From Pseudomonadales bacterium (GTDB lineage: Bacteria; Pseudomonadota; Gammaproteobacteria; Pseudomonadales; Azotimanducaceae): a DNA stretch of 64,000 bases. The translations under genes and the position numbers were made by a program. The stretch spans positions 55,824 through 119,823 of the forward strand of contig CAXXMH010000001.1 of assembly GCA_963664665.2 (NCBI GenBank), read 5' to 3'. The notes beneath the pieces are model-generated. The model had not been told where the DNA came from. It worked only from the letters and a program-made list of their open reading frames with translations, and made no database searches. Below, one piece after another: positions 1 through 64,000 of the stretch (its first letter is position 1; each line of letters starts with the position of its first letter).

Positions 1-1
1 T

Positions 2-1264
2 GAAATTCCGTTAGGCATCGGCATTGTGAGTGAGGAAGGCACGGATCTGTTAGGTGCGATTGGTCCAAGCGACGATGACGCGGGCATTCAGATCGATACA
101 GAGCTCGAGTACAGCAATCCTCAGTTTGATGGCACGCTGGTATTTCTGTTGAATCAATCGACAGCGGAAATCCAATTCAAAAATGTGCCAGAGAGCGCGG
201 CGGTCAGTCTCTTAAGGGATTTCTCTGCACCGGTTGAAGTTCGCTACGAGAACGGTGGTGCGGATGTTGAACGGCTTAAACAGTTAGCGGTACTAGACGT
301 AAATCGATTCAGTCGTTATGACGCGACTGAACAGCTATTTAGCGGTGCGATCATGGACCAAGGTTCATCTTACGACGCGCTCGTCCACGCGGTTGAGACG
401 CGCTTGGATTCGCTTCTGAATGGCTCCGAAGATGCTGAAAGTCGTCGAATCATCGCCACCGAGCTCTCAGGTCCGAGTGAGAACCGCGTTCTCGATCTAA
501 ACAAGGGTACGCCAGTAGAAACAATCCTTTTCGGTAAAACTCGCGTTCTGACGGACTTGGGACACGAGTTTGCTGAGAAATGGCGGGATATCGCTGATGG
601 TAATCGCGTAGTTGATGACTACGAGCCAAGTTCTGGTCAGATAGCCGCACGACAACTAAGTGCTGTGGCGTACCGTTACCTACTTGCTCAGACCGATGAC
701 GAGGATTTACCGGCGTTCGCTGATGAATTGGCGTCTCTCGTTCGCGGCGCTAACAATCTAACGGACCGTCTCGCTTATTTCAAGCTCCTACTTCGCGTTG
801 AAGGTCATGACGAGTTGAAGGAGACGGTTTCGAATGAGATATATGAGGGAAATAAGGACGAGTCGCTCGTAGTGGAGAAGTGGATTGCAGCGCTTGTCGC
901 CGCGCCTACGTTAAACGCACAGGAACGAATCACGACGATCGAAGAGATGGGCTTGCTCGACAACCCCACGCCAAATCGGTGGCGTGCCGTATTCCACACC
1001 TTCTCCGAGAATTGGGATAACTTTCACGTTGGCGACGGCAGTGGATACCGTTTCTATACGGATCGACTGATCAGCGACGCCGCTGAACACGGATCCGTAG
1101 TTCGACGCGGGATTCAGCAATTCGCGTACTTGAACCGACACGATGAGACACGGAAAGAGCAAATGCGCGGATGCCTGCTTCGTCTTCGAGATGAACTACC
1201 GCAGAACAGCATCGCGGCACTCGATATGGTCAATCGTTCTCTACAAGATTCAGCTGCGTCTTAA
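2..1264 (+). CDS. pepN: Aminopeptidase N, C-terminal part (gene begins upstream of the window)
   Basis: The frame is open from base 2 with no in-frame stop before the listed GTG at 26, so the ORF is cut by the window edge. The translation ([46 protein letters not shown]) follows the C-terminal domain of E. coli-type PepN. Confidence 0.75.
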
Positions 1265-1302
1265 CGATATCTGAATATAGAAAGCCGAGCTTTAGAACCG
1301 AT

Positions 1303-2904
1303 ATGTCAGAAACGGACCCTCTCGAACATGAGATTGCTTCGCGTCGAACGTTTGCCATCATCTCTCACCCGGATGCGGGTAAGACGACGGTGACGGAAAA
1401 GCTGCTGTTGTTGGGTAACGCGATACAGCTCGCCGGCGATGTTCGAGCAAAGAAGACAGGTCGACAGGCGCGCTCAGATTGGATGGCGATGGAAGCAGAG
1501 CGTGGCATCTCCGTGACGACTTCGGTCATGCAGTTTGAGTATCAGGATCGAGTTATCAACCTGCTGGACACGCCTGGTCACGAGGATTTTTCCGAAGATA
1601 CCTATCGAACGCTAACTGCTGTCGACTCTGCAATCATGGTGATCGATGCTGCAAAAGGCGTCGAAGACCGTACCAGGAAGTTGCTTGAGATTTGCAGGTC
1701 GCGAGACATGCCGATTCTCGCGTTCATTAACAAACTGGATCGCGAAGCGCTTTCGCCGATCGAGCTAATCGATCACATCGAAGATGAACTGGATATCGAA
1801 TGCGCGCCCATGACTTGGCCTGTTGGTTCTGGACGATCGTTCCGAGGTTGCTATCACCTGACCGAAGACACGTTCACCGAGTACGAACAAGGATTTGGCT
1901 CGTCCTTGCACCAATACCCGCGACATGGTTCATTAGATTCAGACGAGGTTCGTGAGTGGTTGGGGTCCGATTACGACGAGTTCGCAGAGGAACTCGAGTT
2001 AGTACGAGGTGCCAGTCATGAATTTGACGCCGACGCGTACTTGTCGGGAGCACGCGCTCCCGTTTATTTCGGTTCTGCGCTACAGAACTTCGGGATCGAT
2101 CACTTGCTTGATCAATTTATCGCGATCGCGCCTGCACCAAGGCGACGCCTAACGCTGAGTGAGGCGGTTGATCCTTCGAATCCGGATTTCTCTGGCTTCG
2201 TCTTCAAGATTCAAGCGAATATGAATCCGAAGCATCGTGATCGCATCGCGTTTCTCAGAGTGTGCTCTGGTCAATATCGAAAAGGCATGCGCATGCGCCA
2301 CGTGCGACTCGGTAGAGATGTCAAGATAGCGAATGCATTGACATTTATGGCAGGAGAGCGCAAACAGACTGAAGAAGCATTCCCAGGGGACATCATCGGG
2401 CTGCATAACCACGGCACCATTCGAATTGGTGATTCGTTTACAGAAGGTGAACCGATCGCTTTTCGAGGCATTCCGAATTTCGCGCCAGAGTTGTTTCGTC
2501 GAGTAAGGGTCAAGGACCCAACCAAAGCAAAACGTCTAGCTCAAGGCGTCCGACAGCTTTCAGAGGAAGGCGCTACTCAGGTATTCGTGCCACTAAATCG
2601 AAATGAGATCATCATCGGAGCGATTGGGACGTTGCAATTCGACGTTGTTGCCTTCCGCCTAGAGCAGGAATACGGGGCGGAATGTGTTTACGAAAACAGC
2701 GATATCTATACGGTGCGGTGGGTCTACGCAGACGACGAGAGTCGACTCGACGCTTTCCGCTCAAGAGCGAATGCGCAGTTGGCGTTAGACGGTGATGATC
2801 AGCTGGTCTTACTCGCGACATCGCGAGCCAACCTTCAGCTCACTCAGGAACGCTGGGAAGATATCACGTTTAGAGATACGCGCGAGCATGCACTCGCGGA
2901 ATAA
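1303..2904 (+). CDS. prfC: Peptide chain release factor 3 (GTPase)
   Basis: 533 aa. It has the translational GTPase motifs [20 protein letters not shown] and NKLD, and a full-length RF3-like layout. Confidence 0.95.
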
Positions 2905-3028
2905 ACTCCTTGAAGTGGAATATCGCGACCGCGACAACGAGTTCAAATAGGTATATCTACGAGGTGCGTAGAGTCTCTAGTGTTTTGCGTGTATTTTGGT
3001 ACGAATCTCTCGATTAGGATCGGGTACC

Positions 3029-3088
3029 CGCCTAATTCGGAATGGCGGTGCGACTGATTCGGAATGAGCCCCCGACTAATTCGGAATT
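3029..3088. repeat. Three direct repeats with an exact 22-bp period; core ATTCGGAAT (interrupted palindrome ATTC-N-GAAT)
   Basis: The repeats are CGCCTAATTCGGAATG at 3029, CGACTGATTCGGAATG at 3051 and CGACTAATTCGGAATT at 3073. They lie in the 259-bp spacer between the convergent 3' ends of prfC and selB. Confidence 0.8.
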
Positions 3089-3163
3089 TGAATGGATAGA
3101 AGGCGTCTCGGTTGATCTTCGAGGAGGGAAGAACATTACGTAACCGTTTTCTCTTCTTTCGAG

Positions 3164-5050
3164 CTATTCGCTGTTCGATTCATTGACTTTAAGTAGAACG
3201 CGAACTTCGCTTTGCCGCTGAGTTACGCGCTGTCGGTCGAAATATTCGAGCACATCTATAACGGTGTTCCGACCTAGACCACTTGCATCGCGAAACTCGC
3301 GAACGGTGAATGGTTTGTTGGTTGCAAGTTCCGAAGCGATGTTCTGCAATTCTCCTATGCGTTCTGGCGTGAGATACCGGTTGTTGTTGACTCGAACGAG
3401 TGCTCCGGCTGCGACCATTGGTCGCATTGCTTTTTCAATTTCGTTAAAGGGTTTGCGCAGTCTTTTTGCGACGTCACCGAGCGAGACCGGTTGTTCCGCA
3501 TCGAACATAGGCCTTACCGTGTCGAAGAGCGCCGTGTCATACGAGGGTCCTTCCGCTTCATGTGTGACCAGCGCGTATTGCCCAGCAATGTGACGTAATG
3601 TTTGGCGCTTTAGCAATTGATCGAGAGTGAACTGAACGGCGTTCGAATAAGTTGGCGTCTCGCGTTCAAGTTGCGAGACGGTCATTCCTTCTTGTGTGGG
3701 ATGTGCATCGTGGAATGCGCTAAGCGTGTTGGTGATGCTTTGAACTATCTCGTCAAAAGCACCGATGCCGATTGCCGATCCATCCGCGTGTACAACGCGG
3801 TCGCTCTCCAGAAACTCTCTTATGTCTTCTTGTGTACACAGCGTGAAGCGCGTGAACTCGTCGACCGAGACTAAACCGCGAGACGTGTAGTTCTTTAAAG
3901 CTTTCGTGCGTCCGTTTGCGTCGATCGAGCTTCTAAGCGAATCCAGGAACGACAGATTCGTCTTTGATCGGCGCCTGTTGTGCGTCTCTTGAGAGTACGC
4001 CAAGATGGTCGCACCACCGAGCGTGCAGGATAGATCACGATCACGTAGGATCAATCGATCTCCAGCCTTGAAATGCATAGCATCGTCGCAATGCAGTTCA
4101 GCAAGCGTCCTAGCACCTGGCTCGGCGACACTTCCTTCAAGCAGCGCCAGACGCGCTTCGGTGTGATCGGTCAAGTGGTATATGTGCACGGAAGACCAGT
4201 GTTTGAGGTTCCGCGGAAAGTCGTCAAGCATCGAAAGATCAATGGACACCTGGTTGATCGGAAGGACGTGTTCCAAGGAGAGCAACCAATCGCCGCGCTG
4301 AGCTTCGTTTGCGTCTGAACCGGCAATATTCAGGCTACAGCGATCACCCACACATGCAGTCTTCGCATCGAGTCCTTGTACGTTTAGGTTCCGAATGCGG
4401 ACTCGATCTCCGATCGCCGTGAGATGGACTTCATCGCCTACGCGCACTTCGCCTGACGTGACGGTACCTGTGACGACTGTCCCGACGCCGCGTAGATTGA
4501 ACGAACGATCGATGGCTAGACGGAAAGGTCGAGCGCTCTCCGTCGAGTCAAACGTTTGTGCGATTTCGACGAGGTGAGTTCGCAACGCTTCGATGCCGTC
4601 ATTAGTCGGTGCGACGACTTCAAACACCTTCGCGTCGCGAAGAAAGCAATCGCTCTTGAATTGGTTAATTGCGACGCGGCATTCACGCAAGCGGTCCGCA
4701 GATACCAAGTCAACCTTGTTGAGCACGATGGTCCCCGACTGAACTCCGATAAGCTCAAGGATTTGAGCATGCTCGATGGTTTGCGGCATGATGCTGTCAT
4801 CTGCGGCGATGACAAGCAAGGCATGTTGTTGATTTGCGACACCGGCAATCATGTTGTGTATGAAGCGATGGTGCCCGGGCACGTCGACAAATCCAATGCG
4901 CTGTGAATCTATCGTCGTGTACGCAAAACCTAAATCAATCGTCAAACCACGTGCTTGTTCTTCCTTTAATCGATCGGTGTTGACGCCCGTGAGAGCTTGA
5001 ACGATCGCGGTTTTGCCATGATCGACATGACCCGCAAGCGTGATGATCAC
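3164..5050 (-). CDS. selB: Selenocysteine-specific translation elongation factor
   Basis: 628 aa. It has an EF-Tu-like G domain (GHVDHGKT, DVPGH, NKVD) followed by a long C-terminal extension typical of SelB. The GTG start overlaps the selA stop (GTGA at 5047-5050). Confidence 0.9.
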   Translation of the reverse strand: MIITLAGHVDHGKTAIVQALTGVNTDRLKEEQARGLTIDLGFAYTTIDSQRIGFVDVPGHHRFIHNMIAGVANQQHALLVIAADDSIMPQTIEHAQILELIGVQSGTIVLNKVDLVSADRLRECRVAINQFKSDCFLRDAKVFEVVAPTNDGIEALRTHLVEIAQTFDSTESARPFRLAIDRSFNLRGVGTVVTGTVTSGEVRVGDEVHLTAIGDRVRIRNLNVQGLDAKTACVGDRCSLNIAGSDANEAQRGDWLLSLEHVLPINQVSIDLSMLDDFPRNLKHWSSVHIYHLTDHTEARLALLEGSVAEPGARTLAELHCDDAMHFKAGDRLILRDRDLSCTLGGATILAYSQETHNRRRSKTNLSFLDSLRSSIDANGRTKALKNYTSRGLVSVDEFTRFTLCTQEDIREFLESDRVVHADGSAIGIGAFDEIVQSITNTLSAFHDAHPTQEGMTVSQLERETPTYSNAVQFTLDQLLKRQTLRHIAGQYALVTHEAEGPSYDTALFDTVRPMFDAEQPVSLGDVAKRLRKPFNEIEKAMRPMVAAGALVRVNNNRYLTPERIGELQNIASELATNKPFTVREFRDASGLGRNTVIDVLEYFDRQRVTQRQSEVRVLLKVNESNSE

Positions 5051-6438
5051 GTTAACGAGTCAAGATTGGCGATGAAATCCTCGAGTGGTTCTGCACCTCG
5101 CGTATCAAGATAGATAGCGCCTTTAAACAAGCGGCCGATGACCGGTGTTGGCGAATGTCGAAGACTCGCGAAGAGATCTTGTGTCGCTGAATTCGAAGGA
5201 CCTCTGAGGACGACGGCGATTGACGGTACGGTGTCGCCTGGCATGGCACCGCTACCGACTTCCGCTTCGCTCATTTCGATGTCGACCGAGAAGTCTTCTG
5301 GTAGGAGTTCGGCGAGGCGTGAGTGAATCAGCTTGGCGCGTGATTGGAGTTCGTTATTCGATATGCTGAGGGTGCGTAACGTTGGCACGTTGTTGCGGAC
5401 GTGTTCAGCGTCCTCATACGCTTTGAGTGTCTCATCGAGCAAAGCGAGTGTCAACTTCGAGGTCCGAAGTGCACGTTTCATCGGATTTGCATTGATCTTA
5501 TCAATCAGTTCGCGTGAGCCAACTAGCAAACCAGCTTGTGGACCACCTAGCAGCTTGTCACCGGAGAACGTCACCAAGTCTGCGCCGTCTTTTAACGCAT
5601 CGTTTGGCATTGGTTCGCGCGGCAACCCAAACTGGCTGGTATCGACTAATGCGCCGCTCCCAAGATCGACCACACACGGAATGTGATGTTCCGTCGCGAG
5701 CTCACTCAATGACTTTGTGCTCACTTCTTTGGTAAAGCCCTGAATGCGGTAGTTACTTGGGTGCACTTTGAGCAATAACGCGGGTTGGCTCGCGATTGCA
5801 CGTTCATAGTCACTGAGATGCGTACGGTTCGTGGTTCCGACTTCCACTAATTGGCATCCCGCGGCCTCCATGATTTCGGGCAAACGAAAACTGCCGCCGA
5901 TTTCTATGAGCTCGCCACGAGAGACGATGACGTTACGGTCTCGCGCCAGCGTATGCAACAGGATTAGGACCGCCGCAGCGTTGTTATTTACGATGGCGGC
6001 CGCTTCTGCGTTCACGAGTCGACATAGTCGCTCGCATACTGCTTCCTCGCGTTGGCCGCGACTTCCGGTACCCAAATCGAATTCAATCGATGCAGGCTGC
6101 GTGACAAGAGGCTTTACCCGTTCTAACATCGCTTCATCGATGCGTGCGCGGCCTAAATTCGTGTGAAGAATCGTGCCAGTCACGTTGAAAACGCGTTGAT
6201 AGCCACGTAGACGCTCAGTGGACAACCAGCGTTCGATTTCTTTTCGATAGAACGACTCTACCTCATCGTTGTCAACAGTCACTTCACCGGTGCGAAGGCG
6301 TGCCTGAATCGCGCGAATTGCTGCGCGGACAGATTCGCGACCCCAGGCTGCGACCACTTCCTCCAGAATAGGTGCACCAAGCAACCGATCGATTGAAGGA
6401 ATGGCTTGACGATTCTGGTTATCGTCGTCGCTGCTCAT
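5047..6438 (-). CDS. selA: L-seryl-tRNA(Sec) selenium transferase
   Basis: 463 aa. It carries the SelA-type PLP-lysine motif FSGDKLLGGPQAG and lies immediately upstream of selB, translationally coupled to it. Confidence 0.9.
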   Translation of the reverse strand: MSSDDDNQNRQAIPSIDRLLGAPILEEVVAAWGRESVRAAIRAIQARLRTGEVTVDNDEVESFYRKEIERWLSTERLRGYQRVFNVTGTILHTNLGRARIDEAMLERVKPLVTQPASIEFDLGTGSRGQREEAVCERLCRLVNAEAAAIVNNNAAAVLILLHTLARDRNVIVSRGELIEIGGSFRLPEIMEAAGCQLVEVGTTNRTHLSDYERAIASQPALLLKVHPSNYRIQGFTKEVSTKSLSELATEHHIPCVVDLGSGALVDTSQFGLPREPMPNDALKDGADLVTFSGDKLLGGPQAGLLVGSRELIDKINANPMKRALRTSKLTLALLDETLKAYEDAEHVRNNVPTLRTLSISNNELQSRAKLIHSRLAELLPEDFSVDIEMSEAEVGSGAMPGDTVPSIAVVLRGPSNSATQDLFASLRHSPTPVIGRLFKGAIYLDTRGAEPLEDFIANLDSLT

Positions 6439-6553
6439 GAATAGTTCGTTTTCCGCATCTGCACTATGTTAAATCGTCATCCTTGCCAACCGCAGACTGA
6501 CATACAAAGTGCTGGACATAGGTTGGCCAAATCGCATGTAAAAGGAGAGTCTA

Positions 6554-7438
6554 GTGGGACACCGTGTCGCATTCGTGGGATTAGGCGTAATGGGCTACCC
6601 GATGGCTGGTCATCTGGCAAGCGCGGGTCATGAAGTCACGGTTTACAACCGTAGTCCGGCGCGAGCTGACGCATGGCTGGCAGAGCACGCAGGTACGGCA
6701 AAAGCCACGCCAGCCGAAGCGGCTGACGGTGCGGAGTTTGTTTTCATGTGTGTCGGGAACGATGACGATGTACGAAGTGTCACGTATGGCGAGTCGGGCG
6801 TGCTCGCTACGATCCAAAAAGACGCGGTATTCGTCGACCACACGACAGATTCACCCGATCTTGCTAGGGAGCTTTCTCAAGCAAGTGACGATGCGGGTGC
6901 GCATTTCTTGGACGCACCACTCAGTGGTGGGCAGGCTGGTGCAGACAATGGAGCACTGACCATCATGGTTGGCGGAGACAAGGCGGTGTTCGCCCGAACC
7001 GAGCCGGTGATCGACTGTTACACCAAGACGGTCAAGCTAATGGGTAGTGCCGGCTCCGGTCAACTGACGAAGATGGTAAATCAGATCTGCATCGCGGGCG
7101 TCGTTCAGGGATTAGCCGAGGGTTTTCATCTCGCCGAGAAATCTGGTCTCGATATCAATGAGGTTGTTGAGATCATCAAGAATGGCGCGGCTGGATCGTG
7201 GCAGATGGAGAACCGTGCGGAAACGATGGCTGCGCGTAAATTCGACTATGGATTCGCGGTCAATTGGATGCGAAAGGACCTTGCGATCGCTCTCGATGTA
7301 GCACGACAAGTCGATGCACGGTTGCCAATGACCGCCTTGGTCGATCAGTTCTATGCGGAGGTCCAAGCGTTAGGTGGCAGTCGATGGGACACATCGAGCC
7401 TTATCGAACGGTTGCGTCAAGTCGACGAGAAAAAATAA
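6554..7438 (+). CDS. NAD(P)-dependent oxidoreductase, 3-hydroxyisobutyrate/6-phosphogluconate dehydrogenase-like family
   Basis: 294 aa. It has an N-terminal Rossmann motif (VAFVGLGVMGYPMAGHL) and the usual HIBADH-family length. The GTG start is preceded by AAAGGAGAG. Confidence 0.85.
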   Translation: MGHRVAFVGLGVMGYPMAGHLASAGHEVTVYNRSPARADAWLAEHAGTAKATPAEAADGAEFVFMCVGNDDDVRSVTYGESGVLATIQKDAVFVDHTTDSPDLARELSQASDDAGAHFLDAPLSGGQAGADNGALTIMVGGDKAVFARTEPVIDCYTKTVKLMGSAGSGQLTKMVNQICIAGVVQGLAEGFHLAEKSGLDINEVVEIIKNGAAGSWQMENRAETMAARKFDYGFAVNWMRKDLAIALDVARQVDARLPMTALVDQFYAEVQALGGSRWDTSSLIERLRQVDEKK

Positions 7439-7500
7439 ATCGAAAACACGCGAAGGCGAGCCATGGCAGTGTTTGCTGGTAATGAACCTGGGTAGATCGC

Positions 7501-8628
7501 CTAGCCAGCTTCATCAAGCAGTGACTGGAATTTTTGATTTCGGTCGTGCATATCGCTAGGTGAATAGTCCTTGCCCAAGACCTGTTGCATTGGCGGGAAC
7601 CAGAAGAAGAGGAACTTGAGAAATCGGTCGCGTTCAAGTCGCGACCAGTTGAGGGATGTGAATCCGCTCATCGCGTTGCACAAGGCGTTCAAATCGGGAG
7701 CTCGCGTCGTCATCTCGCCAAATGAGTAGAGCGCTTTGCCGATCGTAATCACAGGTTTTTCGAATAGAAAAGCTTCAAGTCCAACCGAAGAATTGATCGT
7801 GATCACACCTCGCGAATTGGCAACAAGATCGTACACGTCATGCTGATGGTCTAGGACAAGCCTTGGATTTTGATAGGACTCAATTTTCTGTGCGAATGAG
7901 ATGGGGCTGCTTGGGTGTTCCTTGATGCGAAGGTGAAGATCCGCGGGTAATTGCCGCGACGCTTCGTTCAAACTATCCAGTAGATGCGGGATTCCGGTGA
8001 TCCAACCACCGAATACGGTCACTTGAGTGTCCCTCGGAACCTGAAGCGGACAGAATACGTAGGACTCTGATCTCAGTTCCGTATTTCCGCTATGAACGTC
8101 TGAATTCGTTGATTCATCCTGAACACGATGCGAGTCAACGTAATCGGCTCCTCGGTACTCGGCAAACTCGTCCTCTGCAAGCCCGCGATAGAACTGAATT
8201 TCGGTTGGGATACTAGACTGGAAATTCACGCCGCTTGGGTCAATTTGCACTCGATCTTGGAGGGGTGCTCGTTCGAAGTACAACTGGGGTAACTCCAGTT
8301 CTCTGCATGCTGCGCTTACCAGATAGTTCACACCGTTCAGACCGTTATAGATGAGAACTTGCTCTGGTCGGGACGTCTCCAGTTGTTGATAAATCCAGTT
8401 GTACTGTAAGCGTAAAAAATGTAACTTCAGTCGTTCACCGACTGCGCCTTCGGGGACGCGTCGCGCTGATTTCAGCGCCGTTTCCGCATGTTGTTCAACG
8501 TTTGGACAGGACCTTCTTGACAGGAGCACGAGATCAACGGTCTTGGCATCAAGGGTAGAGGTCCATGCACCTACGAGTTGCCGTTGGAATTTAGTGTTGA
8601 AGCCAAAACATAGCGCTTGCGTGGTCAT
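7501..8628 (-). CDS. Capsule polysaccharide biosynthesis family protein (KpsS/KpsC-like fold)
   Basis: 375 aa. Segments FCPLQVPRDTQV and GVITINSSVGLEAFLFEKPVITIG resemble the Capsule_synth (KpsS/KpsC/LipB) family. No other capsule genes are adjacent. Confidence 0.55.
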   Translation of the reverse strand: MTTQALCFGFNTKFQRQLVGAWTSTLDAKTVDLVLLSRRSCPNVEQHAETALKSARRVPEGAVGERLKLHFLRLQYNWIYQQLETSRPEQVLIYNGLNGVNYLVSAACRELELPQLYFERAPLQDRVQIDPSGVNFQSSIPTEIQFYRGLAEDEFAEYRGADYVDSHRVQDESTNSDVHSGNTELRSESYVFCPLQVPRDTQVTVFGGWITGIPHLLDSLNEASRQLPADLHLRIKEHPSSPISFAQKIESYQNPRLVLDHQHDVYDLVANSRGVITINSSVGLEAFLFEKPVITIGKALYSFGEMTTRAPDLNALCNAMSGFTSLNWSRLERDRFLKFLFFWFPPMQQVLGKDYSPSDMHDRNQKFQSLLDEAG

Positions 8629-8706
8629 GCTCTCACACGCGGATCAGGTTAGCTCGCAGCCTGTTTGACTTGCCAACGAGTACACCGCGAGGCGATAGAA
8701 CTGAAG

Positions 8707-9126
8707 CTAATCAGGGCTCTTCTCGAATCTCGGTAGTTCACCAATCTCTTCTGACCATGGTTGACCGCTTGAAGTCCAGATATGGACGGAGGGTTTCAAC
8801 CAGGAAGGGTCGTCGAGGGTGCCCGCTTTGAGCACCATGAACTGTGGATTGGAGTGCATTTGCGTCATGATTGGTGTACCGCAATTCGTGCAGAACTTGC
8901 GAGTCAACTCATTGCCGCTGTCCGCAGTTACTTTGAAACCTCCGAGGTCACCAGTCATCTCGACGCCGTTGGTCGCTACCACGACGATCGTGGAAAAGCC
9001 GCCTCCCGCTGCGTATTGACAGTCACGGCAGTGGCAATGTGCCGTGAAAACGGGCGTGCTTGAGCACGCATATCGGATTTGTCCGCATCTGCAACCGCCT
9101 TCGAACGAAGTAACTTCATCTGTCAT
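8707..9126 (-). CDS. GFA family protein (glutathione-dependent formaldehyde-activating enzyme-like, Zn-Cys)
   Basis: 139 aa. It has the Cys-rich pattern CRCGQIRY...CHCRDCQ...CTNCGTP characteristic of the GFA/CENP-V fold. Confidence 0.85.
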   Translation of the reverse strand: MTDEVTSFEGGCRCGQIRYACSSTPVFTAHCHCRDCQYAAGGGFSTIVVVATNGVEMTGDLGGFKVTADSGNELTRKFCTNCGTPIMTQMHSNPQFMVLKAGTLDDPSWLKPSVHIWTSSGQPWSEEIGELPRFEKSPD

Positions 9127-9178
9127 GGATCATCTCCTTGTCGTATAGCAGATCAAATGAATTGTGAAAGTACTTAAT

Positions 9179-9430
9179 TCAACTCCACGAGACGGATTGG
9201 TCGTGAAGCGCAACAAGCTCGACGAGCTCCGCCATGCTGCAGGAGTTACTTTCGTCACCTATAGGCACCCCGCATCGCATCGCATCATCTGATTGAATAA
9301 ACACGCGACAGTTTGCGACGGGTTCTGAACAAATGACGCCATCTCCGATGAACACGACATCATCACCCGATTGAACGACAGCCTTGCACTTCGCAAGACC
9401 AGTGCGTGACTGAACTAAATGCAGCATCAA
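9179..9430 (-). CDS. tusB: Sulfurtransferase complex subunit TusB / DsrH family
   Basis: 83 aa. The N-terminus MLHLVQS...GDDVVFIGDGV parallels E. coli TusB (MLHTLHRSP...GDELLLLQDGV). It overlaps tusC by 4 nt. Confidence 0.75.
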   Translation of the reverse strand: MMLHLVQSRTGLAKCKAVVQSGDDVVFIGDGVICSEPVANCRVFIQSDDAMRCGVPIGDESNSCSMAELVELVALHDQSVSWS

Positions 9431-9801
9431 TCTGTGACGACCATGTCGAAGTCGCGCATACGAGAGCGGATGACGCTGAGATCCTTGATCTCCACGTGAT
9501 TCAGAAAGGAAGTTTCGTCGTTCTCTCGAGTCTCGTTGAATCGATCTAACAAACTCTGACGGTACAAGCTCTCGCGTTCAACCAGAAATTCCGTAATGTC
9601 GAACGTCGGAAGAGCAGAGAGGAACTTGGTCGTGTTCTTCCCGTTTTTCTCCGGCGTTTGATCAAACAGCTGCCACACACCGTCACCGATGAACGCGACT
9701 GCGACTGGCTGATCGAATACGGCGCTCACCGAGATTGCGTCAACGATTTCGTTAGCCCGCTGGCCCGCAGGGCCGCTGAGGCAATAGAAGACCGATTTCA
9801 T
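9427..9801 (-). CDS. tusC: Sulfurtransferase complex subunit TusC / DsrF family
   Basis: 124 aa. It has the DsrE/F-fold pattern (VAVAFIGDGVWQL), and its size and position before tusB match TusC. Confidence 0.8.
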   Translation of the reverse strand: MKSVFYCLSGPAGQRANEIVDAISVSAVFDQPVAVAFIGDGVWQLFDQTPEKNGKNTTKFLSALPTFDITEFLVERESLYRQSLLDRFNETRENDETSFLNHVEIKDLSVIRSRMRDFDMVVTD

Positions 9802-9842
9802 CGGTTAATCCTACCCGCTCTCATCGAGGGGTAGTCAGCTGC

Positions 9843-11123
9843 TCATCGTGCTTCGATCGGCTCGTAGTCGCGACTGCAGCTACCGGTATAGATCTGGCGT
9901 GGTCGACCGATCCTGTACGTCTCGCTGACGAGCTCCTTCCATTGAGCGATCCAACCGGACGTACGGCCTGTTACAAAAATGACCGTAAACAACTCCAATG
10001 GAATCCCCATTGCTTTAAGGATGATTCCCGAATAGAAATCGACATTGGGGTAGAGCCTTCGCTGAACGAAATACTCGTCTTCAAGGGCGATTTTCTCGAG
10101 TGCGCGCGCCATTTGAAGGATTGGGTCACTCTCGATGCCGAGTTCGTTCAATACCTCATCGCAGGTCTGCTGCATAACCGTTGCGCGCGGATCGTAGTTC
10201 TTATAGACGCGGTGTCCAAAACCCATGATCCGGAATGGATCATCAGGATTCTTGGCTTTTGCGACGTACTCACCGATATTGTCGAGCGAGCCAATGTCGT
10301 TCAACATCGCCAATACCGCCTCATTTGCACCGCCATGGGCAGGTCCCCATAGCGCGGCGATTCCAGCCGCGATGCTAGCGTAAGGGTTCGTGTCGGTTGA
10401 ACCCGCTAGGCGGACGGTTGAAGTGGACGCGTTCTGTTCATGATCTGCATGTAGTAGGAATATGCGATCCATCGCTTTTGCGAGCACGGGATTCACCGGC
10501 GATGACTCATCCTCAGAGAACATCAGGTGCAGGAATTGCTCGGCATAGTCCAGATCAGGATTCGCTGGGAGCATCGGCTTACCAACGGAATGTCGGTACG
10601 CAATCGCGGCGCAGATGGGTGTCTGTGCGACGAGTCGAATGGCTACCTGATCACGGCAAGAAGCATCCGTGATATCCACTTCGTTGTGGTAGATAGCCGC
10701 CATTGCACCTAGTAAAGAACACATAACCCCCATAGGGTGTGCGTCGCGCGGCAAGCTTGAGCACAGTGCGACGAGTCGTTCGTCAACGACAGACTCTTTT
10801 CGAATCTTCGCTTTGTATTCCGCAAATTCCGCTTGGTTAGGTAACTTATCGAACAACAGTAGATAAGTTAATTCCAGGTAGTTGGACTGCTCAGCGAGTT
10901 GTTCGATGGGGTAACCACGATGGAGCAGAATCCCTTCGTCGCCGTCAATGTAGGTGATCGTAGACTCGCATGCAGCGGTCGACATGAATCCTGGGTCGTA
11001 TGTGACGTACCCTTCCCGAATCAGGACGCCGATATCAATGGCGTCGTATCCTTCCGAAGGCGAAAGTATCGGCAGATCGATTTCATTACCGTCCACCGAC
11101 AGTTTAGCCGTTCGTTCCGCCAT
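9843..11123 (-). CDS. gltA: Citrate synthase (type II)
   Basis: 426 aa. It contains the signature [14 protein letters not shown] and [13 protein letters not shown]. Confidence 0.95.
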
Positions 11124-11181
11124 CTACAGCAAACCTCTACCTTACGATTAACAAGCCAGACTTAGTACTTGCTCAGCGTTG

Positions 11182-11203
11182 CTCCTTGAGATTTCTCAAG
11201 GAG
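11182..11203. repeat. Perfect 10+10 inverted repeat CTCCTTGAGA-TT-TCTCAAGGAG in the gltA/hom divergent intergenic region
   Basis: Read directly from the sequence. It lies 59-80 bp upstream of the gltA start codon (11123, minus strand). Confidence 0.7.
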
Positions 11204-11423
11204 AGTTCAATCGTCCTGACTCGCCGTGAATGATAAACGCGAGCATGTGTGCCGGTTTTCGGGTGATTTGTATGAGTTTCGCCAATGTGGACGTTGGTTG
11301 AACCCCCCGAATGGCTTCGCAGTATAGAAAACGACCTATCTAAGTCGGCTCGAAGCTACAATTCTTTGCTCTTACGCGGCATGTTAGTCGCGGTGTGTTT
11401 TTGCTAGATAGCGTGCGTCGAAT

Positions 11424-12707
11424 TTGTCAACAAATGTAGGAATCGCCGGGTTAGGGGTCGTCGCTCAGGGGCTATTGGAGCTCGTAAGATCGAATGCGGA
11501 CCAGCTCAATGGCATCGCGGGAAAGAAGCTGCGTGTGAAGCGTCTCGCGAGCCGCCGACTTCGTGATGGCGTCGATTTAAGCGAGATTGCCTTCAGCACG
11601 AATCTGGATGACCTACTTAACGACGATGAACTCGATCTCGTCATCGAATTGATAGGTGGTACGGACGCAGCATACGAGCTGATGAAAGCTTCTCTCGAAC
11701 GCGGGCGAGGCGTCATCACTGCGAACAAAGCGGTACTCGCAACGCATGGCAATGAGTTACTGGACATCGCACGCGAACGTGATGTCCCTCTAGCTTTCGA
11801 AGCGGCAGTGGCTGGCGGGATTCCGATCATCGCTGCGCTCAAGACTCGATTTCCCGCCAATGACATCAATTGGTTGACAGGCATCATCAATGGGACCTGC
11901 AACTACATATTGACCGCGATGGCGCAGGATGGCGTCGCGTTCGACGACGCGCTTAAGAATGCGCAAGAACTAGGGTACGCTGAAGCGGATCCCACGTTTG
12001 ACGTAGGCGGTATGGATGCGGCTCAGAAACTCGCCATCCTGGTCGCGCTCGCCTTTGACGTACCGATAGAGATTGACAGCGTGTATTGCGAAGGTATCCA
12101 AGATATTACGATTGAGGATATTCAGCACGCAGATGAATTGGGTTATTCGATTAAGCACTTGGCGATCGGACGGCAAGAGGAAGATCTAGTGGAAATGCGA
12201 GTCCATCCTGCTTTGGTGCCTAAAGAGAACCTGCTTGCCAAAGTAAATGATGTCGAGAACGCGGTACAACTCGGTACTGCAAATACGGGAGTATTGCGTT
12301 TTACCGGACCCGGTGCTGGCGGTCATGCAACTGCTTCTTCCGTGATAGCCGATCTCACGAATATTGCTTCAGGCCTGTATCGTCATCCAGGCATCGGCGG
12401 AGGGACGCTTCGAGTACGATCAATTGGTGACGTCTCAAGTGCGTTTTTCCTGAACATCGCGGCCGCAGATCGACCTGGTGTCATTGCATCGATCGGAGAG
12501 ACGTTAGCCCGCCACGGTATTTCGATTGCATCGATGATTCAGAAGAAAGAGGAAGTCATTCGATCCGTCGACAATGAGGTTATTCCTGTCGTCATTCTGA
12601 CAAACACAGTTATTGAACGTGAGCTGGATCAAGCACTTGAGGAACTTGAGTCGCTGGCGGATATCGCTGCGCCAATCAAGAAGATCCGGGTAGTCGATTT
12701 GACGTAG
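11424..12707 (+). CDS. hom: Homoserine dehydrogenase
   Basis: 427 aa. It has an N-terminal NAD-binding motif (GIAGLGVVAQG), a catalytic region (NGTCNYIL, AEADPTFDVGG) and a C-terminal ACT-like domain. The start codon is TTG, so the start position is approximate. Confidence 0.9.
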   Translation: MSTNVGIAGLGVVAQGLLELVRSNADQLNGIAGKKLRVKRLASRRLRDGVDLSEIAFSTNLDDLLNDDELDLVIELIGGTDAAYELMKASLERGRGVITANKAVLATHGNELLDIARERDVPLAFEAAVAGGIPIIAALKTRFPANDINWLTGIINGTCNYILTAMAQDGVAFDDALKNAQELGYAEADPTFDVGGMDAAQKLAILVALAFDVPIEIDSVYCEGIQDITIEDIQHADELGYSIKHLAIGRQEEDLVEMRVHPALVPKENLLAKVNDVENAVQLGTANTGVLRFTGPGAGGHATASSVIADLTNIASGLYRHPGIGGGTLRVRSIGDVSSAFFLNIAAADRPGVIASIGETLARHGISIASMIQKKEEVIRSVDNEVIPVVILTNTVIERELDQALEELESLADIAAPIKKIRVVDLT

Positions 12708-12722
12708 TTCGGAGTTGTCGAG

Positions 12723-14456
12723 GTGACGTTGCTTCCTGTCAAGACCCGCTCTAGCGGTGTCGACCCTACGACGCTGCAAGAAAAGTTGCACGTGTCGGCG
12801 CCGATGGCGCGAATTTTGAGCTCTCGTGGGATTTCTGATGAATCCGAGATCGACTATCGAGTCAGCCAACTTGCACAGCCGGATGGCATACCTGATATCT
12901 CGCGTGCAGCGACTCGCGTCGTTGACGCGATTGATCGCAACGAACGTATTTTCATTTGTGGCGACTACGATGCTGACGGCGCGACGGCTAGTGCGCTCTT
13001 CATGCTCTTCTTTCGTGCTATTGGATACGATGCCGCGGAATTCCGCGTACCAAATCGATTCAGTTTCGGTTACGGCTTAACGACTCGATTCGTCGAGACC
13101 TTACTTCCGGATAAACCGGACCTGCTCATCACGGTCGACAACGGCGTGTCGTCAACCGAGGGGATTGAGCTAGCGAATGATTACGACATTGATGTGGTGG
13201 TAACGGACCATCATCTAGCTCCAGCAGAACAGGGCCAGCTGCCGCCCGCTCACAGCATTGTGAATCCAAACCTGCCAGATTCGGGCTTTGAGAGTGAACC
13301 TTGCGGCGTCGGTGTCGCGTTCTATCTACTTGCTCGCGTGCGGCGCGAGCTCATGGACCGAGGATATTTCGAAAAACGTGGGCTCGAAATACCTGATATG
13401 CGTCAGTGGTTGGATCTCGTAGCGGTGGGTACCGTGGTCGATATGGTCCCTTTGGACTTGAACAATCGACGCTTGGTGAGTGAAGGTCTGCGTCGAATGC
13501 GCAGCGGACAGATGCGACCAGGATTTACGGCTATTTGCGAAGTCAGTCGAACACCGATTGAAACTCTCACGACTCGTGAACTCGGATTTCGAATCGGTCC
13601 GCGTATTAACGCAGCGGGTCGACTCGACGACATTTCGGTTGGGATTCAACTGCTACTGAGCGAGAATCCTGACGAGGCGTACGAATTGGCGGGGGTGCTT
13701 CAAGGAATGAACGTGCAGCGTCGCGCTATTCAGACCGAGATGAACGAGACCGCAAACAGACTCGTGAACTTAGTGGATTCGGACGATTCGAAGAGTTTCT
13801 GCGTTTATCACCGTGATTTCCATGAAGGTGTGGTTGGCTTGGTCGCGAGCCGACTGGTGGAACGAACCGGAGCACCTGCGATCGTGTTCGCAGACTCTGA
13901 AGATCTGGCTAACCAAACGCTTAAAGGCTCAGCACGCAGCATCGATGGTGTCCATATTCGGGACGTACTCGCGTATGTTGACGCAAGGTTGCCGAAGCTG
14001 ATACTCCAATTCGGCGGGCACGCAGGCGCCGCAGGACTTACGATCTACAAACAGCAATTTGAGCGATTCTCTAACGTGTTCGACGACGCTGTGAAGGTAC
14101 TCGCGTCGGAAGATGCCTTCAACCCGACGATTTACACTGATGGTGAACTGAACGATGAAGAACTGAGCTTAGCGTTGGTGGACGAGATCGACAGATTGGA
14201 GCCGTGGGGACAAACTTTCACTCCGCCGACGTTTCACGGAACGTTTGACGTGGTATCGACGACGCGCGTAGGCCAGAACCGGGAACACCAAAAGTTCATT
14301 CTCCGCACTGGCTCTCAACACTTCGAAGCGATTGCGTTTTCCCATCCGGTGGTTGAAGCGGACCAAATCGAGATGGTATATCAATTGAACCGCAATGTTT
14401 TTCGTGGAGAAGTCACACTTCAGTTAATCGCCTCTAAAATTGAGGCGGTCGATTGA
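12723..14456 (+). CDS. recJ: Single-stranded-DNA-specific exonuclease RecJ
   Basis: 577 aa. It has DHH family motifs (ICGDYDADG, VVTDHH) and the DHHA1 motif GGHAGAAG. Confidence 0.93.
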   Translation: MTLLPVKTRSSGVDPTTLQEKLHVSAPMARILSSRGISDESEIDYRVSQLAQPDGIPDISRAATRVVDAIDRNERIFICGDYDADGATASALFMLFFRAIGYDAAEFRVPNRFSFGYGLTTRFVETLLPDKPDLLITVDNGVSSTEGIELANDYDIDVVVTDHHLAPAEQGQLPPAHSIVNPNLPDSGFESEPCGVGVAFYLLARVRRELMDRGYFEKRGLEIPDMRQWLDLVAVGTVVDMVPLDLNNRRLVSEGLRRMRSGQMRPGFTAICEVSRTPIETLTTRELGFRIGPRINAAGRLDDISVGIQLLLSENPDEAYELAGVLQGMNVQRRAIQTEMNETANRLVNLVDSDDSKSFCVYHRDFHEGVVGLVASRLVERTGAPAIVFADSEDLANQTLKGSARSIDGVHIRDVLAYVDARLPKLILQFGGHAGAAGLTIYKQQFERFSNVFDDAVKVLASEDAFNPTIYTDGELNDEELSLALVDEIDRLEPWGQTFTPPTFHGTFDVVSTTRVGQNREHQKFILRTGSQHFEAIAFSHPVVEADQIEMVYQLNRNVFRGEVTLQLIASKIEAVD

Positions 14457-14499
14457 TTGCAGCGTTGACGCGTGGGCAATCACGACTTTTTTGTTTTTT
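14454..14499 (+). terminator. Candidate intrinsic terminator after recJ
   Basis: A 7-bp stem TGATTGC (14454-14460) / GCAATCA (14476-14482) is followed, after 4 nt, by TTTTTTGTTTTTT (14487-14499). The 4-nt spacer makes it non-canonical. Confidence 0.45.
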
Positions 14500-14512
14500 A
14501 TCTCCTTGAGTC

Positions 14513-15611
14513 ATGGCCGAAATCACCTCGTTGCGCGAGCAACTAAAGTCGTTTGAGTCTCGTTTTGCACTATTAAAGGACTCTCTTTGACGTCGATAGC
14601 AAAAGCGAAAGACTTGAGGAAGTAGATCGGGAACTCTCTCTCCCGGAGACGTGGGAAAATCAAGAGAAAGTTAAGGAACTTTCTCAAGAGCGGTCACGCC
14701 TCGACCGAACGGTCGGCAATGTGCTTGAACTCCGTCAAGCGCTCGTGGATGCTTCTGATTACCTAGAGCTTGCTGTGGAGGAGTCTGACCAAGAAGCGTT
14801 GGACGAAATTGCTTCAGACTTCGACGCAACCGAAACGAAACTTGGTGAGCTAGAGTTTCAGCGAATGTTCGATGGCGAGACCGATTCGAGCAATGCGTTT
14901 GTTGACATTCAGTTCGGGGAAGGCGGCACGGAAGCCCAAGACTGGGCGAACATGCTGCTTCGGATGTATATCAAGTGGTGCGAAAAGAGACAGTTCAGCT
15001 ATCAGCTTCGCGAAGCAAGCTCTGGAGACATCGCTGGGATTCGTAGTGCGACGCTCTTCGTCGCCGGTGAATTTGCATATGGCTGGCTTCGTACGGAGAC
15101 AGGGATCCATCGACTAGTCCGACACTCGCCGTTTGATTCGGGAAATCGGCGACACACATCATTCGCATCTGTGTACGTATATGCTGAAATTGATGACACC
15201 ATTGAAATCGAGATCGATCCGTCGGATGTACGCACCGACACGTATCGTGCGAGTGGCGCGGGTGGACAACACGTGAATCGGACCGACTCGGCGGTGCGGC
15301 TCACACACTTACCTACGAAAACCGTCGTTCAATGTCAGTCTGAACGATCCCAGCATCAAAACCGCGATCAGGCATGGAAACAATTGCGAGCGCGACTATA
15401 CGACTTGGCGATTCAAGAACGCGATGCTGCGAGGCAGGAACTAGAGTCTGCCAAAGCGAATATTGGTTTTGGTAGTCAAATCCGCTCTTACGTGCTTGAT
15501 CAATCCCGCGTTAAGGATTTACGAACTAACATAGAAATCGCTGACCCAACGCGCGTGTTAAACGGCGATCTGGACGAATTCATGACCGCAAACCTAAAGG
15601 CTGACGTTTGA
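14513..15611 (+). CDS. prfB: Peptide chain release factor 2, expressed via programmed +1 frameshift (14513-14587 joined to 14589-15611)
   Basis: The ATG at 14513 opens a 25-codon frame ending CTT TGA C (14585-14591). Shifting +1 joins it to the long ORF, which is in the same frame as the listed 14721 ORF. The joined product is 365 aa with SPF (RHSPFDS) and GGQ (SGAGGQHVN) motifs. Confidence 0.93.
14585..14591 (+). other. RF2 autoregulatory +1 frameshift site CTT-TGA-C
   Basis: This is the canonical slippery CUU followed by UGA-C. A weak SD-like AAGGA lies 6 nt upstream (14575-14579). Confidence 0.9.
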
Positions 15612-17089
15612 GCGAAGAACGTAACGAATTTGAGGTTCGACGACAGAAACTAACGAATCTGCGCGATGGCGGTTTCGACTATCCGAATCAATACAAGCCG
15701 ACACATCACGCGGCAAGCCTTCGTGCTGAATACGACGACCTCAGCAAGGAGGATCTTGCGGAACGGGAGATTCGAGCCTCGATCGCAGGTCGAATCGTGC
15801 TACGTCGCGACATGGGCAAGGCGAGTTTCGCAACGCTCTATGACAACGGTGAACGCATTCAGATTTATGTTCGCTCCGATGGTATTGGCGAAGATGCTTA
15901 CGACGAATTCAAGCATCTAACGGATGTGGGGGATATTGTCGCTGTCGAAGGTTCTGTGATGAAGACGAATCGAGGCGAACTCACCGTTGAAGCACAGGAA
16001 CTGCATTTGCTCGTGAAATCACTACAGCCACTGCCGGAGAAGTACCACGGTATAGCCGATCAGGAATTCAAGTACCGACGACGCTACGTTGACTTGATCG
16101 TTGATCAGGATTCACGGCGTGTATTCCAAGTACGCAGCGAAGTATTAGCGTCGATTCGACGGTTCTTCCACGCTCGTGACTATTGGGAAGTTGAAACCCC
16201 GATGCTCCACCCAATGCCGGGTGGTGCTAGTGCAAAACCATTCGTGACGCACCACAATGCCCTATCACGCGACCTTTACCTCCGCATCGCACCCGAACTT
16301 TACCTCAAACGGCTTGTTGTCGGCGGGGTAGAACGAGTATTCGAGATTAATCGCAATTTTCGGAACGAGGGACTATCGACGCGTCACAGTCCGGAATTCA
16401 CCATGCTTGAGTTTTACGAAAGTTATGCGACCTTTGAGGACTTGATGATTCTCACTGACGAGTTAATGCGGCAGATCGTGAATGACACGACAGGTGCGAG
16501 CCAAGTGAAATTTGGCGACCTCGACCTCGATTTCGACCAGCCTGCGCGTCAAATCACAATGCTGAACGTCGTCGCGGATGAACTCGGCGAGGATCCGGAT
16601 TCGTTGCGCGATAGAAGTCATGCTAGAAAACTCGCAGACGGTTTAGAGGTTCATGTAGCCGAAAGCATGGACGCTGGCGCGATCTTGAATGAACTGTTCG
16701 AGTCACGCGTGGAGTCAAAACTCCAAAATCCAACGTTCGTGACTCAGTATCCAGCCTCTATTTCGCCGCTTGCAATGAGGAACAAGGAAGACCCGGATTT
16801 CACTGATCGATTCGAGTATTTCATTGCCGGTCGAGAGATTGCAAATGGCTTTTCGGAACTCAATGACCCGGATGATCAACGTTCACGTTTCGAGCATCAA
16901 GCATCGCTTCGGAGCTCAGGTGATGAAGAAGCAATGAGTGTCGACGAGGACTTCTTGACGGCACTTGAATATGGCATGCCGCCGACCGCCGGCGAGGGTA
17001 TTGGAATCGATCGACTAGTAATGCTCCTTACCGACAAGCACTCGATTCGAGACGTAATGCTGTTCCCACAGTTGCGAGATCGAGAATAG
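15608..17089 (+). CDS. lysS: Lysine--tRNA ligase (class II)
   Basis: 493 aa. It has an OB-fold N-terminal domain plus a class II core (FRNEG, GMPPTAGEGIGIDRL). It overlaps prfB by 4 nt, which is the conserved prfB-lysS arrangement. Confidence 0.95.
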   Translation: MSEERNEFEVRRQKLTNLRDGGFDYPNQYKPTHHAASLRAEYDDLSKEDLAEREIRASIAGRIVLRRDMGKASFATLYDNGERIQIYVRSDGIGEDAYDEFKHLTDVGDIVAVEGSVMKTNRGELTVEAQELHLLVKSLQPLPEKYHGIADQEFKYRRRYVDLIVDQDSRRVFQVRSEVLASIRRFFHARDYWEVETPMLHPMPGGASAKPFVTHHNALSRDLYLRIAPELYLKRLVVGGVERVFEINRNFRNEGLSTRHSPEFTMLEFYESYATFEDLMILTDELMRQIVNDTTGASQVKFGDLDLDFDQPARQITMLNVVADELGEDPDSLRDRSHARKLADGLEVHVAESMDAGAILNELFESRVESKLQNPTFVTQYPASISPLAMRNKEDPDFTDRFEYFIAGREIANGFSELNDPDDQRSRFEHQASLRSSGDEEAMSVDEDFLTALEYGMPPTAGEGIGIDRLVMLLTDKHSIRDVMLFPQLRDRE

Positions 17090-17094
17090 CGATC

Positions 17095-17808
17095 GTGAGC
17101 GCAGTGGACCGAGTCGTCTTGCATGACTCATGGAAAGAAGCGCTGCGAAGTGAATTTGAGTCCGACTACATGGCTCAGTTACGCGAATTCCTACTAGACG
17201 AACGAAGCGCTGGAAAACGCGTCTTCCCGCCTTCGAAACTGATTTTCAATGCGCTTGATAGTTGCCCGTTACCGAATGTCAAAGTCGTGATCATTGGGCA
17301 AGATCCGTACATATTTTCGGGTCAGGCGCACGGATTGTGCTTCAGCGTGCCGCCTGGCGTTAAGCAGCCGCCTTCGTTGATGAATATCTTCAAGGAAGTG
17401 ACCGATGACCTGCGAGAAAACACGAGTTCAGGCGAGACGTTCGCCCCGTCGAGCGGCAGCCTGCTCGGATGGACGGCGCAGGGTGTGTTGTTGCTCAACG
17501 CCACGCTCACGGTATTAGAGGGCGCGAGTGGATCACATCAGAATCAGGGATGGGAACGGTTTACCGACCGGGTTGTCGAGATCGTGAATGAGCAATGCGA
17601 GCATGTCGTGTTCTTGCTTTGGGGTGCGTACGCCAAGGCCAAAGGCGAACGAGTTTCACGTGATCAACACTGTGTTCTAACAGCTGCGCATCCGTCCCCT
17701 CTTGCCGCACATAACGGCTTTTTCGGGTGCCGTCATTTCACCCGTGCGAATAACTACCTGCGCGACCACGGCATTGAAGAGATCGATTGGCGTCGTACCG
17801 ACGCATAA
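17095..17808 (+). CDS. ung: Uracil-DNA glycosylase (family 1)
   Basis: 237 aa. It has the motifs GQDPY (water-activating loop) and HPSPL. Confidence 0.93.
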   Translation: MSAVDRVVLHDSWKEALRSEFESDYMAQLREFLLDERSAGKRVFPPSKLIFNALDSCPLPNVKVVIIGQDPYIFSGQAHGLCFSVPPGVKQPPSLMNIFKEVTDDLRENTSSGETFAPSSGSLLGWTAQGVLLLNATLTVLEGASGSHQNQGWERFTDRVVEIVNEQCEHVVFLLWGAYAKAKGERVSRDQHCVLTAAHPSPLAAHNGFFGCRHFTRANNYLRDHGIEEIDWRRTDA

Positions 17809-17930
17809 CCGACCTTAGAACTCGCAAAAGTCTGTGGCGATTTGCTCTACAATTCGTCACTAACCCAAGCTAACAATACGGCTTGACGAGGCTTCGGCGA
17901 GAGTCCGTAAACCTAACGCAGCCTTGATTC

Positions 17931-19154
17931 ATGGAAGAAGCAAACCAAGCCAAACGCCCGGATAGAGTCCTATCAGGAATGCGACCCACCGGCTACATGC
18001 ACTTGGGGAACTACCACGGTGCCCTAAAAAATTGGGTGGATTTACAGTCTCAATATGACTGTTACTTCTTTGTCGCCGACTGGCATGCGCTCACTACGGC
18101 CTACGACGAAACTCACACGATCGAGGAATACTCACGTGAAATGGTCGTTGACTGGCTTGGTGCGGGTCTGTCACCGGAACATTGCACCATCTTTGTGCAA
18201 AGCAGAGTTCCAGAGCATGCCGAACTGCATCTGTTCTTGTCCATGATCACGCCTCTGCCATGGGTAGAGCGTGTGCCAACATACAAGGACACGATTGATG
18301 CCTTGCAAGAGAAGGATCTGGCGACATATGGGTTCTTAGGCTATCCAGTACTTCAAGCAGCCGACATCCTCATTTACCGTGCCGAGAGGGTACCCGTTGG
18401 CATGGATCAATCTGCACATGTGGAAATGAGTCGCGAAATCGCGCGGCGATTCAACGAGATCTACGGTCGCGGCACTGATTTCGAGACAAGCGTCATGGCT
18501 CTCCTCGAGGATCACGGACAAGCGTTCAAAGATGATTTTCTCGCTTGCCATCGGGGTTTCCGAGAAGGCGGAAGTCAGGAGGCATTGCAAGAGGGATTGA
18601 CGCTGGTGGCGTCGAGTACCTCGCTAACGCGTCGCCAAGCAGAGGTGCTTGAAGGTTACCTGCGGGGTACGGGGAGGGTGATTCTGCCTGAACCACGCAC
18701 ACTTGCGACGGAGACTCCACTCGTCGTTGGGCTTGACGGTCGGAAAATGTCAAAGTCGTACGGAAATACGATTCAGCTTCGAGATGACCCGGAAGTCATC
18801 GAACAGAAAATCAGCCGGATGCAAACCGATCCTGCACGGGTTCGATTAAAGGATCCAGGTGATCCCGCAAAGTGTCCGGTATACACCTGGCACGAGATAT
18901 ACCTCGATGAAGCACAGCGCGAGTGGGCTGCGAACGGTTGTCGTACGGCTTCGATCGGTTGTCGAGAGTGTAAACAGCCGCTCATCGACGTCATAAACGA
19001 AGAGCAGACACTATTTCGTGAACGTGCGGCGCCATTTGCGAATTCGCCCGAAAAAGTACGACAGATCCTAGAGGACGGTTCGGAAAAAGCTCGTGTCATC
19101 GCGAAGGAAACCATGACCGAGGTGCGATCAGCAATAGGTATCGCGAATGCGTGA
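17931..19154 (+). CDS. trpS: Tryptophan--tRNA ligase (with an internal insertion of about 70 aa)
   Basis: 407 aa. It has the class I motifs GYMHLGNYHG (HIGH-like) and KMSKS. There is extra sequence between ARRFNEIYG and ILPEP relative to the 334-aa E. coli enzyme. Confidence 0.9.
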   Translation: MEEANQAKRPDRVLSGMRPTGYMHLGNYHGALKNWVDLQSQYDCYFFVADWHALTTAYDETHTIEEYSREMVVDWLGAGLSPEHCTIFVQSRVPEHAELHLFLSMITPLPWVERVPTYKDTIDALQEKDLATYGFLGYPVLQAADILIYRAERVPVGMDQSAHVEMSREIARRFNEIYGRGTDFETSVMALLEDHGQAFKDDFLACHRGFREGGSQEALQEGLTLVASSTSLTRRQAEVLEGYLRGTGRVILPEPRTLATETPLVVGLDGRKMSKSYGNTIQLRDDPEVIEQKISRMQTDPARVRLKDPGDPAKCPVYTWHEIYLDEAQREWAANGCRTASIGCRECKQPLIDVINEEQTLFRERAAPFANSPEKVRQILEDGSEKARVIAKETMTEVRSAIGIANA

Positions 19155-19995
19155 TGACTTGGTAGACGGCTCGACGAGTGATCTTTCGTTGGAACCGATC
19201 AACGGGGCTCCAATTCACGCCCGCATCGGCGATAAGGGTTTAGAGGAACTGCCGAAAGACCTGCACATTCCTCCGGATGCCATGATCGTAATGCTTGAGT
19301 CCTTTGAAGGTCCATTGGATCTCCTGCTCTATCTGATTCGGAAACACAACTTCGACATCCTTGAAGTCCGTTTGGCTGACGTCGCTGAGCAATACATGCA
19401 GTACATCGATCTCATGTCGACGCTTCGCTTGCAGATGGCCGGGGAATACTTGGTTATCGCGGCGACATTGATGGTGATCAAGTCTCGAGCATTACTGCCT
19501 CAGCTAGAGAGCGACGATGACGACGATGCAAACCCGGAAGCTGAACTTCGTCGTAGACTGCAGGAGTACGAGCGATTAAAGAGCGCGTCCGAGCGACTGG
19601 ACGCATTGCCTCGAGTCGATCGTGAAGTTCATGTGGTGCAGGCGACTCTGGCAGAACCTTACGCGCGTGAAGTACAACCAGATATCGAACTCCAGGAACT
19701 GATGCTCGCGTTCGCGGATGTCGTTCAGCGTTCGAAGCTGTATCAACGGCACAGCGTTACACGCACCACAATCTCCGTGCGCGAACGCATGACCGAGATC
19801 ATCGATAAATTACAGGAATCGCGAGACTCCGTCGCGTTTGAAGCACTGTTTGACGTACATGAAGGTAAGGTATCCCTGATCGCATCGTTGCTAGCTCTCC
19901 TCGAGCTCATGAGGGGTAGCTTGGTACGCGTGATGCAGGACCAACCTTTCGCGCCAATATTCGTGAACTTAGCTGAGCCGGCAGACGTTGTCTGA
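19147..19995 (+). CDS. scpA: Segregation and condensation protein A
   Basis: 282 aa. It has the ScpA signature FEGPLDLLLYLIRKHNFDILEV and is followed by scpB with an 8-nt overlap. Confidence 0.85.
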   Translation: MRDDLVDGSTSDLSLEPINGAPIHARIGDKGLEELPKDLHIPPDAMIVMLESFEGPLDLLLYLIRKHNFDILEVRLADVAEQYMQYIDLMSTLRLQMAGEYLVIAATLMVIKSRALLPQLESDDDDDANPEAELRRRLQEYERLKSASERLDALPRVDREVHVVQATLAEPYAREVQPDIELQELMLAFADVVQRSKLYQRHSVTRTTISVRERMTEIIDKLQESRDSVAFEALFDVHEGKVSLIASLLALLELMRGSLVRVMQDQPFAPIFVNLAEPADVV

Positions 19996-20584
19996 TATGA
20001 CCGTCGCTGACATAAAGCGCATCGTTGAAGCGTTGCTCTTCGCTGCGGAGGAACCTTTAAACGTCGCAGCGCTAATGAGTGTGTTTGAGCAGGAGTACGA
20101 CGACCCTCGTCCGTTTCGGGAACTCCTTCTTTCGGCATTAGAGGAGCTTGACGAGGACTGTGAACAACGTGGAATTGAGCTAGTTCAAGTCGCGTCAGGA
20201 TTTCGACTTCAAGTAGATGCGACGCACAGCGAGTGGGTTCACAAGCTATGGAAGCGAAATCCGCCACGATATTCGCGTGCTCTGCTTGAGACACTGGCGA
20301 TGATCGCCTATCAGCAACCCATCACACGCGGGGAGATCGACGACGTACGCGGTGTCACAACCAGCGGGAACATTCTGCGACGACTGCAGGAGAGAGGTTG
20401 GATCCGCGAATTGGGACGCAAGCAAGTTCCTGGTCTGCCAATTCTTTACGGTACGACGCGTGCGTTTCTAGATTACTTCAACCTACGCTCGATCGGTGAT
20501 TTGCCACCGTTGGTGGACGGTGAGTCACTACGCGTGAAAGAAGAGCAGGTGGAACCACCTCGAATCGTGGCAAATGAAGGCTAG
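19988..20584 (+). CDS. scpB: Segregation and condensation protein B
   Basis: 198 aa. It has ScpB-type tandem winged-helix features (IVEALLFAAEEPL, IAYQQPITRGEIDDVRGV). Confidence 0.85.
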   Translation: MSDMTVADIKRIVEALLFAAEEPLNVAALMSVFEQEYDDPRPFRELLLSALEELDEDCEQRGIELVQVASGFRLQVDATHSEWVHKLWKRNPPRYSRALLETLAMIAYQQPITRGEIDDVRGVTTSGNILRRLQERGWIRELGRKQVPGLPILYGTTRAFLDYFNLRSIGDLPPLVDGESLRVKEEQVEPPRIVANEG

Positions 20585-20629
20585 CACGCGCTAACCTTCT
20601 AAACTGAATTCACGAGTATCTGAGGTCCT

Positions 20630-21490
20630 ATGGCTCGAGCCAATGTCGAGGCGAAGCCTTCGACGGTAAAACTGCAAAAGGCGCTTGCCGATGCTGGCTT
20701 AGGATCACGCCGAACGATCGAGAAGTGGATCGTCGCGGGTCGAATTAAGGTCGACGGCGAACTAGCGACCCTAGGCGACCGAGTTTCAGTAGCACAACGT
20801 GTAGAAGTAGACGGCAAGGTAGTTTCTCGTCACGTCAATTCGGGTCCCCGCATCCTTCTCATGAATAAAGCAGCTGGGGTTGAGGTTACTCGTAAATCTG
20901 TTACGGATCGTCGTACGGTGTTCGCTCAATTACCAGATCTCAGGTCAGGACGTTGGATTTCAGTAGGCCGACTTGACGTTGGAACAACCGGCTTGTTGTT
21001 ATTTACGAATCAAGGTGAGCTAGCACATAAGCTCATGCATCCGAGTACGAATCTCGATCGTGAATATGCAGTCCGCGTCCGATCCCTTTTGAATGACGCG
21101 ATGGTGGAGAGACTTAAGCGAGGCGTTGAGATCAACGGTGTCACCTGTCGCTTTACGGACATTCAGTACTACGATGGTCGTGGCAGTAATCATTGGTACC
21201 ACGTGTGCCTCATGGAAGGCCGTAATCGCGAGGTCCGTTTACTCTTCGAAAGTCAGAACATCCTTGTTTCGCGCCTGAAACGCGTACGTTTCGGGCCATT
21301 TATCGCCCCTAGTTTCGTTCCAGCGGGTCGGGTCGTCGAAGTTCATACGGATGAAGTGAACGCGGTTTGTGCAATGCTTGGTTTGTCCCTACGTGCTCGA
21401 AGTCGAGGAGATACAAAACCGACCAAAGCAAATCGATCGGTACTTATTCCTTATCCTAATCTCACACTACCGCGTTGGTACCGAGATTAA
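20630..21490 (+). CDS. rluB: 23S rRNA pseudouridine synthase, RluB-like (RsuA family)
   Basis: 286 aa. It has an N-terminal S4 domain (LQKALADAGLGSRR) and the catalytic motif GRLDVGTTGLLLFTNQGE. It follows scpB as in many Gammaproteobacteria. Confidence 0.85.
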   Translation: MARANVEAKPSTVKLQKALADAGLGSRRTIEKWIVAGRIKVDGELATLGDRVSVAQRVEVDGKVVSRHVNSGPRILLMNKAAGVEVTRKSVTDRRTVFAQLPDLRSGRWISVGRLDVGTTGLLLFTNQGELAHKLMHPSTNLDREYAVRVRSLLNDAMVERLKRGVEINGVTCRFTDIQYYDGRGSNHWYHVCLMEGRNREVRLLFESQNILVSRLKRVRFGPFIAPSFVPAGRVVEVHTDEVNAVCAMLGLSLRARSRGDTKPTKANRSVLIPYPNLTLPRWYRD

Positions 21491-21498
21491 CGACCTCG

Positions 21499-22290
21499 TT
21501 ACGGTCCAGCCCACGAAGGTGCATCAAAACGCTCACCATTCACGCCACTTGAGTCGGGTCCCATTAGATAGAGATAGAGATCCATGTGATCGTGCGGCGT
21601 CGGGAGAGTCATCGGATCTTCGGCGGGGTACGCTCTCGCGCGCATAGTGGTACGCGTCCCACCTGGATTGAGCGAATTAACTCGGATATTGGTGCCGCTA
21701 ACCTCATCCGCTAGGACTTCCATCATGCCTTCCGTCGCAAATTTCGACACGGCGTACGCACCCCAGTAAGCGCGCCCCGTTCGTCCGACACCGGATGACG
21801 TAAATATCACGGACGCGTCTGTTGAACGGTCAAGGGACGGCATCAACGCCTTGGTGAGTAAGAAAGCTGCAGTCACGTTTACATGCATCACGGTTTCCCA
21901 TTCATTCGCTGGGTAATGGGCGAGTGGGACTTTGGATCCTAGTAGTGATGCGTTGTGAAGGATGCCGTCCAATTGCTCGATTGAATCCCGTAGCGATTCC
22001 GTGAGTGTTTCCTCAGATTGAGCGTGTAGTTTCGCTAGATCAAATGGAATGATCAGCGGCGAAGTTTCCGTAGAGGTTGTGATCTCATCGTTAACGGCTT
22101 CGAGTTTCTTGCGGTCGCGACCAAGGAGAAGCACTTGTGCACCGTGTTGTGCATAGGTAACCGCCGCGACACGACCGATACCGTCGCTCGCGCCCGTTAT
22201 GAGGATGGTCCGTCCAGATAGAAGGTTTTTTGGCGGTTTGTAATTAGCCAATAGGTTTTTCAGCGTGTAGTAAGTAATTGACGTCGACAT
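21499..22290 (-). CDS. SDR family oxidoreductase, YciK-like
   Basis: It has the Rossmann motif ILITGASDGIGR and the catalytic YxxxK (YAVSK). I chose the start at the ATG for MSTSITYY. The listed 317-aa ORF would extend far into ubiG, so the start remains uncertain. Confidence 0.75.
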   Translation of the reverse strand: MSTSITYYTLKNLLANYKPPKNLLSGRTILITGASDGIGRVAAVTYAQHGAQVLLLGRDRKKLEAVNDEITTSTETSPLIIPFDLAKLHAQSEETLTESLRDSIEQLDGILHNASLLGSKVPLAHYPANEWETVMHVNVTAAFLLTKALMPSLDRSTDASVIFTSSGVGRTGRAYWGAYAVSKFATEGMMEVLADEVSGTNIRVNSLNPGGTRTTMRARAYPAEDPMTLPTPHDHMDLYLYLMGPDSSGVNGERFDAPSWAGP

Positions 22291-22969
22291 CGTCACAGAG
22301 TGTGGCGAATCGAGTAAAAGGGTTGTAACGATACCCTTGGATTTTCTTGACGTTGAGCCCTGCATCGCGCGAAGCCTGCGCCAGCTCGGAAGGTCGAATG
22401 AACTTTTCGTAATCGTGTGTACCACGCGGAAGCACATTGAGAACGTATTCACCAGCTACGATCATGAGCGCATAGGCTTTGGGGTGACGATTGATCGTCG
22501 AGAAAAACAGATTCGCTCCGGGTTGTGCAAGGTCTGCGAGTGCCGCAACGGTGATCCTGTAATCGGGTACGTGCTCAAGCATCTCCAAAGCCGCGACGAC
22601 ATGAAACGACTCCGAATGCGCAGTCACGTAGGTTTCAGCAGTCGCGATTTCGTATTGAGGGAAATCCGTTAAGCCTGCTTCGACCGCATGGATTTTCGCC
22701 ACGGTCAACGGTCCTCGTGCGGGGTCAATACCTACGATCCTAGCGCCTAAATGAGCGAGACTCTCTGAGAATATGCCTCCTCCGCACCCCACTTCGATGA
22801 TGTCTCGTGCACGAACTTCGGTCCGGTCCATGATGAACTTCAGGCGTACTTCGTTAATATCGTGAAGTGGCTTGAATTCACCATCCTTGTCCCACCATCG
22901 ATGCGCGAGAGACTCGAACTTCTCGACTTCCGCATGATCGACATTACTATCAGGAACGGGATCAGACAT
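22244..22969 (-). CDS. ubiG: Bifunctional 3-demethylubiquinol 3-O-methyltransferase / 2-polyprenyl-6-hydroxyphenol methylase
   Basis: 241 aa. It has the N-terminal motif FESLAHRWWD, the SAM motif EVGCGGGIFSESLA, and the length typical of UbiG. Confidence 0.9.
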   Translation of the reverse strand: MSDPVPDSNVDHAEVEKFESLAHRWWDKDGEFKPLHDINEVRLKFIMDRTEVRARDIIEVGCGGGIFSESLAHLGARIVGIDPARGPLTVAKIHAVEAGLTDFPQYEIATAETYVTAHSESFHVVAALEMLEHVPDYRITVAALADLAQPGANLFFSTINRHPKAYALMIVAGEYVLNVLPRGTHDYEKFIRPSELAQASRDAGLNVKKIQGYRYNPFTRFATLCDDVDVNYLLHAEKPIG

Positions 22970-23058
22970 GTAGATTCACAGTCAAACGTGGGTGAGCAAA
23001 ATGATAGAGACGCCTTCTCAAAATAGCATTGGTTGAAGGGCGTTTAAGGAGCAGTATT

Positions 23059-24531
23059 GTGGCGATAGTTGAAACCAGTTTCGGACGCGTTGAAGGACTA
23101 GACCAGGATCGCATAAATGCGTTTCTGGGGATTCCTTTCGCAAAACCACCGATTGCCGAGAGGCGTTGGCTCCCGCCGGAAGCGCCGGAATCCTGGAGCG
23201 GGCTTCGAGATGCCACCGCATTTGGCGCCTGTGCGATCCAATCGACGATTCCGGGGGCAGTAGGCGAGTTAATCGGCATCGCGACCGGCGAGACCAACGA
23301 GGATTGCCTTTACCTCAACGTCTGGACGCCAGGCTGTGACTCGAACAAACGACCTGTCATGGTGTGGATCCACGGGGGCGGGAACACGGTTGGCGCCGGT
23401 TCACAACCTCGCGTCAACGGTCAGAATCTGGCGAAGACGGGTGATATGGTCGTCGTTACGCTGAACTATCGACTAGGTGCGCTTGGTTTTCTGCATGCTC
23501 CTGAACTTGGCGCAACCGGTAACGAAGCGTTGCTCGACCAAGTCGCAGGGCTACGTTGGGTGAAACAGAACATTTCAGCATTCGGTGGCGATCCGTCGAA
23601 TGTAACTGTATTTGGTCAGTCTGCAGGTGGCTTTGACATAGCGCAACTCATGGCAATGCCAGCGGCGGCTGGTAGTTTCGATCAAGCGATTCCCATGAGT
23701 GGTTCGCTGACTAACCAAGTCACAGCAGACGCTGCGATGCAAACTGCGCAGGAATTGGCCCATCGCTGTGGCGGTTTCGACAAGTTGCGTTCCGTACCAG
23801 CAGATCAGATTCTGGCGCTCCAGACCCAAATCGAGGGCGCACGTTGGGGACCGGTACGAGACGGTACGGTACTCGCGGAAGACGCCGCGGAAGTCCTTGC
23901 GCGCGGCGAGTTCACACGTGATATGAATCTGATGATCGGACATACGCGTGACGAATCTACGCTATTCACGATCTTTAATCGACAGTTCGAGAACATGGAC
24001 GAAGTCCAGTTGCTCAAATTACTTGAGAGCACTCTCGGCGACCGTGCGAATGAAGCCATACAGTGCTACGAAGCGGACCGCGCTGAAGAGAATCTGAGTG
24101 TCGATCCAATCGAAGTGTGGTCAGCGGTTTCAACTGATCGGATGTTTCGAATCCCTGCGGTTCGTACCGCGGATGCGCATCGTCAGCATACCGCCAACGT
24201 CTGGATGTACCGCTTTGATTGGGAATCCCCTGCGCACGATGGACGTTTACACGCTTGCCACTCGCTGGATATTCCGTTTGTCTGGGGTACGTACGACATC
24301 GATCGAATGCGGCGATTCTGCGGCGAAGGCGAGTCCGTAGCACAATTGTCGGAGCGCCTCATGCGTTCCTACATTGCCTTCGCTCACACTGGAAACCCAA
24401 ACCACGATGGGATCGCAGAATGGCCACGATACGGCGATAGTCGTGCGACGATGAGCTTTGATGAGGAGATTTCATCGGTCGATGCACCCATGGACGCGAC
24501 CCGCGAGTTCTGGGTTAGCAACGAGAATTGA
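23059..24531 (+). CDS. Carboxylesterase, type B (para-nitrobenzyl esterase-like)
   Basis: It has the nucleophile elbow FGQSAGG, the motif FLGIPFAKPP, and the oxyanion region WIHGGG. I prefer the GTG at 23059 because AAGGAG (23046-23051) sits 7 nt upstream; the listed ORF starts at 23029. Confidence 0.85.
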   Translation: MAIVETSFGRVEGLDQDRINAFLGIPFAKPPIAERRWLPPEAPESWSGLRDATAFGACAIQSTIPGAVGELIGIATGETNEDCLYLNVWTPGCDSNKRPVMVWIHGGGNTVGAGSQPRVNGQNLAKTGDMVVVTLNYRLGALGFLHAPELGATGNEALLDQVAGLRWVKQNISAFGGDPSNVTVFGQSAGGFDIAQLMAMPAAAGSFDQAIPMSGSLTNQVTADAAMQTAQELAHRCGGFDKLRSVPADQILALQTQIEGARWGPVRDGTVLAEDAAEVLARGEFTRDMNLMIGHTRDESTLFTIFNRQFENMDEVQLLKLLESTLGDRANEAIQCYEADRAEENLSVDPIEVWSAVSTDRMFRIPAVRTADAHRQHTANVWMYRFDWESPAHDGRLHACHSLDIPFVWGTYDIDRMRRFCGEGESVAQLSERLMRSYIAFAHTGNPNHDGIAEWPRYGDSRATMSFDEEISSVDAPMDATREFWVSNEN

Positions 24532-24666
24532 GTCATTTTCTAAGCGTTTTTGATCTCTCCAATTTCCTTCTTGGCAAGGTTGTGAGAGATATCGTGCGAT
24601 CGCGATTTTTGCGCTGAAATCACTTGTTAGATTCGTACAAAATAGCGTCAAATAGGGGGTGTCGCA

Positions 24667-24684
24667 TGGTATAATTTGTATACC
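24667..24684 (+). promoter_or_regulatory. Candidate gyrA promoter: extended -10 element TGgTATAAT embedded in the inverted repeat GGTATA-N5-TATACC
   Basis: TGGTATAAT lies at 24667-24675, 48 nt before the gyrA ATG. The inverted repeat is 24668-24673 / 24679-24684. I see no convincing -35 hexamer. Confidence 0.45.
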
Positions 24685-24722
24685 TCCCGCAATACTATAA
24701 AAGTCTTATAAATCAATAAGAT

Positions 24723-27443
24723 ATGAGCGAAAATCAAGCGTCAGTCGACGCTCAGGACGACCCTAGCGTAGATAGCGCAACTGAGCCAGTTTCTGAAACG
24801 CCGCCTGCGTCCGATGAGGTCGCTGGGAACGGCGGCGACAACATGCCTCCTAGCAGCGATGGAAGCCCGCCAGGGCAAGGCGGAGGCGGCGTAAATCGTG
24901 TCAGTTTAACGTCCGAAGTCGAACAGTCCTACATGGGTTACGCCATGAGCGTGATCATTGGACGAGCGCTTCCTGACGTACGTGATGGACTAAAACCCGT
25001 GCATCGTCGCTGTTTGTTCGCGATGTCTGAAATGGGGAACCGTTACAACCGGCCGACCATCAAGTCGGCGCGCGTTCAAGGGGAAGTCCACGGTAAATAT
25101 CACCCGCACGGTGACCAGTCGATCTACGAGACGATCGCAAGAATGGCGCAGCTTTTCGTGATGCGATATCCACTCGTAGACGGACAGGGCAATTTCGGTT
25201 CCGTGGATGGTGATCCTCCTGCTGCATCGCGTTACACCGAGATGCGTATGACGCGTTTCGCTGAAATGTTATTGGCAGACCTGGATAAGGAAACCGTCGA
25301 CTTCGTGCCGAATTACGACGAGACACTGACGATGCCCGTGGTCTTGCCGACGCGAGTTCCAAATATACTCCTCAACGGCTCAGATGGCATCGCTGTTGCG
25401 ATGGCGACAAAAATGCCGCCTCACAATCTTGGCGAGATCATCGATGCGTGTGTAGAGGTCGTACAGAATCCCGATGCAACGATCGAAGACCTACTTGAAC
25501 ACGTCAAGGGTCCAGACTTTCCGACGGGCGCGATCATTAACGGTAGAGCTGGGATCGTCGACGCATATCGCACCGGGAGAGGCAGCATATCGGTGCGGTC
25601 CCGAGCCGAAATCGTACAAGGCGACCAACGCGACTCGATCGTCGTAACCGAGATTCCTTTTCAAGTCAATAAATCGCTTCTGATCTCGAAAATCGCCGAG
25701 CTGGTCAAAACTAAAAAGATCGAAGGCATCACGGAGCTGCGTGACGAATCCGACAAAGATGGATTACAGATTACCATCGAGTTGCGTCGCGGCGAGATCG
25801 CACAGACCGTATTGAACAACCTATACAGGCACACGGCGCTTGAGTTGTCGTACGCGATCAATAACAACGCGCTGGTGAAAGGCGAACCACGTCAGGTTTC
25901 ACTGAAAGAAATCATCGTGGAGTTCTTGGCGCATCGACGCGAGGTGATTGCACGTCGAACCATTTATCTGTTACGTCAAAGTCGTTCACAAGGTCATCTG
26001 CTCGAAGGCCAAGCCGTCGCGCTCGCGAACATCGATGAAGTGGTGGAGTTGATCAAGAATGCGGGTAATCGCGAAGAGGCGCAGCAAGCATTACGTGATC
26101 GCTCATGGGAGGCAGCGAGCATTGAGGCGCTACTTTCTCGTGCCGAGCGGGACATTGTTCGACCACTTGATCTAGAGGATGAATACGGTTTTCAAACTGA
26201 AGAAGAAGCCGGCGGTGACGCGGGGCGTTATCGGCTGTCGCCACGCCAAGCGAACGCGATCCTTGACCTACGTCTACATCGTTTGACGAATCTCGAACAG
26301 CAGGAGTTGATTGGGAACTACAAAGAAATCGTCACGACGATTCGGGCGTTGCTTGAGATTCAGGATTCTGATGAGAAGGTCAATGATCTGATCATCGAGG
26401 AATTACTCGAGGTCAAAGAGCAATTTGCGGACGAACGTCGCACCGAAATCCGAGACGCCGTTGAAGACCTCACCGATAAAGCGTTAATCAAACCACAAGA
26501 CGTGGTGATCACGATTTCCCATCAGGGCTACGCAAAAGCCATGCCGGTTGCTGAATACAACGTTCAACGACGAGGCGGGAAGGGGATCACGGGCGTCAAA
26601 ACGCGTGACGATGACTTCACCGAGCATGTGATGGTGGCTCACAATCACAGCATGCTGCTGATGTTCACCAATCGTGGCCGGGTTTACAGTTTGGATGCTT
26701 ACAAGGTACCCCTTGCCAGTCGTGTGGCGCGCGGATACCCACTCGTCAACTTGCTCAAATTGGATGAGAATGAGAAAGTGTCCTGCGCATTCGCGGTAAC
26801 GGAATCGGACGAGTCCGGTTACCTGTTCTTCGCTACGCAACGTGGCTACATAAAACGTACTAAGTTCGACGCGTACAGCCGCATTCGAACAAATGGATTA
26901 ATCGCGTTGAAGATTGAGGATGACGACCAGTTAATTGGCGTCGCCCGCACCGACGGTACCGATGACATCATGTTGGTTCAATCATCCGGGAAACTTGCAC
27001 GATTCAAGGAATCCGATGTGCGAGTTATGGGTCGCACCGCGCGAGGAGTACGAGGTATGCGGTTGCGTGACGATGATCGAGTCATCTCGTTGATCGTGCC
27101 TCAAGAAGATGGATTTTTGCTCACGGTGTCTGAGCTAGGAATCGGCAAGCGCGTTAAATTCGATGAATTTGCGGTCAAGAGTCGCGGCATCTTGGGTATG
27201 CGTGCTGTTCGAATAACCGAGAAGACAGGTTCGTTGGTGAGCGCGCTGCAAGTATTCGCTGGTGATCATCTACTATTGTTGAATCAAGACGGTAAATTCA
27301 TCCGCATTGATGCTGACTCCATAAGTCTCTTATCAAGGATTGCGAGTGGCGTGAAGTTAATGAACGCGTCAATTGACAATCCGGTCGTCGAAGTGGACCG
27401 ACTCGAAGAAGAAGACGCGGCCACGGACGATATAGCGGACTAA
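24723..27443 (+). CDS. gyrA: DNA gyrase subunit A
   Basis: 906 aa. It contains YAMSVIIGRALPDVRDGLKPVHRR, a QRDR reading HPHGDQSIYETI, and C-terminal beta-pinwheel repeats. An acidic, Pro/Gly/Ser-rich extension of about 49 aa precedes the conserved core. Confidence 0.95.
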   Translation: MSENQASVDAQDDPSVDSATEPVSETPPASDEVAGNGGDNMPPSSDGSPPGQGGGGVNRVSLTSEVEQSYMGYAMSVIIGRALPDVRDGLKPVHRRCLFAMSEMGNRYNRPTIKSARVQGEVHGKYHPHGDQSIYETIARMAQLFVMRYPLVDGQGNFGSVDGDPPAASRYTEMRMTRFAEMLLADLDKETVDFVPNYDETLTMPVVLPTRVPNILLNGSDGIAVAMATKMPPHNLGEIIDACVEVVQNPDATIEDLLEHVKGPDFPTGAIINGRAGIVDAYRTGRGSISVRSRAEIVQGDQRDSIVVTEIPFQVNKSLLISKIAELVKTKKIEGITELRDESDKDGLQITIELRRGEIAQTVLNNLYRHTALELSYAINNNALVKGEPRQVSLKEIIVEFLAHRREVIARRTIYLLRQSRSQGHLLEGQAVALANIDEVVELIKNAGNREEAQQALRDRSWEAASIEALLSRAERDIVRPLDLEDEYGFQTEEEAGGDAGRYRLSPRQANAILDLRLHRLTNLEQQELIGNYKEIVTTIRALLEIQDSDEKVNDLIIEELLEVKEQFADERRTEIRDAVEDLTDKALIKPQDVVITISHQGYAKAMPVAEYNVQRRGGKGITGVKTRDDDFTEHVMVAHNHSMLLMFTNRGRVYSLDAYKVPLASRVARGYPLVNLLKLDENEKVSCAFAVTESDESGYLFFATQRGYIKRTKFDAYSRIRTNGLIALKIEDDDQLIGVARTDGTDDIMLVQSSGKLARFKESDVRVMGRTARGVRGMRLRDDDRVISLIVPQEDGFLLTVSELGIGKRVKFDEFAVKSRGILGMRAVRITEKTGSLVSALQVFAGDHLLLLNQDGKFIRIDADSISLLSRIASGVKLMNASIDNPVVEVDRLEEEDAATDDIAD

Positions 27444-27470
27444 CGTGCGGCTAAGTCTCCGTGCAACAGA

Positions 27471-28568
27471 TTGATGGCTAATAACAAACTCGACGAGCTG
27501 CGCGCCAGGATTGACGAAATCGATCATCAACTCATCGAGCTGCTGAATCAAAGAACTCGATGCGTGCTTGATATCGGTCAATTCAAGGCAAATGAAGAGG
27601 AAGTCGAGGGCGTAAACGCGTTCCGTCCAGAACGCGAAGCACAAATCTTGCAGCGGATTCGTTCATTGAATGAGGGACCGCTTTCCGACGCGCAGGTCGA
27701 ACTGCTCTTTCGCGAAATAATCTCGATGTCGATCGCGTTTCAGCAGCCATTGAGTGTCGCGTATTTAGGCCCAGTCGGCACCTATTCGCACAGCGCTGCC
27801 ATCAAGCAGTTCGGCCGATCGACAACGGTTCGTCCGCAACCGTCGATCCAGGACGTGTTCCACGAGGTCGAAACCGAAGGCGCGAATTACGGCATCGTTC
27901 CGGTTGAGAACAGTACCGAAGGTGCGGTCAACCAAACTTTGGATTGTTTCATCGATTCCAATCTTCAGGTTTGTGGCGAAGTGAATCTCGCAATCCACCA
28001 TGCTTTGATGGCAAAACGAGGTATTGAAGCTGACTCGATTGAGAAGGTTTACTCGCATGAGCAGTCCCTCGCTCAGTGTCGTAGTTGGCTCCGTGAACAC
28101 TTGCCGGATGTGGAGACTCAGGCGGTCTCAAGCAATGCCGAGGCTGCCCGACTTGCAGCTTTGGAGGATCACACTGCGGCAATCGCAGGCGAATTAGCTG
28201 CTGATCAATTCCAGCTGAACATTCTGTACTCGAACATCGAGGATCAGGTGTCTAACGCAACGCGGTTCTTCGTCTTGGGTAAGCAAAAGGTCTCTCCAAG
28301 TGGCTCCGATAAGACCAGTCTCATGGTGTATACCCCAAATCGTTCGGGCGCGTTGGTTGACGTGTTGTCGCCGTTCCAGCGTCATGGCATTAGTTTGACG
28401 CGTGTTGAATCCAGACCGGCTAGATCGGGTAATTGGTCCTACGTTTTCTTCATTGATTTTGACGGACACGCTGAGGATGAATCCGTCGCGAACGTATTGG
28501 AAGAAGTAAATTCGGTCGCATTCGACTTAAAAATTCTCGGCTCTTACCCCCGCGCTTTCGATAACTGA
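27471..28568 (+). CDS. pheA: Bifunctional chorismate mutase / prephenate dehydratase (P-protein)
   Basis: 365 aa. It has an N-terminal CM_2 helix (LRARIDEIDHQLIELLNQR), a PDT domain (TRFFVLG) and a C-terminal ACT domain (ESRP). Confidence 0.92.
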   Translation: MMANNKLDELRARIDEIDHQLIELLNQRTRCVLDIGQFKANEEEVEGVNAFRPEREAQILQRIRSLNEGPLSDAQVELLFREIISMSIAFQQPLSVAYLGPVGTYSHSAAIKQFGRSTTVRPQPSIQDVFHEVETEGANYGIVPVENSTEGAVNQTLDCFIDSNLQVCGEVNLAIHHALMAKRGIEADSIEKVYSHEQSLAQCRSWLREHLPDVETQAVSSNAEAARLAALEDHTAAIAGELAADQFQLNILYSNIEDQVSNATRFFVLGKQKVSPSGSDKTSLMVYTPNRSGALVDVLSPFQRHGISLTRVESRPARSGNWSYVFFIDFDGHAEDESVANVLEEVNSVAFDLKILGSYPRAFDN

Positions 28569-29653
28569 TGCGAAACGTTAATCAAGCGGTACTGGAAATC
28601 AGTCCGTATCAACCCGGTAAACCGATCGAAGAACTCGAACGTGAGCGCGGGATCGCTGGGGCGATCAAACTCGCCAGTAACGAGAATCCACGCGGACCAA
28701 GTGACGCTGTGCGAGAAGCGATTCGTGAAGCGACTGACGAGTTATCGCGATATCCTGACGGGTCTGCATTTCGACTACGAAACCTCGTCGCGGATCATTT
28801 AGGCGTTGATCCATCTCAGCTCACTTTTGGAAACGGCTCTGACGAAGCACTAAAGATAGTCGGCCGAGTCGTGCTGTCTCCTGGCGATAGCGGATTGGTG
28901 GACGAACGTTGTTTTTTGGTGTATCCCCTCACGATCTTGGGTTGTAACGCGGAACCGATCCGCGTGCCTTCCAATGGTTGGGCTCACAATCTTGAAGCGA
29001 TAGCCGACGCAATCGATGAAAGAACTCGCATCATCTATCTGGCGAATCCCAACAACCCTACTGGCACGTGGTTTACAGAAGCCGAATTTCATCGCTTCAT
29101 GTCGCGTGTGCCTTCTCGAGTTTGGGTCGTCCTTGATGAGGCGTATCACGAATATGCACGCGTAATCGAAGGGTATCCCAATGGTGTTTCGCTGCTACCG
29201 GACTATCCGAATCTGGTAGTGACACGTACCTTCTCAAAGATCTATGGCTTGGCTGCATTGCGGGTCGGGTATAGCGTGTCGTCCACACGTGTCGCTGAAT
29301 TGATGAACAGGATACGCCAACCATTCAACGTGAATAGCGTGGCGCTAGCCGCAGCTGAGGCAGCCCTTCGCGACGAGACATATGTTGACGAGAGCTTGCG
29401 ACTGAATCAGGAAGGCATGGCGACGCTCGAGGCAGGACTAGAGCGTCTTGGACTCACGTATATTCCGTCAATCGGCAATTTCATCTCGTTTGAGGTCGGA
29501 AAGCATGCGGTGGATGTGTACGACAAGATGCTAAATCTCGGCGTCGTTGTCCGACCGATCGCCAACTACAACATGCCGCATCACTTGCGAGTGACGGTCG
29601 GATTGCCAGAGGAAAACGAGCGTTTCTTAATCGCGCTTGAAGCGTCGCTATGA
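28568..29653 (+). CDS. hisC: Histidinol-phosphate / aromatic aminotransferase
   Basis: 361 aa. It has KLASNENP and the PLP-lysine motif TFSKIYGLAALRVGY. Its start overlaps the pheA stop (TGATG). Confidence 0.9.
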   Translation: MRNVNQAVLEISPYQPGKPIEELERERGIAGAIKLASNENPRGPSDAVREAIREATDELSRYPDGSAFRLRNLVADHLGVDPSQLTFGNGSDEALKIVGRVVLSPGDSGLVDERCFLVYPLTILGCNAEPIRVPSNGWAHNLEAIADAIDERTRIIYLANPNNPTGTWFTEAEFHRFMSRVPSRVWVVLDEAYHEYARVIEGYPNGVSLLPDYPNLVVTRTFSKIYGLAALRVGYSVSSTRVAELMNRIRQPFNVNSVALAAAEAALRDETYVDESLRLNQEGMATLEAGLERLGLTYIPSIGNFISFEVGKHAVDVYDKMLNLGVVVRPIANYNMPHHLRVTVGLPEENERFLIALEASL

Positions 29654-30474
29654 GCGTTCTCGGATTGGTTGGCTGTGGACTACTCGGCGGCTCATTTGCA
29701 CTCGCAGCTAAAGCAAAAACAAATTTCACAAAGGTGCTTGGTCGCGACTTAGATAGTACCGTAGAACAAGCAGCTAAGAACGTTGGCGTGATCGATGAAG
29801 ACTGGGTGACAGGCAAGCCAGTCGATGCTGTGTGTGTCGCGGTACCTACCGATGCGATTGCTCCAATCGTTGAAGGATTGGCGAAGGAGATTACTTCAGA
29901 GACTCCGATTTTTGACGTTGGCAGTGTCAAAGCGTCGATTCTGAGTGAGCTTGGGGACGTCCCGCCGAATTTCATCCCGTGCCACCCCATTGCGGGCTCG
30001 CATGCAAGCGGTCCTTCAGCTGCTAGAGCGGACTTATTTCAAGGAAGCGTCTGCGTTATCTCGCCGTCACAATCCACGGACGCCAAGCTTCTTGACTCGG
30101 TCGCTAATTGGTGGCGACTCGTTGGCGCACGGGTGATTACCATGCCGGCGAATGATCATGATGAAACGGTCGCGCTCACGTCTCATCTACCACACCTTCT
30201 GAGCGCTGCCGTCGTAGAGCTTCTTTCCGATCAGAAGGGCGCATCGAAGGATCTACTCGGGAATGGCTTTCGGGATTTCTCACGGATCGCCGCCGGTGAT
30301 GCGAAAATGTGGCGTAGTATCTTTGTGGATAACCTCGACAACTTACGAATTAGTTTTCGAGACTTGGCGGCTAATGTCGAGCATATGCTTGCACTCGCGG
30401 AATCCGACCCCGACGGACTTGAGCGCAAGTTACGTCACATCGCTGAATTCCGCGCCGCGATAAATGACAAGTGA
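29650..30474 (+). CDS. tyrA: Prephenate (or arogenate) dehydrogenase, stand-alone (not fused to EPSP synthase)
   Basis: 274 aa. It has a Rossmann N-terminus and the catalytic motif CHPIAGSHASGP. It overlaps hisC by 4 nt. Confidence 0.85.
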   Translation: MSVLGLVGCGLLGGSFALAAKAKTNFTKVLGRDLDSTVEQAAKNVGVIDEDWVTGKPVDAVCVAVPTDAIAPIVEGLAKEITSETPIFDVGSVKASILSELGDVPPNFIPCHPIAGSHASGPSAARADLFQGSVCVISPSQSTDAKLLDSVANWWRLVGARVITMPANDHDETVALTSHLPHLLSAAVVELLSDQKGASKDLLGNGFRDFSRIAAGDAKMWRSIFVDNLDNLRISFRDLAANVEHMLALAESDPDGLERKLRHIAEFRAAINDK

Positions 30475-31201
30475 TAACCCGGTTATCACGATCGATGGTC
30501 CCGCCGCGTCAGGGAAAGGTACGCTAGCGCAACGTCTGAGTGCTGATCTCGGGTTTAACTTACTCGATAGCGGACTGCTCTATCGCATCATTGGCTATAC
30601 AGCGACTCTAGCAAACTGTTCGCTACAGGACGCAGCAGAACTTGACACGTTCATTCGCGAACGTCTTAGTTTCAAGATCAACTTGGAACCAAGTCGTGAT
30701 GTACCGAGCGGTATATACGAGGTCTACATATTCAAGCAGGTCGGAGTTCAAGACGCCGTTAGCATCAACGGCAGAAATGTGAATTTAGATCTAAGAAGTC
30801 ACGAAACCGGTGTGAGCTCCAGCATCGTTTCGTCGATACCTGAAGTCAGGAACCAGCTAATCGAGATTCAAAGGTCAATGAGGACTCCACCTGGGCTCAT
30901 CGCCGATGGACGTGACATGGGAACGGTCGTATTTCCAGATGCGCCGCTCAAGTTCTATCTCGATGCGTCGGTTAAGGTCCGAGCGAAACGCCGTTTAGAT
31001 GAATTGAACTTACCGAGCGATCCATCCTCGCTACGAAATATGGTCGATGAGATACAGCAGCGAGATGATCGCGATCGCAATCGAAGTGTTGCACCACTGA
31101 AGCCGGCTCTCGACGCGCAAGTTCTAAACACGACGGATCTAAACATCGATGAAATGTTCAAAGTTGCGCGAACGACCATTCGAAAGCGACTTTCGATTTA
31201 A
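30464..31201 (+). CDS. cmk: (d)CMP kinase
   Basis: 245 aa. It has the P-loop ITIDGPAASGKGT, the motif DGRDMGTVVFPDA and the LID region RRL. Confidence 0.9.
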   Translation: MTSDNPVITIDGPAASGKGTLAQRLSADLGFNLLDSGLLYRIIGYTATLANCSLQDAAELDTFIRERLSFKINLEPSRDVPSGIYEVYIFKQVGVQDAVSINGRNVNLDLRSHETGVSSSIVSSIPEVRNQLIEIQRSMRTPPGLIADGRDMGTVVFPDAPLKFYLDASVKVRAKRRLDELNLPSDPSSLRNMVDEIQQRDDRDRNRSVAPLKPALDAQVLNTTDLNIDEMFKVARTTIRKRLSI

Positions 31202-31221
31202 CTGTAGAGTTAGTTCGGCGA

Positions 31222-32487
31222 CTACGCGATAGCGTTGCGGATCGCTCGCGTTAACGTAGCTAATTCGTCCGATTCGATGATGTACGGTGGCATCAAATAG
31301 ATCAAGTCGTTGAATGGCCGGATCCAGACTCCATCAGAAACAAACTGTTTTTGTAGTTGCGCTACGTCCACCGGCGTGTGCATCTGTACGACTCCAATTG
31401 CGCCGATGGTTCGTACATCGCGCACGCCACTTATGGATTGAAGCGGAGTAAGTTCCGCTTCGAGTTGGGAGTTTATGGTCGAAACCCTGCTTCGCCAGTT
31501 AGTTTCGGTGAGGAGTTCAATGCTCCTCTTTGCGACAGCACATGCTAGTGGATTAGCCATGAACGTTGGTCCGTGCATGAGAACGCCACCGTCCGCCGAA
31601 ATACCGGTGGCAATCCGCTTGTTTGCGAGGCAGGCTGCAAGCGTCATCGTTCCGCCGGTCAGCGCTTTGCCTACACAGAGGACATCTGGTGCAATGTCGA
31701 CATGGTCAACCGCAAACATCTCGCCGGTACGACCGAATCCGGTGGCAATTTCATCGAACACGAGAACGAGATCGAACTCGTCGCAAAGTTGGCGCGCATG
31801 CTCGAGATACTCGGCAGAATAGAACCACATACCGCCCGCGCCTTGGACGATGGGTTCCAGCACAAGCGCCGCGATCTGGGCATGGTGGGTTTCGACCAGG
31901 CTCGTCAGGTTAATTCGATCGTCGTTATTGAGCTCCTCGCCGAAGCGTGAAGTAGGGCGCGGCGCGAAAAAGTGCTTAGGCAATACGTTCACGAATTTAT
32001 CATGCATGCCGGTGACCGGATCGCATACACTCATCGCTCCGAACGTATCACCGTGATAGCCGCCGGCAATCGTCAGCAATCGATTCTTTTCCGGTCGGTC
32101 ATTTGCAAACCAGTATTGCATGACCATCTTGATTGCGACTTCCATCGCGACGGATCCTGAGTCGGCAAAAAACAACCGATTCAAGCTACGTGGTGTCATA
32201 TCGATCAGCAGTTGGGCGAGTTCAACTGCCGGTGCGTGCGTGATGCCACCGAACATCACGTGTGACATCTTTTGAGTCTGCGCAACGATGGCGCGATTCA
32301 GTTCTGGATGGTTGTATCCATGGATGGCACACCACCAGGAGGACATGCCGTCGATCAATGAGCGCCCATCCTCTAATCGAATCATTACGCCGTCTGCGCT
32401 TACGGCTTCGTAACACGGCAGTGGATCGACCATCGATGTGTACGGATGCCACAAGTGCTCACGATCGAATTCGAGTACGTCTGTCAC
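31222..32487 (-). CDS. bioA: Adenosylmethionine-8-amino-7-oxononanoate aminotransferase
   Basis: 421 aa. It is a class III aminotransferase (DEIATGFGRTG, PLP-Lys in VGKALTGG) and is the last gene of a bioF-bioD-bioA run. Confidence 0.93.
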   Translation of the reverse strand: MTDVLEFDREHLWHPYTSMVDPLPCYEAVSADGVMIRLEDGRSLIDGMSSWWCAIHGYNHPELNRAIVAQTQKMSHVMFGGITHAPAVELAQLLIDMTPRSLNRLFFADSGSVAMEVAIKMVMQYWFANDRPEKNRLLTIAGGYHGDTFGAMSVCDPVTGMHDKFVNVLPKHFFAPRPTSRFGEELNNDDRINLTSLVETHHAQIAALVLEPIVQGAGGMWFYSAEYLEHARQLCDEFDLVLVFDEIATGFGRTGEMFAVDHVDIAPDVLCVGKALTGGTMTLAACLANKRIATGISADGGVLMHGPTFMANPLACAVAKRSIELLTETNWRSRVSTINSQLEAELTPLQSISGVRDVRTIGAIGVVQMHTPVDVAQLQKQFVSDGVWIRPFNDLIYLMPPYIIESDELATLTRAIRNAIA

Positions 32488-33164
32488 GGCAGGAACGCTG
32501 TGATGTTCAGGTGTTTGGCAACCTCGTCTGCTGCGGGAGAAGCTAAATGTGGCACGATCCCAAGGAGCGGAGCGTCGATCCGCCGCATGAGTGTGTCGAG
32601 GTTTTCTTCAGCTACCGCCATCTCTGGTTGCGGAAAGTTGGCTATCCAGCCAACCAATGCCAAACCAGCGGCTTTGATTGCTTGTACGGACAAGAGCGCG
32701 TGATTGATGCAACCCAGCTTCATGCCAACAACAAGCACAACTTCAAGTTTTAAACCTAACGCGAAGTCTTGAAACGTCTCGTACTCGTTGAGAGGAACGA
32801 ACCACCCTCCGGCGCCTTCAAAAATTGCGAGATCCACTGCGTCGGGAAGATCGCGTTCGTAGTGAACTTTTAACACGCGCGAGTTGATGGCAATGTTTGC
32901 TTGTTCTGCGGCGATGTGTGGTGCGATAGCTGGTTCTAGCGCAATCGGATTGACCGTTGCGTAGTCAAGTTCGACATTGCTCGCGAGCATGAGCTGACGC
33001 GCATCGTCATTTACGAGCGCGCCGTCGATCGTCTCACAACCCGCCGCGACTGGTTTTAGACCGACGGTTCTAAGGCCGGCTTGAATCGCCGCACGAACCA
33101 ACCCGGTAGCAACGACGGTTTTACCAATCTCGGTATCGGTGCCGGTAATGAATAGGCGCTTCAT
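32484..33164 (-). CDS. bioD: Dethiobiotin synthase
   Basis: 226 aa. It has the P-loop FITGTDTEIGKT and the motif EGAGGW. Confidence 0.9.
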   Translation of the reverse strand: MKRLFITGTDTEIGKTVVATGLVRAAIQAGLRTVGLKPVAAGCETIDGALVNDDARQLMLASNVELDYATVNPIALEPAIAPHIAAEQANIAINSRVLKVHYERDLPDAVDLAIFEGAGGWFVPLNEYETFQDFALGLKLEVVLVVGMKLGCINHALLSVQAIKAAGLALVGWIANFPQPEMAVAEENLDTLMRRIDAPLLGIVPHLASPAADEVAKHLNITAFLP

Positions 33165-34343
33165 CTATGAACTAGCCACGCTGAGAGCTTCCAACAATCT
33201 GTCGACGTCCGCTTCTGTATGCGCCGCGGTAAACGTGATTCTTAGTCGAGACGTGTTGAGTGGCACCGTCGGGGGACGAATTGGTACAACAAAGCAACCC
33301 TGTTCCTCGAGTGAATGCGCCACTCGCAGCGTCAAATCGGTATCACCGATTAGCAACGGTTGAATAGGAGCACTAGATTTTGGTACCGGTAAGTTCAGCG
33401 CGCTGAGTCCTTCCTGAAATCGCTGGACCAGAGACTTCAATCGTGCGCGCCGCCACGATTCGTTTTCGACGATTTTGAGACTCCGGGATGTCGCACATGC
33501 GAGCGCCGCGGGCATCGCGGTCGTAAAGATGTAGTTTCGTGAGCGTTGTATCAATGTCTCGATCAGTGTGTCTTCGCCCGCTACAAATGCACCTGCCGTT
33601 CCGAAAGACTTACCAAGCGTGCCAATTAATACGGGTACATCTTGGGTCGAATAACGCTTAGGGTCAACCGTACCTTGGCCTCGCTCCCCGTACACGCCAA
33701 TTCCGTGTGCATCGTCGATCTGAAGCCAGCTATCGGTTTGACGCGCGAGCACAACAAGCTCGTCTAGTAGGCATTGATCGCCATCCATGCTGAACACGCC
33801 GTCGCTCACGATCAGTCGCCTGCAAGGTCGTTCAGCCTGATCACTAACTAGGCATCGGAGGTGATCCAAGTCGCGATGTTCAAACCAATGGAAGTCTGCA
33901 CGACTGATCCAACCGCCATCAAGAAGAGATGCATGATTTAGTCGATCTTCAAAAACTTGATCACCGACGGATAGCAGTGCATTGATGACGCCGACGTTTG
34001 CCGCATAACCGCTTCCGTAGAGTAACGCACGAGGTCGACCTACAAATGCAGCGAGTTCTTCCTCAAGTACGTCGTGCGCGGCGGTATGACCGGAGATTAA
34101 GTGTGAAGCACCGCTACCGGTTCCCCACGCTTTTATGCCTGCTTGGAATGCTTCAGCAATCCTGGGATCGTTGGCGAGCCCTAGATAGTCGTTGCTGCTG
34201 TAGTTGAGTAAGGTACGACCATCCACGACGATTTCGCGGTCTTGAGGACTCTGCACGACTCGACGCGTGCGAAATAACTGACGCTGACGTAGCGCATCAA
34301 GTTGTGACTCAAGGTCGTGAAAACCTTGTTGGTGCTTGCTCAT
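33165..34343 (-). CDS. bioF: 8-amino-7-oxononanoate synthase
   Basis: 392 aa. It belongs to the alpha-oxoamine synthase family (DDAHGIGVYG, PLP-Lys in GTLGKSFG). Confidence 0.9.
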   Translation of the reverse strand: MSKHQQGFHDLESQLDALRQRQLFRTRRVVQSPQDREIVVDGRTLLNYSSNDYLGLANDPRIAEAFQAGIKAWGTGSGASHLISGHTAAHDVLEEELAAFVGRPRALLYGSGYAANVGVINALLSVGDQVFEDRLNHASLLDGGWISRADFHWFEHRDLDHLRCLVSDQAERPCRRLIVSDGVFSMDGDQCLLDELVVLARQTDSWLQIDDAHGIGVYGERGQGTVDPKRYSTQDVPVLIGTLGKSFGTAGAFVAGEDTLIETLIQRSRNYIFTTAMPAALACATSRSLKIVENESWRRARLKSLVQRFQEGLSALNLPVPKSSAPIQPLLIGDTDLTLRVAHSLEEQGCFVVPIRPPTVPLNTSRLRITFTAAHTEADVDRLLEALSVASS

Positions 34344-34505
34344 ATCCGGTCAACGTACATACGCGGCATCACAATCGAATCAGCGAGATGGTTCCCATTG
34401 ATGTCACTCGTTGGACTCGACGTGCGTATTCCGCATTCGTGCGGCTAACGCAATCCGCAGAAAGCGCGAACGAGTTATCTACTCAATCCTTAAACTTTAC
34501 GCCGA

Positions 34506-34582
34506 CGGGACGTGGCGCAGTCTGGTAGCGCACGTGACTGGGGGTCACGTGGTCGCCGGTTCGAGTCCGGCCGTCCCGACCA
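34506..34582 (+). tRNA. tRNA-Pro, anticodon GGG
   Basis: I folded a 77-nt cloverleaf by hand. Acceptor stem CGGGACG/CGTCCCG, D stem GCGC/GCGC, anticodon stem CGTGA/TCACG with loop CT-GGG-GG, variable loop TGGTC, T arm GCCGG-TTCGAGT-CCGGC, discriminator A, and an encoded CCA. Confidence 0.92.
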
Positions 34583-36497
34583 CTTTCTCTTTTCTCGCCG
34601 TGAACTCGTAGTCATCTGGATTGAGTTCACGCATCTGGTGCCAGAACTCAACGAGCGATCCTGGCCAGTTCTGCGTGACGCGACCATTTGCATTTTTGTA
34701 CCACGCGTTCACTTTCGACGCACCCCACGCCATTTTCAGGCTTGACTCGTCGATTTTCTCGTTGTAACTCTCGAATGGATCCGGTTTACAGTCCATTGCG
34801 GTGTATCCATGCTTCAGCATATGACGCAGGCACTTGGATACGTAGTGCATCTCGCATTCAGAGAAGAAGATGATGCTACCGTTCACGACGATGTTTGTGT
34901 TCGGTCCGTATAGGCAGAAGAAGTTGGGATAGTTCGGCATGGTGACGCCAAGATAGGCGCGTGGATCTTCATTCCACATCTCGCGCAACTCGGTACCGTC
35001 GCGACCGTAGATACGCATTGGAAACAGAATCTTGCTCGCACTAAATCCGGTCCCATAAATGATGGCGTCGAAATCAAACTGCTCACCCGTCGACGTCCTC
35101 AATCCGGTCTCATTGACACATTCGATCTGGTCGTCGACAACGCGCACGTGATCTTGTTTCAACGCACGGTAATAGTGGCCGTTGTCGATCAACATACGTT
35201 TTGCCGCAGGTGGATACCAAGGTGTGAGCTTTTCGATCAAGTCCGGTCGCCCTTCTAGGTGGGTTTCGATGCCTTGTGTAAGGATTTCTCGCAGCTTTTG
35301 ATTCGCCGGACTTACCGACTGAATGTTGTCATTCCACGAATCGTCGCATCGTGCGAAAGAGAGTAGTCCTTCACCCGAGGTCCAGAACATGTGGAAGCGA
35401 AACCATGATTGATAGTAGGGGACTTGGTTGAGCAGCCAGTGCGTTTCATCGGTGATGTACTCGTGGTACACAGGATTCGTCGCGACCCAGGGTGGGGTTC
35501 GCATGAACACCTTTACATCTGCAGCTTCCTTCACGACTTCCGGCGTAAATTGAAATGCGGAGGCACCGGTACCGATGATGCCGACGCGTTTCCCTCCCAG
35601 CGGGATGGTGTGATCCCACTCAGCTGAATGGAACCAAGGTCCCTTGAAGTCTTCTATACCGTCAAGATCCGGCATCTTGGGCCGATTGAGTTGGCCAGTT
35701 GCGGCGATTACCGCATTTGCGACGGTCGTTTCAACACCGTTTGGTCCCTCAACCTTGATTTCCCAAGTTGAGGTGCCTTCATTGAAGCGTAGTTCTCGCA
35801 CTTCCGTTTCAAAACGGGTGTGTTCCCTCAGACCGTATTCATCTGCAGTCTCCTGGAAGTACCCCAGGAGCGCGTTCCGGTCGGAAAAATGCTGGGGCCA
35901 GTCCTTCGGTTTGAACGAGTATGAATAGACGTGATTCGGGCTATCGACTCGACATCCCGGATACCGGTTCTCGTACCAGGTTCCGCCTACATCAGCATTC
36001 TTCTCGAATATCGTGAAGTCGACACCCAACTCTTGCATTCGGATGCCAGCAAGCAAGCCAGACATACCGCCACCGACGATCGCAACATGGAAATTGCGCG
36101 TAACTGCCGGCTCTAGCGGAGGTTCTTCTTGTTTTGGCGCAATATTGAGTTCATCCAATGCGTACGGGATGTACTCGTTTGTGAGTTCGACACCCGCAAT
36201 GAAATTAATCATGTCGAGGAGTAGCGTTTCGTCGACGGGATGATCTTCGAACCCGTGGTCGCGACCGCGGATCAGCGTTTCTAAAGCCAATTCTTGAATT
36301 CGGGTCTCGATTTCTTCGGGGTAACCTGGCGGTGTACCACCGATCGTCATAGGCGCCGGTTTGATGGATTTATCTAAAAGTGTCGAATCACCTGTTAGAT
36401 GGACTAGAACGTTAATGAGCGACGGTAGATGGGCATGCTGAAGCGCCTGTTCAATTTCCTCGTCGCTGGCATTAATAACGCGAGAAAGCTCACTCAT
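34545..36497 (-). CDS. Baeyer-Villiger (flavin-containing) monooxygenase with an N-terminal extension of about 130 aa (HAPMO-like layout)
   Basis: 650 aa. It has the FAD motif VGGGMSGLLAG, GGTWYENRYPGCRVDSP, the BVMO fingerprint FKGPWFHSAEWDH, and the NADPH motif GIIGTGASA. The last 12 codons plus the stop are encoded on the antisense of tRNA-Pro. Confidence 0.85.
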   Translation of the reverse strand: MSELSRVINASDEEIEQALQHAHLPSLINVLVHLTGDSTLLDKSIKPAPMTIGGTPPGYPEEIETRIQELALETLIRGRDHGFEDHPVDETLLLDMINFIAGVELTNEYIPYALDELNIAPKQEEPPLEPAVTRNFHVAIVGGGMSGLLAGIRMQELGVDFTIFEKNADVGGTWYENRYPGCRVDSPNHVYSYSFKPKDWPQHFSDRNALLGYFQETADEYGLREHTRFETEVRELRFNEGTSTWEIKVEGPNGVETTVANAVIAATGQLNRPKMPDLDGIEDFKGPWFHSAEWDHTIPLGGKRVGIIGTGASAFQFTPEVVKEAADVKVFMRTPPWVATNPVYHEYITDETHWLLNQVPYYQSWFRFHMFWTSGEGLLSFARCDDSWNDNIQSVSPANQKLREILTQGIETHLEGRPDLIEKLTPWYPPAAKRMLIDNGHYYRALKQDHVRVVDDQIECVNETGLRTSTGEQFDFDAIIYGTGFSASKILFPMRIYGRDGTELREMWNEDPRAYLGVTMPNYPNFFCLYGPNTNIVVNGSIIFFSECEMHYVSKCLRHMLKHGYTAMDCKPDPFESYNEKIDESSLKMAWGASKVNAWYKNANGRVTQNWPGSLVEFWHQMRELNPDDYEFTARKEKVVGTAGLEPATT

Positions 36498-36615
36498 TTA
36501 CGCCGTCTTACACTGGATTGAACGAAGCGCGATTATAGGAAGTGATAGCTATTCTGATAGCCGTAAACCGCGAGCCGCCATGTGTGTTTTCCGAGTGAGT
36601 TGCTACCCAGTTCAT

Positions 36616-36708
36616 CGAATTTAGGACAAGCGCGAATTAGCGAATCAGACCTTACTCGCGATTCTCCGATTCGAGCGCGGAATATCGTCTTGGTATCACT
36701 CGAATTAG
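36616..36708. repeat. Cluster of CGAAT(T/C)AG octamers in the BVMO/methyltransferase divergent spacer
   Basis: CGAATTTAG at 36616, CGAATTAG at 36633, CGAATCAG at 36641 and CGAATTAG at 36701. The same octamers form the minus-strand reading of the 3029-3088 repeats. Confidence 0.4.
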
Positions 36709-37019
36709 ATTGCGGCCTAGTTGACTCTTGGGAGGAGGATCGGCACGTTACGTTCATCCATCACAGCAAAACCGAAAACGTGTCAAACCAAGATTGATCT
36801 AAACTAATTAGATGCTCGTTGTATGCTTGTGGCATGGTGTGCTTGTTAGTAACGGTACTTCGCATTAATCGGCTTGGTAAGACGTGCGTCAGGGAGCGAT
36901 ATTTGAACGCAAGTTTTTTAGATCCTGAACAGATGGAGATTGGTTTATTGAGCCAGGTCGAGGGTGGAATATAGCAGTGAATAGAAGCTACACCGACAGT
37001 GGTGTCGCGAAGGTGCGCG

Positions 37020-38819
37020 ATGCATAACTCTTATAACCTCGTGACACGACAATCACCTTCAGAGGGTCGCCAGACTACTCGGCAAGACTTAATTAAAAGT
37101 GTGACTCAAGATCTGCGCATTTCTTCGACCGCTGATTCCGATATAGAACTCAGGACCGCACGTTCAGTTGTATTCCTCGTTGTGCGCTCGTACTGGGAGA
37201 CTACAAGGAAGAACAACAACTGGCAATGGAGTTTGCGAAGAAGGCCGAGCCGCGTGGGGTTCATCGGCCAATCATCTGAAACTGCTGAATGGTGCGCCAA
37301 ATTTGGGAATTCCGCTGCGTATCTCGATCCATCTGAAGCAGCTTATCGTATTGGCGCGCTGTATACGTCGCTGATGCCGAAAGACTACAAGGTGAAATTA
37401 GGCGCGCACTATACACCACCAGCGTTATCGGAGGAGCTGCTCGAGATGGCAGCTGAGAACGGGGTCGACTGGGGTACGGCACGTATTTTGGATCCTGCTT
37501 GCGGTGGGGGTGCGTTTCTAGTTCCAATCGCTCGCCGTATGATCGCAATTCGCGACGCAGCTAGTGCAATCAATGTACTCGAGGACATTGAGCAAAGTCT
37601 AGTGGGCTACGAGTTAGACCCATTCGCGGCATGGTTATCGAAGGTTTTTTTGGATACGGTTTTCGGTGAATTGTGCTACAAAGCAGGTAGGCGTCATCGC
37701 TGTGATGTGGCCATATGTAACAGTCTTGAACGAAATCGAGATAAAGATGGCTTTGATCTTGTGATTGGTAACCCTCCGTACGGTCGAATACGGTTGCCTC
37801 AAAAACTCCGTGCTAAGTTCTCGCGTAGCCTGTTTGGTCATGCGAATCTATACGGTTTGTTTACGGACCAAGCATTAAGACTCACCCGTAAAGGTGGGTT
37901 GATCGCTTACGTTACACCGACGAGCTTTCTCTCAGGAGAATACTTCAAATCGTTGCGTGGTTTGCTCGCCGAAGAAGCCCCTCCTGTAAGTTTGGGGTTT
38001 GTGACTAAAAGGAAAGGCGTATTTGACGATGTTTTGCAAGAAACACTGTTGGCAATTTACAGGCGCACAAGTAATAAAACTGCGGGCGTGGTCCGCCTAA
38101 TCACGCCAAAAGCAAGCGGTGAAGTTGAATCAGTGTTCGCTGGTCGATTCGATCTGCCGGCTGATCCGAAAAGTCCTTGGTTGATTCCCCGAACTAAAAG
38201 ACATAGTGTGTTGTTGCGTCAGACCCGCGATCTGACATGTCGACTCTCCGACTTCGGCTACACCGTGAGCACAGGACCGTTTGTCTGGAACAGACACAAA
38301 CTCAACCTTCGAGCGCGTAGGAGTAGAGGTGCGTACCCCGTCATTTGGGCGGAAGCCATCCGCGCTGAGGGTAAGTTTGAGTTTCGAGCTTCGCAACGAA
38401 ATCACAAACCGTTTTTTAAACCACAACAGCATGAACAATGGGTGGTAACTGACTTCGATTGTGTCCTTCTTCATCGAACAACTGCGATTGAGCAAGATCG
38501 ACGCTTAATCGCTGCTGAGTTACCTAATTCGTTTATTGCCGAACATGGCGCTGTCGTCATAGAAAACCATCTAAATATGGTCAGATCGGTCGTTGAAATG
38601 CCAAAGATCTCGCCTAAAACACTAGCGGCGGTATTAAACAGTTCGGTGGTTGATCAACTGTTTCGTTGCATTAACGGAAGTGTCGCGGTGTCAGCATTCG
38701 AGTTAAAAGCTCTACCTTTGCCTTCACAGGAGGATATGGAAGCGATTGAGTACTTAGTTTCGAGTGGTGCTCAGCGCGAGTATGTAGAGCAAGCCTTGAT
38801 TCGTGCATTCGGAATTTAG
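37020..38819 (+). CDS. N6-adenine DNA methyltransferase, Eco57I/gamma-class type (R-M modification subunit)
   Basis: It has SAM motif I (ILDPACGGGAFLV), catalytic motif IV (VIGNPPYGR), GAHYTPP upstream of these, and a C-terminal region of about 230 aa that could be the target-recognition domain. I prefer the ATG at 37020 (AAGGTG 4 nt upstream) over the listed GTG at 36999. The first ~100 aa look atypical, so the start is uncertain. Confidence 0.85.
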   Translation: MHNSYNLVTRQSPSEGRQTTRQDLIKSVTQDLRISSTADSDIELRTARSVVFLVVRSYWETTRKNNNWQWSLRRRPSRVGFIGQSSETAEWCAKFGNSAAYLDPSEAAYRIGALYTSLMPKDYKVKLGAHYTPPALSEELLEMAAENGVDWGTARILDPACGGGAFLVPIARRMIAIRDAASAINVLEDIEQSLVGYELDPFAAWLSKVFLDTVFGELCYKAGRRHRCDVAICNSLERNRDKDGFDLVIGNPPYGRIRLPQKLRAKFSRSLFGHANLYGLFTDQALRLTRKGGLIAYVTPTSFLSGEYFKSLRGLLAEEAPPVSLGFVTKRKGVFDDVLQETLLAIYRRTSNKTAGVVRLITPKASGEVESVFAGRFDLPADPKSPWLIPRTKRHSVLLRQTRDLTCRLSDFGYTVSTGPFVWNRHKLNLRARRSRGAYPVIWAEAIRAEGKFEFRASQRNHKPFFKPQQHEQWVVTDFDCVLLHRTTAIEQDRRLIAAELPNSFIAEHGAVVIENHLNMVRSVVEMPKISPKTLAAVLNSSVVDQLFRCINGSVAVSAFELKALPLPSQEDMEAIEYLVSSGAQREYVEQALIRAFGI

Positions 38820-38825
38820 ACAGTA

Positions 38826-39917
38826 GTGTCTTTACCACGGCTTCTTCCAGTACCCGAAATTCGGCAGCGGTTGCAAACGATATTTCCAGAAGGTATTGAG
38901 AATCGAACATACGTTACTCGCGAAATGGCGGCGAAGACCGTATTCGTCATGCTCTATGTGGGCGCAGTAGAAGGTGGGGAACGATGGGTACGACCGGATC
39001 AGATCACACGAATGAGTGATGCGCAAGCTCAACTAGAGAGCCAAATTGAACGGGAGGAATGGGCTTTAACTTCGCTACTCGCTAATGTAGGAGCTATTGA
39101 AGGTCGTTGGTACGCTGCGAACACGAGAGAACCGATCAGAGATGAGACTCTTCGAGCAGGATTAGTTAAATTCGGCGCCGTTACGGAACGCAAGGATCTT
39201 CCCACCACGTCGCCGAGGCCAAGATACGCTTTAGCACGAGGCTTCGCTGTCCTATTTAGTCCTGAGCTGGACGAGGCTGTATTTCAATCGGCGGTCACGG
39301 ATTGGCGCGCTTCAAACTTGTCAAGAAGCGCATTAATGCGCACTACGCTGATGCTTCGAGGCTCAGTTGAACAAGGAGACCGAATACTCGTGACGTTTCC
39401 GGATGGAGAGACGCGCCACATGGAACCTGGACCGAGTTCGGTAATTTCGAAGGCGGTGGTTGAGGAGTTTGCGCCTAGGTTTCTTGAACAACCTGCTGTT
39501 ATCTGGTTGAGCGAGAGCAAGAGTCGTGTGGTCACTCGTGATGACGATCTAGCACAGCAGATTGGGTTAACGATTCATCCGGATCGTAATCTTCCAGACC
39601 TCATTTTGGTAGATCTTGGTCCACCGACGCCATTGCTGTTATTTGTGGAGATCGTTGCTACATCGGGTGAGATTAACGAAGTACGGAGGTCAGCTTTGAT
39701 GAAAGTAGCGACAGACGCTGGATTTGGTTCCGATCAAGTGACTTTTGTGACTGCATATCAAGACAGAGACTCTCGACCTCTGAAGGCGACGTTTGGCAGT
39801 CTTGCGTGGGGTTCATTTGCTTGGTTTATGACGGAACCGGATCAGATAGTGTTCTTTCACCGTCAAGACTCTGACGTTAACGTCTATTTAAGTAGCTTTG
39901 TCGAGCAAAGTCATTAA
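38826..39917 (+). CDS. Type II restriction endonuclease, BsuBI/PstI-like (tentative family assignment)
   Basis: 363 aa. It starts 6 nt after the methyltransferase stop. The N-terminal pattern RLQTIFPEG..NRTYVTREMAAKTVFVMLYVGAVEG and the C-terminal PDLILVD...LLLFVEIVATSGEI...FVTAYQDR...LAWGSFAW match my memory of BsuBI/PstI-family enzymes. No search was run. Confidence 0.6.
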   Translation: MSLPRLLPVPEIRQRLQTIFPEGIENRTYVTREMAAKTVFVMLYVGAVEGGERWVRPDQITRMSDAQAQLESQIEREEWALTSLLANVGAIEGRWYAANTREPIRDETLRAGLVKFGAVTERKDLPTTSPRPRYALARGFAVLFSPELDEAVFQSAVTDWRASNLSRSALMRTTLMLRGSVEQGDRILVTFPDGETRHMEPGPSSVISKAVVEEFAPRFLEQPAVIWLSESKSRVVTRDDDLAQQIGLTIHPDRNLPDLILVDLGPPTPLLLFVEIVATSGEINEVRRSALMKVATDAGFGSDQVTFVTAYQDRDSRPLKATFGSLAWGSFAWFMTEPDQIVFFHRQDSDVNVYLSSFVEQSH

Positions 39918-39977
39918 TTAGTCCTAAAACTTGGTTTCCAGAGCGATTGAGGACTTCTCACGCCACTAACATAACAC

Positions 39978-40004
39978 TCGACAAATATACATGTATATTA
40001 TAAT
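39978..40004 (+). promoter_or_regulatory. Candidate promoter of the TIR gene with an overlapping 14-bp perfect palindrome
   Basis: TCGACA (39978-39983), then a 15-nt spacer, then TATAAT (39999-40004). The spacer is almost entirely the palindrome ATATACATGTATAT (39985-39998). The spacer is shorter than the optimal 17 nt. Confidence 0.3.
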
Positions 40005-40053
40005 TCAGCCTAATTAAAGGCGTATTTCGATTAATGATGGTAAAGGAAATGTC

Positions 40054-41514
40054 GTGAATATTGAAAATGGTGGCGTAAATCCAAAGGCATAAATCAGCTA
40101 TAGTTGGAGTTCTCAAGAACATCAAGAGCTTGTTAGGTCGTGGGCCGATCGTCTAATCAATAATGGCGTTGACGTGGTGCTAGATCAATACGACCTTGAA
40201 CCAGGTGACGACACCTATAAATTCATGGAAAGGATGGTTGCGGACTCAACCGTGTCCCACGTTTTAGTCGTGTGTGACAAAGAGTACGCAGACAAAGCAA
40301 ATGCACGACGAGCAGGTGTTGGCGTAGAGTCGCAGATCATCTCTAAGGAAATTTATGAAGGTGTAGAGCAATCGAAGTTCATTCCAATCGTTACAGAGTT
40401 TAGTTCTGACGGTAAAGCAATCCTGCCTGTATTTATGAGCTCGCGCTTCTGGATCGACTTTTCATCCAATGAGAAGGTGAGGGACTCATGGGAGAGTCTG
40501 ATCCGCGTTCTGTACGACCGTCCACGTCTCGTTAAACCCAAACTAGGTGCAATACCGAAGTACTTAGATGAGGATTCAGTCGAAAACAATAGTGTGATTC
40601 GCGAAAAATTAGAAGTTTTCCGGTCAGCGGTGAAAGCGCGAAATCCAGATATTGCGAACCATAGAGCAGGCCTAATTGCTTCGTGTGTCGAATTTGCAGA
40701 TGGGATGAGAGTCAAGGTACCTTTAACTATAAGTGATCAAGATCTCGGCAGTAAAGTAGTGAACGATTGCAAGCAATTGGTGGCGTCTCGAGATGGACTA
40801 TTAGATTGGCTACTTTTCGACCTCGGCGCAGGTGATCAAAGCGTCGAATCTGCCACATTGACAGATGTGCTCGAGAAGTTATTAGAGCTTAAGGCGCGAC
40901 CTGAGGAATTAGGAGCTTGGAGTGATAAATGGTTCGGGGCACATTCAGTATTCGTCTACGAGTCATTTCTGTACATTGTTGCAGCGTTAATTCGATTTAA
41001 GCGTGCTGATCTTCTTCGATCAATATTCGAGTTCAGCTACCTATTGCCGCCAACGGATCGTGGAGCCGAAGACTTCGGTCGATTTGATCGATTCTGGGGT
41101 CGTTCGGAAGTTCTTTCGGTCGTTCTTCAAACTCCAGACGGTAGAAATTACTTTAGTACAGAGGCGGAGTTGATCAAACGTCAGGCTACGAGAACTGATC
41201 TATCTTTCAATGAAATAATGGAAGCAGAACTCCTGGTTTTTTTAGCTAGCTTGACCGACAACGTTTGTCAGTGGTATCCGGGTACGCTTCACTATGCAGA
41301 ATATAGTTGGGTGTCGCCATTTTTTCTGAGAGCAACTCGCCATTCAGATTTCGAGCTGCTAGCGAGAATCGTGAGGATTGAGAACGCCGACGAATTGCGC
41401 ACGCGAGTGAGAGAACGTTTTGACACAATGAATAGTAATCTCATGGGCAATTTTCGGATGCAAGGAAGCCCCTTCTGGTCCATGATGAATCTTAAAAATC
41501 TCGATACTCTTTAG
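40054..41514 (+). pseudogene. TIR-domain protein with an uncharacterised C-terminal domain of about 330 aa; the native frame is interrupted by an in-frame TAA at 40090-40092
   Basis: The GTG at 40054 has AAGGA 6 nt upstream and reads VNIENGGVNPKA-TAA-ISYSWSSQEHQELVRSWADRLINNGVDVVLDQYDLEPGDD, in frame with the listed ORF 40174-41514. ISYSW..(D/E)H..WV and the GVGVES segment (which retains the conserved Glu) are typical of bacterial TIR/SEFIR-like domains. Confidence 0.7.
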
Positions 41515-41785
41515 TCCACGTATATCGAACTTTCAATTTGTTTTGTGGGCATGCACTTGCGCCACTTACTTCACTCGGCTCATTTCATAGTCAGCGGAGG
41601 TGGGGCACTCAATAAGATTCGCTACATTCACGTCGTAGTAATACCATGTGGTTAATAGAATTGCGCGCATTTGATCGACACACTTAACCAAGGCGTCGGG
41701 GTCTGTCATGACAGGCACGAGATTCGTATTAACGACGCCAGTTTGATTCCAACGTAATTTCGTCCTCTATTTGTAGGAGCATTCC

Positions 41786-42670
41786 ATGAGTGATTTTGAT
41801 GGCAAAGTGGTCATCGTGACAGGCGCTGGAGGCGGTTTAGGTCGCTGTCATGCGCTGCAATTTGCCGAACGCGGTGCGAAGGTCGTTGTGAATGACCTTG
41901 GTGGTGGCGTGCACGGCGGCGGGTCAAGCGACATGGCGGATGCGGTGGTTGACGAGATTAAAGCGGCTGGCGGTGAAGCTGTACCGAACAAAGCGTCCGT
42001 TTCGAGCCGTGAAGGTGCTGCCAGCATCGTTGAGGATGCCGTGAAAGCGTTTGGAACCGTAGATATCGTCGTCAACAATGCCGGAATCCTTCGAGATAAG
42101 TCATTCAAGAACATGACGTTGGACGAGTTCGATCTCGTGATTGATGTTCACCTACGAGGGACCGCATACGTCACGAAGGCTGCGTGGCCGATCATGTATG
42201 AGAAGAACTGGGGACGCGTCGTACTCACCAGTTCAACCTCAGGGATTTATGGTAATTTCGGACAAGCCAACTACGGTGCCGCGAAAATGGCGATGTTGGG
42301 TCTGATGAACGTACTAGCTATCGAAGGCGCGTCACACAACATTCGTGTGAACTGTCTGGCGCCAGGTGCGGCGACGCGCATGACGGCGAGCGTGCCAGGT
42401 TCGACCTTGGACGCCGAGAATCCACCACCTCAAATGGATCCAGCATTGGTCTCTCCCGCTGTACTTTACATGTGCAGCGAGAATGCGCCGTCAGCTGTAA
42501 CCATCCATGCCTCAGGAGGACGTTTCTCACGCTCACAGACGTTCACCAACGAAGGGCTTCGCTTAGGCGAAGATGCGTCCTTTGAGACGCTTGCCGAAGC
42601 GCCGGAATCCGCTCTCGATATGGGAAGTGCAGAACCGTTCGATCCGCTCAATCGGAAGCGAAGAAGCTAG
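41786..42670 (+). CDS. SDR oxidoreductase resembling the (3R)-hydroxyacyl-CoA dehydrogenase domain of multifunctional enzyme type 2
   Basis: 294 aa. VVIVTGAGGGLGRCHALQFAERGAKVVVNDLGG, VVNNAGILRDKSF and SSTSGIYGNFGQANYGAAK run almost colinearly with the N-terminal domain of peroxisomal MFE-2 (HSD17B4) as I remember it. Confidence 0.88.
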   Translation: MSDFDGKVVIVTGAGGGLGRCHALQFAERGAKVVVNDLGGGVHGGGSSDMADAVVDEIKAAGGEAVPNKASVSSREGAASIVEDAVKAFGTVDIVVNNAGILRDKSFKNMTLDEFDLVIDVHLRGTAYVTKAAWPIMYEKNWGRVVLTSSTSGIYGNFGQANYGAAKMAMLGLMNVLAIEGASHNIRVNCLAPGAATRMTASVPGSTLDAENPPPQMDPALVSPAVLYMCSENAPSAVTIHASGGRFSRSQTFTNEGLRLGEDASFETLAEAPESALDMGSAEPFDPLNRKRRS

Positions 42671-42703
42671 CGAACCTTAGCCTGATAGCGACCAAGTTTT
42701 AAG

Positions 42704-42736
42704 AGCCCTATCTAGACGATGGATGGGGCTTTTTTT
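42704..42736 (+). terminator. Intrinsic terminator after the MFE-2-like SDR gene
   Basis: A 9-bp stem AGCCCTATC (42704-42712) / GATGGGGCT (22-30 of the 427xx line, with one G-U pair), a 9-nt loop, then TTTTTTT (42730-42736). Confidence 0.6.
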
Positions 42737-42819
42737 GTTTGAATGGTGACGGGACTGTGTTCAATACAGCATTCTCACTTCACATTCGCGAACGCGGCAT
42801 CTCAGGTGTCGTATAGGAC

Positions 42820-43506
42820 ATGATTCAGTACGATCCTAGAAGTAGCGACGCGCGCTTAATCGTCTACCTCGACATTAAGAGCCCATATGCGTATCTGGCT
42901 AAAGATCCGACAAAACAGCTCGCGGTTGACTTCAACATCGAGATCGATTGGCGCCCGTTGACGCTCAACATCCCTAGTTTTCTAGGCTCGGCGCGTGTTG
43001 ACGATCGCGGTGAAGTCGTCGAGAGTGAAAGGTCACCACGGCAGTGGAGCTCGGTACGTTATTCATACATGGATGCCAAGCGCTATGCGCGTATCCATGA
43101 TATCAAGATCTACGGTCCTCGCAAGATCTGGGATACTCGTCTGATCCATATCGGATTTCTATACGTTAAGGAACGTTACCCCGATCAGCTTCTAACTTTC
43201 CTAGATCGGGTCTATGAACGGTTTTGGTTGCGCGAACTGGATGTGGAGTCTTCCGAGATCGTACATGGAATCCTGCGTGAACTCGGGATTCCCGATGAGG
43301 ACTTTGACGCGTATGTTGAAGGAGAAGGTGGAACATCTCACGACATGCTGCAGGAAGCATTACATCCTGCGGGGATATTTGGCGTGCCGTCCTATATTCT
43401 CGATGACGAACTCTTCTTCGGTCGCGAAAACCTGCCTTACATTCGCTGGAAACTAGGTGGGCGAGATGGACCACCCCCAGATATGGCCTATCGGCATTTC
43501 ACATGA
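42820..43506 (+). CDS. 2-hydroxychromene-2-carboxylate isomerase / kappa-GST family protein (DsbA-like fold, no CxxC)
   Basis: 228 aa. The N-terminal motif YLDIKSPYAYLA has Ser where DsbA has CxxC. The C-terminal motif GIFGVPSYILDDELFFGRE is typical of the HCCA isomerase family. Confidence 0.8.
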   Translation: MIQYDPRSSDARLIVYLDIKSPYAYLAKDPTKQLAVDFNIEIDWRPLTLNIPSFLGSARVDDRGEVVESERSPRQWSSVRYSYMDAKRYARIHDIKIYGPRKIWDTRLIHIGFLYVKERYPDQLLTFLDRVYERFWLRELDVESSEIVHGILRELGIPDEDFDAYVEGEGGTSHDMLQEALHPAGIFGVPSYILDDELFFGRENLPYIRWKLGGRDGPPPDMAYRHFT

Positions 43507-44099
43507 TTGAGCTCGTACTAGATTTTGTGAGCCTGAATGCGTATCTTGCCCTCGGTCCCGCGAAACGACTTGCTGAAGAGCTCGACGTTGAGCTCAAACT
43601 AACGCCTTTGCGTTCCGAAAGTGATCTGAGTTTTCTGTCGCAACCATCTTCTGCTGATGACTTAGGACAGCGTCATCGCCGGATACGCGCTGACTATGCA
43701 CAAGCTGATGTTTTGCGATACGCGGCTGTACAAGGACTGAATATCCAGATCGACGGTAGAAATTACGACTCCACCGTAGCATTGAAAGGCTTACTTGCTG
43801 CGAATGCAGAAGGTAGAGGTTTCGATTACGCGGGTACTGTGTTCGCGCAGTTCTGGGCGGGTGAATTAGCAATCGATTCAAACGACGCGATCGCAAGGGT
43901 GCTGGAGGACTTCGGGGTAGTGGATTTCGATGCCACAGACTCCCATTGGGATCTTGAAAGCGTCAAAGCACAAATGGACAAACGTGAGATCTACTCGGTG
44001 CCGACGTTTGACGTTGAGGGGGAGCGGTATCTCGGTCGTCAACATTTACCGATGATCCGATGGCAACTCGCAGGTTACCAAGGTCCCGGTCCAATTTAG
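43503..44099 (+). CDS. Second DsbA-like / HCCA-isomerase family paralogue
   Basis: 198 aa. It has LDFVSLNAYLA at the N-terminus and VPTFDVEGERYLGRQHL near the C-terminus. It overlaps the previous gene by 4 nt. Confidence 0.7.
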   Translation: MIELVLDFVSLNAYLALGPAKRLAEELDVELKLTPLRSESDLSFLSQPSSADDLGQRHRRIRADYAQADVLRYAAVQGLNIQIDGRNYDSTVALKGLLAANAEGRGFDYAGTVFAQFWAGELAIDSNDAIARVLEDFGVVDFDATDSHWDLESVKAQMDKREIYSVPTFDVEGERYLGRQHLPMIRWQLAGYQGPGPI

Positions 44100-44459
44100 T
44101 TATTTTGATGGTGCTCGTTTCTGAGGCAAGACAGTTTCGAAGTTACTCGATAGTCACTAGAACACATTAGAACGATTACAGCTCATTAATGGAGAGCTAT
44201 GTTGAACTCCGTTTTCTCCGTACGATATCGAATTAAATCGTGGTTTTTCCCGCATTTTTGAAATGTCAATTTCGGCACGTGGCGCGAGTATCTGCCGAAA
44301 ATGCTCTCATCTTCTTACATGATCCATTCATCCGCGGCCGTGAACCTCTGGAACGGTCGAACCGGTTCGGGTGTGAAGAACCACCGTTCGGTGCTGCATC
44401 GCTTGACCGATTTGGTAACCTTGTCGCTCTAACGCAGACAACGCACACAAGCGAGGCAA

Positions 44460-44825
44460 ATGATGTCGGAAGGCTTGGTTGAGATCAGAGACTACACAAT
44501 CGAAAGTTCCCAGTTTGACGGCTATCGGGAGTGGGCTCACAAGCTGGCGGCCCCGTGGCTTTTGGCCAATCTTGATGTAATCGACTTCTGGCTTGATGAC
44601 GGCAGCGAGGCGGAGGTGACGGGTACCGCACCACATGTCTCACCGAACGGTCAGGCCAATGTGTGCTGGATCATACACTGGCCGGACCGAGCCACCCGCG
44701 ACGAAGGGATGCGCCAATTGGGACGCAATCCCGAGTGGCAGGCGATCTGGGCCAAGCACCCATGCCCGGACGCCTATCTGCAGATGAACGCTCGCTTCAT
44801 GAAAGCGGCTCGCGACGCTATCTGA
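44460..44825 (+). CDS. NIPSNAP-like / dimeric alpha-beta barrel protein
   Basis: 121 aa. The pattern VEIRDYTI...GYREW...W...R..G resembles NIPSNAP family domains. This is a weak, memory-based call. Confidence 0.55.
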   Translation: MMSEGLVEIRDYTIESSQFDGYREWAHKLAAPWLLANLDVIDFWLDDGSEAEVTGTAPHVSPNGQANVCWIIHWPDRATRDEGMRQLGRNPEWQAIWAKHPCPDAYLQMNARFMKAARDAI

Positions 44826-44950
44826 AAACGTTTAGCCTTGATCTAGGTAGAAACAGTAGTTTGTGTCCGGAGGTCTTGTTACCCTATCGCGTCTCATATG
44901 TGAGAGAAAGTGCTAATTTAGACGCGATTTGAACGACATGTTCTCAATCG

Positions 44951-46519
44951 TTAGAAAGGCTTCTGGCGTCCCATTAACGTGTCATCCCAACGACGGTCTT
45001 GTAGAAAACGTAATGCCGTCGCATGACTGCTAGTTGTACCAATTCGAGTTAGCGCCTCAACCGCAACCGCGGGAACGTAACCGTTAGGATCTTGCAGAAC
45101 CCGTTCCAATACCGCTTCGATCTTGTCGAGATCGTTGTCGTAGTTGATACCGCTTAATAAAGCGAATGTTGCGTTCAACCTAACCTGGTCTTCGCCGGTC
45201 CAACCGCGCATAACTTCAGCGTCCTGCCATTGGGGATTCGAAGTCGTTAACAGTCGTTGCATGGGTTCCAACGCGAAATCCATGCCTTCGCCAATAGACG
45301 CGATTGCGTCGAGCGTTTGTCGCACTACCTGCTGATGCGGATCGTCCAGCAGTTTGATGATTTCAGGCATTGCTACTCGAGCCGATGGTCCGATTTCGCC
45401 AAGCGCGAACACTGCATTGATGCGCACCCATGGGTCAGCGTTTTGTAGGAGTTCGGCCAATGGACCCACCGCGGGTTCGCCAGACGAAGCAAGCGCGTAA
45501 GCCGCATCGTCAAATACGATCGCACGTTCATTCCAACGTCGTTCAGTTCCGATGACATGATCCCTAGGGATCGACTTGCCTTCTTTATTGACGGCTTTGC
45601 GTCTTTCGTGCATGCCTTGGTTCGCCAAGCCGCGAAGTTGGTCGATCAACACTTGAATATCTGCATCGGTAACGGAGTGGTAGACACTGCGCATTCGTTG
45701 TTCTTCATCCAATGAATTCAGCGCATTAGTGTCGATACCGCCGTTGGTATGTTTACGTTCGTCGCCGCGCATCCAATGCCAGATGTATTGCCATGCTGGA
45801 TCAAGGTCGACCTCCGTACGAGTAGATTCCGGCACTTGCCACTCCACGTCACGACTTTGCCATGTAGGGATGCGTGGGTAGTCTGTTCGTGTAAACACGA
45901 TCTTGATCATGTATCGAGCATGGTCGGTACGATTTGGCCAACCTGCATGAACCGTATCGAAATGTAGTAGCAAGAATGAACCGGCATTTACGTGATCTGG
46001 TAATACCACGCCAGTAGGTTCGTGTGGTTCGCTGAAGAGGTAGCTGCCGGCTTGATACCTCGTTGGACCCATGATTTCCGGCGTGTAGTGCGGGAAATAG
46101 AAGGCAATCAGGTACTTCGGTGTGTGGTGCCGCGCGCGTGATAGCGGACTTTGTGCATCCTGGTGCCATCCGGACCCGGCCATCGATCCCTTTCCCATCG
46201 CGGGAGCGTTGTGGTCTGGGGCATAGTTGACATCTCTGTCCTCGACCGGACGGCTTGTATGGATCGCCCGGTGAGGATGGACGTAGTAGTTGGGTCCTAG
46301 TAGGCTCGTGAGTGCGCCTCGGATATTCGGCGCACGGAGGATTTCCCAAATCTCGGGTACACGAGATAGGACGTTGTTACCTGCTGGAAACTCATTCTCG
46401 GTTGAGAAACGAAGTTTTTCATCGATCTTACTGTGAATCTCGGGATCGACATCTGGCTTGAACCCGAGACAGCCGTCGACGATAAATTGGCGTACTTGCT
46501 CATCGGTGAGGAGTTTCAT
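44951..46519 (-). CDS. Fe(II)/2-oxoglutarate dioxygenase of the phytanoyl-CoA dioxygenase (PhyH) family fused to C-terminal HEAT repeats
   Basis: 522 aa. It has a PhyH-type N-terminus (LLTDEQVRQFIVDGCL), the HxD motif in GSGWHQDA, and a distal His in LLHFDTVHAGWPNR. The C-terminal ~200 aa carry HEAT/PBS-lyase-like repeats (DPWVRINAVFALGEIG, DDPHQQVVRQTLDAIASIG, DPNGYVPAVAVEALTRIG). Confidence 0.8.
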   Translation of the reverse strand: MKLLTDEQVRQFIVDGCLGFKPDVDPEIHSKIDEKLRFSTENEFPAGNNVLSRVPEIWEILRAPNIRGALTSLLGPNYYVHPHRAIHTSRPVEDRDVNYAPDHNAPAMGKGSMAGSGWHQDAQSPLSRARHHTPKYLIAFYFPHYTPEIMGPTRYQAGSYLFSEPHEPTGVVLPDHVNAGSFLLLHFDTVHAGWPNRTDHARYMIKIVFTRTDYPRIPTWQSRDVEWQVPESTRTEVDLDPAWQYIWHWMRGDERKHTNGGIDTNALNSLDEEQRMRSVYHSVTDADIQVLIDQLRGLANQGMHERRKAVNKEGKSIPRDHVIGTERRWNERAIVFDDAAYALASSGEPAVGPLAELLQNADPWVRINAVFALGEIGPSARVAMPEIIKLLDDPHQQVVRQTLDAIASIGEGMDFALEPMQRLLTTSNPQWQDAEVMRGWTGEDQVRLNATFALLSGINYDNDLDKIEAVLERVLQDPNGYVPAVAVEALTRIGTTSSHATALRFLQDRRWDDTLMGRQKPF

Positions 46520-46559
46520 GTTTTGATATTCAACCTAGAGATGTTCAGGGTGGTCGCGC

Positions 46560-47276
46560 TCATGTGAAGGCTAACGCGCGCGCAAAATCAGTATCGGTGC
46601 CTCGAAGTATGAGGTGTTTCACCTGAGTGTAGGCTGAAGATGAGACGCGAATCAAGTCGTTGAGAAAGTCACGAGATGACTCTCGGATATCGGGTTCCCC
46701 GTCGACGATTGCATGTGCAAGCCCGAACTCAATCGCTTGTGAGCCGTTCATGATCTCGCCGAGGTATGCAACGCGTGAGACGACGGAGAGATTTGTGAGG
46801 CGCGGTAGCTTGTAGGACCAACCTTCTGCAGCCCACAGCGCGCGATCGATGCGTGGATCGCCGTATCGAATGTCGGGTGTTACGACGCGAAAATCGCAAG
46901 ACAGGCTGTAGTCATAACCGGAACCGAGCGCAATGCCGTGCATTAACGCGACCGTAGGTTTAGAAAGGTGGTGGAGCCGACTGCAGGATTGCAGCAGAAC
47001 CGCAGGTCCACTACCCATTTCGAGATCAACCTTGCGATGTCGGTGCGGATCCTCGCCTTCGTATGGTGCGGCAGAGAGATCATCGCCGGAACAGAACCCG
47101 CGACCGATTCCGGAAAGGGCAACAACCTTGACGTTTGGGTCGTTTTCCGCGAGTTCGAATTGCGACATCAATCGAAGATGTTGTGCATAGTCGATCGCAT
47201 TAATTTTGGAAGGTCGATTGAGTATGAGGTGACGCACGCCATCCTCATCTTTTATCAACAGTGGCTCGTCGCTCAC
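46560..47276 (-). CDS. Enoyl-CoA hydratase/isomerase (crotonase) family protein
   Basis: 238 aa. It has a crotonase fold pattern (VRHLILNRPSKINAID, VVALSGIGRGFCSGDDL, ALMHGIALGSG). Confidence 0.85.
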   Translation of the reverse strand: MSDEPLLIKDEDGVRHLILNRPSKINAIDYAQHLRLMSQFELAENDPNVKVVALSGIGRGFCSGDDLSAAPYEGEDPHRHRKVDLEMGSGPAVLLQSCSRLHHLSKPTVALMHGIALGSGYDYSLSCDFRVVTPDIRYGDPRIDRALWAAEGWSYKLPRLTNLSVVSRVAYLGEIMNGSQAIEFGLAHAIVDGEPDIRESSRDFLNDLIRVSSSAYTQVKHLILRGTDTDFARALAFT

Positions 47277-48070
47277 GTACCCGAAAACTCCGGGTCGCGT
47301 CGTTCACGCCACGCTTTGATGCCTTCGACACGATCGTTTATGACATGGGTTTGGCGAATCCCCAACGAGTGGATCATGGCGCTTTCGAAATCCAAATGTT
47401 GTTGACCTAACACCTGCATCTTGTGAACTTGCCAAGCGCGTGTGGCCATACGAGAAATTCGGTTCGAGAAGGTGGTCATGTGGTCATCGAAATTGGCGTC
47501 GTTGGCGATTTCATGGACAAAGTGAATCCGATGTGCCTCCGCTGCATTCAGTTTTTCACCAAGCAACAGGATCCGCATCGCTTGCGATTGACCCACGAGT
47601 TTAGGGAGCAGATAAGCGATCCCTGTGTTGGCGGCGCGTCCTTGAAGAATACGTGTGTCGCACATCGACATTGACGAGTTAGCGATGCGAATGTCACACG
47701 TCGCTGCGAGATCGATCGCGATGCCGTTCACGACATCGCGCATGTATGCAATCAGCGGCTTTGTGAATTCGCGTAATGCAGTCAGCGCAGCTTGTTCAAC
47801 GATGGGACCGTGTCCGTGCGAACCTTCAGGCAATCGAAGCTGGAAGCGTTGAGGCACCGCCATCATGTTCTCAGGATCGTCACCATCGGCAGTTAGTTGA
47901 ATTGCGACAGCGCGCACGTTTGGGTCGTCGTGTGCAGCGGCGACTGCAGTCGCCAGCGAGTCTAACGATTCATAGTTGACGTGGTTTCCTAGTAATCGGA
48001 AACTAAGTACGTTCTCATCTTGCGTGCACGCGATCGAATCGTTGCTGAATTGTTGCTCGTAGTCAGGCAT
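47273..48070 (-). CDS. Enoyl-CoA hydratase/isomerase (crotonase) family protein, divergent
   Basis: It has crotonase-like blocks (NVRAVAIQLTADG, KPLIAYMRDVVNGIAIDLAATCDIRIA). I chose the start at the ATG at 48070, which overlaps the mobA stop as ATGCCTGA. The listed ORF starts at 48103. Confidence 0.78.
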   Translation of the reverse strand: MPDYEQQFSNDSIACTQDENVLSFRLLGNHVNYESLDSLATAVAAAHDDPNVRAVAIQLTADGDDPENMMAVPQRFQLRLPEGSHGHGPIVEQAALTALREFTKPLIAYMRDVVNGIAIDLAATCDIRIANSSMSMCDTRILQGRAANTGIAYLLPKLVGQSQAMRILLLGEKLNAAEAHRIHFVHEIANDANFDDHMTTFSNRISRMATRAWQVHKMQVLGQQHLDFESAMIHSLGIRQTHVINDRVEGIKAWRERRDPEFSGT

Positions 48071-48674
48071 GGTCGTGTTCGTTAGTCGCTCTAGATCGCG
48101 CAATCGCTAGTTCTTCGTGTGTATTGACATTTAGAAAAGAATCATCGATCGAACTCAAGTCAGTAGATCGAATCCCGGCGTCATCTAGCCAATGTTTTAC
48201 GGCGTTCCCACCGCGCGCATGAAAGTCGATCAACTGTTCGCGATGTTCCGCGTCAATGAGCAGGCACAAGTTCTGTCGCACACCATTGACGGTTGGTACT
48301 GCGATTCCACGCGTCTCTGCGTCAGTCCGTAGACGTTCGACTATGTCACCTGCAATGAATGGCGTATCGCCAGGCGTGGTAAATGCCCATTCGGTATCGA
48401 CGTGTGCAAACGATTCAGTCAATCCAGCTAAAGGTCCGAGGTTTAGTTCCTTGTCTATCGCAAGTGGATGGCGAAGTGCTTCGTAGATTCCCACATTCCG
48501 AGAGCAAGAAATCACAATGTCGCTCACTTGTGGTTCGAGTCTTTCACAAATCCAATCGATCAGACGCTTCCCGTTAAGAGTCATTAGTGGCTTGTCTTGC
48601 CCGTCTAGCCTGGAACCCTTACCACCACAGAGTACGATCGCAGTGACAGCTTCAGGAGTCGCATTGTTCGCCAT
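48063..48674 (-). CDS. mobA: Molybdenum cofactor guanylyltransferase
   Basis: 203 aa. It has the N-terminal motif AIVLCGGKGSRLDGQDKPL and the motifs GPLAG and TPGDTPF. Confidence 0.85.
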   Translation of the reverse strand: MANNATPEAVTAIVLCGGKGSRLDGQDKPLMTLNGKRLIDWICERLEPQVSDIVISCSRNVGIYEALRHPLAIDKELNLGPLAGLTESFAHVDTEWAFTTPGDTPFIAGDIVERLRTDAETRGIAVPTVNGVRQNLCLLIDAEHREQLIDFHARGGNAVKHWLDDAGIRSTDLSSIDDSFLNVNTHEELAIARSRATNEHDHA

Positions 48675-48676
48675 CG

Positions 48677-49534
48677 CTAAGCCAATGCGCCGTGCGATGT
48701 GTAGACGTTGTAACCGCTTTCGCGTAGAAACCCTACGAGGGTGATATTGCGTTCGTCGGCCAGCTCGATTGCTAGGTTAGACGGTGGTCCGATCGAGGCA
48801 ATGAACGGCATACTGGCCATTGCAGCCTTTTGAACGAGCTCGAAGCCCGCTCGACCACTCAATAGGAGTCCGAGATTCCGGAGGGGTGCACCTGATTCGT
48901 ACACATACGATCCGATTAGCTTGTCGACCGCGTTGTGCCGGCCGACATCCTCTCTTACGCGTTGAATTTCGCCAGACTCGTCGACCGTCGCGGCTGCGTG
49001 TAGCCCGCCCGTTCGTTGGAAGTCAGTTTGCCAAGATTGCAACCGATCCGGCAGCGTACGCAGTATGTCGTGCTCAATCCGGTAGTTACTTTCGACCGTC
49101 CCTGACAACGGTGCATCAATCGCCTCAATGGATGTCTTGCCGCATACGCCACAACTGGAAGTCGTATAGAAATTACGCTGTAATCGCTCAAGATCAAGGT
49201 CAGCGTTAGGCGCTAGCTCGACCTGAACGACATTCTGGTAACCCTTATCCGGGCTTGGCGGTCCGCAGTAACGAACGTCAGTAAAGTCGCTTGCTTCTCT
49301 AATGACGCCTTCGCAGAGTAGGTACCCTAGGGCTAGCTCGAAATCTTGACCCGGGGTTCGCATCGTGACGGAAATCGTGTGCGTGAGCCCATCTGTCTTT
49401 GATATCTGCAATTCCATCGGCTCTTCGACGCTGACCACGTCGTGTACCGTGTTGGCAACACCGTCTGAGACGCGATCAAGAAGGATGCGGACACTTGAAG
49501 GTGCACTCGAGCTTTCGCTCGGTATCGTGCTCAT
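48677..49534 (-). CDS. fdhD: Formate dehydrogenase accessory sulfurtransferase
   Basis: 285 aa. It has the motifs SSCGVCGK, GGLHAA and GRHNAVDK. Confidence 0.9.
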   Translation of the reverse strand: MSTIPSESSSAPSSVRILLDRVSDGVANTVHDVVSVEEPMELQISKTDGLTHTISVTMRTPGQDFELALGYLLCEGVIREASDFTDVRYCGPPSPDKGYQNVVQVELAPNADLDLERLQRNFYTTSSCGVCGKTSIEAIDAPLSGTVESNYRIEHDILRTLPDRLQSWQTDFQRTGGLHAAATVDESGEIQRVREDVGRHNAVDKLIGSYVYESGAPLRNLGLLLSGRAGFELVQKAAMASMPFIASIGPPSNLAIELADERNITLVGFLRESGYNVYTSHGALA

Positions 49535-52368
49535 TTACCGACGGGCAGTAGCTCGACTTGCTGTTCGCGTCGTTCGTTGAAATCCAATTGCCAATCCGCT
49601 TGATGGTTTGCGGGTGTGATTTCAACCGCCGTGACCTTGTATTCGGGACAATTGGTGAACTCGTCGGACAGGCTCGTCGTAATCACGTTCGTGCCGGTTC
49701 CAGGGTAGTGGAAAGTCGTGTATACAACACCGGGCACGACCTTTTCTGTCACTTCCGCGCGCAACGTTATCTCGCCGACACGACTGCGAATTGATACCCA
49801 ATCAGCGCTCCGTATACCGCGAAGTTCAGCGTCACTCGGATGAATCTCTAATACATCTTCATCCAACCAAACGGTGTTTTCCGTGCGGCGCGTCTGTGTA
49901 CCAACGTTGTAGTGATGTAGTTTTCTGCCCGTGGTCAGCAGCAACGGGAACTTCCGGTTTGTACGTTCTTCGGTCGGTACGTACTCAGTGATCTTGAACA
50001 GGCCCTTACCGCGAACGAATTCGTCGACGTGCATGACTGGTGTGCCTTCGGGTGACTCGTCTGTCACGGGCCACTGGGCGCTATGCACTTCGTCGAGATG
50101 CTCGAATGACAGTCTTTGGAAGTCCGGTGTGGAAGTCGCAAGTTCATCCAGGATGTCACCGGATGACCGGTACGACATGTCGTAGCCCATCGCTTTTGCG
50201 ATTTCGCATGTGACTTCCCACTCGTGCTTTTCGGTCTTCGGCGCGATTGCGGGTCGAACTCGATTGAAGCGGCGTTCTGCATTTACAAACGTGCCGTCTT
50301 TTTCGAGGAATGACGTTCCCGGTAGAAAAATGTGTGCGAATTTAGCGGTTTCCGTCAGGAACAGGTCTTGCACAATCACGCAATCCATGGCGCGAAGCGC
50401 TTCTTCAACGTGCTTTGTATTCGGGTCGGACTGCGCAAAGTCCTCACCTTGAATATACATGCCCATGAAGGTGCCGGCGACGGCTTCATCGAACATGTTC
50501 GGTATGCGTAAGCCGGGTTCCTTGTCGATGGTGACGCCCCAGAGTTCATTGAAGCTCTCACGCACTTTCTCGCTCACAACCGGACGATGCCCAGGCAATT
50601 CATGCGGGAACGAGCCGACGTCGGTCGAGCCTTGTACGTTGTTCTGGCCACGGAGCGGGTTGATGCCTACGCCTTTCCGACCGATGTTGCCAGTTGCCAT
50701 CGCGAGATTCGCCATCCCCATGACCATCGCGGAACCTTGGCTATGTTCGGTAACGCCGAGACCATAGTAGATCGACGCGTTGGGCGCGGCCGCGTACATG
50801 TGCGCAGCTTCGCGCAAACTTTCCGCTGTCACGCCGCATATCTCGGCGACTGCTTCAGGTGAGTTTTCGTCGCGTCGAATAAACTCACACCAATCTTCAA
50901 ATGAATCGAACTCGCACCGTGACTTAACGAAATCCAAGTCACAGAGTTCTTCGGTCACAATGACGTGTGCGAGCGCATTGATGAACGGCAGATTGGTACC
51001 GGGTTTAAGTGGAACGTGAACTGCGGCTTCCACGTGCGGTGATCGCACGAAATCGATCTCGCGCGGATCTGCGACGATGACTTTAGCGCCTTCACGTAAG
51101 CGTTGCTTCATTCGACTTGCGAATACCGGGTGACCCTGAGTTGGATTTGCGCCAATCAGCAGCACTAGGTCGGTATCTGCAACGGAGTCGAAGTCCTGAG
51201 TACCCGCAGCAGTGCCAAAGGTCTGGATCAAACCATATCCTGTCGGGGAGTGGCATACGCGCGCGCAGGTGTCGATGTTGTTGTTACCAAATGCCGTACG
51301 CACGAGCTTTTGGACAACATAGATTTCCTCGATCGTCACACGGGATGAGGAAACGGCACCAATTGACTTTCGCCCGTATTTCGATTGGATCTCGGTCAAT
51401 CGTTTCGCAGTCTCTTGTATCGCTACGTCCCACGACACCTCTTGCCACGGCTCATCAATACTGTCTCGAATCATGGGCTTATAGATTCGGTCTTGGTGGT
51501 TTGCATAGCCCCACGCGAAACGACCTTTAACGCAGGAGGCACCATGATTCGCCTTGCCTGCTTTGTCCGGTACCATCCGAACGACCTGGTCACCTTTCAT
51601 TTCCGCTTTGAAGGAGCAACCGACGCCGCAATAGCCGCACGTAGTCAATACCGTACGATCAGGAACGCCATGCTCGATGACGGATTTTTCCATTAAAGTG
51701 GCTGTAGGGCACGCTTGAACACACGCACCGCACGACACACACTCCGAATCGAAGAATGACTCCGCGCCTGTTGAAATCTTGGACGCAAAGCCGCGATCGT
51801 CAACCGTGAGCGCAAAAGTCCCTTGAATCTCGTCGCACGCTCGAACGCAACGTGAGCAAACGATGCACTTGGATGGGTCGAACGTGAAATAGGGGTTGCT
51901 CTCGTCTTTCGTTTCACTGAGGTGATTCGCACCTTCTTCGTAACGCACTTCACGCAACCCAACCTGGCCTGCGACATCCTGCAATTCGCAATCACCATTC
52001 GCCGAACACGTCAGGCAGTCGAGCGGGTGGTCAGAGATATAGAGTTCCATGACGCCGCGTCGTAAGTCGGCGATCGACTCATTCTGCGTGACGACCTCCA
52101 TTCCCGCGGCGACCGGTTCAGTACATGCTGCGAAATAACCGTTCCGACCTTCGATTTGCACCATGCACATCCGACATGAGCCGAACGCCTCCAGGCTATC
52201 AGTCGCGCATAGTTTGGGGATCTCTAGATCGAGTAATGAGGCAGCGCGCATGATGGACGTGCCGGTCGGCACGGCTACAGATTGACCGTCTATCGAAAGG
52301 GTGACCGAATCGTTCGGATCGAAATGGGCTATCGGCGGTGTGCCGAAGTCCTTGTCAAGCAATCTCAT
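49531..52368 (-). CDS. fdsA: NAD-dependent formate dehydrogenase alpha subunit (molybdopterin; Cys at the Sec-equivalent site)
   Basis: 945 aa. It has N-terminal 2Fe-2S and 4Fe-4S Cys clusters like NuoG, followed by a molybdopterin oxidoreductase core. The active-site segment CARVCHSPTGYGL aligns with E. coli FdhF CARVUHGPSVAGL, so this enzyme has Cys, not Sec. There is no in-frame stop. Confidence 0.93.
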   Translation of the reverse strand: MRLLDKDFGTPPIAHFDPNDSVTLSIDGQSVAVPTGTSIMRAASLLDLEIPKLCATDSLEAFGSCRMCMVQIEGRNGYFAACTEPVAAGMEVVTQNESIADLRRGVMELYISDHPLDCLTCSANGDCELQDVAGQVGLREVRYEEGANHLSETKDESNPYFTFDPSKCIVCSRCVRACDEIQGTFALTVDDRGFASKISTGAESFFDSECVSCGACVQACPTATLMEKSVIEHGVPDRTVLTTCGYCGVGCSFKAEMKGDQVVRMVPDKAGKANHGASCVKGRFAWGYANHQDRIYKPMIRDSIDEPWQEVSWDVAIQETAKRLTEIQSKYGRKSIGAVSSSRVTIEEIYVVQKLVRTAFGNNNIDTCARVCHSPTGYGLIQTFGTAAGTQDFDSVADTDLVLLIGANPTQGHPVFASRMKQRLREGAKVIVADPREIDFVRSPHVEAAVHVPLKPGTNLPFINALAHVIVTEELCDLDFVKSRCEFDSFEDWCEFIRRDENSPEAVAEICGVTAESLREAAHMYAAAPNASIYYGLGVTEHSQGSAMVMGMANLAMATGNIGRKGVGINPLRGQNNVQGSTDVGSFPHELPGHRPVVSEKVRESFNELWGVTIDKEPGLRIPNMFDEAVAGTFMGMYIQGEDFAQSDPNTKHVEEALRAMDCVIVQDLFLTETAKFAHIFLPGTSFLEKDGTFVNAERRFNRVRPAIAPKTEKHEWEVTCEIAKAMGYDMSYRSSGDILDELATSTPDFQRLSFEHLDEVHSAQWPVTDESPEGTPVMHVDEFVRGKGLFKITEYVPTEERTNRKFPLLLTTGRKLHHYNVGTQTRRTENTVWLDEDVLEIHPSDAELRGIRSADWVSIRSRVGEITLRAEVTEKVVPGVVYTTFHYPGTGTNVITTSLSDEFTNCPEYKVTAVEITPANHQADWQLDFNERREQQVELLPVGK

Positions 52369-52383
52369 TGCAGCAGGATTGAA

Positions 52384-53880
52384 TTAACGGAAATCTTCTG
52401 GAAAACGCTCAAGCGCACTTCGAACGGGAATCGGCGTCATGCCACCCATTTGGCACAAGCTTGCGTTTTCCATTACGTCACAGAGCTCGCGAATTAATTG
52501 TATATCCGCGTCCACATTGCCGGTATTCTGCAAACCTTGGACTAACTCCTTACCGCGAACGCTGCCAATGCGGCACGGCGTGCACTTTCCGCAGGACTCG
52601 ATTTCACAGAATTCGAAGGCATATTCCGCTTGTTCACGAAGATCAACGGTATCGTCGAAGACCACCAGACCCCCATGTCCGATTCCAGCGCCGATCGCTT
52701 GCATGGCTTCATAGGTGAGAGGCGTGTCGAGTTCGGCGTCCGATAAATATGCGCCTAAAGGACCGCCGATCTGCACACACCGAAATGGTCTCCCTGAACG
52801 CGTACCGCCGCCGTAGTCCTCGACGAGTTCGCGAATGGTGTGTCCAAACTCAAGCTCGATGAGCCCGCCGTACTTCACGTTTCCTGCGATCTGGAATGGA
52901 ATGGTCCCACACGAAGGCGCAACTCCGAGCGCACCATACTGCTCGCCGCCTAGATCAAACAGACTAGGAACGGAAGCAAGCGTGATGACGTTGTGCACCA
53001 GCGTCGGTCTATCGAACAGGCCGGATATCGCCGGCAACGGCGGTTTGACTCGAATCTGTCCCCGTTTACCTTCAAGGCTTTCGAGGAGAGATGTTTCCTC
53101 TCCACAAATGTAGGCGCCAGCGCCGAGAAATACCTGCAAGTCGAAAGAAAAGTCACTTCCGAAGATGTTGTTTCCTAGTAGATTCTCTTCATAAGCTCTT
53201 GAAATAGAACGCTTTAATTCGTGCATCGCAAATGGATACTCGGATCGCAGATAGATATACCCGTGCGCTGCTCCGCACGCGTAACCAGCGATCGCCATGC
53301 CTTCGATTAGTGCGTCCGGATCGCCTTCCATGAGCATGCGATCCGAGAAAGTGCCGGAGTCGCCCTCATCGGCGTTACAGACGATGTAGCGTTGATCGGC
53401 TGGCGTGTCAGCGACTGTTCGCCACTTGATGTGCGCAGGGAAACCTGCGCCGCCGCGTCCGCGTAGACCCGCGGTCTGTAGCTCGTCGATCAAATCGCGG
53501 GGATTCCGCTCGAGCACGCTCTTCAGCGTCGCGTAGGTGGGCGTGTCCGTGAGCGAGGCATACCCGACGTTTCGAAAGACAAGGCGTTGTTGGGATTTAA
53601 GAAACGAATGCCGGTGAATGTCCCCTAGGTAAGCGGGATGTTGCTCAATAGAATCTTTGCTCTTGATCGCTTCAACAAGGTCAGGAACCATCTCTGCGGA
53701 CACGGGTCCAAACGCAATTCTGCCATCGGGAGAATCGAATTCGATCAGAGGTTCCAGCCATGCGAGACCGTAAGAACCGACGTCGACACAGTCGATTCCA
53801 TGAGTAGCTAATCCGATTTCAACGGCTGATTTGCCAAGCGCGTGTGCGAATGAGTCATTCGATAGGTATGCAATTGTCAC
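52384..53880 (-). CDS. fdsB: Formate dehydrogenase beta subunit (NuoF-like, NAD/FMN/4Fe-4S)
   Basis: 498 aa. It has the motifs GRGGAGFP, GAGAYICGEETSLLESLEG and ESCGKCTPCR. Confidence 0.9.
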   Translation of the reverse strand: MTIAYLSNDSFAHALGKSAVEIGLATHGIDCVDVGSYGLAWLEPLIEFDSPDGRIAFGPVSAEMVPDLVEAIKSKDSIEQHPAYLGDIHRHSFLKSQQRLVFRNVGYASLTDTPTYATLKSVLERNPRDLIDELQTAGLRGRGGAGFPAHIKWRTVADTPADQRYIVCNADEGDSGTFSDRMLMEGDPDALIEGMAIAGYACGAAHGYIYLRSEYPFAMHELKRSISRAYEENLLGNNIFGSDFSFDLQVFLGAGAYICGEETSLLESLEGKRGQIRVKPPLPAISGLFDRPTLVHNVITLASVPSLFDLGGEQYGALGVAPSCGTIPFQIAGNVKYGGLIELEFGHTIRELVEDYGGGTRSGRPFRCVQIGGPLGAYLSDAELDTPLTYEAMQAIGAGIGHGGLVVFDDTVDLREQAEYAFEFCEIESCGKCTPCRIGSVRGKELVQGLQNTGNVDADIQLIRELCDVMENASLCQMGGMTPIPVRSALERFPEDFR

Positions 53881-54371
53881 AGGTGAGATAACACCTGGTC
53901 TGCGGTGGCGTTGGACACGAGTTGACCATTGATCTCCACTGCGGGTCCGTTAGGGCACAGTCCGAGGCAGTAAACAAAGCTTACAGTTGTTTCGCCATCG
54001 GCAGTTTTGCAAGGAATCGTTGACCCCAAGTGTGACTCAATCGCTGCGACTAAATCCCTAGATCGATTAGCCTGACAAGCCTCTGCTGTACATATACGCA
54101 GCAAATTAGTCGGTTGCGGTTCTGTCTTGAAGTCGTGGTAGAAGCTAATGATGCCACTGACTTCGGCAACGCTTAAATTAAAGATGTCTGCGAGAATGTG
54201 CTTCTGGTCGGCACTGATATACCCAAACTCTCTCATCAAGCGGTGACAGGCGTGAATAATTCCGCCGACGAGGTTTGTACAGGGTTGTAATAGCTCTCGC
54301 ACTTCGGCCTCGGACATACACGGGCGGCGATAGGGGATGCGCCGATTATATGGTCGAACGTCCCTAGGCAA
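53877..54371 (-). CDS. fdsG: Formate dehydrogenase gamma subunit (NuoE-like 2Fe-2S)
   Basis: 164 aa as listed, with a TTG start; an alternative ATG at 54317 gives MSEAEV.... It has the NuoE-type Cys pattern (ICTAEACQ ... YCLGLCPNGPA). Confidence 0.8.
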   Translation of the reverse strand: MPRDVRPYNRRIPYRRPCMSEAEVRELLQPCTNLVGGIIHACHRLMREFGYISADQKHILADIFNLSVAEVSGIISFYHDFKTEPQPTNLLRICTAEACQANRSRDLVAAIESHLGSTIPCKTADGETTVSFVYCLGLCPNGPAVEINGQLVSNATADQVLSHL

Positions 54372-54418
54372 TCTGCCTGATTTCGTTTGCAGTCAATGGC
54401 TAAATTTAGTAATACGGC

Positions 54419-55768
54419 GTGAAATACGAGTACGATCTCTTCGTTATTGGTGCAGGCTCTGGCGGCGTGCGAGCAGCACGAATGTCTGCGAATCTGGGTG
54501 CAAAAGTTGCTGTCGCGGAGGAGCGCTATCTCGGCGGCACCTGTGTTAACGTAGGGTGTATCCCAAAGAAGCTATTCGTCTACGGAAGTCATTTCAGTGA
54601 GGACTTCGATGAATCTGCGGCGTACGGATGGAACGTTCGCGATACCGATTTCGACTGGTCAACGCTACTCGCGAACAAGAATAAAGAGATCTCACGTTTG
54701 AATGGGATATATCGAAACCTACTTGAGTCTCCCGGAGCGGAGATTTTCGAGACCCACGCTGAACTTACGGACGCTCACACGATTCAAGTAGGAGACCACC
54801 AGGTCACTGCGGACAAGGTCCTGGTAGCGACAGGTTCATGGCCTTCAGTACCTGATCTCCCCGGTCGCGAGTACATTCAGACGTCGAATGACGCGTTTTT
54901 CTTCGAATCGTTGCCGGAACGAGTGATTGTCGTCGGAGGTGGATACATCGCTGTTGAGTTCGCGGGGATATATCAAGGATTAGGTGTCGAGACGACGTTA
55001 CTTTACCGCGGTCCGTTGTTTCTGCGCGGTTTCGATGACTCAGTTCGAGAATTTGTACGCGATCAACTGATTGAGAAAGGCGTTGACGTTCGGTTCAATG
55101 CCAACGTTGACGAGGTGACGCTAACAGCGGGGGGTAAGGTCGCACGCTTGTCAGACGGGTCACAGGTTGTCGCGGATGAGATTCTGTACGCGACGGGACG
55201 TCGTCCGTTATCTTCGTCATGTGGATTGAGTGCGGCTGGCGTACAAACGGATGCAAACGCCGCAATTCGTGTTAACTCTGACTACAGCACGAATGTTCCG
55301 AATATCTACGCCATCGGTGACGTGATAGACCGGATGCAGCTGACACCTGTGGCGATTGCCGAAGGTATGTGTATCGCATACAACCTGTTTGCGAGTGAAT
55401 CACGCAAGGTGAACTACGACGACATTCCAACCTCCGTTTTCTGCCAACCGAATATCGGCACAGTCGGACCCACGGAGGCTGTCGCGCGCACGACGTATCC
55501 GGACTTGCATGTCTACGAGTCGTCGTTCCGACCCCTCAAGTACACGATGTCGGATAATCAGGAGCGCACATACATGAAATTGCTCGTGGATGGTGACTCT
55601 GACCGCGTTGTGGCAGCACACATGGTCGGACCGGAAGCAGGTGAGATCATCCAAGGATTGGCTGTGGCAATCAAAGCCGGAGCAACAAAAGATGATTTCG
55701 ACGCAACGATCGGGATTCACCCGACCGCTGCGGAAGAGTTCGTCACCATGCGCGATCGGTCGCGCTAA
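54419..55768 (+). CDS. gor: Glutathione-disulfide reductase
   Basis: 449 aa. It has the redox-active motif GGTCVNVGCIPKK, the FAD motif DLFVIGAGSGG, and the C-terminal motif TIGIHPTAAEEFVT. Confidence 0.9.
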   Translation: MKYEYDLFVIGAGSGGVRAARMSANLGAKVAVAEERYLGGTCVNVGCIPKKLFVYGSHFSEDFDESAAYGWNVRDTDFDWSTLLANKNKEISRLNGIYRNLLESPGAEIFETHAELTDAHTIQVGDHQVTADKVLVATGSWPSVPDLPGREYIQTSNDAFFFESLPERVIVVGGGYIAVEFAGIYQGLGVETTLLYRGPLFLRGFDDSVREFVRDQLIEKGVDVRFNANVDEVTLTAGGKVARLSDGSQVVADEILYATGRRPLSSSCGLSAAGVQTDANAAIRVNSDYSTNVPNIYAIGDVIDRMQLTPVAIAEGMCIAYNLFASESRKVNYDDIPTSVFCQPNIGTVGPTEAVARTTYPDLHVYESSFRPLKYTMSDNQERTYMKLLVDGDSDRVVAAHMVGPEAGEIIQGLAVAIKAGATKDDFDATIGIHPTAAEEFVTMRDRSR

Positions 55769-55780
55769 AGGACACACACG

Positions 55781-57460
55781 ATGTCAGAAGTGATTCAAGC
55801 ATTTGAAGGATTCCTCGGACTTTTAGATAGTTGGCTCGGGTCTTCAATTTGGTTCCCCTACGTGCTAGTCGGTGTCGGGGTGTGGTTTACGATCTATTTA
55901 GGGTTTCCGCAGTTTCGTTACTTTATGCGAGCGTGGCGATTTCTCTTCGGTAAAGAAGGTGATTCCGATGCACCTGGGGACACAACACACTTCCGTGCGC
56001 TAACGACCGCGTTATCTGGTACGGTGGGTACCGGCAACATTGGTGGTGTTGCCTTCGCGCTCTTCTTAGGCGGACCGGCGGCGTTGTTCTGGATGTGGGT
56101 GACTGCATTCGTTGGTATGACGACAAAGTTCGTCGAGGTCACGCTTTCTCATAAGTACCGCGAATTCGATGACAAGGGCGAGGTCGCGGGTGGACCCATG
56201 TATTACATGGAGAAGCGCCTCAACATGAAGTGGCTGGCGGTCATCTTCGCTTTTGCCACGTTGTTAAGCGCAATCGGTACGGGTTGCCTGCCGCAGAGCA
56301 ACAACCTCGCGAACGGTCTTGAATCATCGTTTGGCATTCCGACGTGGATCAGTGGACTTGTGCTTGCCGTTCTACTGGGATTGGTCGTGATTGGTGGCAT
56401 CAAGCGGATCGCCGCGGTCGCATCCAAAATCGTTCCGATCATGGCGGCGTTCTATCTAATTGGCGCGGCCGGAGTCATCATCGTCAATGCAGAGAACATA
56501 TGGCCTTCTTTCGTCAGCATCTTCGAGAGCATTTTCACAGGTAGTGCAGCCCTAGGTGGCTTCCTCGGCGCTAGTTTCGCATATGCGTTCACGCACGGCG
56601 TCAATCGTGGGATATTCTCAAACGAGGCGGGTCAGGGTAGCGCACCCATCGCGCATGCAAGCGCAAAAGCAGAAGATCCAGTACCGGAAGGGCTGGTTTC
56701 GTTGCTCGAGCCGTTCATTGACACACTGGTTATCTGCACGATCACTGGTTTAGTGATCCTGTCATCTGGCGCGTGGGCTGATAAGTTCCCAAATCAGTTT
56801 ACCCATGGCAACACCGAGATCGTCGCTGGCGTATATACCGACGAGAATCCGTCTCATGTCGAGATGCTAAGTGCGCATCTCGGACGAACGCCGCCAGCGA
56901 ATGATCCCATCAAGCCATTGACGGCCGAGCTGTCCGTGGTTGATGGCGCGATTGTTGACGCTGACTTCACGGTGATTCACAATCGATCCATCGGCGAGAA
57001 CGTTGTCGTGCGGCAGGATGGCGATCCTTACTCTGGCGTGTTGGTGGTTGATTCAGGAGTCATCGAAAGCGACGTCGAGCTACACGGTGATTCTTTGATC
57101 CATTCGGTAAATCTCACCGTCGAAGCGTTTAAACGTGGCATTTTTGGCGACATGGGTCAATACGCGGTAACGATTTCGTTAGTGTTGTTCGCGTTCTCCA
57201 CGGCACTCGCATGGAGCTACTACGGCGATCGCGCGATCCTGTATCTATTCGGACCTAAGGCACTGACGCCGTATCGTTTGATTTATTGTGCAGCGTTCTT
57301 GATCGGATCGACGATGGATACAACGTTGATTTGGAAGATCGCAGCCGTCTTTGTGGTGTTGATGGCGTTGCCAAATCTGTTCGGCATCACGATGCTCAGT
57401 CGCGAGATGAAATCGACTGTTCGGAACTTCATGGATCCAGCAGAAGAGAAAGCGGCTTAA
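55781..57460 (+). CDS. Alanine/glycine:cation symporter (AGCS) family transporter with an insertion of about 110 aa
   Basis: 559 aa. It has the AGCS blocks [35 protein letters not shown] and [18 protein letters not shown] non-hydrophobic insert lies between residues ~333 and ~442. Confidence 0.88.
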
Positions 57461-57521
57461 GTACTCACATAGAGCGGTCACGGATCCTACGACGCAAGGA
57501 ACAGATGAGCTAGAACCGTCA

Positions 57522-58307
57522 ATGTTTGACTTCACGTCGAACGAATCGAGAGATTACGTTCGCGATGAGCTAGCGACGAATGGGTACGTGTGCCTAAGGC
57601 GAGGTATCACTCGTCAAATAGCTGAGACTGTCGCGGCTGATGTTTGGAGTTATCTCAAGTCTGTTGACGTGTATCGAGCTGAAAAGGCGTCTTGGCCCAT
57701 TGGGAAACCGCTTCGCGGACCCGTATTTCGTGCGATTCGTGACTACGAAGGTCTAACGCCGTTGTTTTCGAAGACGTTTGAGCGCGAGATGACGACTCTA
57801 GTTGATCTGAAGTTGCGGGAAGGAGAAGAGCAAATCCTCTACATGACGTTTCCGGAATCGGAGTACGAGCCGAAACGGTGGCGCGTTCCTTAGGCTGGGT
57901 GGCACAACGACTTCATCGGAGACGGTACGGGTCGAACAAAGTTCCTTTTAGGTTTCGTTCTTTTGAACGATGCAGATGCTGGTGGAGGTAATCTCTTGCT
58001 TCTATTAGGCTCGCATCGCCTAAAGGAAGTGATCGCGCCCCAGCACGCGAGCGCAATCATGAAGCAACTCAGTCGAAAGTCTACGGTTCTCGAACGACTT
58101 TGGGATCGTCGTGAAGCAGCACCAGGTGCACTCCTTGGAGAGACTTGCAACGTAGATGGTGTTGACCTTCAAGTGCTAGAAATGACAGGAAACACAGGCG
58201 ACGTATTCCTGCTTGACGGCTCACTTCTGCACGCTGCAACTGTGAATGAAAGTCCGAACGTGCGGTTGGCATCAAAGTGCTTTTTCTACGTCACGGATAG
58301 GAACTAA
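57522..58307 (+). pseudogene. PhyH-family Fe(II)/2OG dioxygenase split by a single in-frame TAG (57891-57893)
   Basis: Listed ORFs 57522-57893 and 57963-58307 are in the same frame. Reading through gives ...KRWRVP-TAG-AGWHNDFIGDG...LLLLGSHRL...FLLDGSLLHAATVNESPNVR, so the stop sits 2 codons before the HxD iron-binding motif. Confidence 0.7.
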
Positions 58308-58345
58308 GAAACGAGCGAATTGTCGCTATTTTGTCTGTCTAGATA

Positions 58346-58930
58346 CTACGCGCTGAATAGGGACGGTTGCAGTTGTCGCGCTCGTTCTATGATCTCGTCT
58401 TCCGAAGTTTTTCGAGTTGGTTGAAACGTGGTTCGATGTTCTAGCCACCGCGCAAGGTTTCTCACGATTTTTGAATCCGTCGTGACACGTTTTGTCGCGT
58501 TTAGTGAGAGACGTTCATTGAGCCAATTCGCAACTTCGGCCGGAGTCTGGATCGCAAAGACCGAGTAGGCTCGTCGATAGTTCTTTCGCGCTGCACCTTT
58601 GTGTGCGTGGCCGTGTTTTTTCATCACGCCAAGGACGTCGCTCGCGGACTTAGGGTCATCCATGAGTGCGTCTAATTCATTCTTTAGCTGAAGAAGTAAC
58701 TTGCGATATTGGGCCGCCTGTTGGGCTTTTCCAAGCAATGTACCGATGGAGTGCGCGGCAGCGCGTCGCTCCGAATACGAGCCGTATCGTGCCCGATTGA
58801 ATAGCTCTTTCCAGCCTTCAATATCGTCAGAACTATTTGTACGACATGGACACAGACCGCGCAGGAAACGACGTCTGTCAAGCAAATCCATGTGTTCGAC
58901 TTGCTTATTAGTCTTGCTACGTTTAGCCAA
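58346..58930 (-). CDS. Hypothetical protein (basic, no family recognised)
   Basis: It is a 194-aa ORF filling an otherwise empty interval, with no competing ORF of similar size. I recognise no motifs. Confidence 0.5.
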   Translation of the reverse strand: MAKRSKTNKQVEHMDLLDRRRFLRGLCPCRTNSSDDIEGWKELFNRARYGSYSERRAAAHSIGTLLGKAQQAAQYRKLLLQLKNELDALMDDPKSASDVLGVMKKHGHAHKGAARKNYRRAYSVFAIQTPAEVANWLNERLSLNATKRVTTDSKIVRNLARWLEHRTTFQPTRKTSEDEIIERARQLQPSLFSA

Positions 58931-59014
58931 TTCGACTTAGGTAGATGAATTCAGGTCGGATTTTAGAACAAAACCTGCTGGGATCGTCCAGATGAATCCC
59001 GTCTGAAGGCGCCG

Positions 59015-60844
59015 TCAATGCGAAACCGTCAAATTGCAGCTTGAACACCGTGCATACACATTCGAAGGATCGCGCAGGTACTCGATTTCGCGGTTCAGAT
59101 GCTGACCGATCGAATCGATTGGTAATAGGAAATCTGCGAACGCTGCCCGAAGTTCGCTTGCTAAGCTGTCTAGTGGAGATAGAAGTGCTGAGTTCTGCTG
59201 AACGTACTCGACATCGTAATCCGTGAGACCTGCAAGCTCGGCTGCCTTCGCGATTGCTGCTTCTATTTCTCCTAATTCATCGATGAGTCCTGACTCAAGC
59301 GCATCCGTGCCAAGCCATACGCGTCCTTGCGCAAGCGTTTCAATGTACTCGATGGGTTTATCTCGAGCAGTGGCGACTAATTCGACGAATTGATCGTAGT
59401 ACCGTTTCACCATCAGCGTGCGGAGGCTGTGTGTCGCGTCCGTTGGTTTGACAGTAAGACTTGACGACAGTCCATACGGTGTCGTTCGAATCACATCATT
59501 CGTGACGCCGATCTCGTCTAGCGCTTCGTCTAGGTTAGGGTAGAGACCGAACACGCCAACGGAACCCGTCAAGGTCGTTGGCGTCGCGTATATCTGATCG
59601 GCCGGTAAGGCGACCCAATATCCTCCGGATGCCGCAGTACCGCCGAAAGATGCGACTAAAGGTCGTTCCGTCTTTTTGTAGTCCTCGAGTGCGCGGCGGA
59701 TATCCTCGGATGCGATCACACTTCCGCCCGGTGAATTGACTCGCAGTATCAGCGCTTGATAGCTGTCGTCTTTTCGAACTTTCTCAATCAGCTTAACCCA
59801 AGAACTCGACTGTCCCGTTATCTGCGTCTGGACACCCAAAATCTCACCTTGAATCATGACGACAGCAAGCTTCGGTTTACCGAATTGTCGCCTACTCGGA
59901 ACGTGAGGCAGGTAGTCATAGAACGTAATGGGGCGAAGCGATGAGCTGAGCCTCTCACGATACTCGTCATCGAGTTCAGGTTTCGTGACCAAGGCGTCGA
60001 CAAAGCCGTATTGCACGGCCAAATCCGCGAATCCGACCTCGTGGGATAAAACGAGATCGTGCAAGGCAGACGAGTAGTCGTTTAGCTGGTCCTCATCGAT
60101 ATTTCGAATCGAAGCAACTCTTTGCTTCATTCGAGTCCATAGCGAATCGACGAGATCGGTATTCACGGACTCTGCGGCTTCAGACATGTCGGTACGGATA
60201 TATGGCTCCACCGCTGTCTTGAATTCACCTTCCGCGTACACATCCACGTTGATTCTTAGTTTGTCGAGCAAATCCTTGTAATACATCGTGGATGACGTCA
60301 CGCCAGAGAACACTAAATCACCCATCGGATCCATTAGCACGCGATCGGCAGCCATTGCGAGCAGGTAAGTGCCTTGCGTATACGAAGTCGCGTGAGCCCA
60401 GATTTCCTTCCCCGACTCCTTTAGCTCAATCAGAGCGTTTTGTACACGTTCGGATTCCGCCATATCGACGTCGAAGAGCCTGGAGAAATCCAGAATGACT
60501 AACTGAATTCGATCGTCTGTCCGCGCGTATGCAATCGCGTTCAATACATCGTTGATCGACGTTTCAATAGGTACATTGGAACCGAACAGAAGATCGAGCA
60601 AAGGATCGTCAAATGTTGCTTGTTCAACAAGACTGCCAGCTGGATTGATTACGAGTACGGCGTTTCCAGGCACCGGCTTCACATCATCGCCACTGAACAT
60701 CGCCACCAAAACGAGCAGGACCACTACGAGAAAGAGGACGTTCAGAACGACGTTCCGCAGTAGGGTAATTCCCCTTCCGAGATTGCGAAGCAACTTGAAT
60801 CGGCGTGGGGAAGATTCCTGGGGCGTTGGCTCTAGTTCGCTCAA
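59015..60844 (-). CDS. sppA: Signal peptide peptidase SppA, 67K type
   Basis: 609 aa. It has an N-terminal TM segment (VLNVLFLVVVLLVLVAMF) and two tandem S49 domains, the second with GGTAASGGYW. The start codon is TTG. Confidence 0.9.
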   Translation of the reverse strand: MSELEPTPQESSPRRFKLLRNLGRGITLLRNVVLNVLFLVVVLLVLVAMFSGDDVKPVPGNAVLVINPAGSLVEQATFDDPLLDLLFGSNVPIETSINDVLNAIAYARTDDRIQLVILDFSRLFDVDMAESERVQNALIELKESGKEIWAHATSYTQGTYLLAMAADRVLMDPMGDLVFSGVTSSTMYYKDLLDKLRINVDVYAEGEFKTAVEPYIRTDMSEAAESVNTDLVDSLWTRMKQRVASIRNIDEDQLNDYSSALHDLVLSHEVGFADLAVQYGFVDALVTKPELDDEYRERLSSSLRPITFYDYLPHVPSRRQFGKPKLAVVMIQGEILGVQTQITGQSSSWVKLIEKVRKDDSYQALILRVNSPGGSVIASEDIRRALEDYKKTERPLVASFGGTAASGGYWVALPADQIYATPTTLTGSVGVFGLYPNLDEALDEIGVTNDVIRTTPYGLSSSLTVKPTDATHSLRTLMVKRYYDQFVELVATARDKPIEYIETLAQGRVWLGTDALESGLIDELGEIEAAIAKAAELAGLTDYDVEYVQQNSALLSPLDSLASELRAAFADFLLPIDSIGQHLNREIEYLRDPSNVYARCSSCNLTVSH

Positions 60845-61004
60845 ATCGACTTCCTATTTAGGAGTAACACGAGGGTATCGAAGGTGTGTCGAATCTCGCT
60901 TTTTGTGTGCACATCTATGATAGTAGCGACACTTCGACTATGTCGCTCTGATAATTTCCGACATCGCCGATGTCTCACCCTTTAGCTATGCAGCAATCCA
61001 ATAG

Positions 61005-62387
61005 ATGGGTATGTCGATAAATAGTGATGCGATATGGTCTTGGGTGGAACTGTGTGAAGCCATAGGACTTGATCAGCAGATTGGCCCGTCGATACACGGA
61101 ATAAGCATCGATTCTAGAACGATCAAAGACGGTGAGTTATTCGTTGCGTTGTCGGGTAAAGCGCGACCCGAATTCAATATATTCGAAGACTCGGGGCGAG
61201 ATGGACATGACTATATTGCAGCTGCGGTCCGACAAGGAGCGAGTGGCGTACTCGCCCATCGCAAACACGGACTGGACGTTCCCACGGTGTATTGTGAAGA
61301 CACCTTAGACGGTTTATGGGACTTAGCGCGATATCGTCGCAGTCAGCTTACGGGAAATGTTGTTGCCGTGACTGGCAGCAGTGGAAAAACCACCATGAAG
61401 AGCTTCCTTTCGCAAGCACTTGAGTGTGGCGGCAGTGAAGGAAGTTTCAATAACCATCTCGGCGTACCGTTAAGCATCGTACGTACCTCAAAGGATGTGA
61501 ATCAAGCCGTCTATGAAATAGGTACTAATCACCCAGGCGAAATTGCGCCGTTGTCTAAGCTAGCGCGTCCGCATGTCGCCGTGGTGCTGAATGTACTCAA
61601 CGCTCACATAGGAAACTTTGCAAATTTTGAGGCATTGCTGGACGAGAAGCTCTCAATCGGTGAAGGTGTCGAGGCAGGTGGTTGTTTGGTCGTGAACGAA
61701 GCTCTCTTCGACTCGTCGATTAAGCGCTTTGCAGCGCTCGATGTGCGCTCATTCGGCCAATCAACATCAGCAAACTATCGCTATACGATGACAACCAACA
61801 ATCAGGTCGAGCTGTCAATGCTCCGAGAGAATTTAACGATTCCTGGAGGCGGCGAACATCGAGCGGCTACTTTGTGTGCAACTGCTGCTGTGCTTGACGT
61901 TTTGGGTAAGAGCGCAGCCAAATTGCACAGTATTTCGGAAGAGCTACCACCAGGGCGAGGTAGGTCTTTCGATGTTGCTGGCATTCGGATCGTAGACGAG
62001 AGCTACAACGCGAATCCAGAGAGCATGCACAAGTGTCTAGAGCATCTAGCGCGCCAAGATGGTGGACGCCGGATCGCGGTCGTGGGCGAGATGGCTGAAC
62101 TGGGTGAGCAAACCGCCAAACTGCATGCGTCCTTGGTAGCTTCACTGAACGCTCTTGACGGCGTAATTAGCGTTGGTCGTGCGATGAACTCACACGCGTA
62201 CCAAGATCTTGAACCCCGCATTAAATGGGGAGCGTTTGAAGACGTGAAGGGTTTACCCGTTTTTTGTAAGGGATTGTTCAAACCGAACGACATCGTCTTA
62301 GTCAAGGGTTCAAACACGGTGTTCTGGACGCGTAATTTCGTGCCGGATTTGATCAGGGTGTTGTCTGAGTCCAACGACGCGTCTTAA
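61005..62387 (+). CDS. murF: UDP-N-acetylmuramoyl-tripeptide--D-alanyl-D-alanine ligase-like Mur ligase
   Basis: 460 aa. It has SIDSRTIKDGELFVAL, the ATP P-loop VTGSSGKTT, NNHLGVP and DESYNANP. No other dcw-cluster genes are adjacent. Confidence 0.8.
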   Translation: MGMSINSDAIWSWVELCEAIGLDQQIGPSIHGISIDSRTIKDGELFVALSGKARPEFNIFEDSGRDGHDYIAAAVRQGASGVLAHRKHGLDVPTVYCEDTLDGLWDLARYRRSQLTGNVVAVTGSSGKTTMKSFLSQALECGGSEGSFNNHLGVPLSIVRTSKDVNQAVYEIGTNHPGEIAPLSKLARPHVAVVLNVLNAHIGNFANFEALLDEKLSIGEGVEAGGCLVVNEALFDSSIKRFAALDVRSFGQSTSANYRYTMTTNNQVELSMLRENLTIPGGGEHRAATLCATAAVLDVLGKSAAKLHSISEELPPGRGRSFDVAGIRIVDESYNANPESMHKCLEHLARQDGGRRIAVVGEMAELGEQTAKLHASLVASLNALDGVISVGRAMNSHAYQDLEPRIKWGAFEDVKGLPVFCKGLFKPNDIVLVKGSNTVFWTRNFVPDLIRVLSESNDAS

Positions 62388-62440
62388 CATTTGCGGTTAG
62401 CAACGGCGACCTCTTCGCCGTTTTCGATACTGAATTCAGC

Positions 62441-63406
62441 ATGATCATTGACCGTTTCGGTAGGCAGTTTCAGAATTTGCGCGTCAGTTTGACGGCGGCG
62501 TGCAACTACGCCTGCACATACTGCGTACCGGACGGCAAGAAACTGCAGCCTGCCGATGCAGAACTTGATGGCGAGCATTTGCTCGACGCGGTCCGACTAC
62601 TAATTGACGGAGCGGGAATCGAAAAACTCCGGATCACGGGCGGCGAACCGATGCTGTCGCCGAAGTTTGAGCCATTCCTTCGTGGCGTTTGCGATTTGGA
62701 TCTTCATGATGTCGCGATTACGACGAACGGACAATTTCTACCCAAGTACATGCCGCTGCTGAAGGATGTCAATTTCAAGCGACTCAACGTCAGCCTCGAC
62801 ACGCTTGATGCAAGTCATTTCCGTTCAATTGCACGCAGTGGTGACTTGGCGACCGTGTTACAAGGTATTGAGATGGCGTGTGATGCAGGTATGAAGGTCA
62901 AGGTCAATATGGTGCCGCTCAAGACCGCAAACTTTGATCAGGTTGTGCCATTACTCGACTATTGTCTTGACCGCCGGATCGAACTACGCTTCATCGAGCT
63001 CATGAATATGGGGCACTTGAAGCTAAACGATCAATATGAGAAGGACTTTGTAAGTCTCGATATGCTGCTAGAGGCGATTCGAGAGAAATATGAGGTCGTG
63101 CCGATTACGGCGGAACATGACTCCACCTCCATTCGGTATGAAGTCATAGGCCGTGGCACGTTTGGTGTGATTGCCAATGAAAGCGAACCGTTTTGTAGGG
63201 CGTGTTCGAGGTTGCGACTCTCCTCGAACGGTCACCTTTACGGATGCCTCTCAAATACCAAAAACTACGACCTTCGACCGTTGTTATCCATGCCCTATGC
63301 TCTCGCGTTGCAAGAATTGCAAGGCGTACTTACCTCTGCGTTGAGCGATAAGCAGAGTCTCGCGTTCACCGGTGAGACAACCGTCATGAAATTCATCGGT
63401 GGTTGA
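62441..63406 (+). CDS. moaA: GTP 3',8-cyclase (molybdenum cofactor biosynthesis protein A)
   Basis: 321 aa. It has the radical-SAM motif CNYACTYC and a C-terminal cluster CRACSRLRLSSNGHLYGC. Confidence 0.92.
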   Translation: MIIDRFGRQFQNLRVSLTAACNYACTYCVPDGKKLQPADAELDGEHLLDAVRLLIDGAGIEKLRITGGEPMLSPKFEPFLRGVCDLDLHDVAITTNGQFLPKYMPLLKDVNFKRLNVSLDTLDASHFRSIARSGDLATVLQGIEMACDAGMKVKVNMVPLKTANFDQVVPLLDYCLDRRIELRFIELMNMGHLKLNDQYEKDFVSLDMLLEAIREKYEVVPITAEHDSTSIRYEVIGRGTFGVIANESEPFCRACSRLRLSSNGHLYGCLSNTKNYDLRPLLSMPYALALQELQGVLTSALSDKQSLAFTGETTVMKFIGG

Positions 63407-63412
63407 TTCACG

Positions 63413-63940
63413 TTGAACGCCGCCTTCAACGAACTGTTGAAGCAAGTCGGTAGCACGAGTCTACCGCCGATCGCGTCTTGGAATCCAGAGCGCGAAGGTC
63501 AGATCGATATTCGGATTCGCAACGATGGGACTTGGTTACATGAAGGTACCGTCGTACGACGACAGTCCATTGCAAGAGTCTTTTCAACCATACTAAGGCG
63601 AGAAGGGGATCACTATTTCCTCGTGACGCCCGTCGAGAAGCTGAGAATCCAAGTTGATGACGCACCGTTCCTAGCGGTCGACTTCGAAGCGTCTGGAGAG
63701 GGTCAAGAGCAGCGGATAGTCTTCAAGACTAATATGGATGATGTTGTGTTACTTGACGACGCTCATCCACTGACCATTGAGACGACAAAGTCAGGTCCGA
63801 GACCCTACCTGCTAGTCCGGAACGGACTGAACGCACGTCTTGTGACTGATGTCTTCTATCGATTGGCGGATTTGGTTGACGATCCGGACGGCGACCCTCT
63901 GTATCTTTGGAGCTCGGGGTATCGATTTCGCGTTAGTTAA
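63413..63940 (+). CDS. DUF1285 domain-containing protein
   Basis: 175 aa. The segments IRIRNDGTWLHEGTVVRRQSIARVFSTIL and YFLVTPVEKLRIQVDDAPF resemble the DUF1285 family as I remember it. Confidence 0.75.
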   Translation: MNAAFNELLKQVGSTSLPPIASWNPEREGQIDIRIRNDGTWLHEGTVVRRQSIARVFSTILRREGDHYFLVTPVEKLRIQVDDAPFLAVDFEASGEGQEQRIVFKTNMDDVVLLDDAHPLTIETTKSGPRPYLLVRNGLNARLVTDVFYRLADLVDDPDGDPLYLWSSGYRFRVS

Positions 63941-64000
63941 ATAATGCATATTTGTATCAGGTCGATCGTTTATGCAAATCAATCGGCTTAGATCTGGGAG

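Follow-up and report, generated by a model that had tools for sequence, protein, structure and literature searches.

A probable recent nonsense pseudogene of the anti-phage defence gene bSEFIR in a gammaproteobacterial genome

Anti-phage defence by SEFIR proteins is a single-protein system, in which NAD+ is depleted via the N-terminal SEFIR domain (10.1101/2024.02.11.579819); homologues are present in more than 20 phyla (10.1101/2022.05.11.491447). In the Bacillus protein, the exchange D40A (Bacillus numbering) abolished defence. The gene described here lies in a stretch of 64,000 nucleotides of DNA from a gammaproteobacterial MAG, analysed as a whole and referred to in the following as the window. 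Judged by its sequence, it is a bSEFIR gene, and as such belongs to an already described single-gene defence system, not to a new one. In an intact protein of this kind, the N-terminal SEFIR domain would destroy NAD+ upon infection, and the helical C-terminal domain presumably senses the phage; for the window gene, the NADase mechanism would be the one carried over from the characterised Bacillus homologue.

Family assignment and genomic setting

The frame that follows the in-frame stop of this gene (P0002) matches the PADLOC profile for bSEFIR (PDLC03957) at an E-value of 1.1e-85, with its residues 1-470 aligned to positions 43-382 of the 412 in the profile; the match thus takes in both the SEFIR domain and the family-specific C-terminal domain. 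In a Pfam hmmscan, TIR_2 (PF13676; E 1.9e-13, 51.4 bits, cut-off 28) and SEFIR (E 5.4e-12, 46.7 bits) both pass their cut-offs. The TIR_2 score, being above the curated threshold, places the protein in the TIR superfamily and slightly exceeds that of SEFIR, whereas in the comparison with solved structures SEFIR is clearly ahead (SEFIR 5Y8E, E 9e-30 over residues 1-149; TIR 7uxr, E 0.065). For an assignment to SEFIR, Millman et al. ask for an N-terminal SEFIR match that outscores the TIR match in HHsearch; the assignment made here is by hmmscan and structure comparison. Of the original prediction, a full-length TIR gene carrying a stop, the full-length gene and the stop are retained, and the family is narrowed from a generic TIR to the known bSEFIR.

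Homologues of the protein number 916 at E<=1e-5, and among the matches listed most cover 100% of the query. Its AlphaFold model (mean pLDDT 80.8) places helix alpha-A over residues 8-23; the C-terminal domain is all-helical and confidently modelled (pLDDT mostly >85). In Foldseek, the sole significant solved relative of the model is 5Y8E (TM 0.77), and a search with the fold of the C-terminal domain returned no significant solved relative. Two residues, E79 and D40 (post-stop-frame numbering), are invariant in 37 aligned sequences. E79 is the Glu of the GVGVES motif, which had been predicted to be kept downstream of 40174 and is found there as an invariant column; its catalytic role is presumed from what is known of TIR and SEFIR NADases.

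The bSEFIR gene lies directly behind a pair formed by a methyltransferase and a BsuBI/PstI-family endonuclease (Table 1). Across these restriction-modification (R-M) genes and bSEFIR (36500-41500), the GC content is 0.44-0.50, lowest over bSEFIR, compared to 0.52-0.53 in the flanks; the low-GC stretch fits a horizontally acquired defence island, yet one that is syntenic in three related MAGs. In two related loci, L003 and L085, a DUF4268 gene (1589-2542) is situated between the monooxygenase and the methyltransferase, where the window has a spacer of about 500 bp (36498-36998); the content of the island thus differs between relatives.

The interrupted frame and its intact relatives

What the window gene lacks is an uninterrupted frame from a start upstream of the F/Y-xSYSW strand. 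The frame opens at GTG 40054, 6 nt past an AAGGA Shine-Dalgarno sequence, runs through 12 sense codons as VNIENGGVNPKA, and encounters a TAA as codon 13; thereafter it continues as ISYSWSSQEHQELVRSWADRLINNGVDV... / ISYSWSSQEHQELVRSWADRLINNGVDVVLDQ... and remains open for 473 codons, until the stop at 41515-41517. Re-reading the sequence returns exactly the coordinates that had been predicted for the signals, the GTG, the TAA and the further in-frame GTG at 40174. The latter, 27 codons past the TAA and in frame with GTG 40054, opens the listed ORF, whose 446-aa product (P0003, one member) is the sole form in which the protein database has the window gene. By direct reading, the frame has no ATG, GTG, or TTG from 40093 up to GTG 40174, and AATAATGGCGTTGAC, directly 5' of that codon, contains no Shine-Dalgarno sequence. 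Upstream of the gene, a consensus scan proposes ATAACA-17-TATATT at 39971-39999, with a score no higher than that of shuffled sequence. A perfect 14-bp palindrome, ATATACATGTATAT, is found at 39985-39998; between the orthologous genes of L003 and L085, this palindrome has no conserved counterpart.

Table 1. Features of the bSEFIR locus and the adjacent R-M genes, in window coordinates.
Feature	Position	Strand	Evidence and remarks
Eco57I-type N6-adenine DNA methyltransferase, opening the island	36999..38819	+	Pfam Eco57I E 2.9e-17, N6_Mtase E 3e-08; same place in L003 and L085
BsuBI/PstI-family restriction endonuclease, intact	38826..39917	+	Pfam BsuBI_PstI_RE E 5.6e-41, BsuBI_PstI_RE_N E 4.7e-30; 73% identity to L003/L085
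Promoter-like region with 14-bp palindrome ATATACATGTATAT	39971..40004	+	Weak candidate; consensus scan and direct reading
Shine-Dalgarno sequence AAGGA	40043..40047	+	Direct reading; TGGAG at equivalent distance in orthologues
Ancestral GTG start of the bSEFIR gene	40054..40056	+	Homologous in position to the L003 TTG and L085 GTG starts
In-frame TAA nonsense codon, codon 13	40090..40092	+	Tyr/Phe in relatives; contigs of 4 samples
27 codons for strand beta-A (ISYSW), helix alpha-A and first half of beta-B	40093..40173	+	Without canonical start; family conservation
Coding region of the SEFIR (TIR-like) domain, predicted NADase	40093..40539	+	Pfam TIR_2 and SEFIR; PDB 5Y8E; Foldseek TM 0.77
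GTG, first canonical start past the TAA; 446-aa ORF of gene callers	40174..40176	+	No Shine-Dalgarno-like sequence
GAG codon, invariant Glu of GVGVES (E79, post-stop frame), presumed catalytic	40327..40329	+	Invariant column
Intact C-terminal domain of bSEFIR, all-helical, presumed phage sensor	40540..41514	+	PADLOC profile, helical model; stop at 41515-41517

The closest homologues of the gene are P0004 (66% identity, 487 aa; from the MAG Gammaproteobacteria bacterium COS2_bin_11, GCA_026707905.1) and P0005 (64%, 488 aa). The loci L003/L004 and L085 have their gene order in common with the window: monooxygenase, methyltransferase, endonuclease, bSEFIR, SDR, DsbA, DsbA. Where the orthologous proteins open with M-(9 residues)-PKAYISYSW, the window has V-(8 residues)-PKA-(stop)-ISYSW. 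The orthologues start with TTG (L003) or GTG (L085), 6-7 nt past a TGGAG and 13 codons before ISYSW, matching the window; these homologous starts behind Shine-Dalgarno sequences of the GGAG type bear out GTG 40054 as the true start. Codon 13 is TAC (Tyr) in L003 and L085 (6037-6039) and TAA in the window; the two are therefore one third-position change apart, as anticipated in the original prediction, which had seen in the TAA a Tyr codon changed by one substitution.

Of the 119 database homologues listed, 117 have Phe (115) or Tyr (2) directly before xSYSW, and the same holds for all 80 loci from species-representative genomes (Phe 79, Tyr 1). The two exceptions, P0011 (452 aa) and P0020 (453 aa), open at MGDGVDVV, near the equivalent of 40174. 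In the DNA of both (L001:3830-5359 and L002:3719-5362), however, the upstream frame is open and encodes the full SYSW strand, as FVSYSW and FFSYSW, from GTG and TTG starts that yield proteins of 509 and 547 aa; their short forms thus result from mis-called starts, and all 119 database homologues examined have Phe or Tyr at this position. A recurrent N-terminal truncation in the bSEFIR family is accordingly rejected, its two apparent instances being gene-caller artefacts.

In the family alignment, the 27 codons stranded between the TAA and GTG 40174 comprise seven invariant residues (S2, Y3, S4, W5, W17, A18, and L21) and three nearly invariant ones (H10, D24, and G25). Since in addition the pre-stop PKA, the start, the ribosome-binding site, and the N-terminal length match those of the orthologues, the continuity of the frame across the TAA goes beyond chance. 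The contrary case, in which homologues would start at the equivalent of 40174 with no conservation upstream, is clearly at odds with this strong conservation. It had also been foreseen that a product from 40174 would be without strand beta-A and helix alpha-A; with them, it would lose seven invariant residues of the family, plus half of beta-B.

Origin, age and consequence of the stop

Evidence from orthologues, family, and contigs agrees with the predicted inactivation of a full-length gene by a single nonsense mutation, and the locus is probably a recent nonsense (loss-of-function) pseudogene of bSEFIR, an allele that would be fixed, or would predominate, in the population sampled. In the window lineage, one base change would have converted the Tyr codon 13, TAC in the syntenic orthologues, to TAA, such that ribosomes starting from the ancestral GTG 40054 would release a 12-residue peptide. 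Initiation at GTG 40174, which has no ribosome-binding site, would give a product beginning inside strand beta-B; with the central strand beta-A, helix alpha-A, and half of beta-B missing from its Rossmann-like SEFIR domain, this product would not be expected to fold or oligomerise. The fold and the conservation of its residues thus suggest a loss of function that includes the inactivity of the 40174 product.

The post-stop frame has not visibly decayed: out of 76 columns without variation among 36 intact relatives it retains 75, and intact sequences lose 0-5 by the same test; of the near-invariant residues, the window has lost 14, P0005 14, and P0004 13. Mean identity to 34 outgroup sequences is 50.1% for the window gene, 49.0% for P0004, and 47.6% for P0005, and identity to the orthologues is 66.5% for the window bSEFIR, next to 68.5% for the neighbouring intact methyltransferase and 72.9% for the endonuclease. 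With no excess in residue loss, in outgroup distance, or in divergence versus the neighbours, long-standing decay is rejected; compared with the separation from the orthologues, the mutation thus arose recently.

Among 80 other loci from species-representative genomes, one is interrupted (L063) and none contains a frameshift. Counter-selection of a toxic effector, which the original prediction offered as one explanation of the stop, is thus unsupported as a general trend that would often turn bSEFIR into a pseudogene. In L063 (MAG Arenicellales bacterium, OY282380.1), the in-frame stop (3874-3876) takes the place of the invariant Tyr of FLYIV in the C-terminal domain, equivalent to Tyr294. A different irregularity is seen in L014 (MAG Gammaproteobacteria bacterium, OZ242171.1), where a second match (4845-5666) lies about 330 bp downstream of the intact bSEFIR gene, in a different frame; it covers C-terminal residues 169-441 only, at 32% identity, and may represent a stand-alone or degraded sensor-domain paralogue.

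As an alternative to a pseudogene, the locus could yield a low level of functional product, by readthrough of the TAA, by termination-reinitiation at the ATC that follows it, or from GTG 40174, so that the stop would throttle a toxic NADase. The downstream frame is indeed intact and conserved as in the intact relatives, the promoter-like region, the Shine-Dalgarno sequence, and the start codon are kept, and the preserved 473-codon frame would fit continued selection on a still-expressed product equally well; an intact downstream frame is, however, equally predicted for a young pseudogene. Against residual function, TAA is the least leaky stop codon in bacteria, canonical starts are missing from 40093-40174 as is a Shine-Dalgarno sequence before 40174, and the product of that start would be without the invariant SYSW strand and the helix of W17, A18, and L21. 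Furthermore, no other family member is built in this way, given that 79 of the 80 loci are uninterrupted and that the two shortened database proteins stem from mis-called starts. We thus regard residual function as unlikely.

Whether the stop is real at all can be judged from Logan contigs of four samples of one study, which span 40090-40092 with 0 differences and are unbroken at the site; the check was made on assembled contigs at a depth of 2-5x, built independently for each sample. Since the TAA recurs in the contigs of all four, an error confined to a single assembly is unlikely, and the sense codon at 40090 that would have exposed an assembly error is not what these contigs contain. A sequencing or assembly error in an organism with an intact gene could still draw on the low depth, on the use of contigs only, and on the probable origin of the window from one of the four runs; nevertheless, it would have to produce the identical base in four separately assembled samples, as a substitution and not as a homopolymer indel, and to do so in a window whose second nonsense codon likewise recurs, in three samples. 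We consider this very improbable; a minority intact allele, or a systematic error shared by the samples, could go unnoticed at a contig depth of 2-5x. In runs X2 and X3, the contigs both break at about 40170-40184, and one X3 piece (40172-40455) has one differing letter, which hints that strains in those samples are polymorphic shortly past the stop. Run X5, from another study, provided three short fragments of the gene only, none of them over the stop.

The second nonsense codon, a TAG at 57891-57893, splits the same-frame pieces of an oxygenase-like gene of about 261 aa (57522-58307) and is present in the contigs of three samples. The site is spanned by full-length homologues (261-272 aa; up to 86% identity), in which it is occupied by an invariant Trp (RVPWAGWHNDF). 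The split noted in the original prediction is thus real, a genuine nonsense lesion at an invariant residue; the family name PhyH given to the gene is tentative, with a Pfam match at E 0.004, below the cut-off. Both nonsense lesions of the window are changes from G/C to A. In a scan of the window for same-frame segments of at least 70 codons separated by a single stop, 57891 is the only true further split found; four large pairs were checked there (BioF/BioD-like, Hom/RecJ, GyrA/PheA, and MoaA/DUF1285) and are rejected as split genes, being separate and complete.

With this amber-split oxygenase, the TAA of bSEFIR could be taken to mark a lineage of elevated stop suppression, in which it is tolerated or maintained as an expression throttle, with rare readthrough or reinitiation providing traces of a toxic NADase sensor. 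This would explain the pristine 473-codon frame and the expression signals; it is a speculation to which we give slightly less credence still than to an error. A decoding of TAA as an amino acid, by reassignment in the genetic code or by a suppressor tRNA dedicated to it, might be read from the presence of two in-frame stops within one 64-kb window, and is effectively refuted: the two stops differ in codon (TAA and TAG), the adjacent same-frame pairs checked are complete, separate genes, the sole tRNA in the window is Pro-GGG, and of the 38 open frames of at least 250 codons in the window, 13 end with TAA, 10 with TAG, and 15 with TGA, all as normal stops, so that the genetic code is standard.

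For a recent nonsense pseudogene, the reading preferred here, the 446-aa 'TIR protein' of the gene callers is an artefact of the nonsense mutation, and its annotation would be relabelled as bSEFIR pseudogene. The locus provides a clean, small example of a defence gene just after its inactivation, with the adjacent R-M pair intact, and may be of minor use for the turnover of defence islands in uncultured marine or sponge-associated Gammaproteobacteria; the scientific surprise is low, and no long-standing question is opened.

Comparison with described systems

The bSEFIR system of Bacillus sp. NIO-1130 (Millman et al. 2022, 10.1101/2022.05.11.491447) has the architecture of the window gene, an N-terminal SEFIR domain followed by a helical C-terminal domain of about 330 aa; the two further share the full-length match to the PADLOC profile and the location in a defence island beside R-M genes, and the window gene retains residues Glu and Asp that are invariant among the aligned sequences. 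In contrast to this system, the window copy is interrupted by a TAA at codon 13 and is not expected to function; where the Bacillus protein has been tested, the window copy comes from a distant gammaproteobacterial MAG and is known from its sequence alone. The BcSEFIR domain (PDB 5Y8E/5Y8F; Yang et al. 2018) is 41% identical to the window gene over 150 residues, the ISYSWSS strand of the window aligning from residue 6 of the 5Y8E chain; the crystallised fragment consists of the domain only, whereas the window gene goes on into the C-terminal domain and is interrupted by the stop just before the first strand.

The NADase defence proteins with TIR domains (Thoeris ThsB, TIR-SAVED, and short pAgo-TIR) have in common with the window gene, which matches TIR_2, a related Rossmann-like fold and the conserved Glu, and resemble bSEFIR in that cleavage of NAD+ is their defence output. 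They differ in that the window gene matches the TIR-containing PADLOC models weakly (E 1e-4 or worse) and has none of their partner genes by its side. Nearest of all are the orthologues P0004 and P0005, which are like the window gene in flanking genes, start position, and N-terminal length, and unlike it in that they are uninterrupted, with Tyr (TAC) at codon 13.

Follow-up and report, generated by a model that had tools for sequence, protein, structure and literature searches.

Results

Organization of the locus

The DNA analysed here is a stretch of 64,000 nucleotides (the window), in which a Type II restriction-modification (R-M) pair is followed by a gene whose product combines a SEFIR domain of the TIR superfamily with a C-terminal all-alpha domain. 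The features on which the analysis rests are the following:

36498..41735, no strand assigned: variable island with low GC, about 5.3 kb long and made up of the R-M pair and the SEFIR gene, between the genes for an FMO-type oxidoreductase and an SDR
36999..38819, + strand: Type II N6-adenine DNA methyltransferase with an Eco57I-type fold (Pfam Eco57I 2.9e-17, N6_Mtase; PADLOC MTase_II 2.6e-225)
38826..39917, + strand: BsuBI/PstI-family Type II restriction endonuclease (Pfam BsuBI_PstI_RE 5.6e-41, N-domain 4.7e-30; PADLOC REase_II 4.1e-119)
40043..40056, + strand: likely native translation start, with an AAGGA-type Shine-Dalgarno sequence, a 6-nt spacer and GTG 40054
40054..41514, + strand: complete bSEFIR reading frame of 486 codons, one of them an internal stop
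40054..40524, + strand: SEFIR domain of the TIR superfamily, which is the family's NADase effector (Pfam, match to BcSEFIR 5Y8E)
40090..40092, + strand: in-frame TAA nonsense codon at codon 13, where the closest homologues have Tyr (PKAYISYSW)
40174..41514, + strand: open reading frame as listed and deposited, 446 aa, from the first in-frame start after the TAA
40525..41511, + strand: C-terminal all-alpha domain of 329 residues, family-specific to bSEFIR, presumed sensor or regulatory module
40534..40566, + strand: linker motif KPxLGxxPxYL between the SEFIR domain and the C-domain, conserved in homologues

The genes within 5 kb of the SEFIR gene encode the methyltransferase, the restriction enzyme, the FMO-type oxidoreductase, the SDR, two DsbA proteins and a HEAT-repeat protein. 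In close relatives (L057-L060, about 92% nucleotide identity) the oxidoreductase and SDR genes are 161 bp apart and the island is missing, and the alignment of these genomes with the window stops at 36439 and starts again at 41736. Because the flanking genes are adjacent in these relatives, the R-M pair and the SEFIR gene form an insert of about 5.3 kb. The flanking proteins are identical or nearly identical to proteins of 'MAG: Pseudomonadales bacterium', in which the oxidoreductase and SDR accessions are consecutive, and GC3 is 0.44-0.47 in the island versus 0.48-0.59 in the flanks. No integrase, transposase or flanking direct or inverted repeat was found at the island, and a tRNA-Pro gene (34506-34582), about 2 kb away, was rejected as its junction. 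In addition, this site is occupied by a syntenic island in more distant relatives (L063-L065, whose flank proteins are 80-93% identical). It comprises DUF4268, a methyltransferase, a BsuBI/PstI endonuclease and an intact SEFIR gene of 487/488 aa, and the proteins of this island are only 64-73% identical to those of the window; no DUF4268 remnant was found in the window. The R-M pair that stands beside the SEFIR gene in the window and in L063-L065 is a separate system. Together, the R-M pair and the SEFIR gene make up a defence islet that is variable and evolves fast, at an intergenic site that is fixed.

A nonsense codon interrupts the SEFIR gene

As its translation shows, the full frame runs from a GTG start through the SEFIR domain, the linker and the C-terminal all-alpha domain to a TAG stop. 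GTG 40054 is likely the native start, judging by its sequence context; 12 codons separate it from the Tyr/stop position, as they do in P0002 and P0003, the two closest homologues (C-domain identity 61% and 59%, respectively). The upstream stretch of the window translates as MNIENGGVNPKA*ISYSWSSQEHQELV..., the asterisk being the TAA at 40090-40092, and the same stretch reads ...KPKAYISYSWSSQQHQELV... in P0002 and P0003. Since these closest homologues have Tyr at this position, the TAA replaced a Tyr codon (TAY to TAA); most family members have Phe there, the family consensus being PKVFISYSW. The stop falls in the first beta-strand of the TIR-like fold and the next in-frame start is GTG 40174, which is why the open reading frame is listed, and deposited in NCBI/ENA as P0001, with 446 aa. 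A product started there would have a SEFIR fold with neither strand A nor helix A and with the beginning of strand B cut off, and no Shine-Dalgarno-like sequence could be read upstream of this GTG.

Using tblastn with the intact homologue P0047, query residues 7-480 aligned to 40081-41511 of the window with exactly one stop, and the SEFIR gene was uninterrupted at 53 of 56 species-representative loci. With its stop at codon 13, the window copy would be a pseudogene or the result of a sequencing error and no working member of the family. It otherwise retains 140 of the 155 near-invariant family residues (positions at least 90% conserved in 98 full-length homologues), so either the inactivation is recent or the stop is a sequencing error. 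Most likely, the sequence comparison suggests, the window SEFIR copy is a recently inactivated pseudogene, and because of the nonsense codon at 40090 the defence system at this locus is most likely inactive. A promoter and terminator scan of the locus performed no better than on shuffled sequence.

The second possibility, that the gene is intact in the organism and encodes a working 486-aa bSEFIR defence protein, and that the TAA at 40090 belongs to a minority allele or arose as an error in sequencing or assembly, appears unlikely to us. It agrees with the many conserved residues, the lack of any frameshift, the good GTG start with its Shine-Dalgarno sequence and the intact syntenic orthologues, and both the TAA and the window sequence are known from a single deposited contig. 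On the other hand, the deposited annotation also begins at the downstream GTG, and neither a second allele of the stop-codon region nor an intact near-identical allele was found by homologue search or in scans of metagenome DNA. Furthermore, SEFIR genes are independently disrupted, by nonsense or frameshift, in L061 (FVS*SW), L045 and L048, which argues that loss of this gene is common.

The gene belongs to the known bSEFIR family

The earlier note on this DNA had described a region of about 330 residues following a TIR-like domain. The TIR-like part ends at ...LIRVLYDRP (SWESLIRVLYDRP) and is followed by 329 residues up to the stop at 41512-41514; the four peptides quoted from this region all occur in the translation of the 40174..41514 frame, and only its start, placed at 40523, needs correction, since that position is 2 nt out of frame and residue 118 begins at 40525. 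As judged from sequence similarity, this region is the regular C-terminal half of the known one-gene bSEFIR anti-phage protein. The PADLOC bSEFIR profile (PDLC03957) matched the repaired window protein with E 1.8e-87 (292.8 bits; residues 5-483 versus profile positions 37-382 of 412), and it also matched the C-terminal 329 aa alone (E 4.2e-10). BLASTP aligned the window protein with the experimentally verified SEFIR protein of Bacillus sp. NIO-1130 at 31% identity over 404 residues (E 5e-57), colinearly through both domains from ISYSW to WFPVTYHH/WYPGTLHY; 399 of the 468 residues of the Bacillus protein could be recovered, from the supplementary table of Millman et al. 2022, and the alignment extends to the last available one. 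When the BcSEFIR domain sequence was used to look for a full-length Bacillus protein, no more than 16 short fragments were obtained. Additionally, hhalign aligned a profile built from the C-domain only with the C-terminal half of the Bacillus protein at 92% probability (E 6.5e-7, 232 columns), and phrog_11745 of PHROGs (function unknown) is the same two-domain protein (E 3.1e-118, colinear).

The N-terminal domain had been called a TIR domain, which is right at the level of the superfamily, but it is more exactly a SEFIR domain. Pfam alone was equivocal, as TIR_2 (52.7 bits, 7.5e-14) scored marginally higher than SEFIR (50.4 bits, 3.8e-13) and both were above thresholds. Among PDB sequences, by contrast, BcSEFIR of Bacillus cereus F65185 (5Y8E) matched with E 2.7e-31 (112 bits), versus E 0.016 (17 bits) for the best TIR entry, and the AlphaFold model of the intact homologue P0002 superimposed on 5Y8F with TMt 0.89 and an rmsd of 2.0 A, while TIR domains reached at most 0.72. 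The TIR domains of SPARTA (E ~4e-4) and of MyD88 ranked next behind 5Y8F, at a distance. By PDB sequence and fold the SEFIR match is therefore the stronger one, which is the rule that Millman et al. applied to the N-terminal domain in selecting SEFIR proteins (10.1101/2022.05.11.491447). BcSEFIR (5Y8E/5Y8F) matches the window N-domain over residues 10-162, and its crystal constructs end at the linker (…EEPLLKPP), so that they are uninformative on the C-terminal domain. Eukaryotic SEFIR domains (IL-17 receptors, Act1/TRAF3IP2) belong to the same Pfam family and gave weak matches (9OT1, 3VBC), but they are signalling adaptors of other architectures, and their likeness to the window domain is much below that of the bacterial ones.

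The single-protein SEFIR anti-phage system was described by Millman et al. 2022, who found homologues in 460 genomes of more than 20 phyla, enriched in defence islands, and reported that SEFIR protects against phi29 and that D40A abolishes defence (10.1101/2022.05.11.491447). D40 of the Bacillus protein aligns with D44 of the repaired window protein (VDVVLDQYDL), so this Asp is retained, and its equivalent is invariant in 98 homologues. The window protein shares with that of Bacillus sp. NIO-1130 (IMG 2616229772) the domain order and the status of a single gene without a fixed partner, the sizes being 486 and 468 aa; it differs in its host, a Gram-negative marine Pseudomonadales-type organism instead of a Bacillus, and in its premature stop.

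A one-gene TIR-superfamily defence protein beside an R-M system, as the earlier note had proposed, is borne out by the PADLOC bSEFIR match and the adjacent Type II pair. As for novelty, standard defence-annotation profiles already recognise the window gene, which is therefore not new: it belongs to bSEFIR by the PADLOC match and by its colinearity with the verified Bacillus protein across both domains. That the C-terminal region falls into an already described defence family, by its own PADLOC and hhalign matches, is the outcome that the note itself had named as speaking against its proposal. Its statement that known TIR systems all act with a partner overlooked the single-protein SEFIR system (10.1101/2022.05.11.491447), while its observation that no ThsA, pAgo, STING or NLR-type partner lies within 5 kb was confirmed. 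We also considered Thoeris, SPARTA, CBASS-TIR-STING and TIR-NLR (Avs-like) systems and rejected them, since Pfam and PADLOC detected no ThsA SIR2/SLOG, pAgo plus APAZ, STING plus cyclase or STAND NTPase in the protein or within 5 kb.

The C-terminal domain

The C-terminal 329 aa gave no Pfam match at E<=1, and no NCBIfam model was found for this region or for the whole window protein. No PDB sequence matched the C-domain either as a single sequence or as a profile, the sole profile match (E=2) being a chance one. The earlier remark that the region holds no recognised domain thus stands as regards Pfam, NCBIfam and PDB. The domain is confidently predicted to fold: an AlphaFold2 model built from a 113-sequence alignment had a mean pLDDT of 92.3 and a pTM of 0.91, with about 15 helices and almost no strand. 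Foldseek with this model, a check that the earlier note had proposed, returned nothing significant from PDB (best E 0.025, TM 0.2-0.33) and no match among the viral structures of BFVD. It revealed no likeness to APAZ, STING or an NTPase, and the likeness to helical repeats (designed helical repeats and 14-3-3 proteins, at TM 0.2-0.33) was rejected as generic. Together with the bSEFIR matches by sequence, these data indicate that the C-domain is uncharacterised yet not new.

Mean pairwise identity was 71% for the SEFIR domain versus 54% for the C-domain, a difference to be expected if an effector is paired with a sensor. In the C-domain of the clade (P0002 numbering) the invariant polar and aromatic residues include R204, R219, R221, R246, D251-W252, K280/R282/E285, W289, W293, E303, K375-R376-Q377, R380, D382, W407-Y408-P409 and Y414. 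The Bacillus protein, with which the window C-domain shares only ~21% identity, lacks most of the clade-invariant polar residues (e.g. R204, R219, R221, R246, R282, K375-R376-Q377), and for this reason the trigger may differ between the two. That the region serves as a sensor or oligomerisation module, as had been suggested from the window copy, is plausible and would be a property of the whole known family; the literature searched held no description of a sensor role for this domain.

Family architecture and distribution

A homologue search with the 329 residues returned 202 proteins at E<=1e-3, nearly all of about 477-500 aa with an N-terminal SEFIR/TIR_2 domain. A profile (A2) built from C-domain-only sequences and run against 1.84 billion cluster representatives recovered 1211 proteins at E<=1e-3, of which 732 reached E<=1e-10. 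These 202 homologues and 1211 cluster representatives show that the C-terminal region is genuinely coding and did not arise as a chance open reading frame. Nearly all full-length matches have the SEFIR-plus-C-domain layout, with ~480 aa and a C-domain that begins at residue ~145-160. In a spot check of eight full-length distant representatives, the N-domain was SEFIR in seven and TIR_2 only in P0238, and one of the eight had an extra N-terminal extension of ~150 aa. No alternative effector fused to the C-domain was seen among the representatives checked.

Two short representatives that were also checked cover the C-domain alone, which bears on the possibility that translation from GTG 40174 does yield the 446-aa product and that this product has its own role, for instance that of a regulator or C-domain decoy that lacks NADase activity. 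Such a role would agree with C-domain-only open reading frames in other genomes, one of which, in L004, lies directly downstream of a full-length SEFIR gene, and with several representatives of 300-375 aa that cover the C-domain only, some of them on megabase contigs. We nevertheless consider it very improbable, because a ribosome-binding site before 40174 is not evident and because the product, its SEFIR domain cut down to about three quarters by the loss of the opening strand and helix, would probably misfold. Some short homologues are moreover deceptive: P0004 is a nonsense pseudogene, and P0006 is a gene-calling artefact. A recurrent N-terminal truncation of many ~450-aa homologues was likewise considered and rejected, at least one case (P0006) being an artefact of start-codon calling.

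The gene stands alone without an obligatory partner, and its neighbours differ from locus to locus. At the loci of 17 other species the most recurrent neighbours were ResIII, DEAD, Methylase_S, DDE transposase, N6_Mtase and HSDR_N, together with many housekeeping genes, in a scan of 135 ORFs that reported top families only and carries no proper enrichment statistic. This recurrence, which bears on the association with defence genes that the earlier note wished to see scored, agrees with the published defence-island enrichment and is weaker evidence than that. Mobile copies were also found, in the cargo hotspot of a Klebsiella P2-like prophage, between a replication gene and the portal gene, and on plasmids of Pseudomonas luteola and Clostridium perfringens, where they are annotated as SEFIR proteins.

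Discussion

Taken as a whole, the evidence makes it highly probable that this region forms the C-terminal half of a bSEFIR protein, in which a SEFIR NADase effector would be controlled by the C-domain, and that the copy in the window has been inactivated. In intact members, according to the literature on the Bacillus sp. NIO-1130 protein, phage infection leads the SEFIR domain to hydrolyse NAD+ to ADP-ribose and nicotinamide, and the loss of NAD+ starves the phage and arrests the cell. The C-domain of ~315 residues, joined through KPxLGxxPxYL, most likely keeps the SEFIR domain inactive until an infection cue is detected, upon which it would allow the SEFIR-SEFIR assembly needed for catalysis. 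This sensing or autoinhibitory role is suggested because the C-domain is fused exclusively to SEFIR, varies more than the SEFIR domain, stands at the C-terminus as in DSR1/DSR2 and bears no catalytic-family signature. The window copy has the TAY-to-TAA change at codon 13, and a product restarted at GTG 40174 would have lost the opening strand and helix of its SEFIR domain. Protection from phage and NAD+ depletion upon infection are known for the Bacillus protein alone, and the window clade is placed with it by homology.

Depletion of NAD+ by the N-terminal SEFIR domain has been reported together with a phage counter-defence, NARP1 (10.1101/2024.02.11.579819). Before 2022, BcSEFIR had been proposed to act as a scaffold for protein interaction or signalling (Yang et al. 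2018, as cited in 10.1101/2022.05.11.491447), and the housekeeping neighbours at many homologous loci would fit a general SEFIR-mediated scaffold without an immune function. This explanation is extremely unlikely, given that a family member confers phage defence that is lost on mutation of the conserved Asp (10.1101/2022.05.11.491447), that NAD+ depletion and NARP1 have both been reported (10.1101/2024.02.11.579819), that the island which the gene shares with an R-M system varies between strains, and that homologues are carried by plasmids and in the cargo hotspot of a P2-like prophage.

An NADase effector with C-domain control has parallels in other systems. SPARTA (TIR-APAZ), Thoeris ThsB and TIR-STING share the superfamily fold and, according to the literature, NAD+ hydrolysis as output, but they rely on a separate partner or on another fused sensor (pAgo, ThsA, STING), none of which is present at the window locus. 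DSR1/DSR2 offer a functional analogy only: they too are single polypeptides with an N-terminal NADase and a C-terminal alpha-helical sensor (10.1101/2024.02.11.579819), whereas their effector fold is SIR2 and their sensors are far larger than the window C-domain.

As to the cue itself, we tentatively raise the possibility, which we hold to be rather doubtful, that the C-domain of the large bSEFIR clade adopts a previously unclassified all-alpha fold whose pocket would bind a conserved signal of infection, either a small molecule or a nucleic acid, since the deep set of invariant polar and aromatic residues fits a ligand pocket better than recognition of a variable phage protein. If this were true, a single bSEFIR protein would be both the NADase and, through a new sensor fold, the sensor of a metabolite; such a property would belong to the family and not to the broken copy.

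The window locus itself is of little significance, as it holds an already recognised gene that is probably a dead copy. The bSEFIR C-domain, which belongs to no Pfam family and resembles no solved or viral structure, yet is confidently foldable and occurs in more than 1000 sequence clusters, is a well-defined target for asking what SEFIR senses. In addition, one chromosomal site offers a natural series, empty, with an R-M system and intact SEFIR, and with an R-M system and nonsense SEFIR, which illustrates how a small defence islet is gained, diverges and decays in marine Pseudomonadales-type genomes.

Lastly, in the AlphaFold model of the full-length protein the pLDDT was 88.7 and the pTM decreased to 0.68, with a pLDDT below 50 at residues 159-174 (the linker stretch), which indicates that the protein would consist of two rigid domains on a flexible tether. 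The P, G and P of the linker motif are invariant across 98-113 homologues, and the linker reads KPKLGAIPKYL in the window versus KPALGKVPSYL in the verified Bacillus protein. The predicted flexible tether nevertheless bears an invariant KPxLGxxPxYL, common to the Bacillus protein.

Organization of the site between the FMO-type oxidoreductase and SDR genes

Comparison of window positions 36498-41735 with the loci of related genomes (L057-L060 and L063-L065) showed three states of the intergenic site that separates the FMO-type oxidoreductase gene from the SDR gene. The site is empty in the closest relatives (L057-L060), where it measures 161 bp, while in the more distant ones (L063-L065) it carries DUF4268, a methyltransferase, a BsuBI/PstI endonuclease and an intact SEFIR gene; the window holds the methyltransferase, the endonuclease and a SEFIR gene with a nonsense codon, without DUF4268. 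Island proteins of the more distant relatives were 64-73% identical to those of the window, whereas flanking proteins reached 80-93%, indicating that the island diverges faster. The window features in and around this site are:

34506-34582, + strand, tRNA-Pro(GGG), overlapping the FMO-type ORF
34545..36497, - strand, FMO-type ORF of 650 aa, adjoining the island
36999-39917, complete-looking Type II R-M pair, an N6-adenine methyltransferase of Eco57I fold followed by a BsuBI/PstI-family endonuclease

The two R-M genes are separated by 7 bp. The exact 606-aa methyltransferase translation was absent from the protein collection, probably because another start codon was called there. In addition, the last ~38 bases of the FMO-type ORF are shared with tRNA-Pro(GGG) on the opposite strand, an overlap that appears to be native, since relatives keep the 650-aa length. 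The junction of the island does not lie at this tRNA. In L063 (1290-3231) the island-adjacent oxidoreductase is found as two ORFs of 376 and 272 aa, it being one 650-aa gene in the window and the other relatives.

Recurrent disruption and distribution of the SEFIR gene

Independent disruptions of the SEFIR gene were found in three other genomes. At L061 (5866-5868; protein P0004) the ISYSW strand reads FVS*SW, its Tyr being replaced by TAG only a few codons away from the position of the window's stop; the L045 gene has a stop for Trp at about residue 143, and the L048 gene carries frameshifts and one stop. These disruptions suggest that this NADase gene has been lost repeatedly across genomes.

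The C-terminal domain was also found alone. In L004 a full-length SEFIR gene is immediately followed by a 317-aa ORF (11269-12219) with about 50% identity to residues 169-453 of the intact homologue P0047, and several database proteins of 300-375 aa likewise span this domain alone. Such ORFs may be either decay products or stand-alone proteins.

Furthermore, a full-length gene is present in a P2-like temperate phage:

NC_049454.1 (L066), 9305-10738, SEFIR plus C-terminal domain gene of Klebsiella phage ST15-OXA48phi14.1, product annotated as 'TIR domain-containing protein'

It is flanked by the replication (nicking) and portal genes, an interval known to carry variable anti-phage cargo.

Follow-up and report, generated by a model that had tools for sequence, protein, structure and literature searches.

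The 9.4-kb minus-strand array at positions 54371–44951 (9421 nt) is best explained, with moderate confidence, as a composite operon, in which a formate dehydrogenase (FDH) module is joined to a self-contained cassette of two crotonase-fold genes (ECH1 and ECH2) and an Fe(II)/2-oxoglutarate oxygenase gene, whose products would act in turn on a CoA-bound acid. The array lies within a 64-kb window, the whole stretch of DNA analyzed here, from an uncultured marine or sponge-associated gammaproteobacterium. Gene identities were assigned by Pfam and NCBIfam profile searches, and the features are as follows.

34545–36497, minus strand: FMO/Baeyer-Villiger-like flavin monooxygenase (Pfam FMO-like; partial NCBIfam match to PtlE)
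36440–41735, no strand: 5.3-kb low-GC insertion with RM methylase, BsuBI/PstI-type endonuclease, and TIR protein (Pfam)
41786–42670, plus strand: MFE-2-type (3R)-hydroxyacyl-CoA dehydrogenase, an SDR (PDB 2et6, E = 3e-127; HSD17B4, E = 2e-71)
42820–43506, plus strand: DSBA-fold protein 1, HCCA isomerase/kappa-class GST-like (Pfam DSBA; PDB 2imd, E = 9e-10)
43503–44099, plus strand: DSBA-fold protein 2, HCCA isomerase/kappa-class GST-like (Pfam DSBA; PDB 2imd, E = 2e-6)
44460–44825, plus strand: small DUF1428-like protein, encoded convergently to the oxygenase gene (Pfam DUF1428, E = 4.8e-7)
44951–46519, minus strand: Fe(II)/2-oxoglutarate oxygenase (Pfam, alignments, AlphaFold2 model, Foldseek)
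46560–47276, minus strand: ECH2, crotonase-fold subunit (Pfam ECH_2 and ECH_1)
47273–48070, minus strand: ECH1, degenerate crotonase-fold subunit (Pfam ECH_1, E = 2e-20)
48063–48674, minus strand: mobA, molybdenum cofactor guanylyltransferase (Pfam NTP_transf_3, E = 6e-30)
48677–49534, minus strand: fdhD, FDH accessory sulfurtransferase (TIGR00129, 152.9 bits; cutoff 140.9)
49531–52368, minus strand: fdsA, Mo-bisPGD catalytic alpha subunit (TIGR01591, 862 bits; cutoff 666)
52384–53880, minus strand: fdsB, NuoF-like FMN/NAD-binding beta subunit (Pfam Complex1_51K, E = 4e-44; NADH_4Fe-4S, E = 4e-24)
53877–54371, minus strand: fdsG, NuoE-like 2Fe-2S gamma subunit of NAD-dependent FDH (Pfam 2Fe-2S_thioredx, E = 5e-29)
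54419–55768, plus strand: gor, glutathione-disulfide reductase, divergent from fdsG (NF004776, 600 bits; cutoff 480)

The original prediction of eight tightly packed, co-directional genes spanning ~9.4 kb was borne out at every junction when the ORF map and sequence were rechecked. The genes fdsG and fdsB overlap by 4 nt, as do fdsA and fdhD, while fdsB and fdsA are separated by 15 nt and fdhD and mobA by 2 nt (TAG-CG-ATG). The mobA stop codon lies over the ECH1 start in an 8-nt overlap (ATGCCTGA), ECH1 and ECH2 overlap by GTGA, and a 40-nt gap precedes the oxygenase gene. The start of ECH1 was placed at the ATG at 48070, where orthologue alignments begin; the longest ORF runs from a TTG at 48103. 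A minus-strand scan of positions 41000–55500 returned no terminator-like site, including between mobA and the crotonase genes, and RNA folding at the mobA/ECH1 junction is unremarkable (z = +0.74). A promoter scan carried little information here (one hit against 10.6 expected, and not a single one even upstream of fdsG); a promoter inside mobA may provide a separate start for the cassette. The array is probably co-transcribed in this genome. In relatives lacking the FDH block, gor is directly divergent from ECH1 (as in L003). Here the FDH block comes between these two genes and ends in a gene that overlaps ECH1, so that the FDH promoter most likely drives the cassette.

The genes fdsG-fdsB-fdsA-fdhD-mobA constitute a complete Cys-type NAD-linked molybdenum FDH with its own cofactor-maturation genes. 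The Cys-type active site of FdsA is formed by C372-H373 in the motif CARVCHSPTG, and the gene has no in-frame stop. Similarly to the FdsGBA enzymes with FdsC/FdhD of Rhodobacter capsulatus and Cupriavidus necator, the module has NuoE-like, NuoF-like, and NuoG-fused Mo-bisPGD subunits, the Cys-His active-site motif, and an FdhD sulfurtransferase gene in the operon. Unlike in that type, fdsD was not detected in this operon, mobA is included, and the operon runs on into three non-FDH genes. Scores under the cutoff were obtained for fdsG against NF004638 (126.6 bits; cutoff 198), mobA against TIGR02665 (138 bits; cutoff 152), and fdhD against NF001943 (268.2 bits; cutoff 269). The start of fdsG is uncertain, as orthologues are called at 146 aa (including the L001 gene call).

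In 40 GTDB species representatives (Pseudomonadales/'Ca. Azotimanducaceae'), ECH1, ECH2, and the oxygenase gene form an unbroken cassette, and in three further ones inserted genes split it; in L086, L089, and L090 it stands alone among unrelated flanks. The fds-crotonase-PhyH linkage does recur, in 17 of 37 assessable species, across five separate subclades and down to ~50% oxygenase identity. About half of the species carry the cassette without an upstream FDH block. In L003 and L080 the synteny of the window is kept minus exactly the five FDH genes, a clean indel, in the order DUF1285-moaA-Mur ligase...Na/Ala symporter-gor, ECH1-ECH2-oxygenase, DSBA-DSBA-SDR, FMO. Pairwise distances for FdsA and the oxygenase are strongly correlated (r = 0.96; Mantel, 0 of 2000), a pattern that would fit a block inherited as a unit and lost repeatedly.

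It is also quite possible, though we hold this reading only tentatively, that FDH operon and cassette are neighbors with no metabolic relation, which became a single transcription unit without pathway meaning when this lineage lost the intergenic region. The FDH block is cleanly present or absent in collinear genomes, and elsewhere other genes intervene between it and ECH1: the L005 clade has a CMAS-type methyltransferase gene on the opposite strand, and L021 and L046 have a PQQ-cytochrome c dehydrogenase gene, within the FDH operon. The carriers all come from a single bacterial family, in which vertical co-inheritance alone would yield the distance correlation, and no formate-releasing reaction is known for any enzyme of the cluster. 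However, the adjacency is kept at ~50% oxygenase identity while the outer flanks of the block change from clade to clade (gor, MutS, Ldh_2), and two distant clades have a tight FDH-cassette junction, with the 8-nt overlap in this genome and a gap of 44 nt in L088.

ECH1 and ECH2 are probably an obligate heteromer. In alignments, ECH1 has neither oxyanion-hole motif and keeps the C-terminal helical region, while ECH2 has intact oxyanion-hole motifs and is truncated by ~30 residues, missing the C-terminal lid. At the positions of the two catalytic glutamates (numbered on a rat reference sequence that was validated against the PDB), the substitutions E144 to D and E164 to R are invariant across 43–45 orthologues of both proteins. 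ECH2 would thus bring the active site, with an oxyanion hole and with Asp and Arg in place of the hydratase glutamates, and ECH1 would be a degenerate paralogue providing the lid that ECH2 lost. All 215 ECH1 homologues come from gammaproteobacterial metagenome-assembled genomes. The best PDB sequence matches of the pair, Geobacillus enoyl-CoA hydratase subunits I and II (2pbp, 2ej5) and PaaG (6sla), likewise consist of paired paralogous subunits. They differ from ECH1 and ECH2, in both of which Asp and Arg replace the two catalytic glutamates, and of which one has no oxyanion hole and the other no C-terminal lid.

The oxygenase is composed of a PhyH-like double-stranded β-helix (residues ~1–230) and a C-terminal HEAT-repeat domain (residues ~340–510), and its AlphaFold2 model is confident (pLDDT 88, pTM 0.91). 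Residues H119-x-D121, H191, and R202 are invariant in alignments; the HxD pairs with that of ThoJ, and the distal His/Arg with those of PHYHD1. The earlier label of PhyH is apt for the superfamily fold and the HxD...H...R motif, but the Pfam score (19.5 bits, E = 0.0013) does not reach the cutoff of 22. The best phmmer match in the PDB was PHYHD1 (E = 0.064). The best 50 Foldseek matches include SptF, PtlH, ThoJ, FtmOx1, GriE, and KanJ at 11–21% identity, and human PHYH is absent from these 50. These six, the best structural neighbors of the N-terminal domain (Foldseek probability 1.0, target-normalized TM-score ~0.5), share the HxD...H...R motif with it; unlike the oxygenase, none has a HEAT domain or is coupled to a crotonase or CoA-transferase. 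These PhyH-clade neighbors, enzymes of secondary and amino-acid metabolism, have terpenoids, amino acids, and aminoglycosides as substrates. With no orthology to PHYH, the oxygenase is PhyH-like only at the superfamily level.

Gene context allows the reasonable inference that the oxygenase acts on a CoA thioester. Its gene is translationally coupled to the two crotonase-fold genes, and in one subclade of five species a fused BbsE/BbsF-like family-III CoA-transferase takes the place of the crotonases, its gene overlapping the oxygenase start (L036, L037, L040, L042, L049); this replacement supports a CoA-ester substrate. An acyl-CoA-ligase motif occurs upstream of ECH1 in L035 and L053. Where the oxygenase family extends to more distant members (<50% identity), the neighbors are SOUL, ThuA, ankyrin, aldose epimerase, and amidohydrolase genes, which are unrelated to CoA chemistry, and the substrate assignment is therefore limited to this orthogroup.

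In the composite operon that we favor, a carboxylic acid would be activated as its CoA thioester and then hydroxylated by the oxygenase. A further anionic group on this acid is suggested by the invariant Arg and by the BbsEF-like transferase found in the alternative arrangement. A non-hydratase reaction, which may be thioester hydrolysis, decarboxylation, or C-C cleavage, would follow at the Asp/Arg crotonase pair. The Box pathway (benzoyl-CoA epoxidase BoxAB, BoxC) similarly has an oxygenase acting on a CoA thioester followed by a non-hydratase crotonase-fold enzyme, BoxC, which cleaves the ring and releases formate. However, BoxB is a di-iron rather than an Fe/2OG enzyme, BoxC is a single protein of ~550 amino acids, and no aromatic-acid genes occur near the cassette; no Box-specific model appears among the 25 NCBIfam matches listed, of 66–70, for ECH1 and ECH2.

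The labels originally given to the plus-strand neighbors held for the MFE-2-like SDR, which matches the (3R)-hydroxyacyl-CoA dehydrogenase of MFE-2, and for the two DSBA-fold proteins, which both match HCCA isomerase. The ORF at 44460–44825, labeled NIPSNAP, matches DUF1428 instead; DUF1428-like homologues occur near the cassette in seven relatives (L006, L024, L027, L035, L041, L047, L053). A terminator-like hairpin lies 3' of the SDR gene (42701–42733). The FMO-like protein is 70% identical to its L001 orthologue, and its gene is divergent from the SDR gene in relatives; in this genome the two are parted by the inserted defense island. The insertion (GC 0.46–0.49) is missing from L006, which is 92–93% identical, and is outside the module.

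These neighbors could form a pathway with the oxygenase, although we consider it unlikely. The oxygenase would hydroxylate an unactivated carbon of a CoA-bound acid, an SDR would oxidize the resulting alcohol to a ketone, the FMO/BVMO-like enzyme would insert oxygen into this to yield an ester, and the glutathione-dependent HCCA-isomerase-like proteins with gor, which adjoins, would serve in isomerization or ring-opening. The pentalenolactone pathway has exactly this order of hydroxylase, SDR, and BVMO; the best NCBIfam match of the FMO-like protein is the BVMO PtlE, and the top fold matches of the oxygenase include PtlH. The divergent DSBA-DSBA-SDR-FMO set is conserved beside the cassette (DSBA in 24, SDR in 17, and FMO in nine of 40 species). 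Nevertheless, the low FMO count argues against this pathway, the SDR is a highly conserved MFE-2-type 3-hydroxyacyl-CoA dehydrogenase rather than PtlF-like, the cluster has no esterase, and every similarity is at the superfamily level.

The original prediction had interpreted the array as an alpha-oxidation module for 3-methyl-branched or other acyl-CoAs; the recurrent FDH-crotonase-oxygenase array stands, but the phytol-type pathway gained no support and is very unlikely. The oxygenase would be a phytanoyl-CoA 2-hydroxylase, the 2-hydroxyacyl-CoA would be cleaved to formyl-CoA and an aldehyde one carbon shorter, a crotonase would hydrolyze formyl-CoA, FDH would oxidize the formate, and the MFE-2-like SDR would serve in beta-oxidation of the 2-methyl-branched product. 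The PhyH-superfamily Fe/2OG oxygenase beside CoA-ester enzymes and the availability of an NAD-FDH for formate are features shared with peroxisomal alpha-oxidation (PHYH, HACL1, ALDH) and with a bacterial route from formyl-CoA through formate to an induced NAD-FDH (PMC7176365); the adjoining MFE-2-type dehydrogenase, the recurrent FDH linkage, and putative alpha-oxidation genes in SAR202 (PMC5395668) also favor it. However, a ThDP-dependent 2-hydroxyacyl-CoA lyase is part of each bacterial precedent. This enzyme is obligatory for the pathway, and its motif was found nowhere in the window and nowhere credibly in 90 related loci. Motifs of acyl-CoA ligase, ALDH, acyl-CoA dehydrogenase, and thiolase were also absent from the window, in accord with the caveat of the original prediction concerning lyase and ligase. 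The lack of PHYH orthology, the loss of the crotonase catalytic glutamates, and the occurrence of FDH-free cassettes argue further against this pathway.

Oxidative demethylation, in which the oxygenase would remove a methyl group as formaldehyde, glutathione would carry this to formate, and FDH would oxidize the formate, would accord with the adjoining gor and glutathione-type DSBA-fold proteins, with the PQQ dehydrogenase in the L021/L046 FDH operon, and with the common use of FDH by marine heterotrophs for C1 oxidation after demethylation (PMC5395668), but is highly improbable, as Gfa, class-III alcohol dehydrogenase, and S-formylglutathione hydrolase are all absent from the Pfam-annotated window, and cationic methylammonium substrates are disfavored by the Arg that is invariant at the crotonase sites.

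For the composite operon, a metabolic link between the cassette and formate is plausible, if somewhat doubtful, and is not required for cassette function. That FDH stays beside the cassette despite changing outer flanks hints at selection for the linkage, which a description as two separable modules underplays. The cassette represents an uncharacterized family confined to marine and sponge-associated Pseudomonadales.

Eight genes lie on the minus strand at positions 44,951-54,371 of the window. The five upstream genes, fdsG-fdsB-fdsA-fdhD-mobA, encode a formate dehydrogenase (FDH) and its maturation, and are followed by a cassette of two crotonase genes (ECH1, 47,273-48,070; ECH2, 46,560-47,276) and a gene for a PhyH-like Fe/2OG oxygenase bearing a HEAT domain (44,951-46,519). 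The ORF map and the sequence reproduced all of the junctions originally described along this array.

Gene junctions along the array
fdsG/fdsB, minus strand: 4-nt overlap
fdsB/fdsA, minus strand: 15-nt gap
fdsA/fdhD, minus strand: 4-nt overlap
fdhD/mobA, minus strand: 2-nt gap
mobA/ECH1, minus strand: 8-nt overlap, ATGCCTGA
ECH1/ECH2, minus strand: GTGA overlap
ECH2/oxygenase, minus strand: 40-nt gap

A terminator scan found no terminator-like site on the strand of the array. The RNA at the mobA/ECH1 junction is unstructured (z = +0.74), and just a 9-bp inverted repeat without a U-tract occurs 3' of the oxygenase stop codon. The 8-nt overlap and the absence of terminator-like sites and stable structure indirectly predict a single transcript across the mobA/ECH1 and ECH2/oxygenase junctions. 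A promoter scan was uninformative for this organism, as sigma-70-like matches in window 41,000-55,500 were strongly depleted (1 versus 10.6 expected from shuffles), with none upstream of fdsG or gor. The sole Rfam match in the whole window is a tRNA, and no Moco or other riboswitch was seen in the operon. The remainder of the window consists of housekeeping genes (prfC, gltA, hom, recJ, prfB, lysS, scpAB, gyrA, pheA, tyrA, cmk, and bio genes), which places the cluster in the core chromosome. The array is probably a composite operon, in which this lineage has joined an ordinary NAD-FDH module to an autonomous, uncharacterized acyl-CoA oxygenase cassette.

The FDH part is an ordinary NAD-dependent Mo-formate dehydrogenase of the Fds type, its genes being confirmed by Pfam and NCBIfam. 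FdsA exceeds the cutoff of the formate dehydrogenase alpha equivalog (TIGR01591, 862 bits; cutoff 666) and has a Cys-type active site, with C372-H373 within CARVCHSPTG. NuoF-like FMN/NAD and NuoE-like 2Fe-2S subunits are co-encoded (Pfam Complex1_51K, NADH_4Fe-4S, and 2Fe-2S_thioredx), the gamma subunit scoring under its NCBIfam cutoff (126.6 versus 198). The maturation gene fdhD (TIGR00129, 152.9; cutoff 140.9) and mobA are both present, and no fdsD-like ORF was identified in searches that were not aimed at small ORFs. A selenocysteine-type FdsA was considered because selA and selB occur in the window, and was ruled out by the uninterrupted ORF with Cys372. The selB and selA genes lie at 3,164-6,438 on the minus strand, though this FdsA is of the Cys type; no tRNA-Sec was found in the window, and another selenoprotein must be encoded elsewhere in the genome. 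A moaA gene and a DUF1285 gene are located 8 kb from the FDH operon (62,441-63,940), and the same moaA-DUF1285 synteny occurs without the FDH block in L003, a collinear related locus.

ECH1 and ECH2 were aligned with rat enoyl-CoA hydratase (reference 100% identical to PDB 9rgq/1dub). Both match the crotonase fold (ECH_1/ECH_2 models, 94.8 and 82.6 bits for ECH2 and 73.6 for ECH1; cutoff 27), and neither has the full set of features of a canonical enoyl-CoA hydratase, namely rat E144 and E164 together with two oxyanion-hole motifs. Asp occupies the position of E144 and Arg that of E164 in both proteins, in all 43-45 orthologues. Both oxyanion-hole motifs are intact in ECH2 (LsG.GR.Fc.GDD and HG.aLGSG), which is ~30 residues short at its C-terminus; ECH1 has lost both motifs and retains a conserved C-terminal 'EG..AWRErR.p.F' region. 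On the simplest reading, ECH2 would be the catalytic subunit of an obligate heteromer, with the lid provided by ECH1. The predicted chemistry of the pair is something other than hydration, and the invariant Arg points to a substrate with an anionic group. None of the 215 database homologues of ECH1 carries an informative name, and those whose source names an organism are all from gammaproteobacterial or Pseudomonadales metagenome-assembled genomes (MAGs). In L006, the public locus closest to the window, ECH1 can be aligned over residues 1-137 alone (L006:8484-9243) and is annotated by NCBI as a 64-amino acid partial protein, which is probably due to an assembly gap or frameshift in that genome.

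The oxygenase has H119-x-D121, H191, and R202 invariant in an alignment of 64 orthologues. Its HxD motif aligns with that of ThoJ and its distal His and Arg with those of PHYHD1; the Arg follows the distal His by 11 residues, as R275 follows H264 in human PHYH. The AlphaFold2 model (pLDDT 88, pTM 0.91) consists of an N-terminal double-stranded beta-helix and a C-terminal HEAT solenoid. Foldseek matched this model best to SptF, PtlH, ThoJ, FtmOx1, GriE, KanJ, and HygX (11-21% identity), with a probability of 1.0 for SptF, PtlH, ThoJ, and others and a target-normalized TM-score of ~0.5; the solved human PHYH was not among the top 50. By sequence, the top PDB match was PHYHD1 (E = 0.064). PDB profile searches with the full-length alignment were flooded by artificial HEAT/armadillo repeat proteins, and those with the N-terminal domain alone gave marginal matches only. 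Model and motifs mark the protein as a true Fe/2OG hydroxylase within the PhyH-like clade. The 'PhyH' label of the original prediction holds at this superfamily level and is weaker than had been stated, as the Pfam PhyH model (PF05721) scores 19.5 bits, below its cutoff of 22. Nothing ties the oxygenase specifically to phytanoyl-CoA, and it does not qualify as a PHYH orthologue.

A second, paralogous HEAT-fused oxygenase with 35-39% identity occurs in nine loci (L076-L079 and L081-L085), sometimes in the same genome as a cassette (L076/L006, L077/L009, L078/L008, and L079/L007). In at least six loci (e.g., L077) its gene immediately follows that of a TonB-dependent receptor, without crotonase genes. 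L075, a contig carrying the label SAR324 cluster bacterium JCVI-SC AAA005, has a fragment of an oxygenase with 45% identity, which could have arrived by horizontal transfer or reflect contamination of the single-cell assembly.

Related loci were mapped by tblastn of the window's proteins against all loci. The nearest public locus, L006 from a Pseudomonadales MAG, has 97% amino acid identity in the oxygenase and 92-93% nucleotide identity across the locus. The 80 related loci found in species representatives are all from uncultured Pseudomonadales or 'Candidatus Azotimanducaceae' and allied marine gammaproteobacteria, many of them of sponge origin. ECH1, ECH2, and the oxygenase are contiguous in 40 species representatives, and several genomes have the cassette isolated among unrelated genes (L086, L089, and L090). 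In three more species, VOC-family genes on the opposite strand separate ECH2 from the oxygenase, and so the cassette is not always one transcription unit.

Genes inserted in or near the array in the window and related loci
L014:9304-9852, opposite strand: VOC/PhnB-like insertion between ECH2 and oxygenase
L018:7904-9956, opposite strand: VOC/PhnB-like insertion between ECH2 and oxygenase, with a DUF2332 gene
L022, opposite strand: VOC/PhnB-like insertion between ECH2 and oxygenase, with a DUF2332 gene
L021:6530-8383, co-directional with the FDH operon: cytochrome c-fused PQQ dehydrogenase between mobA and ECH1
L046:6531-8402, co-directional with the FDH operon: cytochrome c-fused PQQ dehydrogenase between mobA and ECH1
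Window 36440-41735, FMO/SDR intergenic: 5.3-kb insertion, a putative defence island, of low GC (0.46-0.49), absent from the 92-93% identical L006

Of 37 assessable species, 17 have the five FDH genes upstream of ECH1, and these 17 fall into five separated subclades on the oxygenase tree; the linkage of fds, crotonase, and PhyH genes noted in the window therefore recurs. In the close clade the mobA stop codon overlaps the ECH1 start codon or lies within ~50 nt of it, and a 44-nt gap is found in the distant locus L088. L088 has the order Ldh_2-fdsGBA-fdhD-mobA-ECH1-ECH2-oxygenase, its operon being extended 5' by an Ldh_2-family dehydrogenase gene 8 nt before fdsG (L088:1219-2310). The PQQ dehydrogenase of L021 and L046 overlaps mobA by 4 nt, and in the L005 clade a CMAS-type methyltransferase gene on the opposite strand is interposed at the FDH/ECH1 junction; the passenger genes acquired by the FDH operon differ from lineage to lineage. 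L003 and L080 have the gene order of the window on both sides (DUF1285-moaA-Mur ligase...Na/Ala symporter-gor, ECH1-ECH2-oxygenase, DSBA-DSBA-SDR, FMO) and lack exactly fdsGBA-fdhD-mobA. Pairwise distances of FdsA and the oxygenase are strongly correlated (r = 0.96; Mantel, 0 of 2000), which agrees with a single ancestral linkage and several later losses and is also expected of any pair of genes passed on vertically. That FDH had been acquired several times independently was rejected, as it fits the correlation and the tree less well than one ancestral linkage does. The linkage is real, old, and dispensable. Outer flanks vary by clade (gor, MutS, or Ldh_2) while FDH and cassette remain joined, which is mild evidence, not proof, of selection on the pairing.

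Neighbouring genes suggest glutathione-dependent and oxygenative CoA-ester chemistry, without defining a pathway. By sequence, the convergent SDR (41,786-42,670, plus strand) belongs with the MFE-2-type (3R)-hydroxyacyl-CoA dehydrogenases (2et6, E = 3e-127; 1gz6, 2e-71; 1zbq, 2e-70), and the two DSBA-fold proteins are similar to HCCA isomerase, a glutathione-dependent enzyme. The ORF originally called NIPSNAP matches DUF1428 instead. The glutathione reductase gene gor is the divergent neighbour of fdsG. An FMO/BVMO-like gene (34,545-36,497, minus strand) is the usual divergent partner of the SDR gene, from which it is parted here by the 5.3-kb insertion. This insertion encodes an Eco57I-like N6-methylase, a BsuBI/PstI-type restriction endonuclease, and a 446-amino acid TIR-domain protein, and looks like a small defence island. 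Among 40 species, the cassette is linked to DSBA genes in 24, to the SDR in 17, and to the FMO in nine. A tRNA-Pro (GGG) gene (34,506-34,582, plus strand) overlaps the final ~35 nt of the FMO-like ORF in antisense, and the 3' end of that ORF may be over-called.

Five loci (L036, L037, L040, L042, and L049) have, in place of ECH1-ECH2, a single gene sharing 1 nt with the start of the oxygenase gene and encoding an 807-amino acid protein (e.g., L087:7578-9998). This protein is a single-chain fusion whose BbsE-like N-terminal and BbsF-like C-terminal halves match the two respective benzylsuccinate CoA-transferase subunits (E = 1e-49 and 1.5e-69), followed among NCBIfam models by succinate-glutarate and succinyl-CoA:mesaconate CoA-transferases. 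A DddD-like DMSP CoA-transferase/lyase was rejected, as both halves best match the benzylsuccinate enzyme. Genes for acyl-CoA activation near the cassette are otherwise confined to L035 and L053, where the strand opposite ECH1 has an AMP-ligase motif ~1 kb upstream; a CoA-transferase occurs in only the five loci. Together these genes suggest that the oxygenase acts on a CoA ester. In oxygenase clades below 50% identity the neighbours are heterogeneous and unrelated, with no common theme; these clades were dropped as a guide to substrate, and the CoA-ester inference is confined to this orthogroup.

A genuine link to formate, whatever its form, is possible, and we lean against it. One such link, which we consider unlikely, is a ThDP-independent, formate-releasing shortening or opening of a CoA-bound acid. 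The HEAT-fused oxygenase would oxygenate an acyl-CoA, the split Asp/Arg crotonase (ECH2 catalytic, ECH1 lid) would then hydrolytically split off a C1 unit as formate, and the ancestrally linked NAD-FDH would regain reducing power. The scheme is BoxC-like, and BoxC releases formate; a literature search on BoxC with formate returned nothing usable on the cassette. If true, the scheme would amount to a new bacterial route that serves the function of alpha-oxidation through an unrelated mechanism.

Alpha-oxidation itself, of 3-methyl-branched (e.g., phytol-derived) acyl-CoA with FDH disposing of the formate, was the original prediction. That pathway requires a ThDP-dependent 2-hydroxyacyl-CoA lyase. 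Both bacterial precedents identified include such a lyase (PMC7176365; PMC5395668). The prediction had itself cautioned that the window holds neither this lyase nor an acyl-CoA ligase, and both cautions were borne out: the ThDP motif GDG-x(20-32)-NN is absent from every frame, as are signatures of ligase (AMP-binding), ALDH, acyl-CoA dehydrogenase, and thiolase. The 90 related loci have no credible ThDP motif either (seven matches were spurious or in ankyrin-like proteins >3.7 kb from the cassette), these scans covering loci rather than whole genomes, such that a distant lyase gene would escape. With lyase, ligase, and ALDH signatures missing from the window and nothing linking the oxygenase specifically to phytanoyl-CoA, we give a phytanate-type pathway very little credence, and 'PhyH' annotations in bacteria should be taken with caution as evidence for it.

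The part of interest is the three-gene cassette, which is well conserved in abundant, as yet uncultured Pseudomonadales of marine and sponge habitats and so far undescribed; a literature search for the family and gene combination found no mention of it. It has two unusual features: a crotonase pair with catalytic core and lid predicted on separate polypeptides and with both catalytic glutamates replaced, and a PhyH-like oxygenase bearing a HEAT domain. Identification of the substrate would extend the CoA-ester catabolism of marine heterotrophs by a new oxygen-dependent step, and formate, if a product, would account for the formate dehydrogenase kept alongside the cassette.
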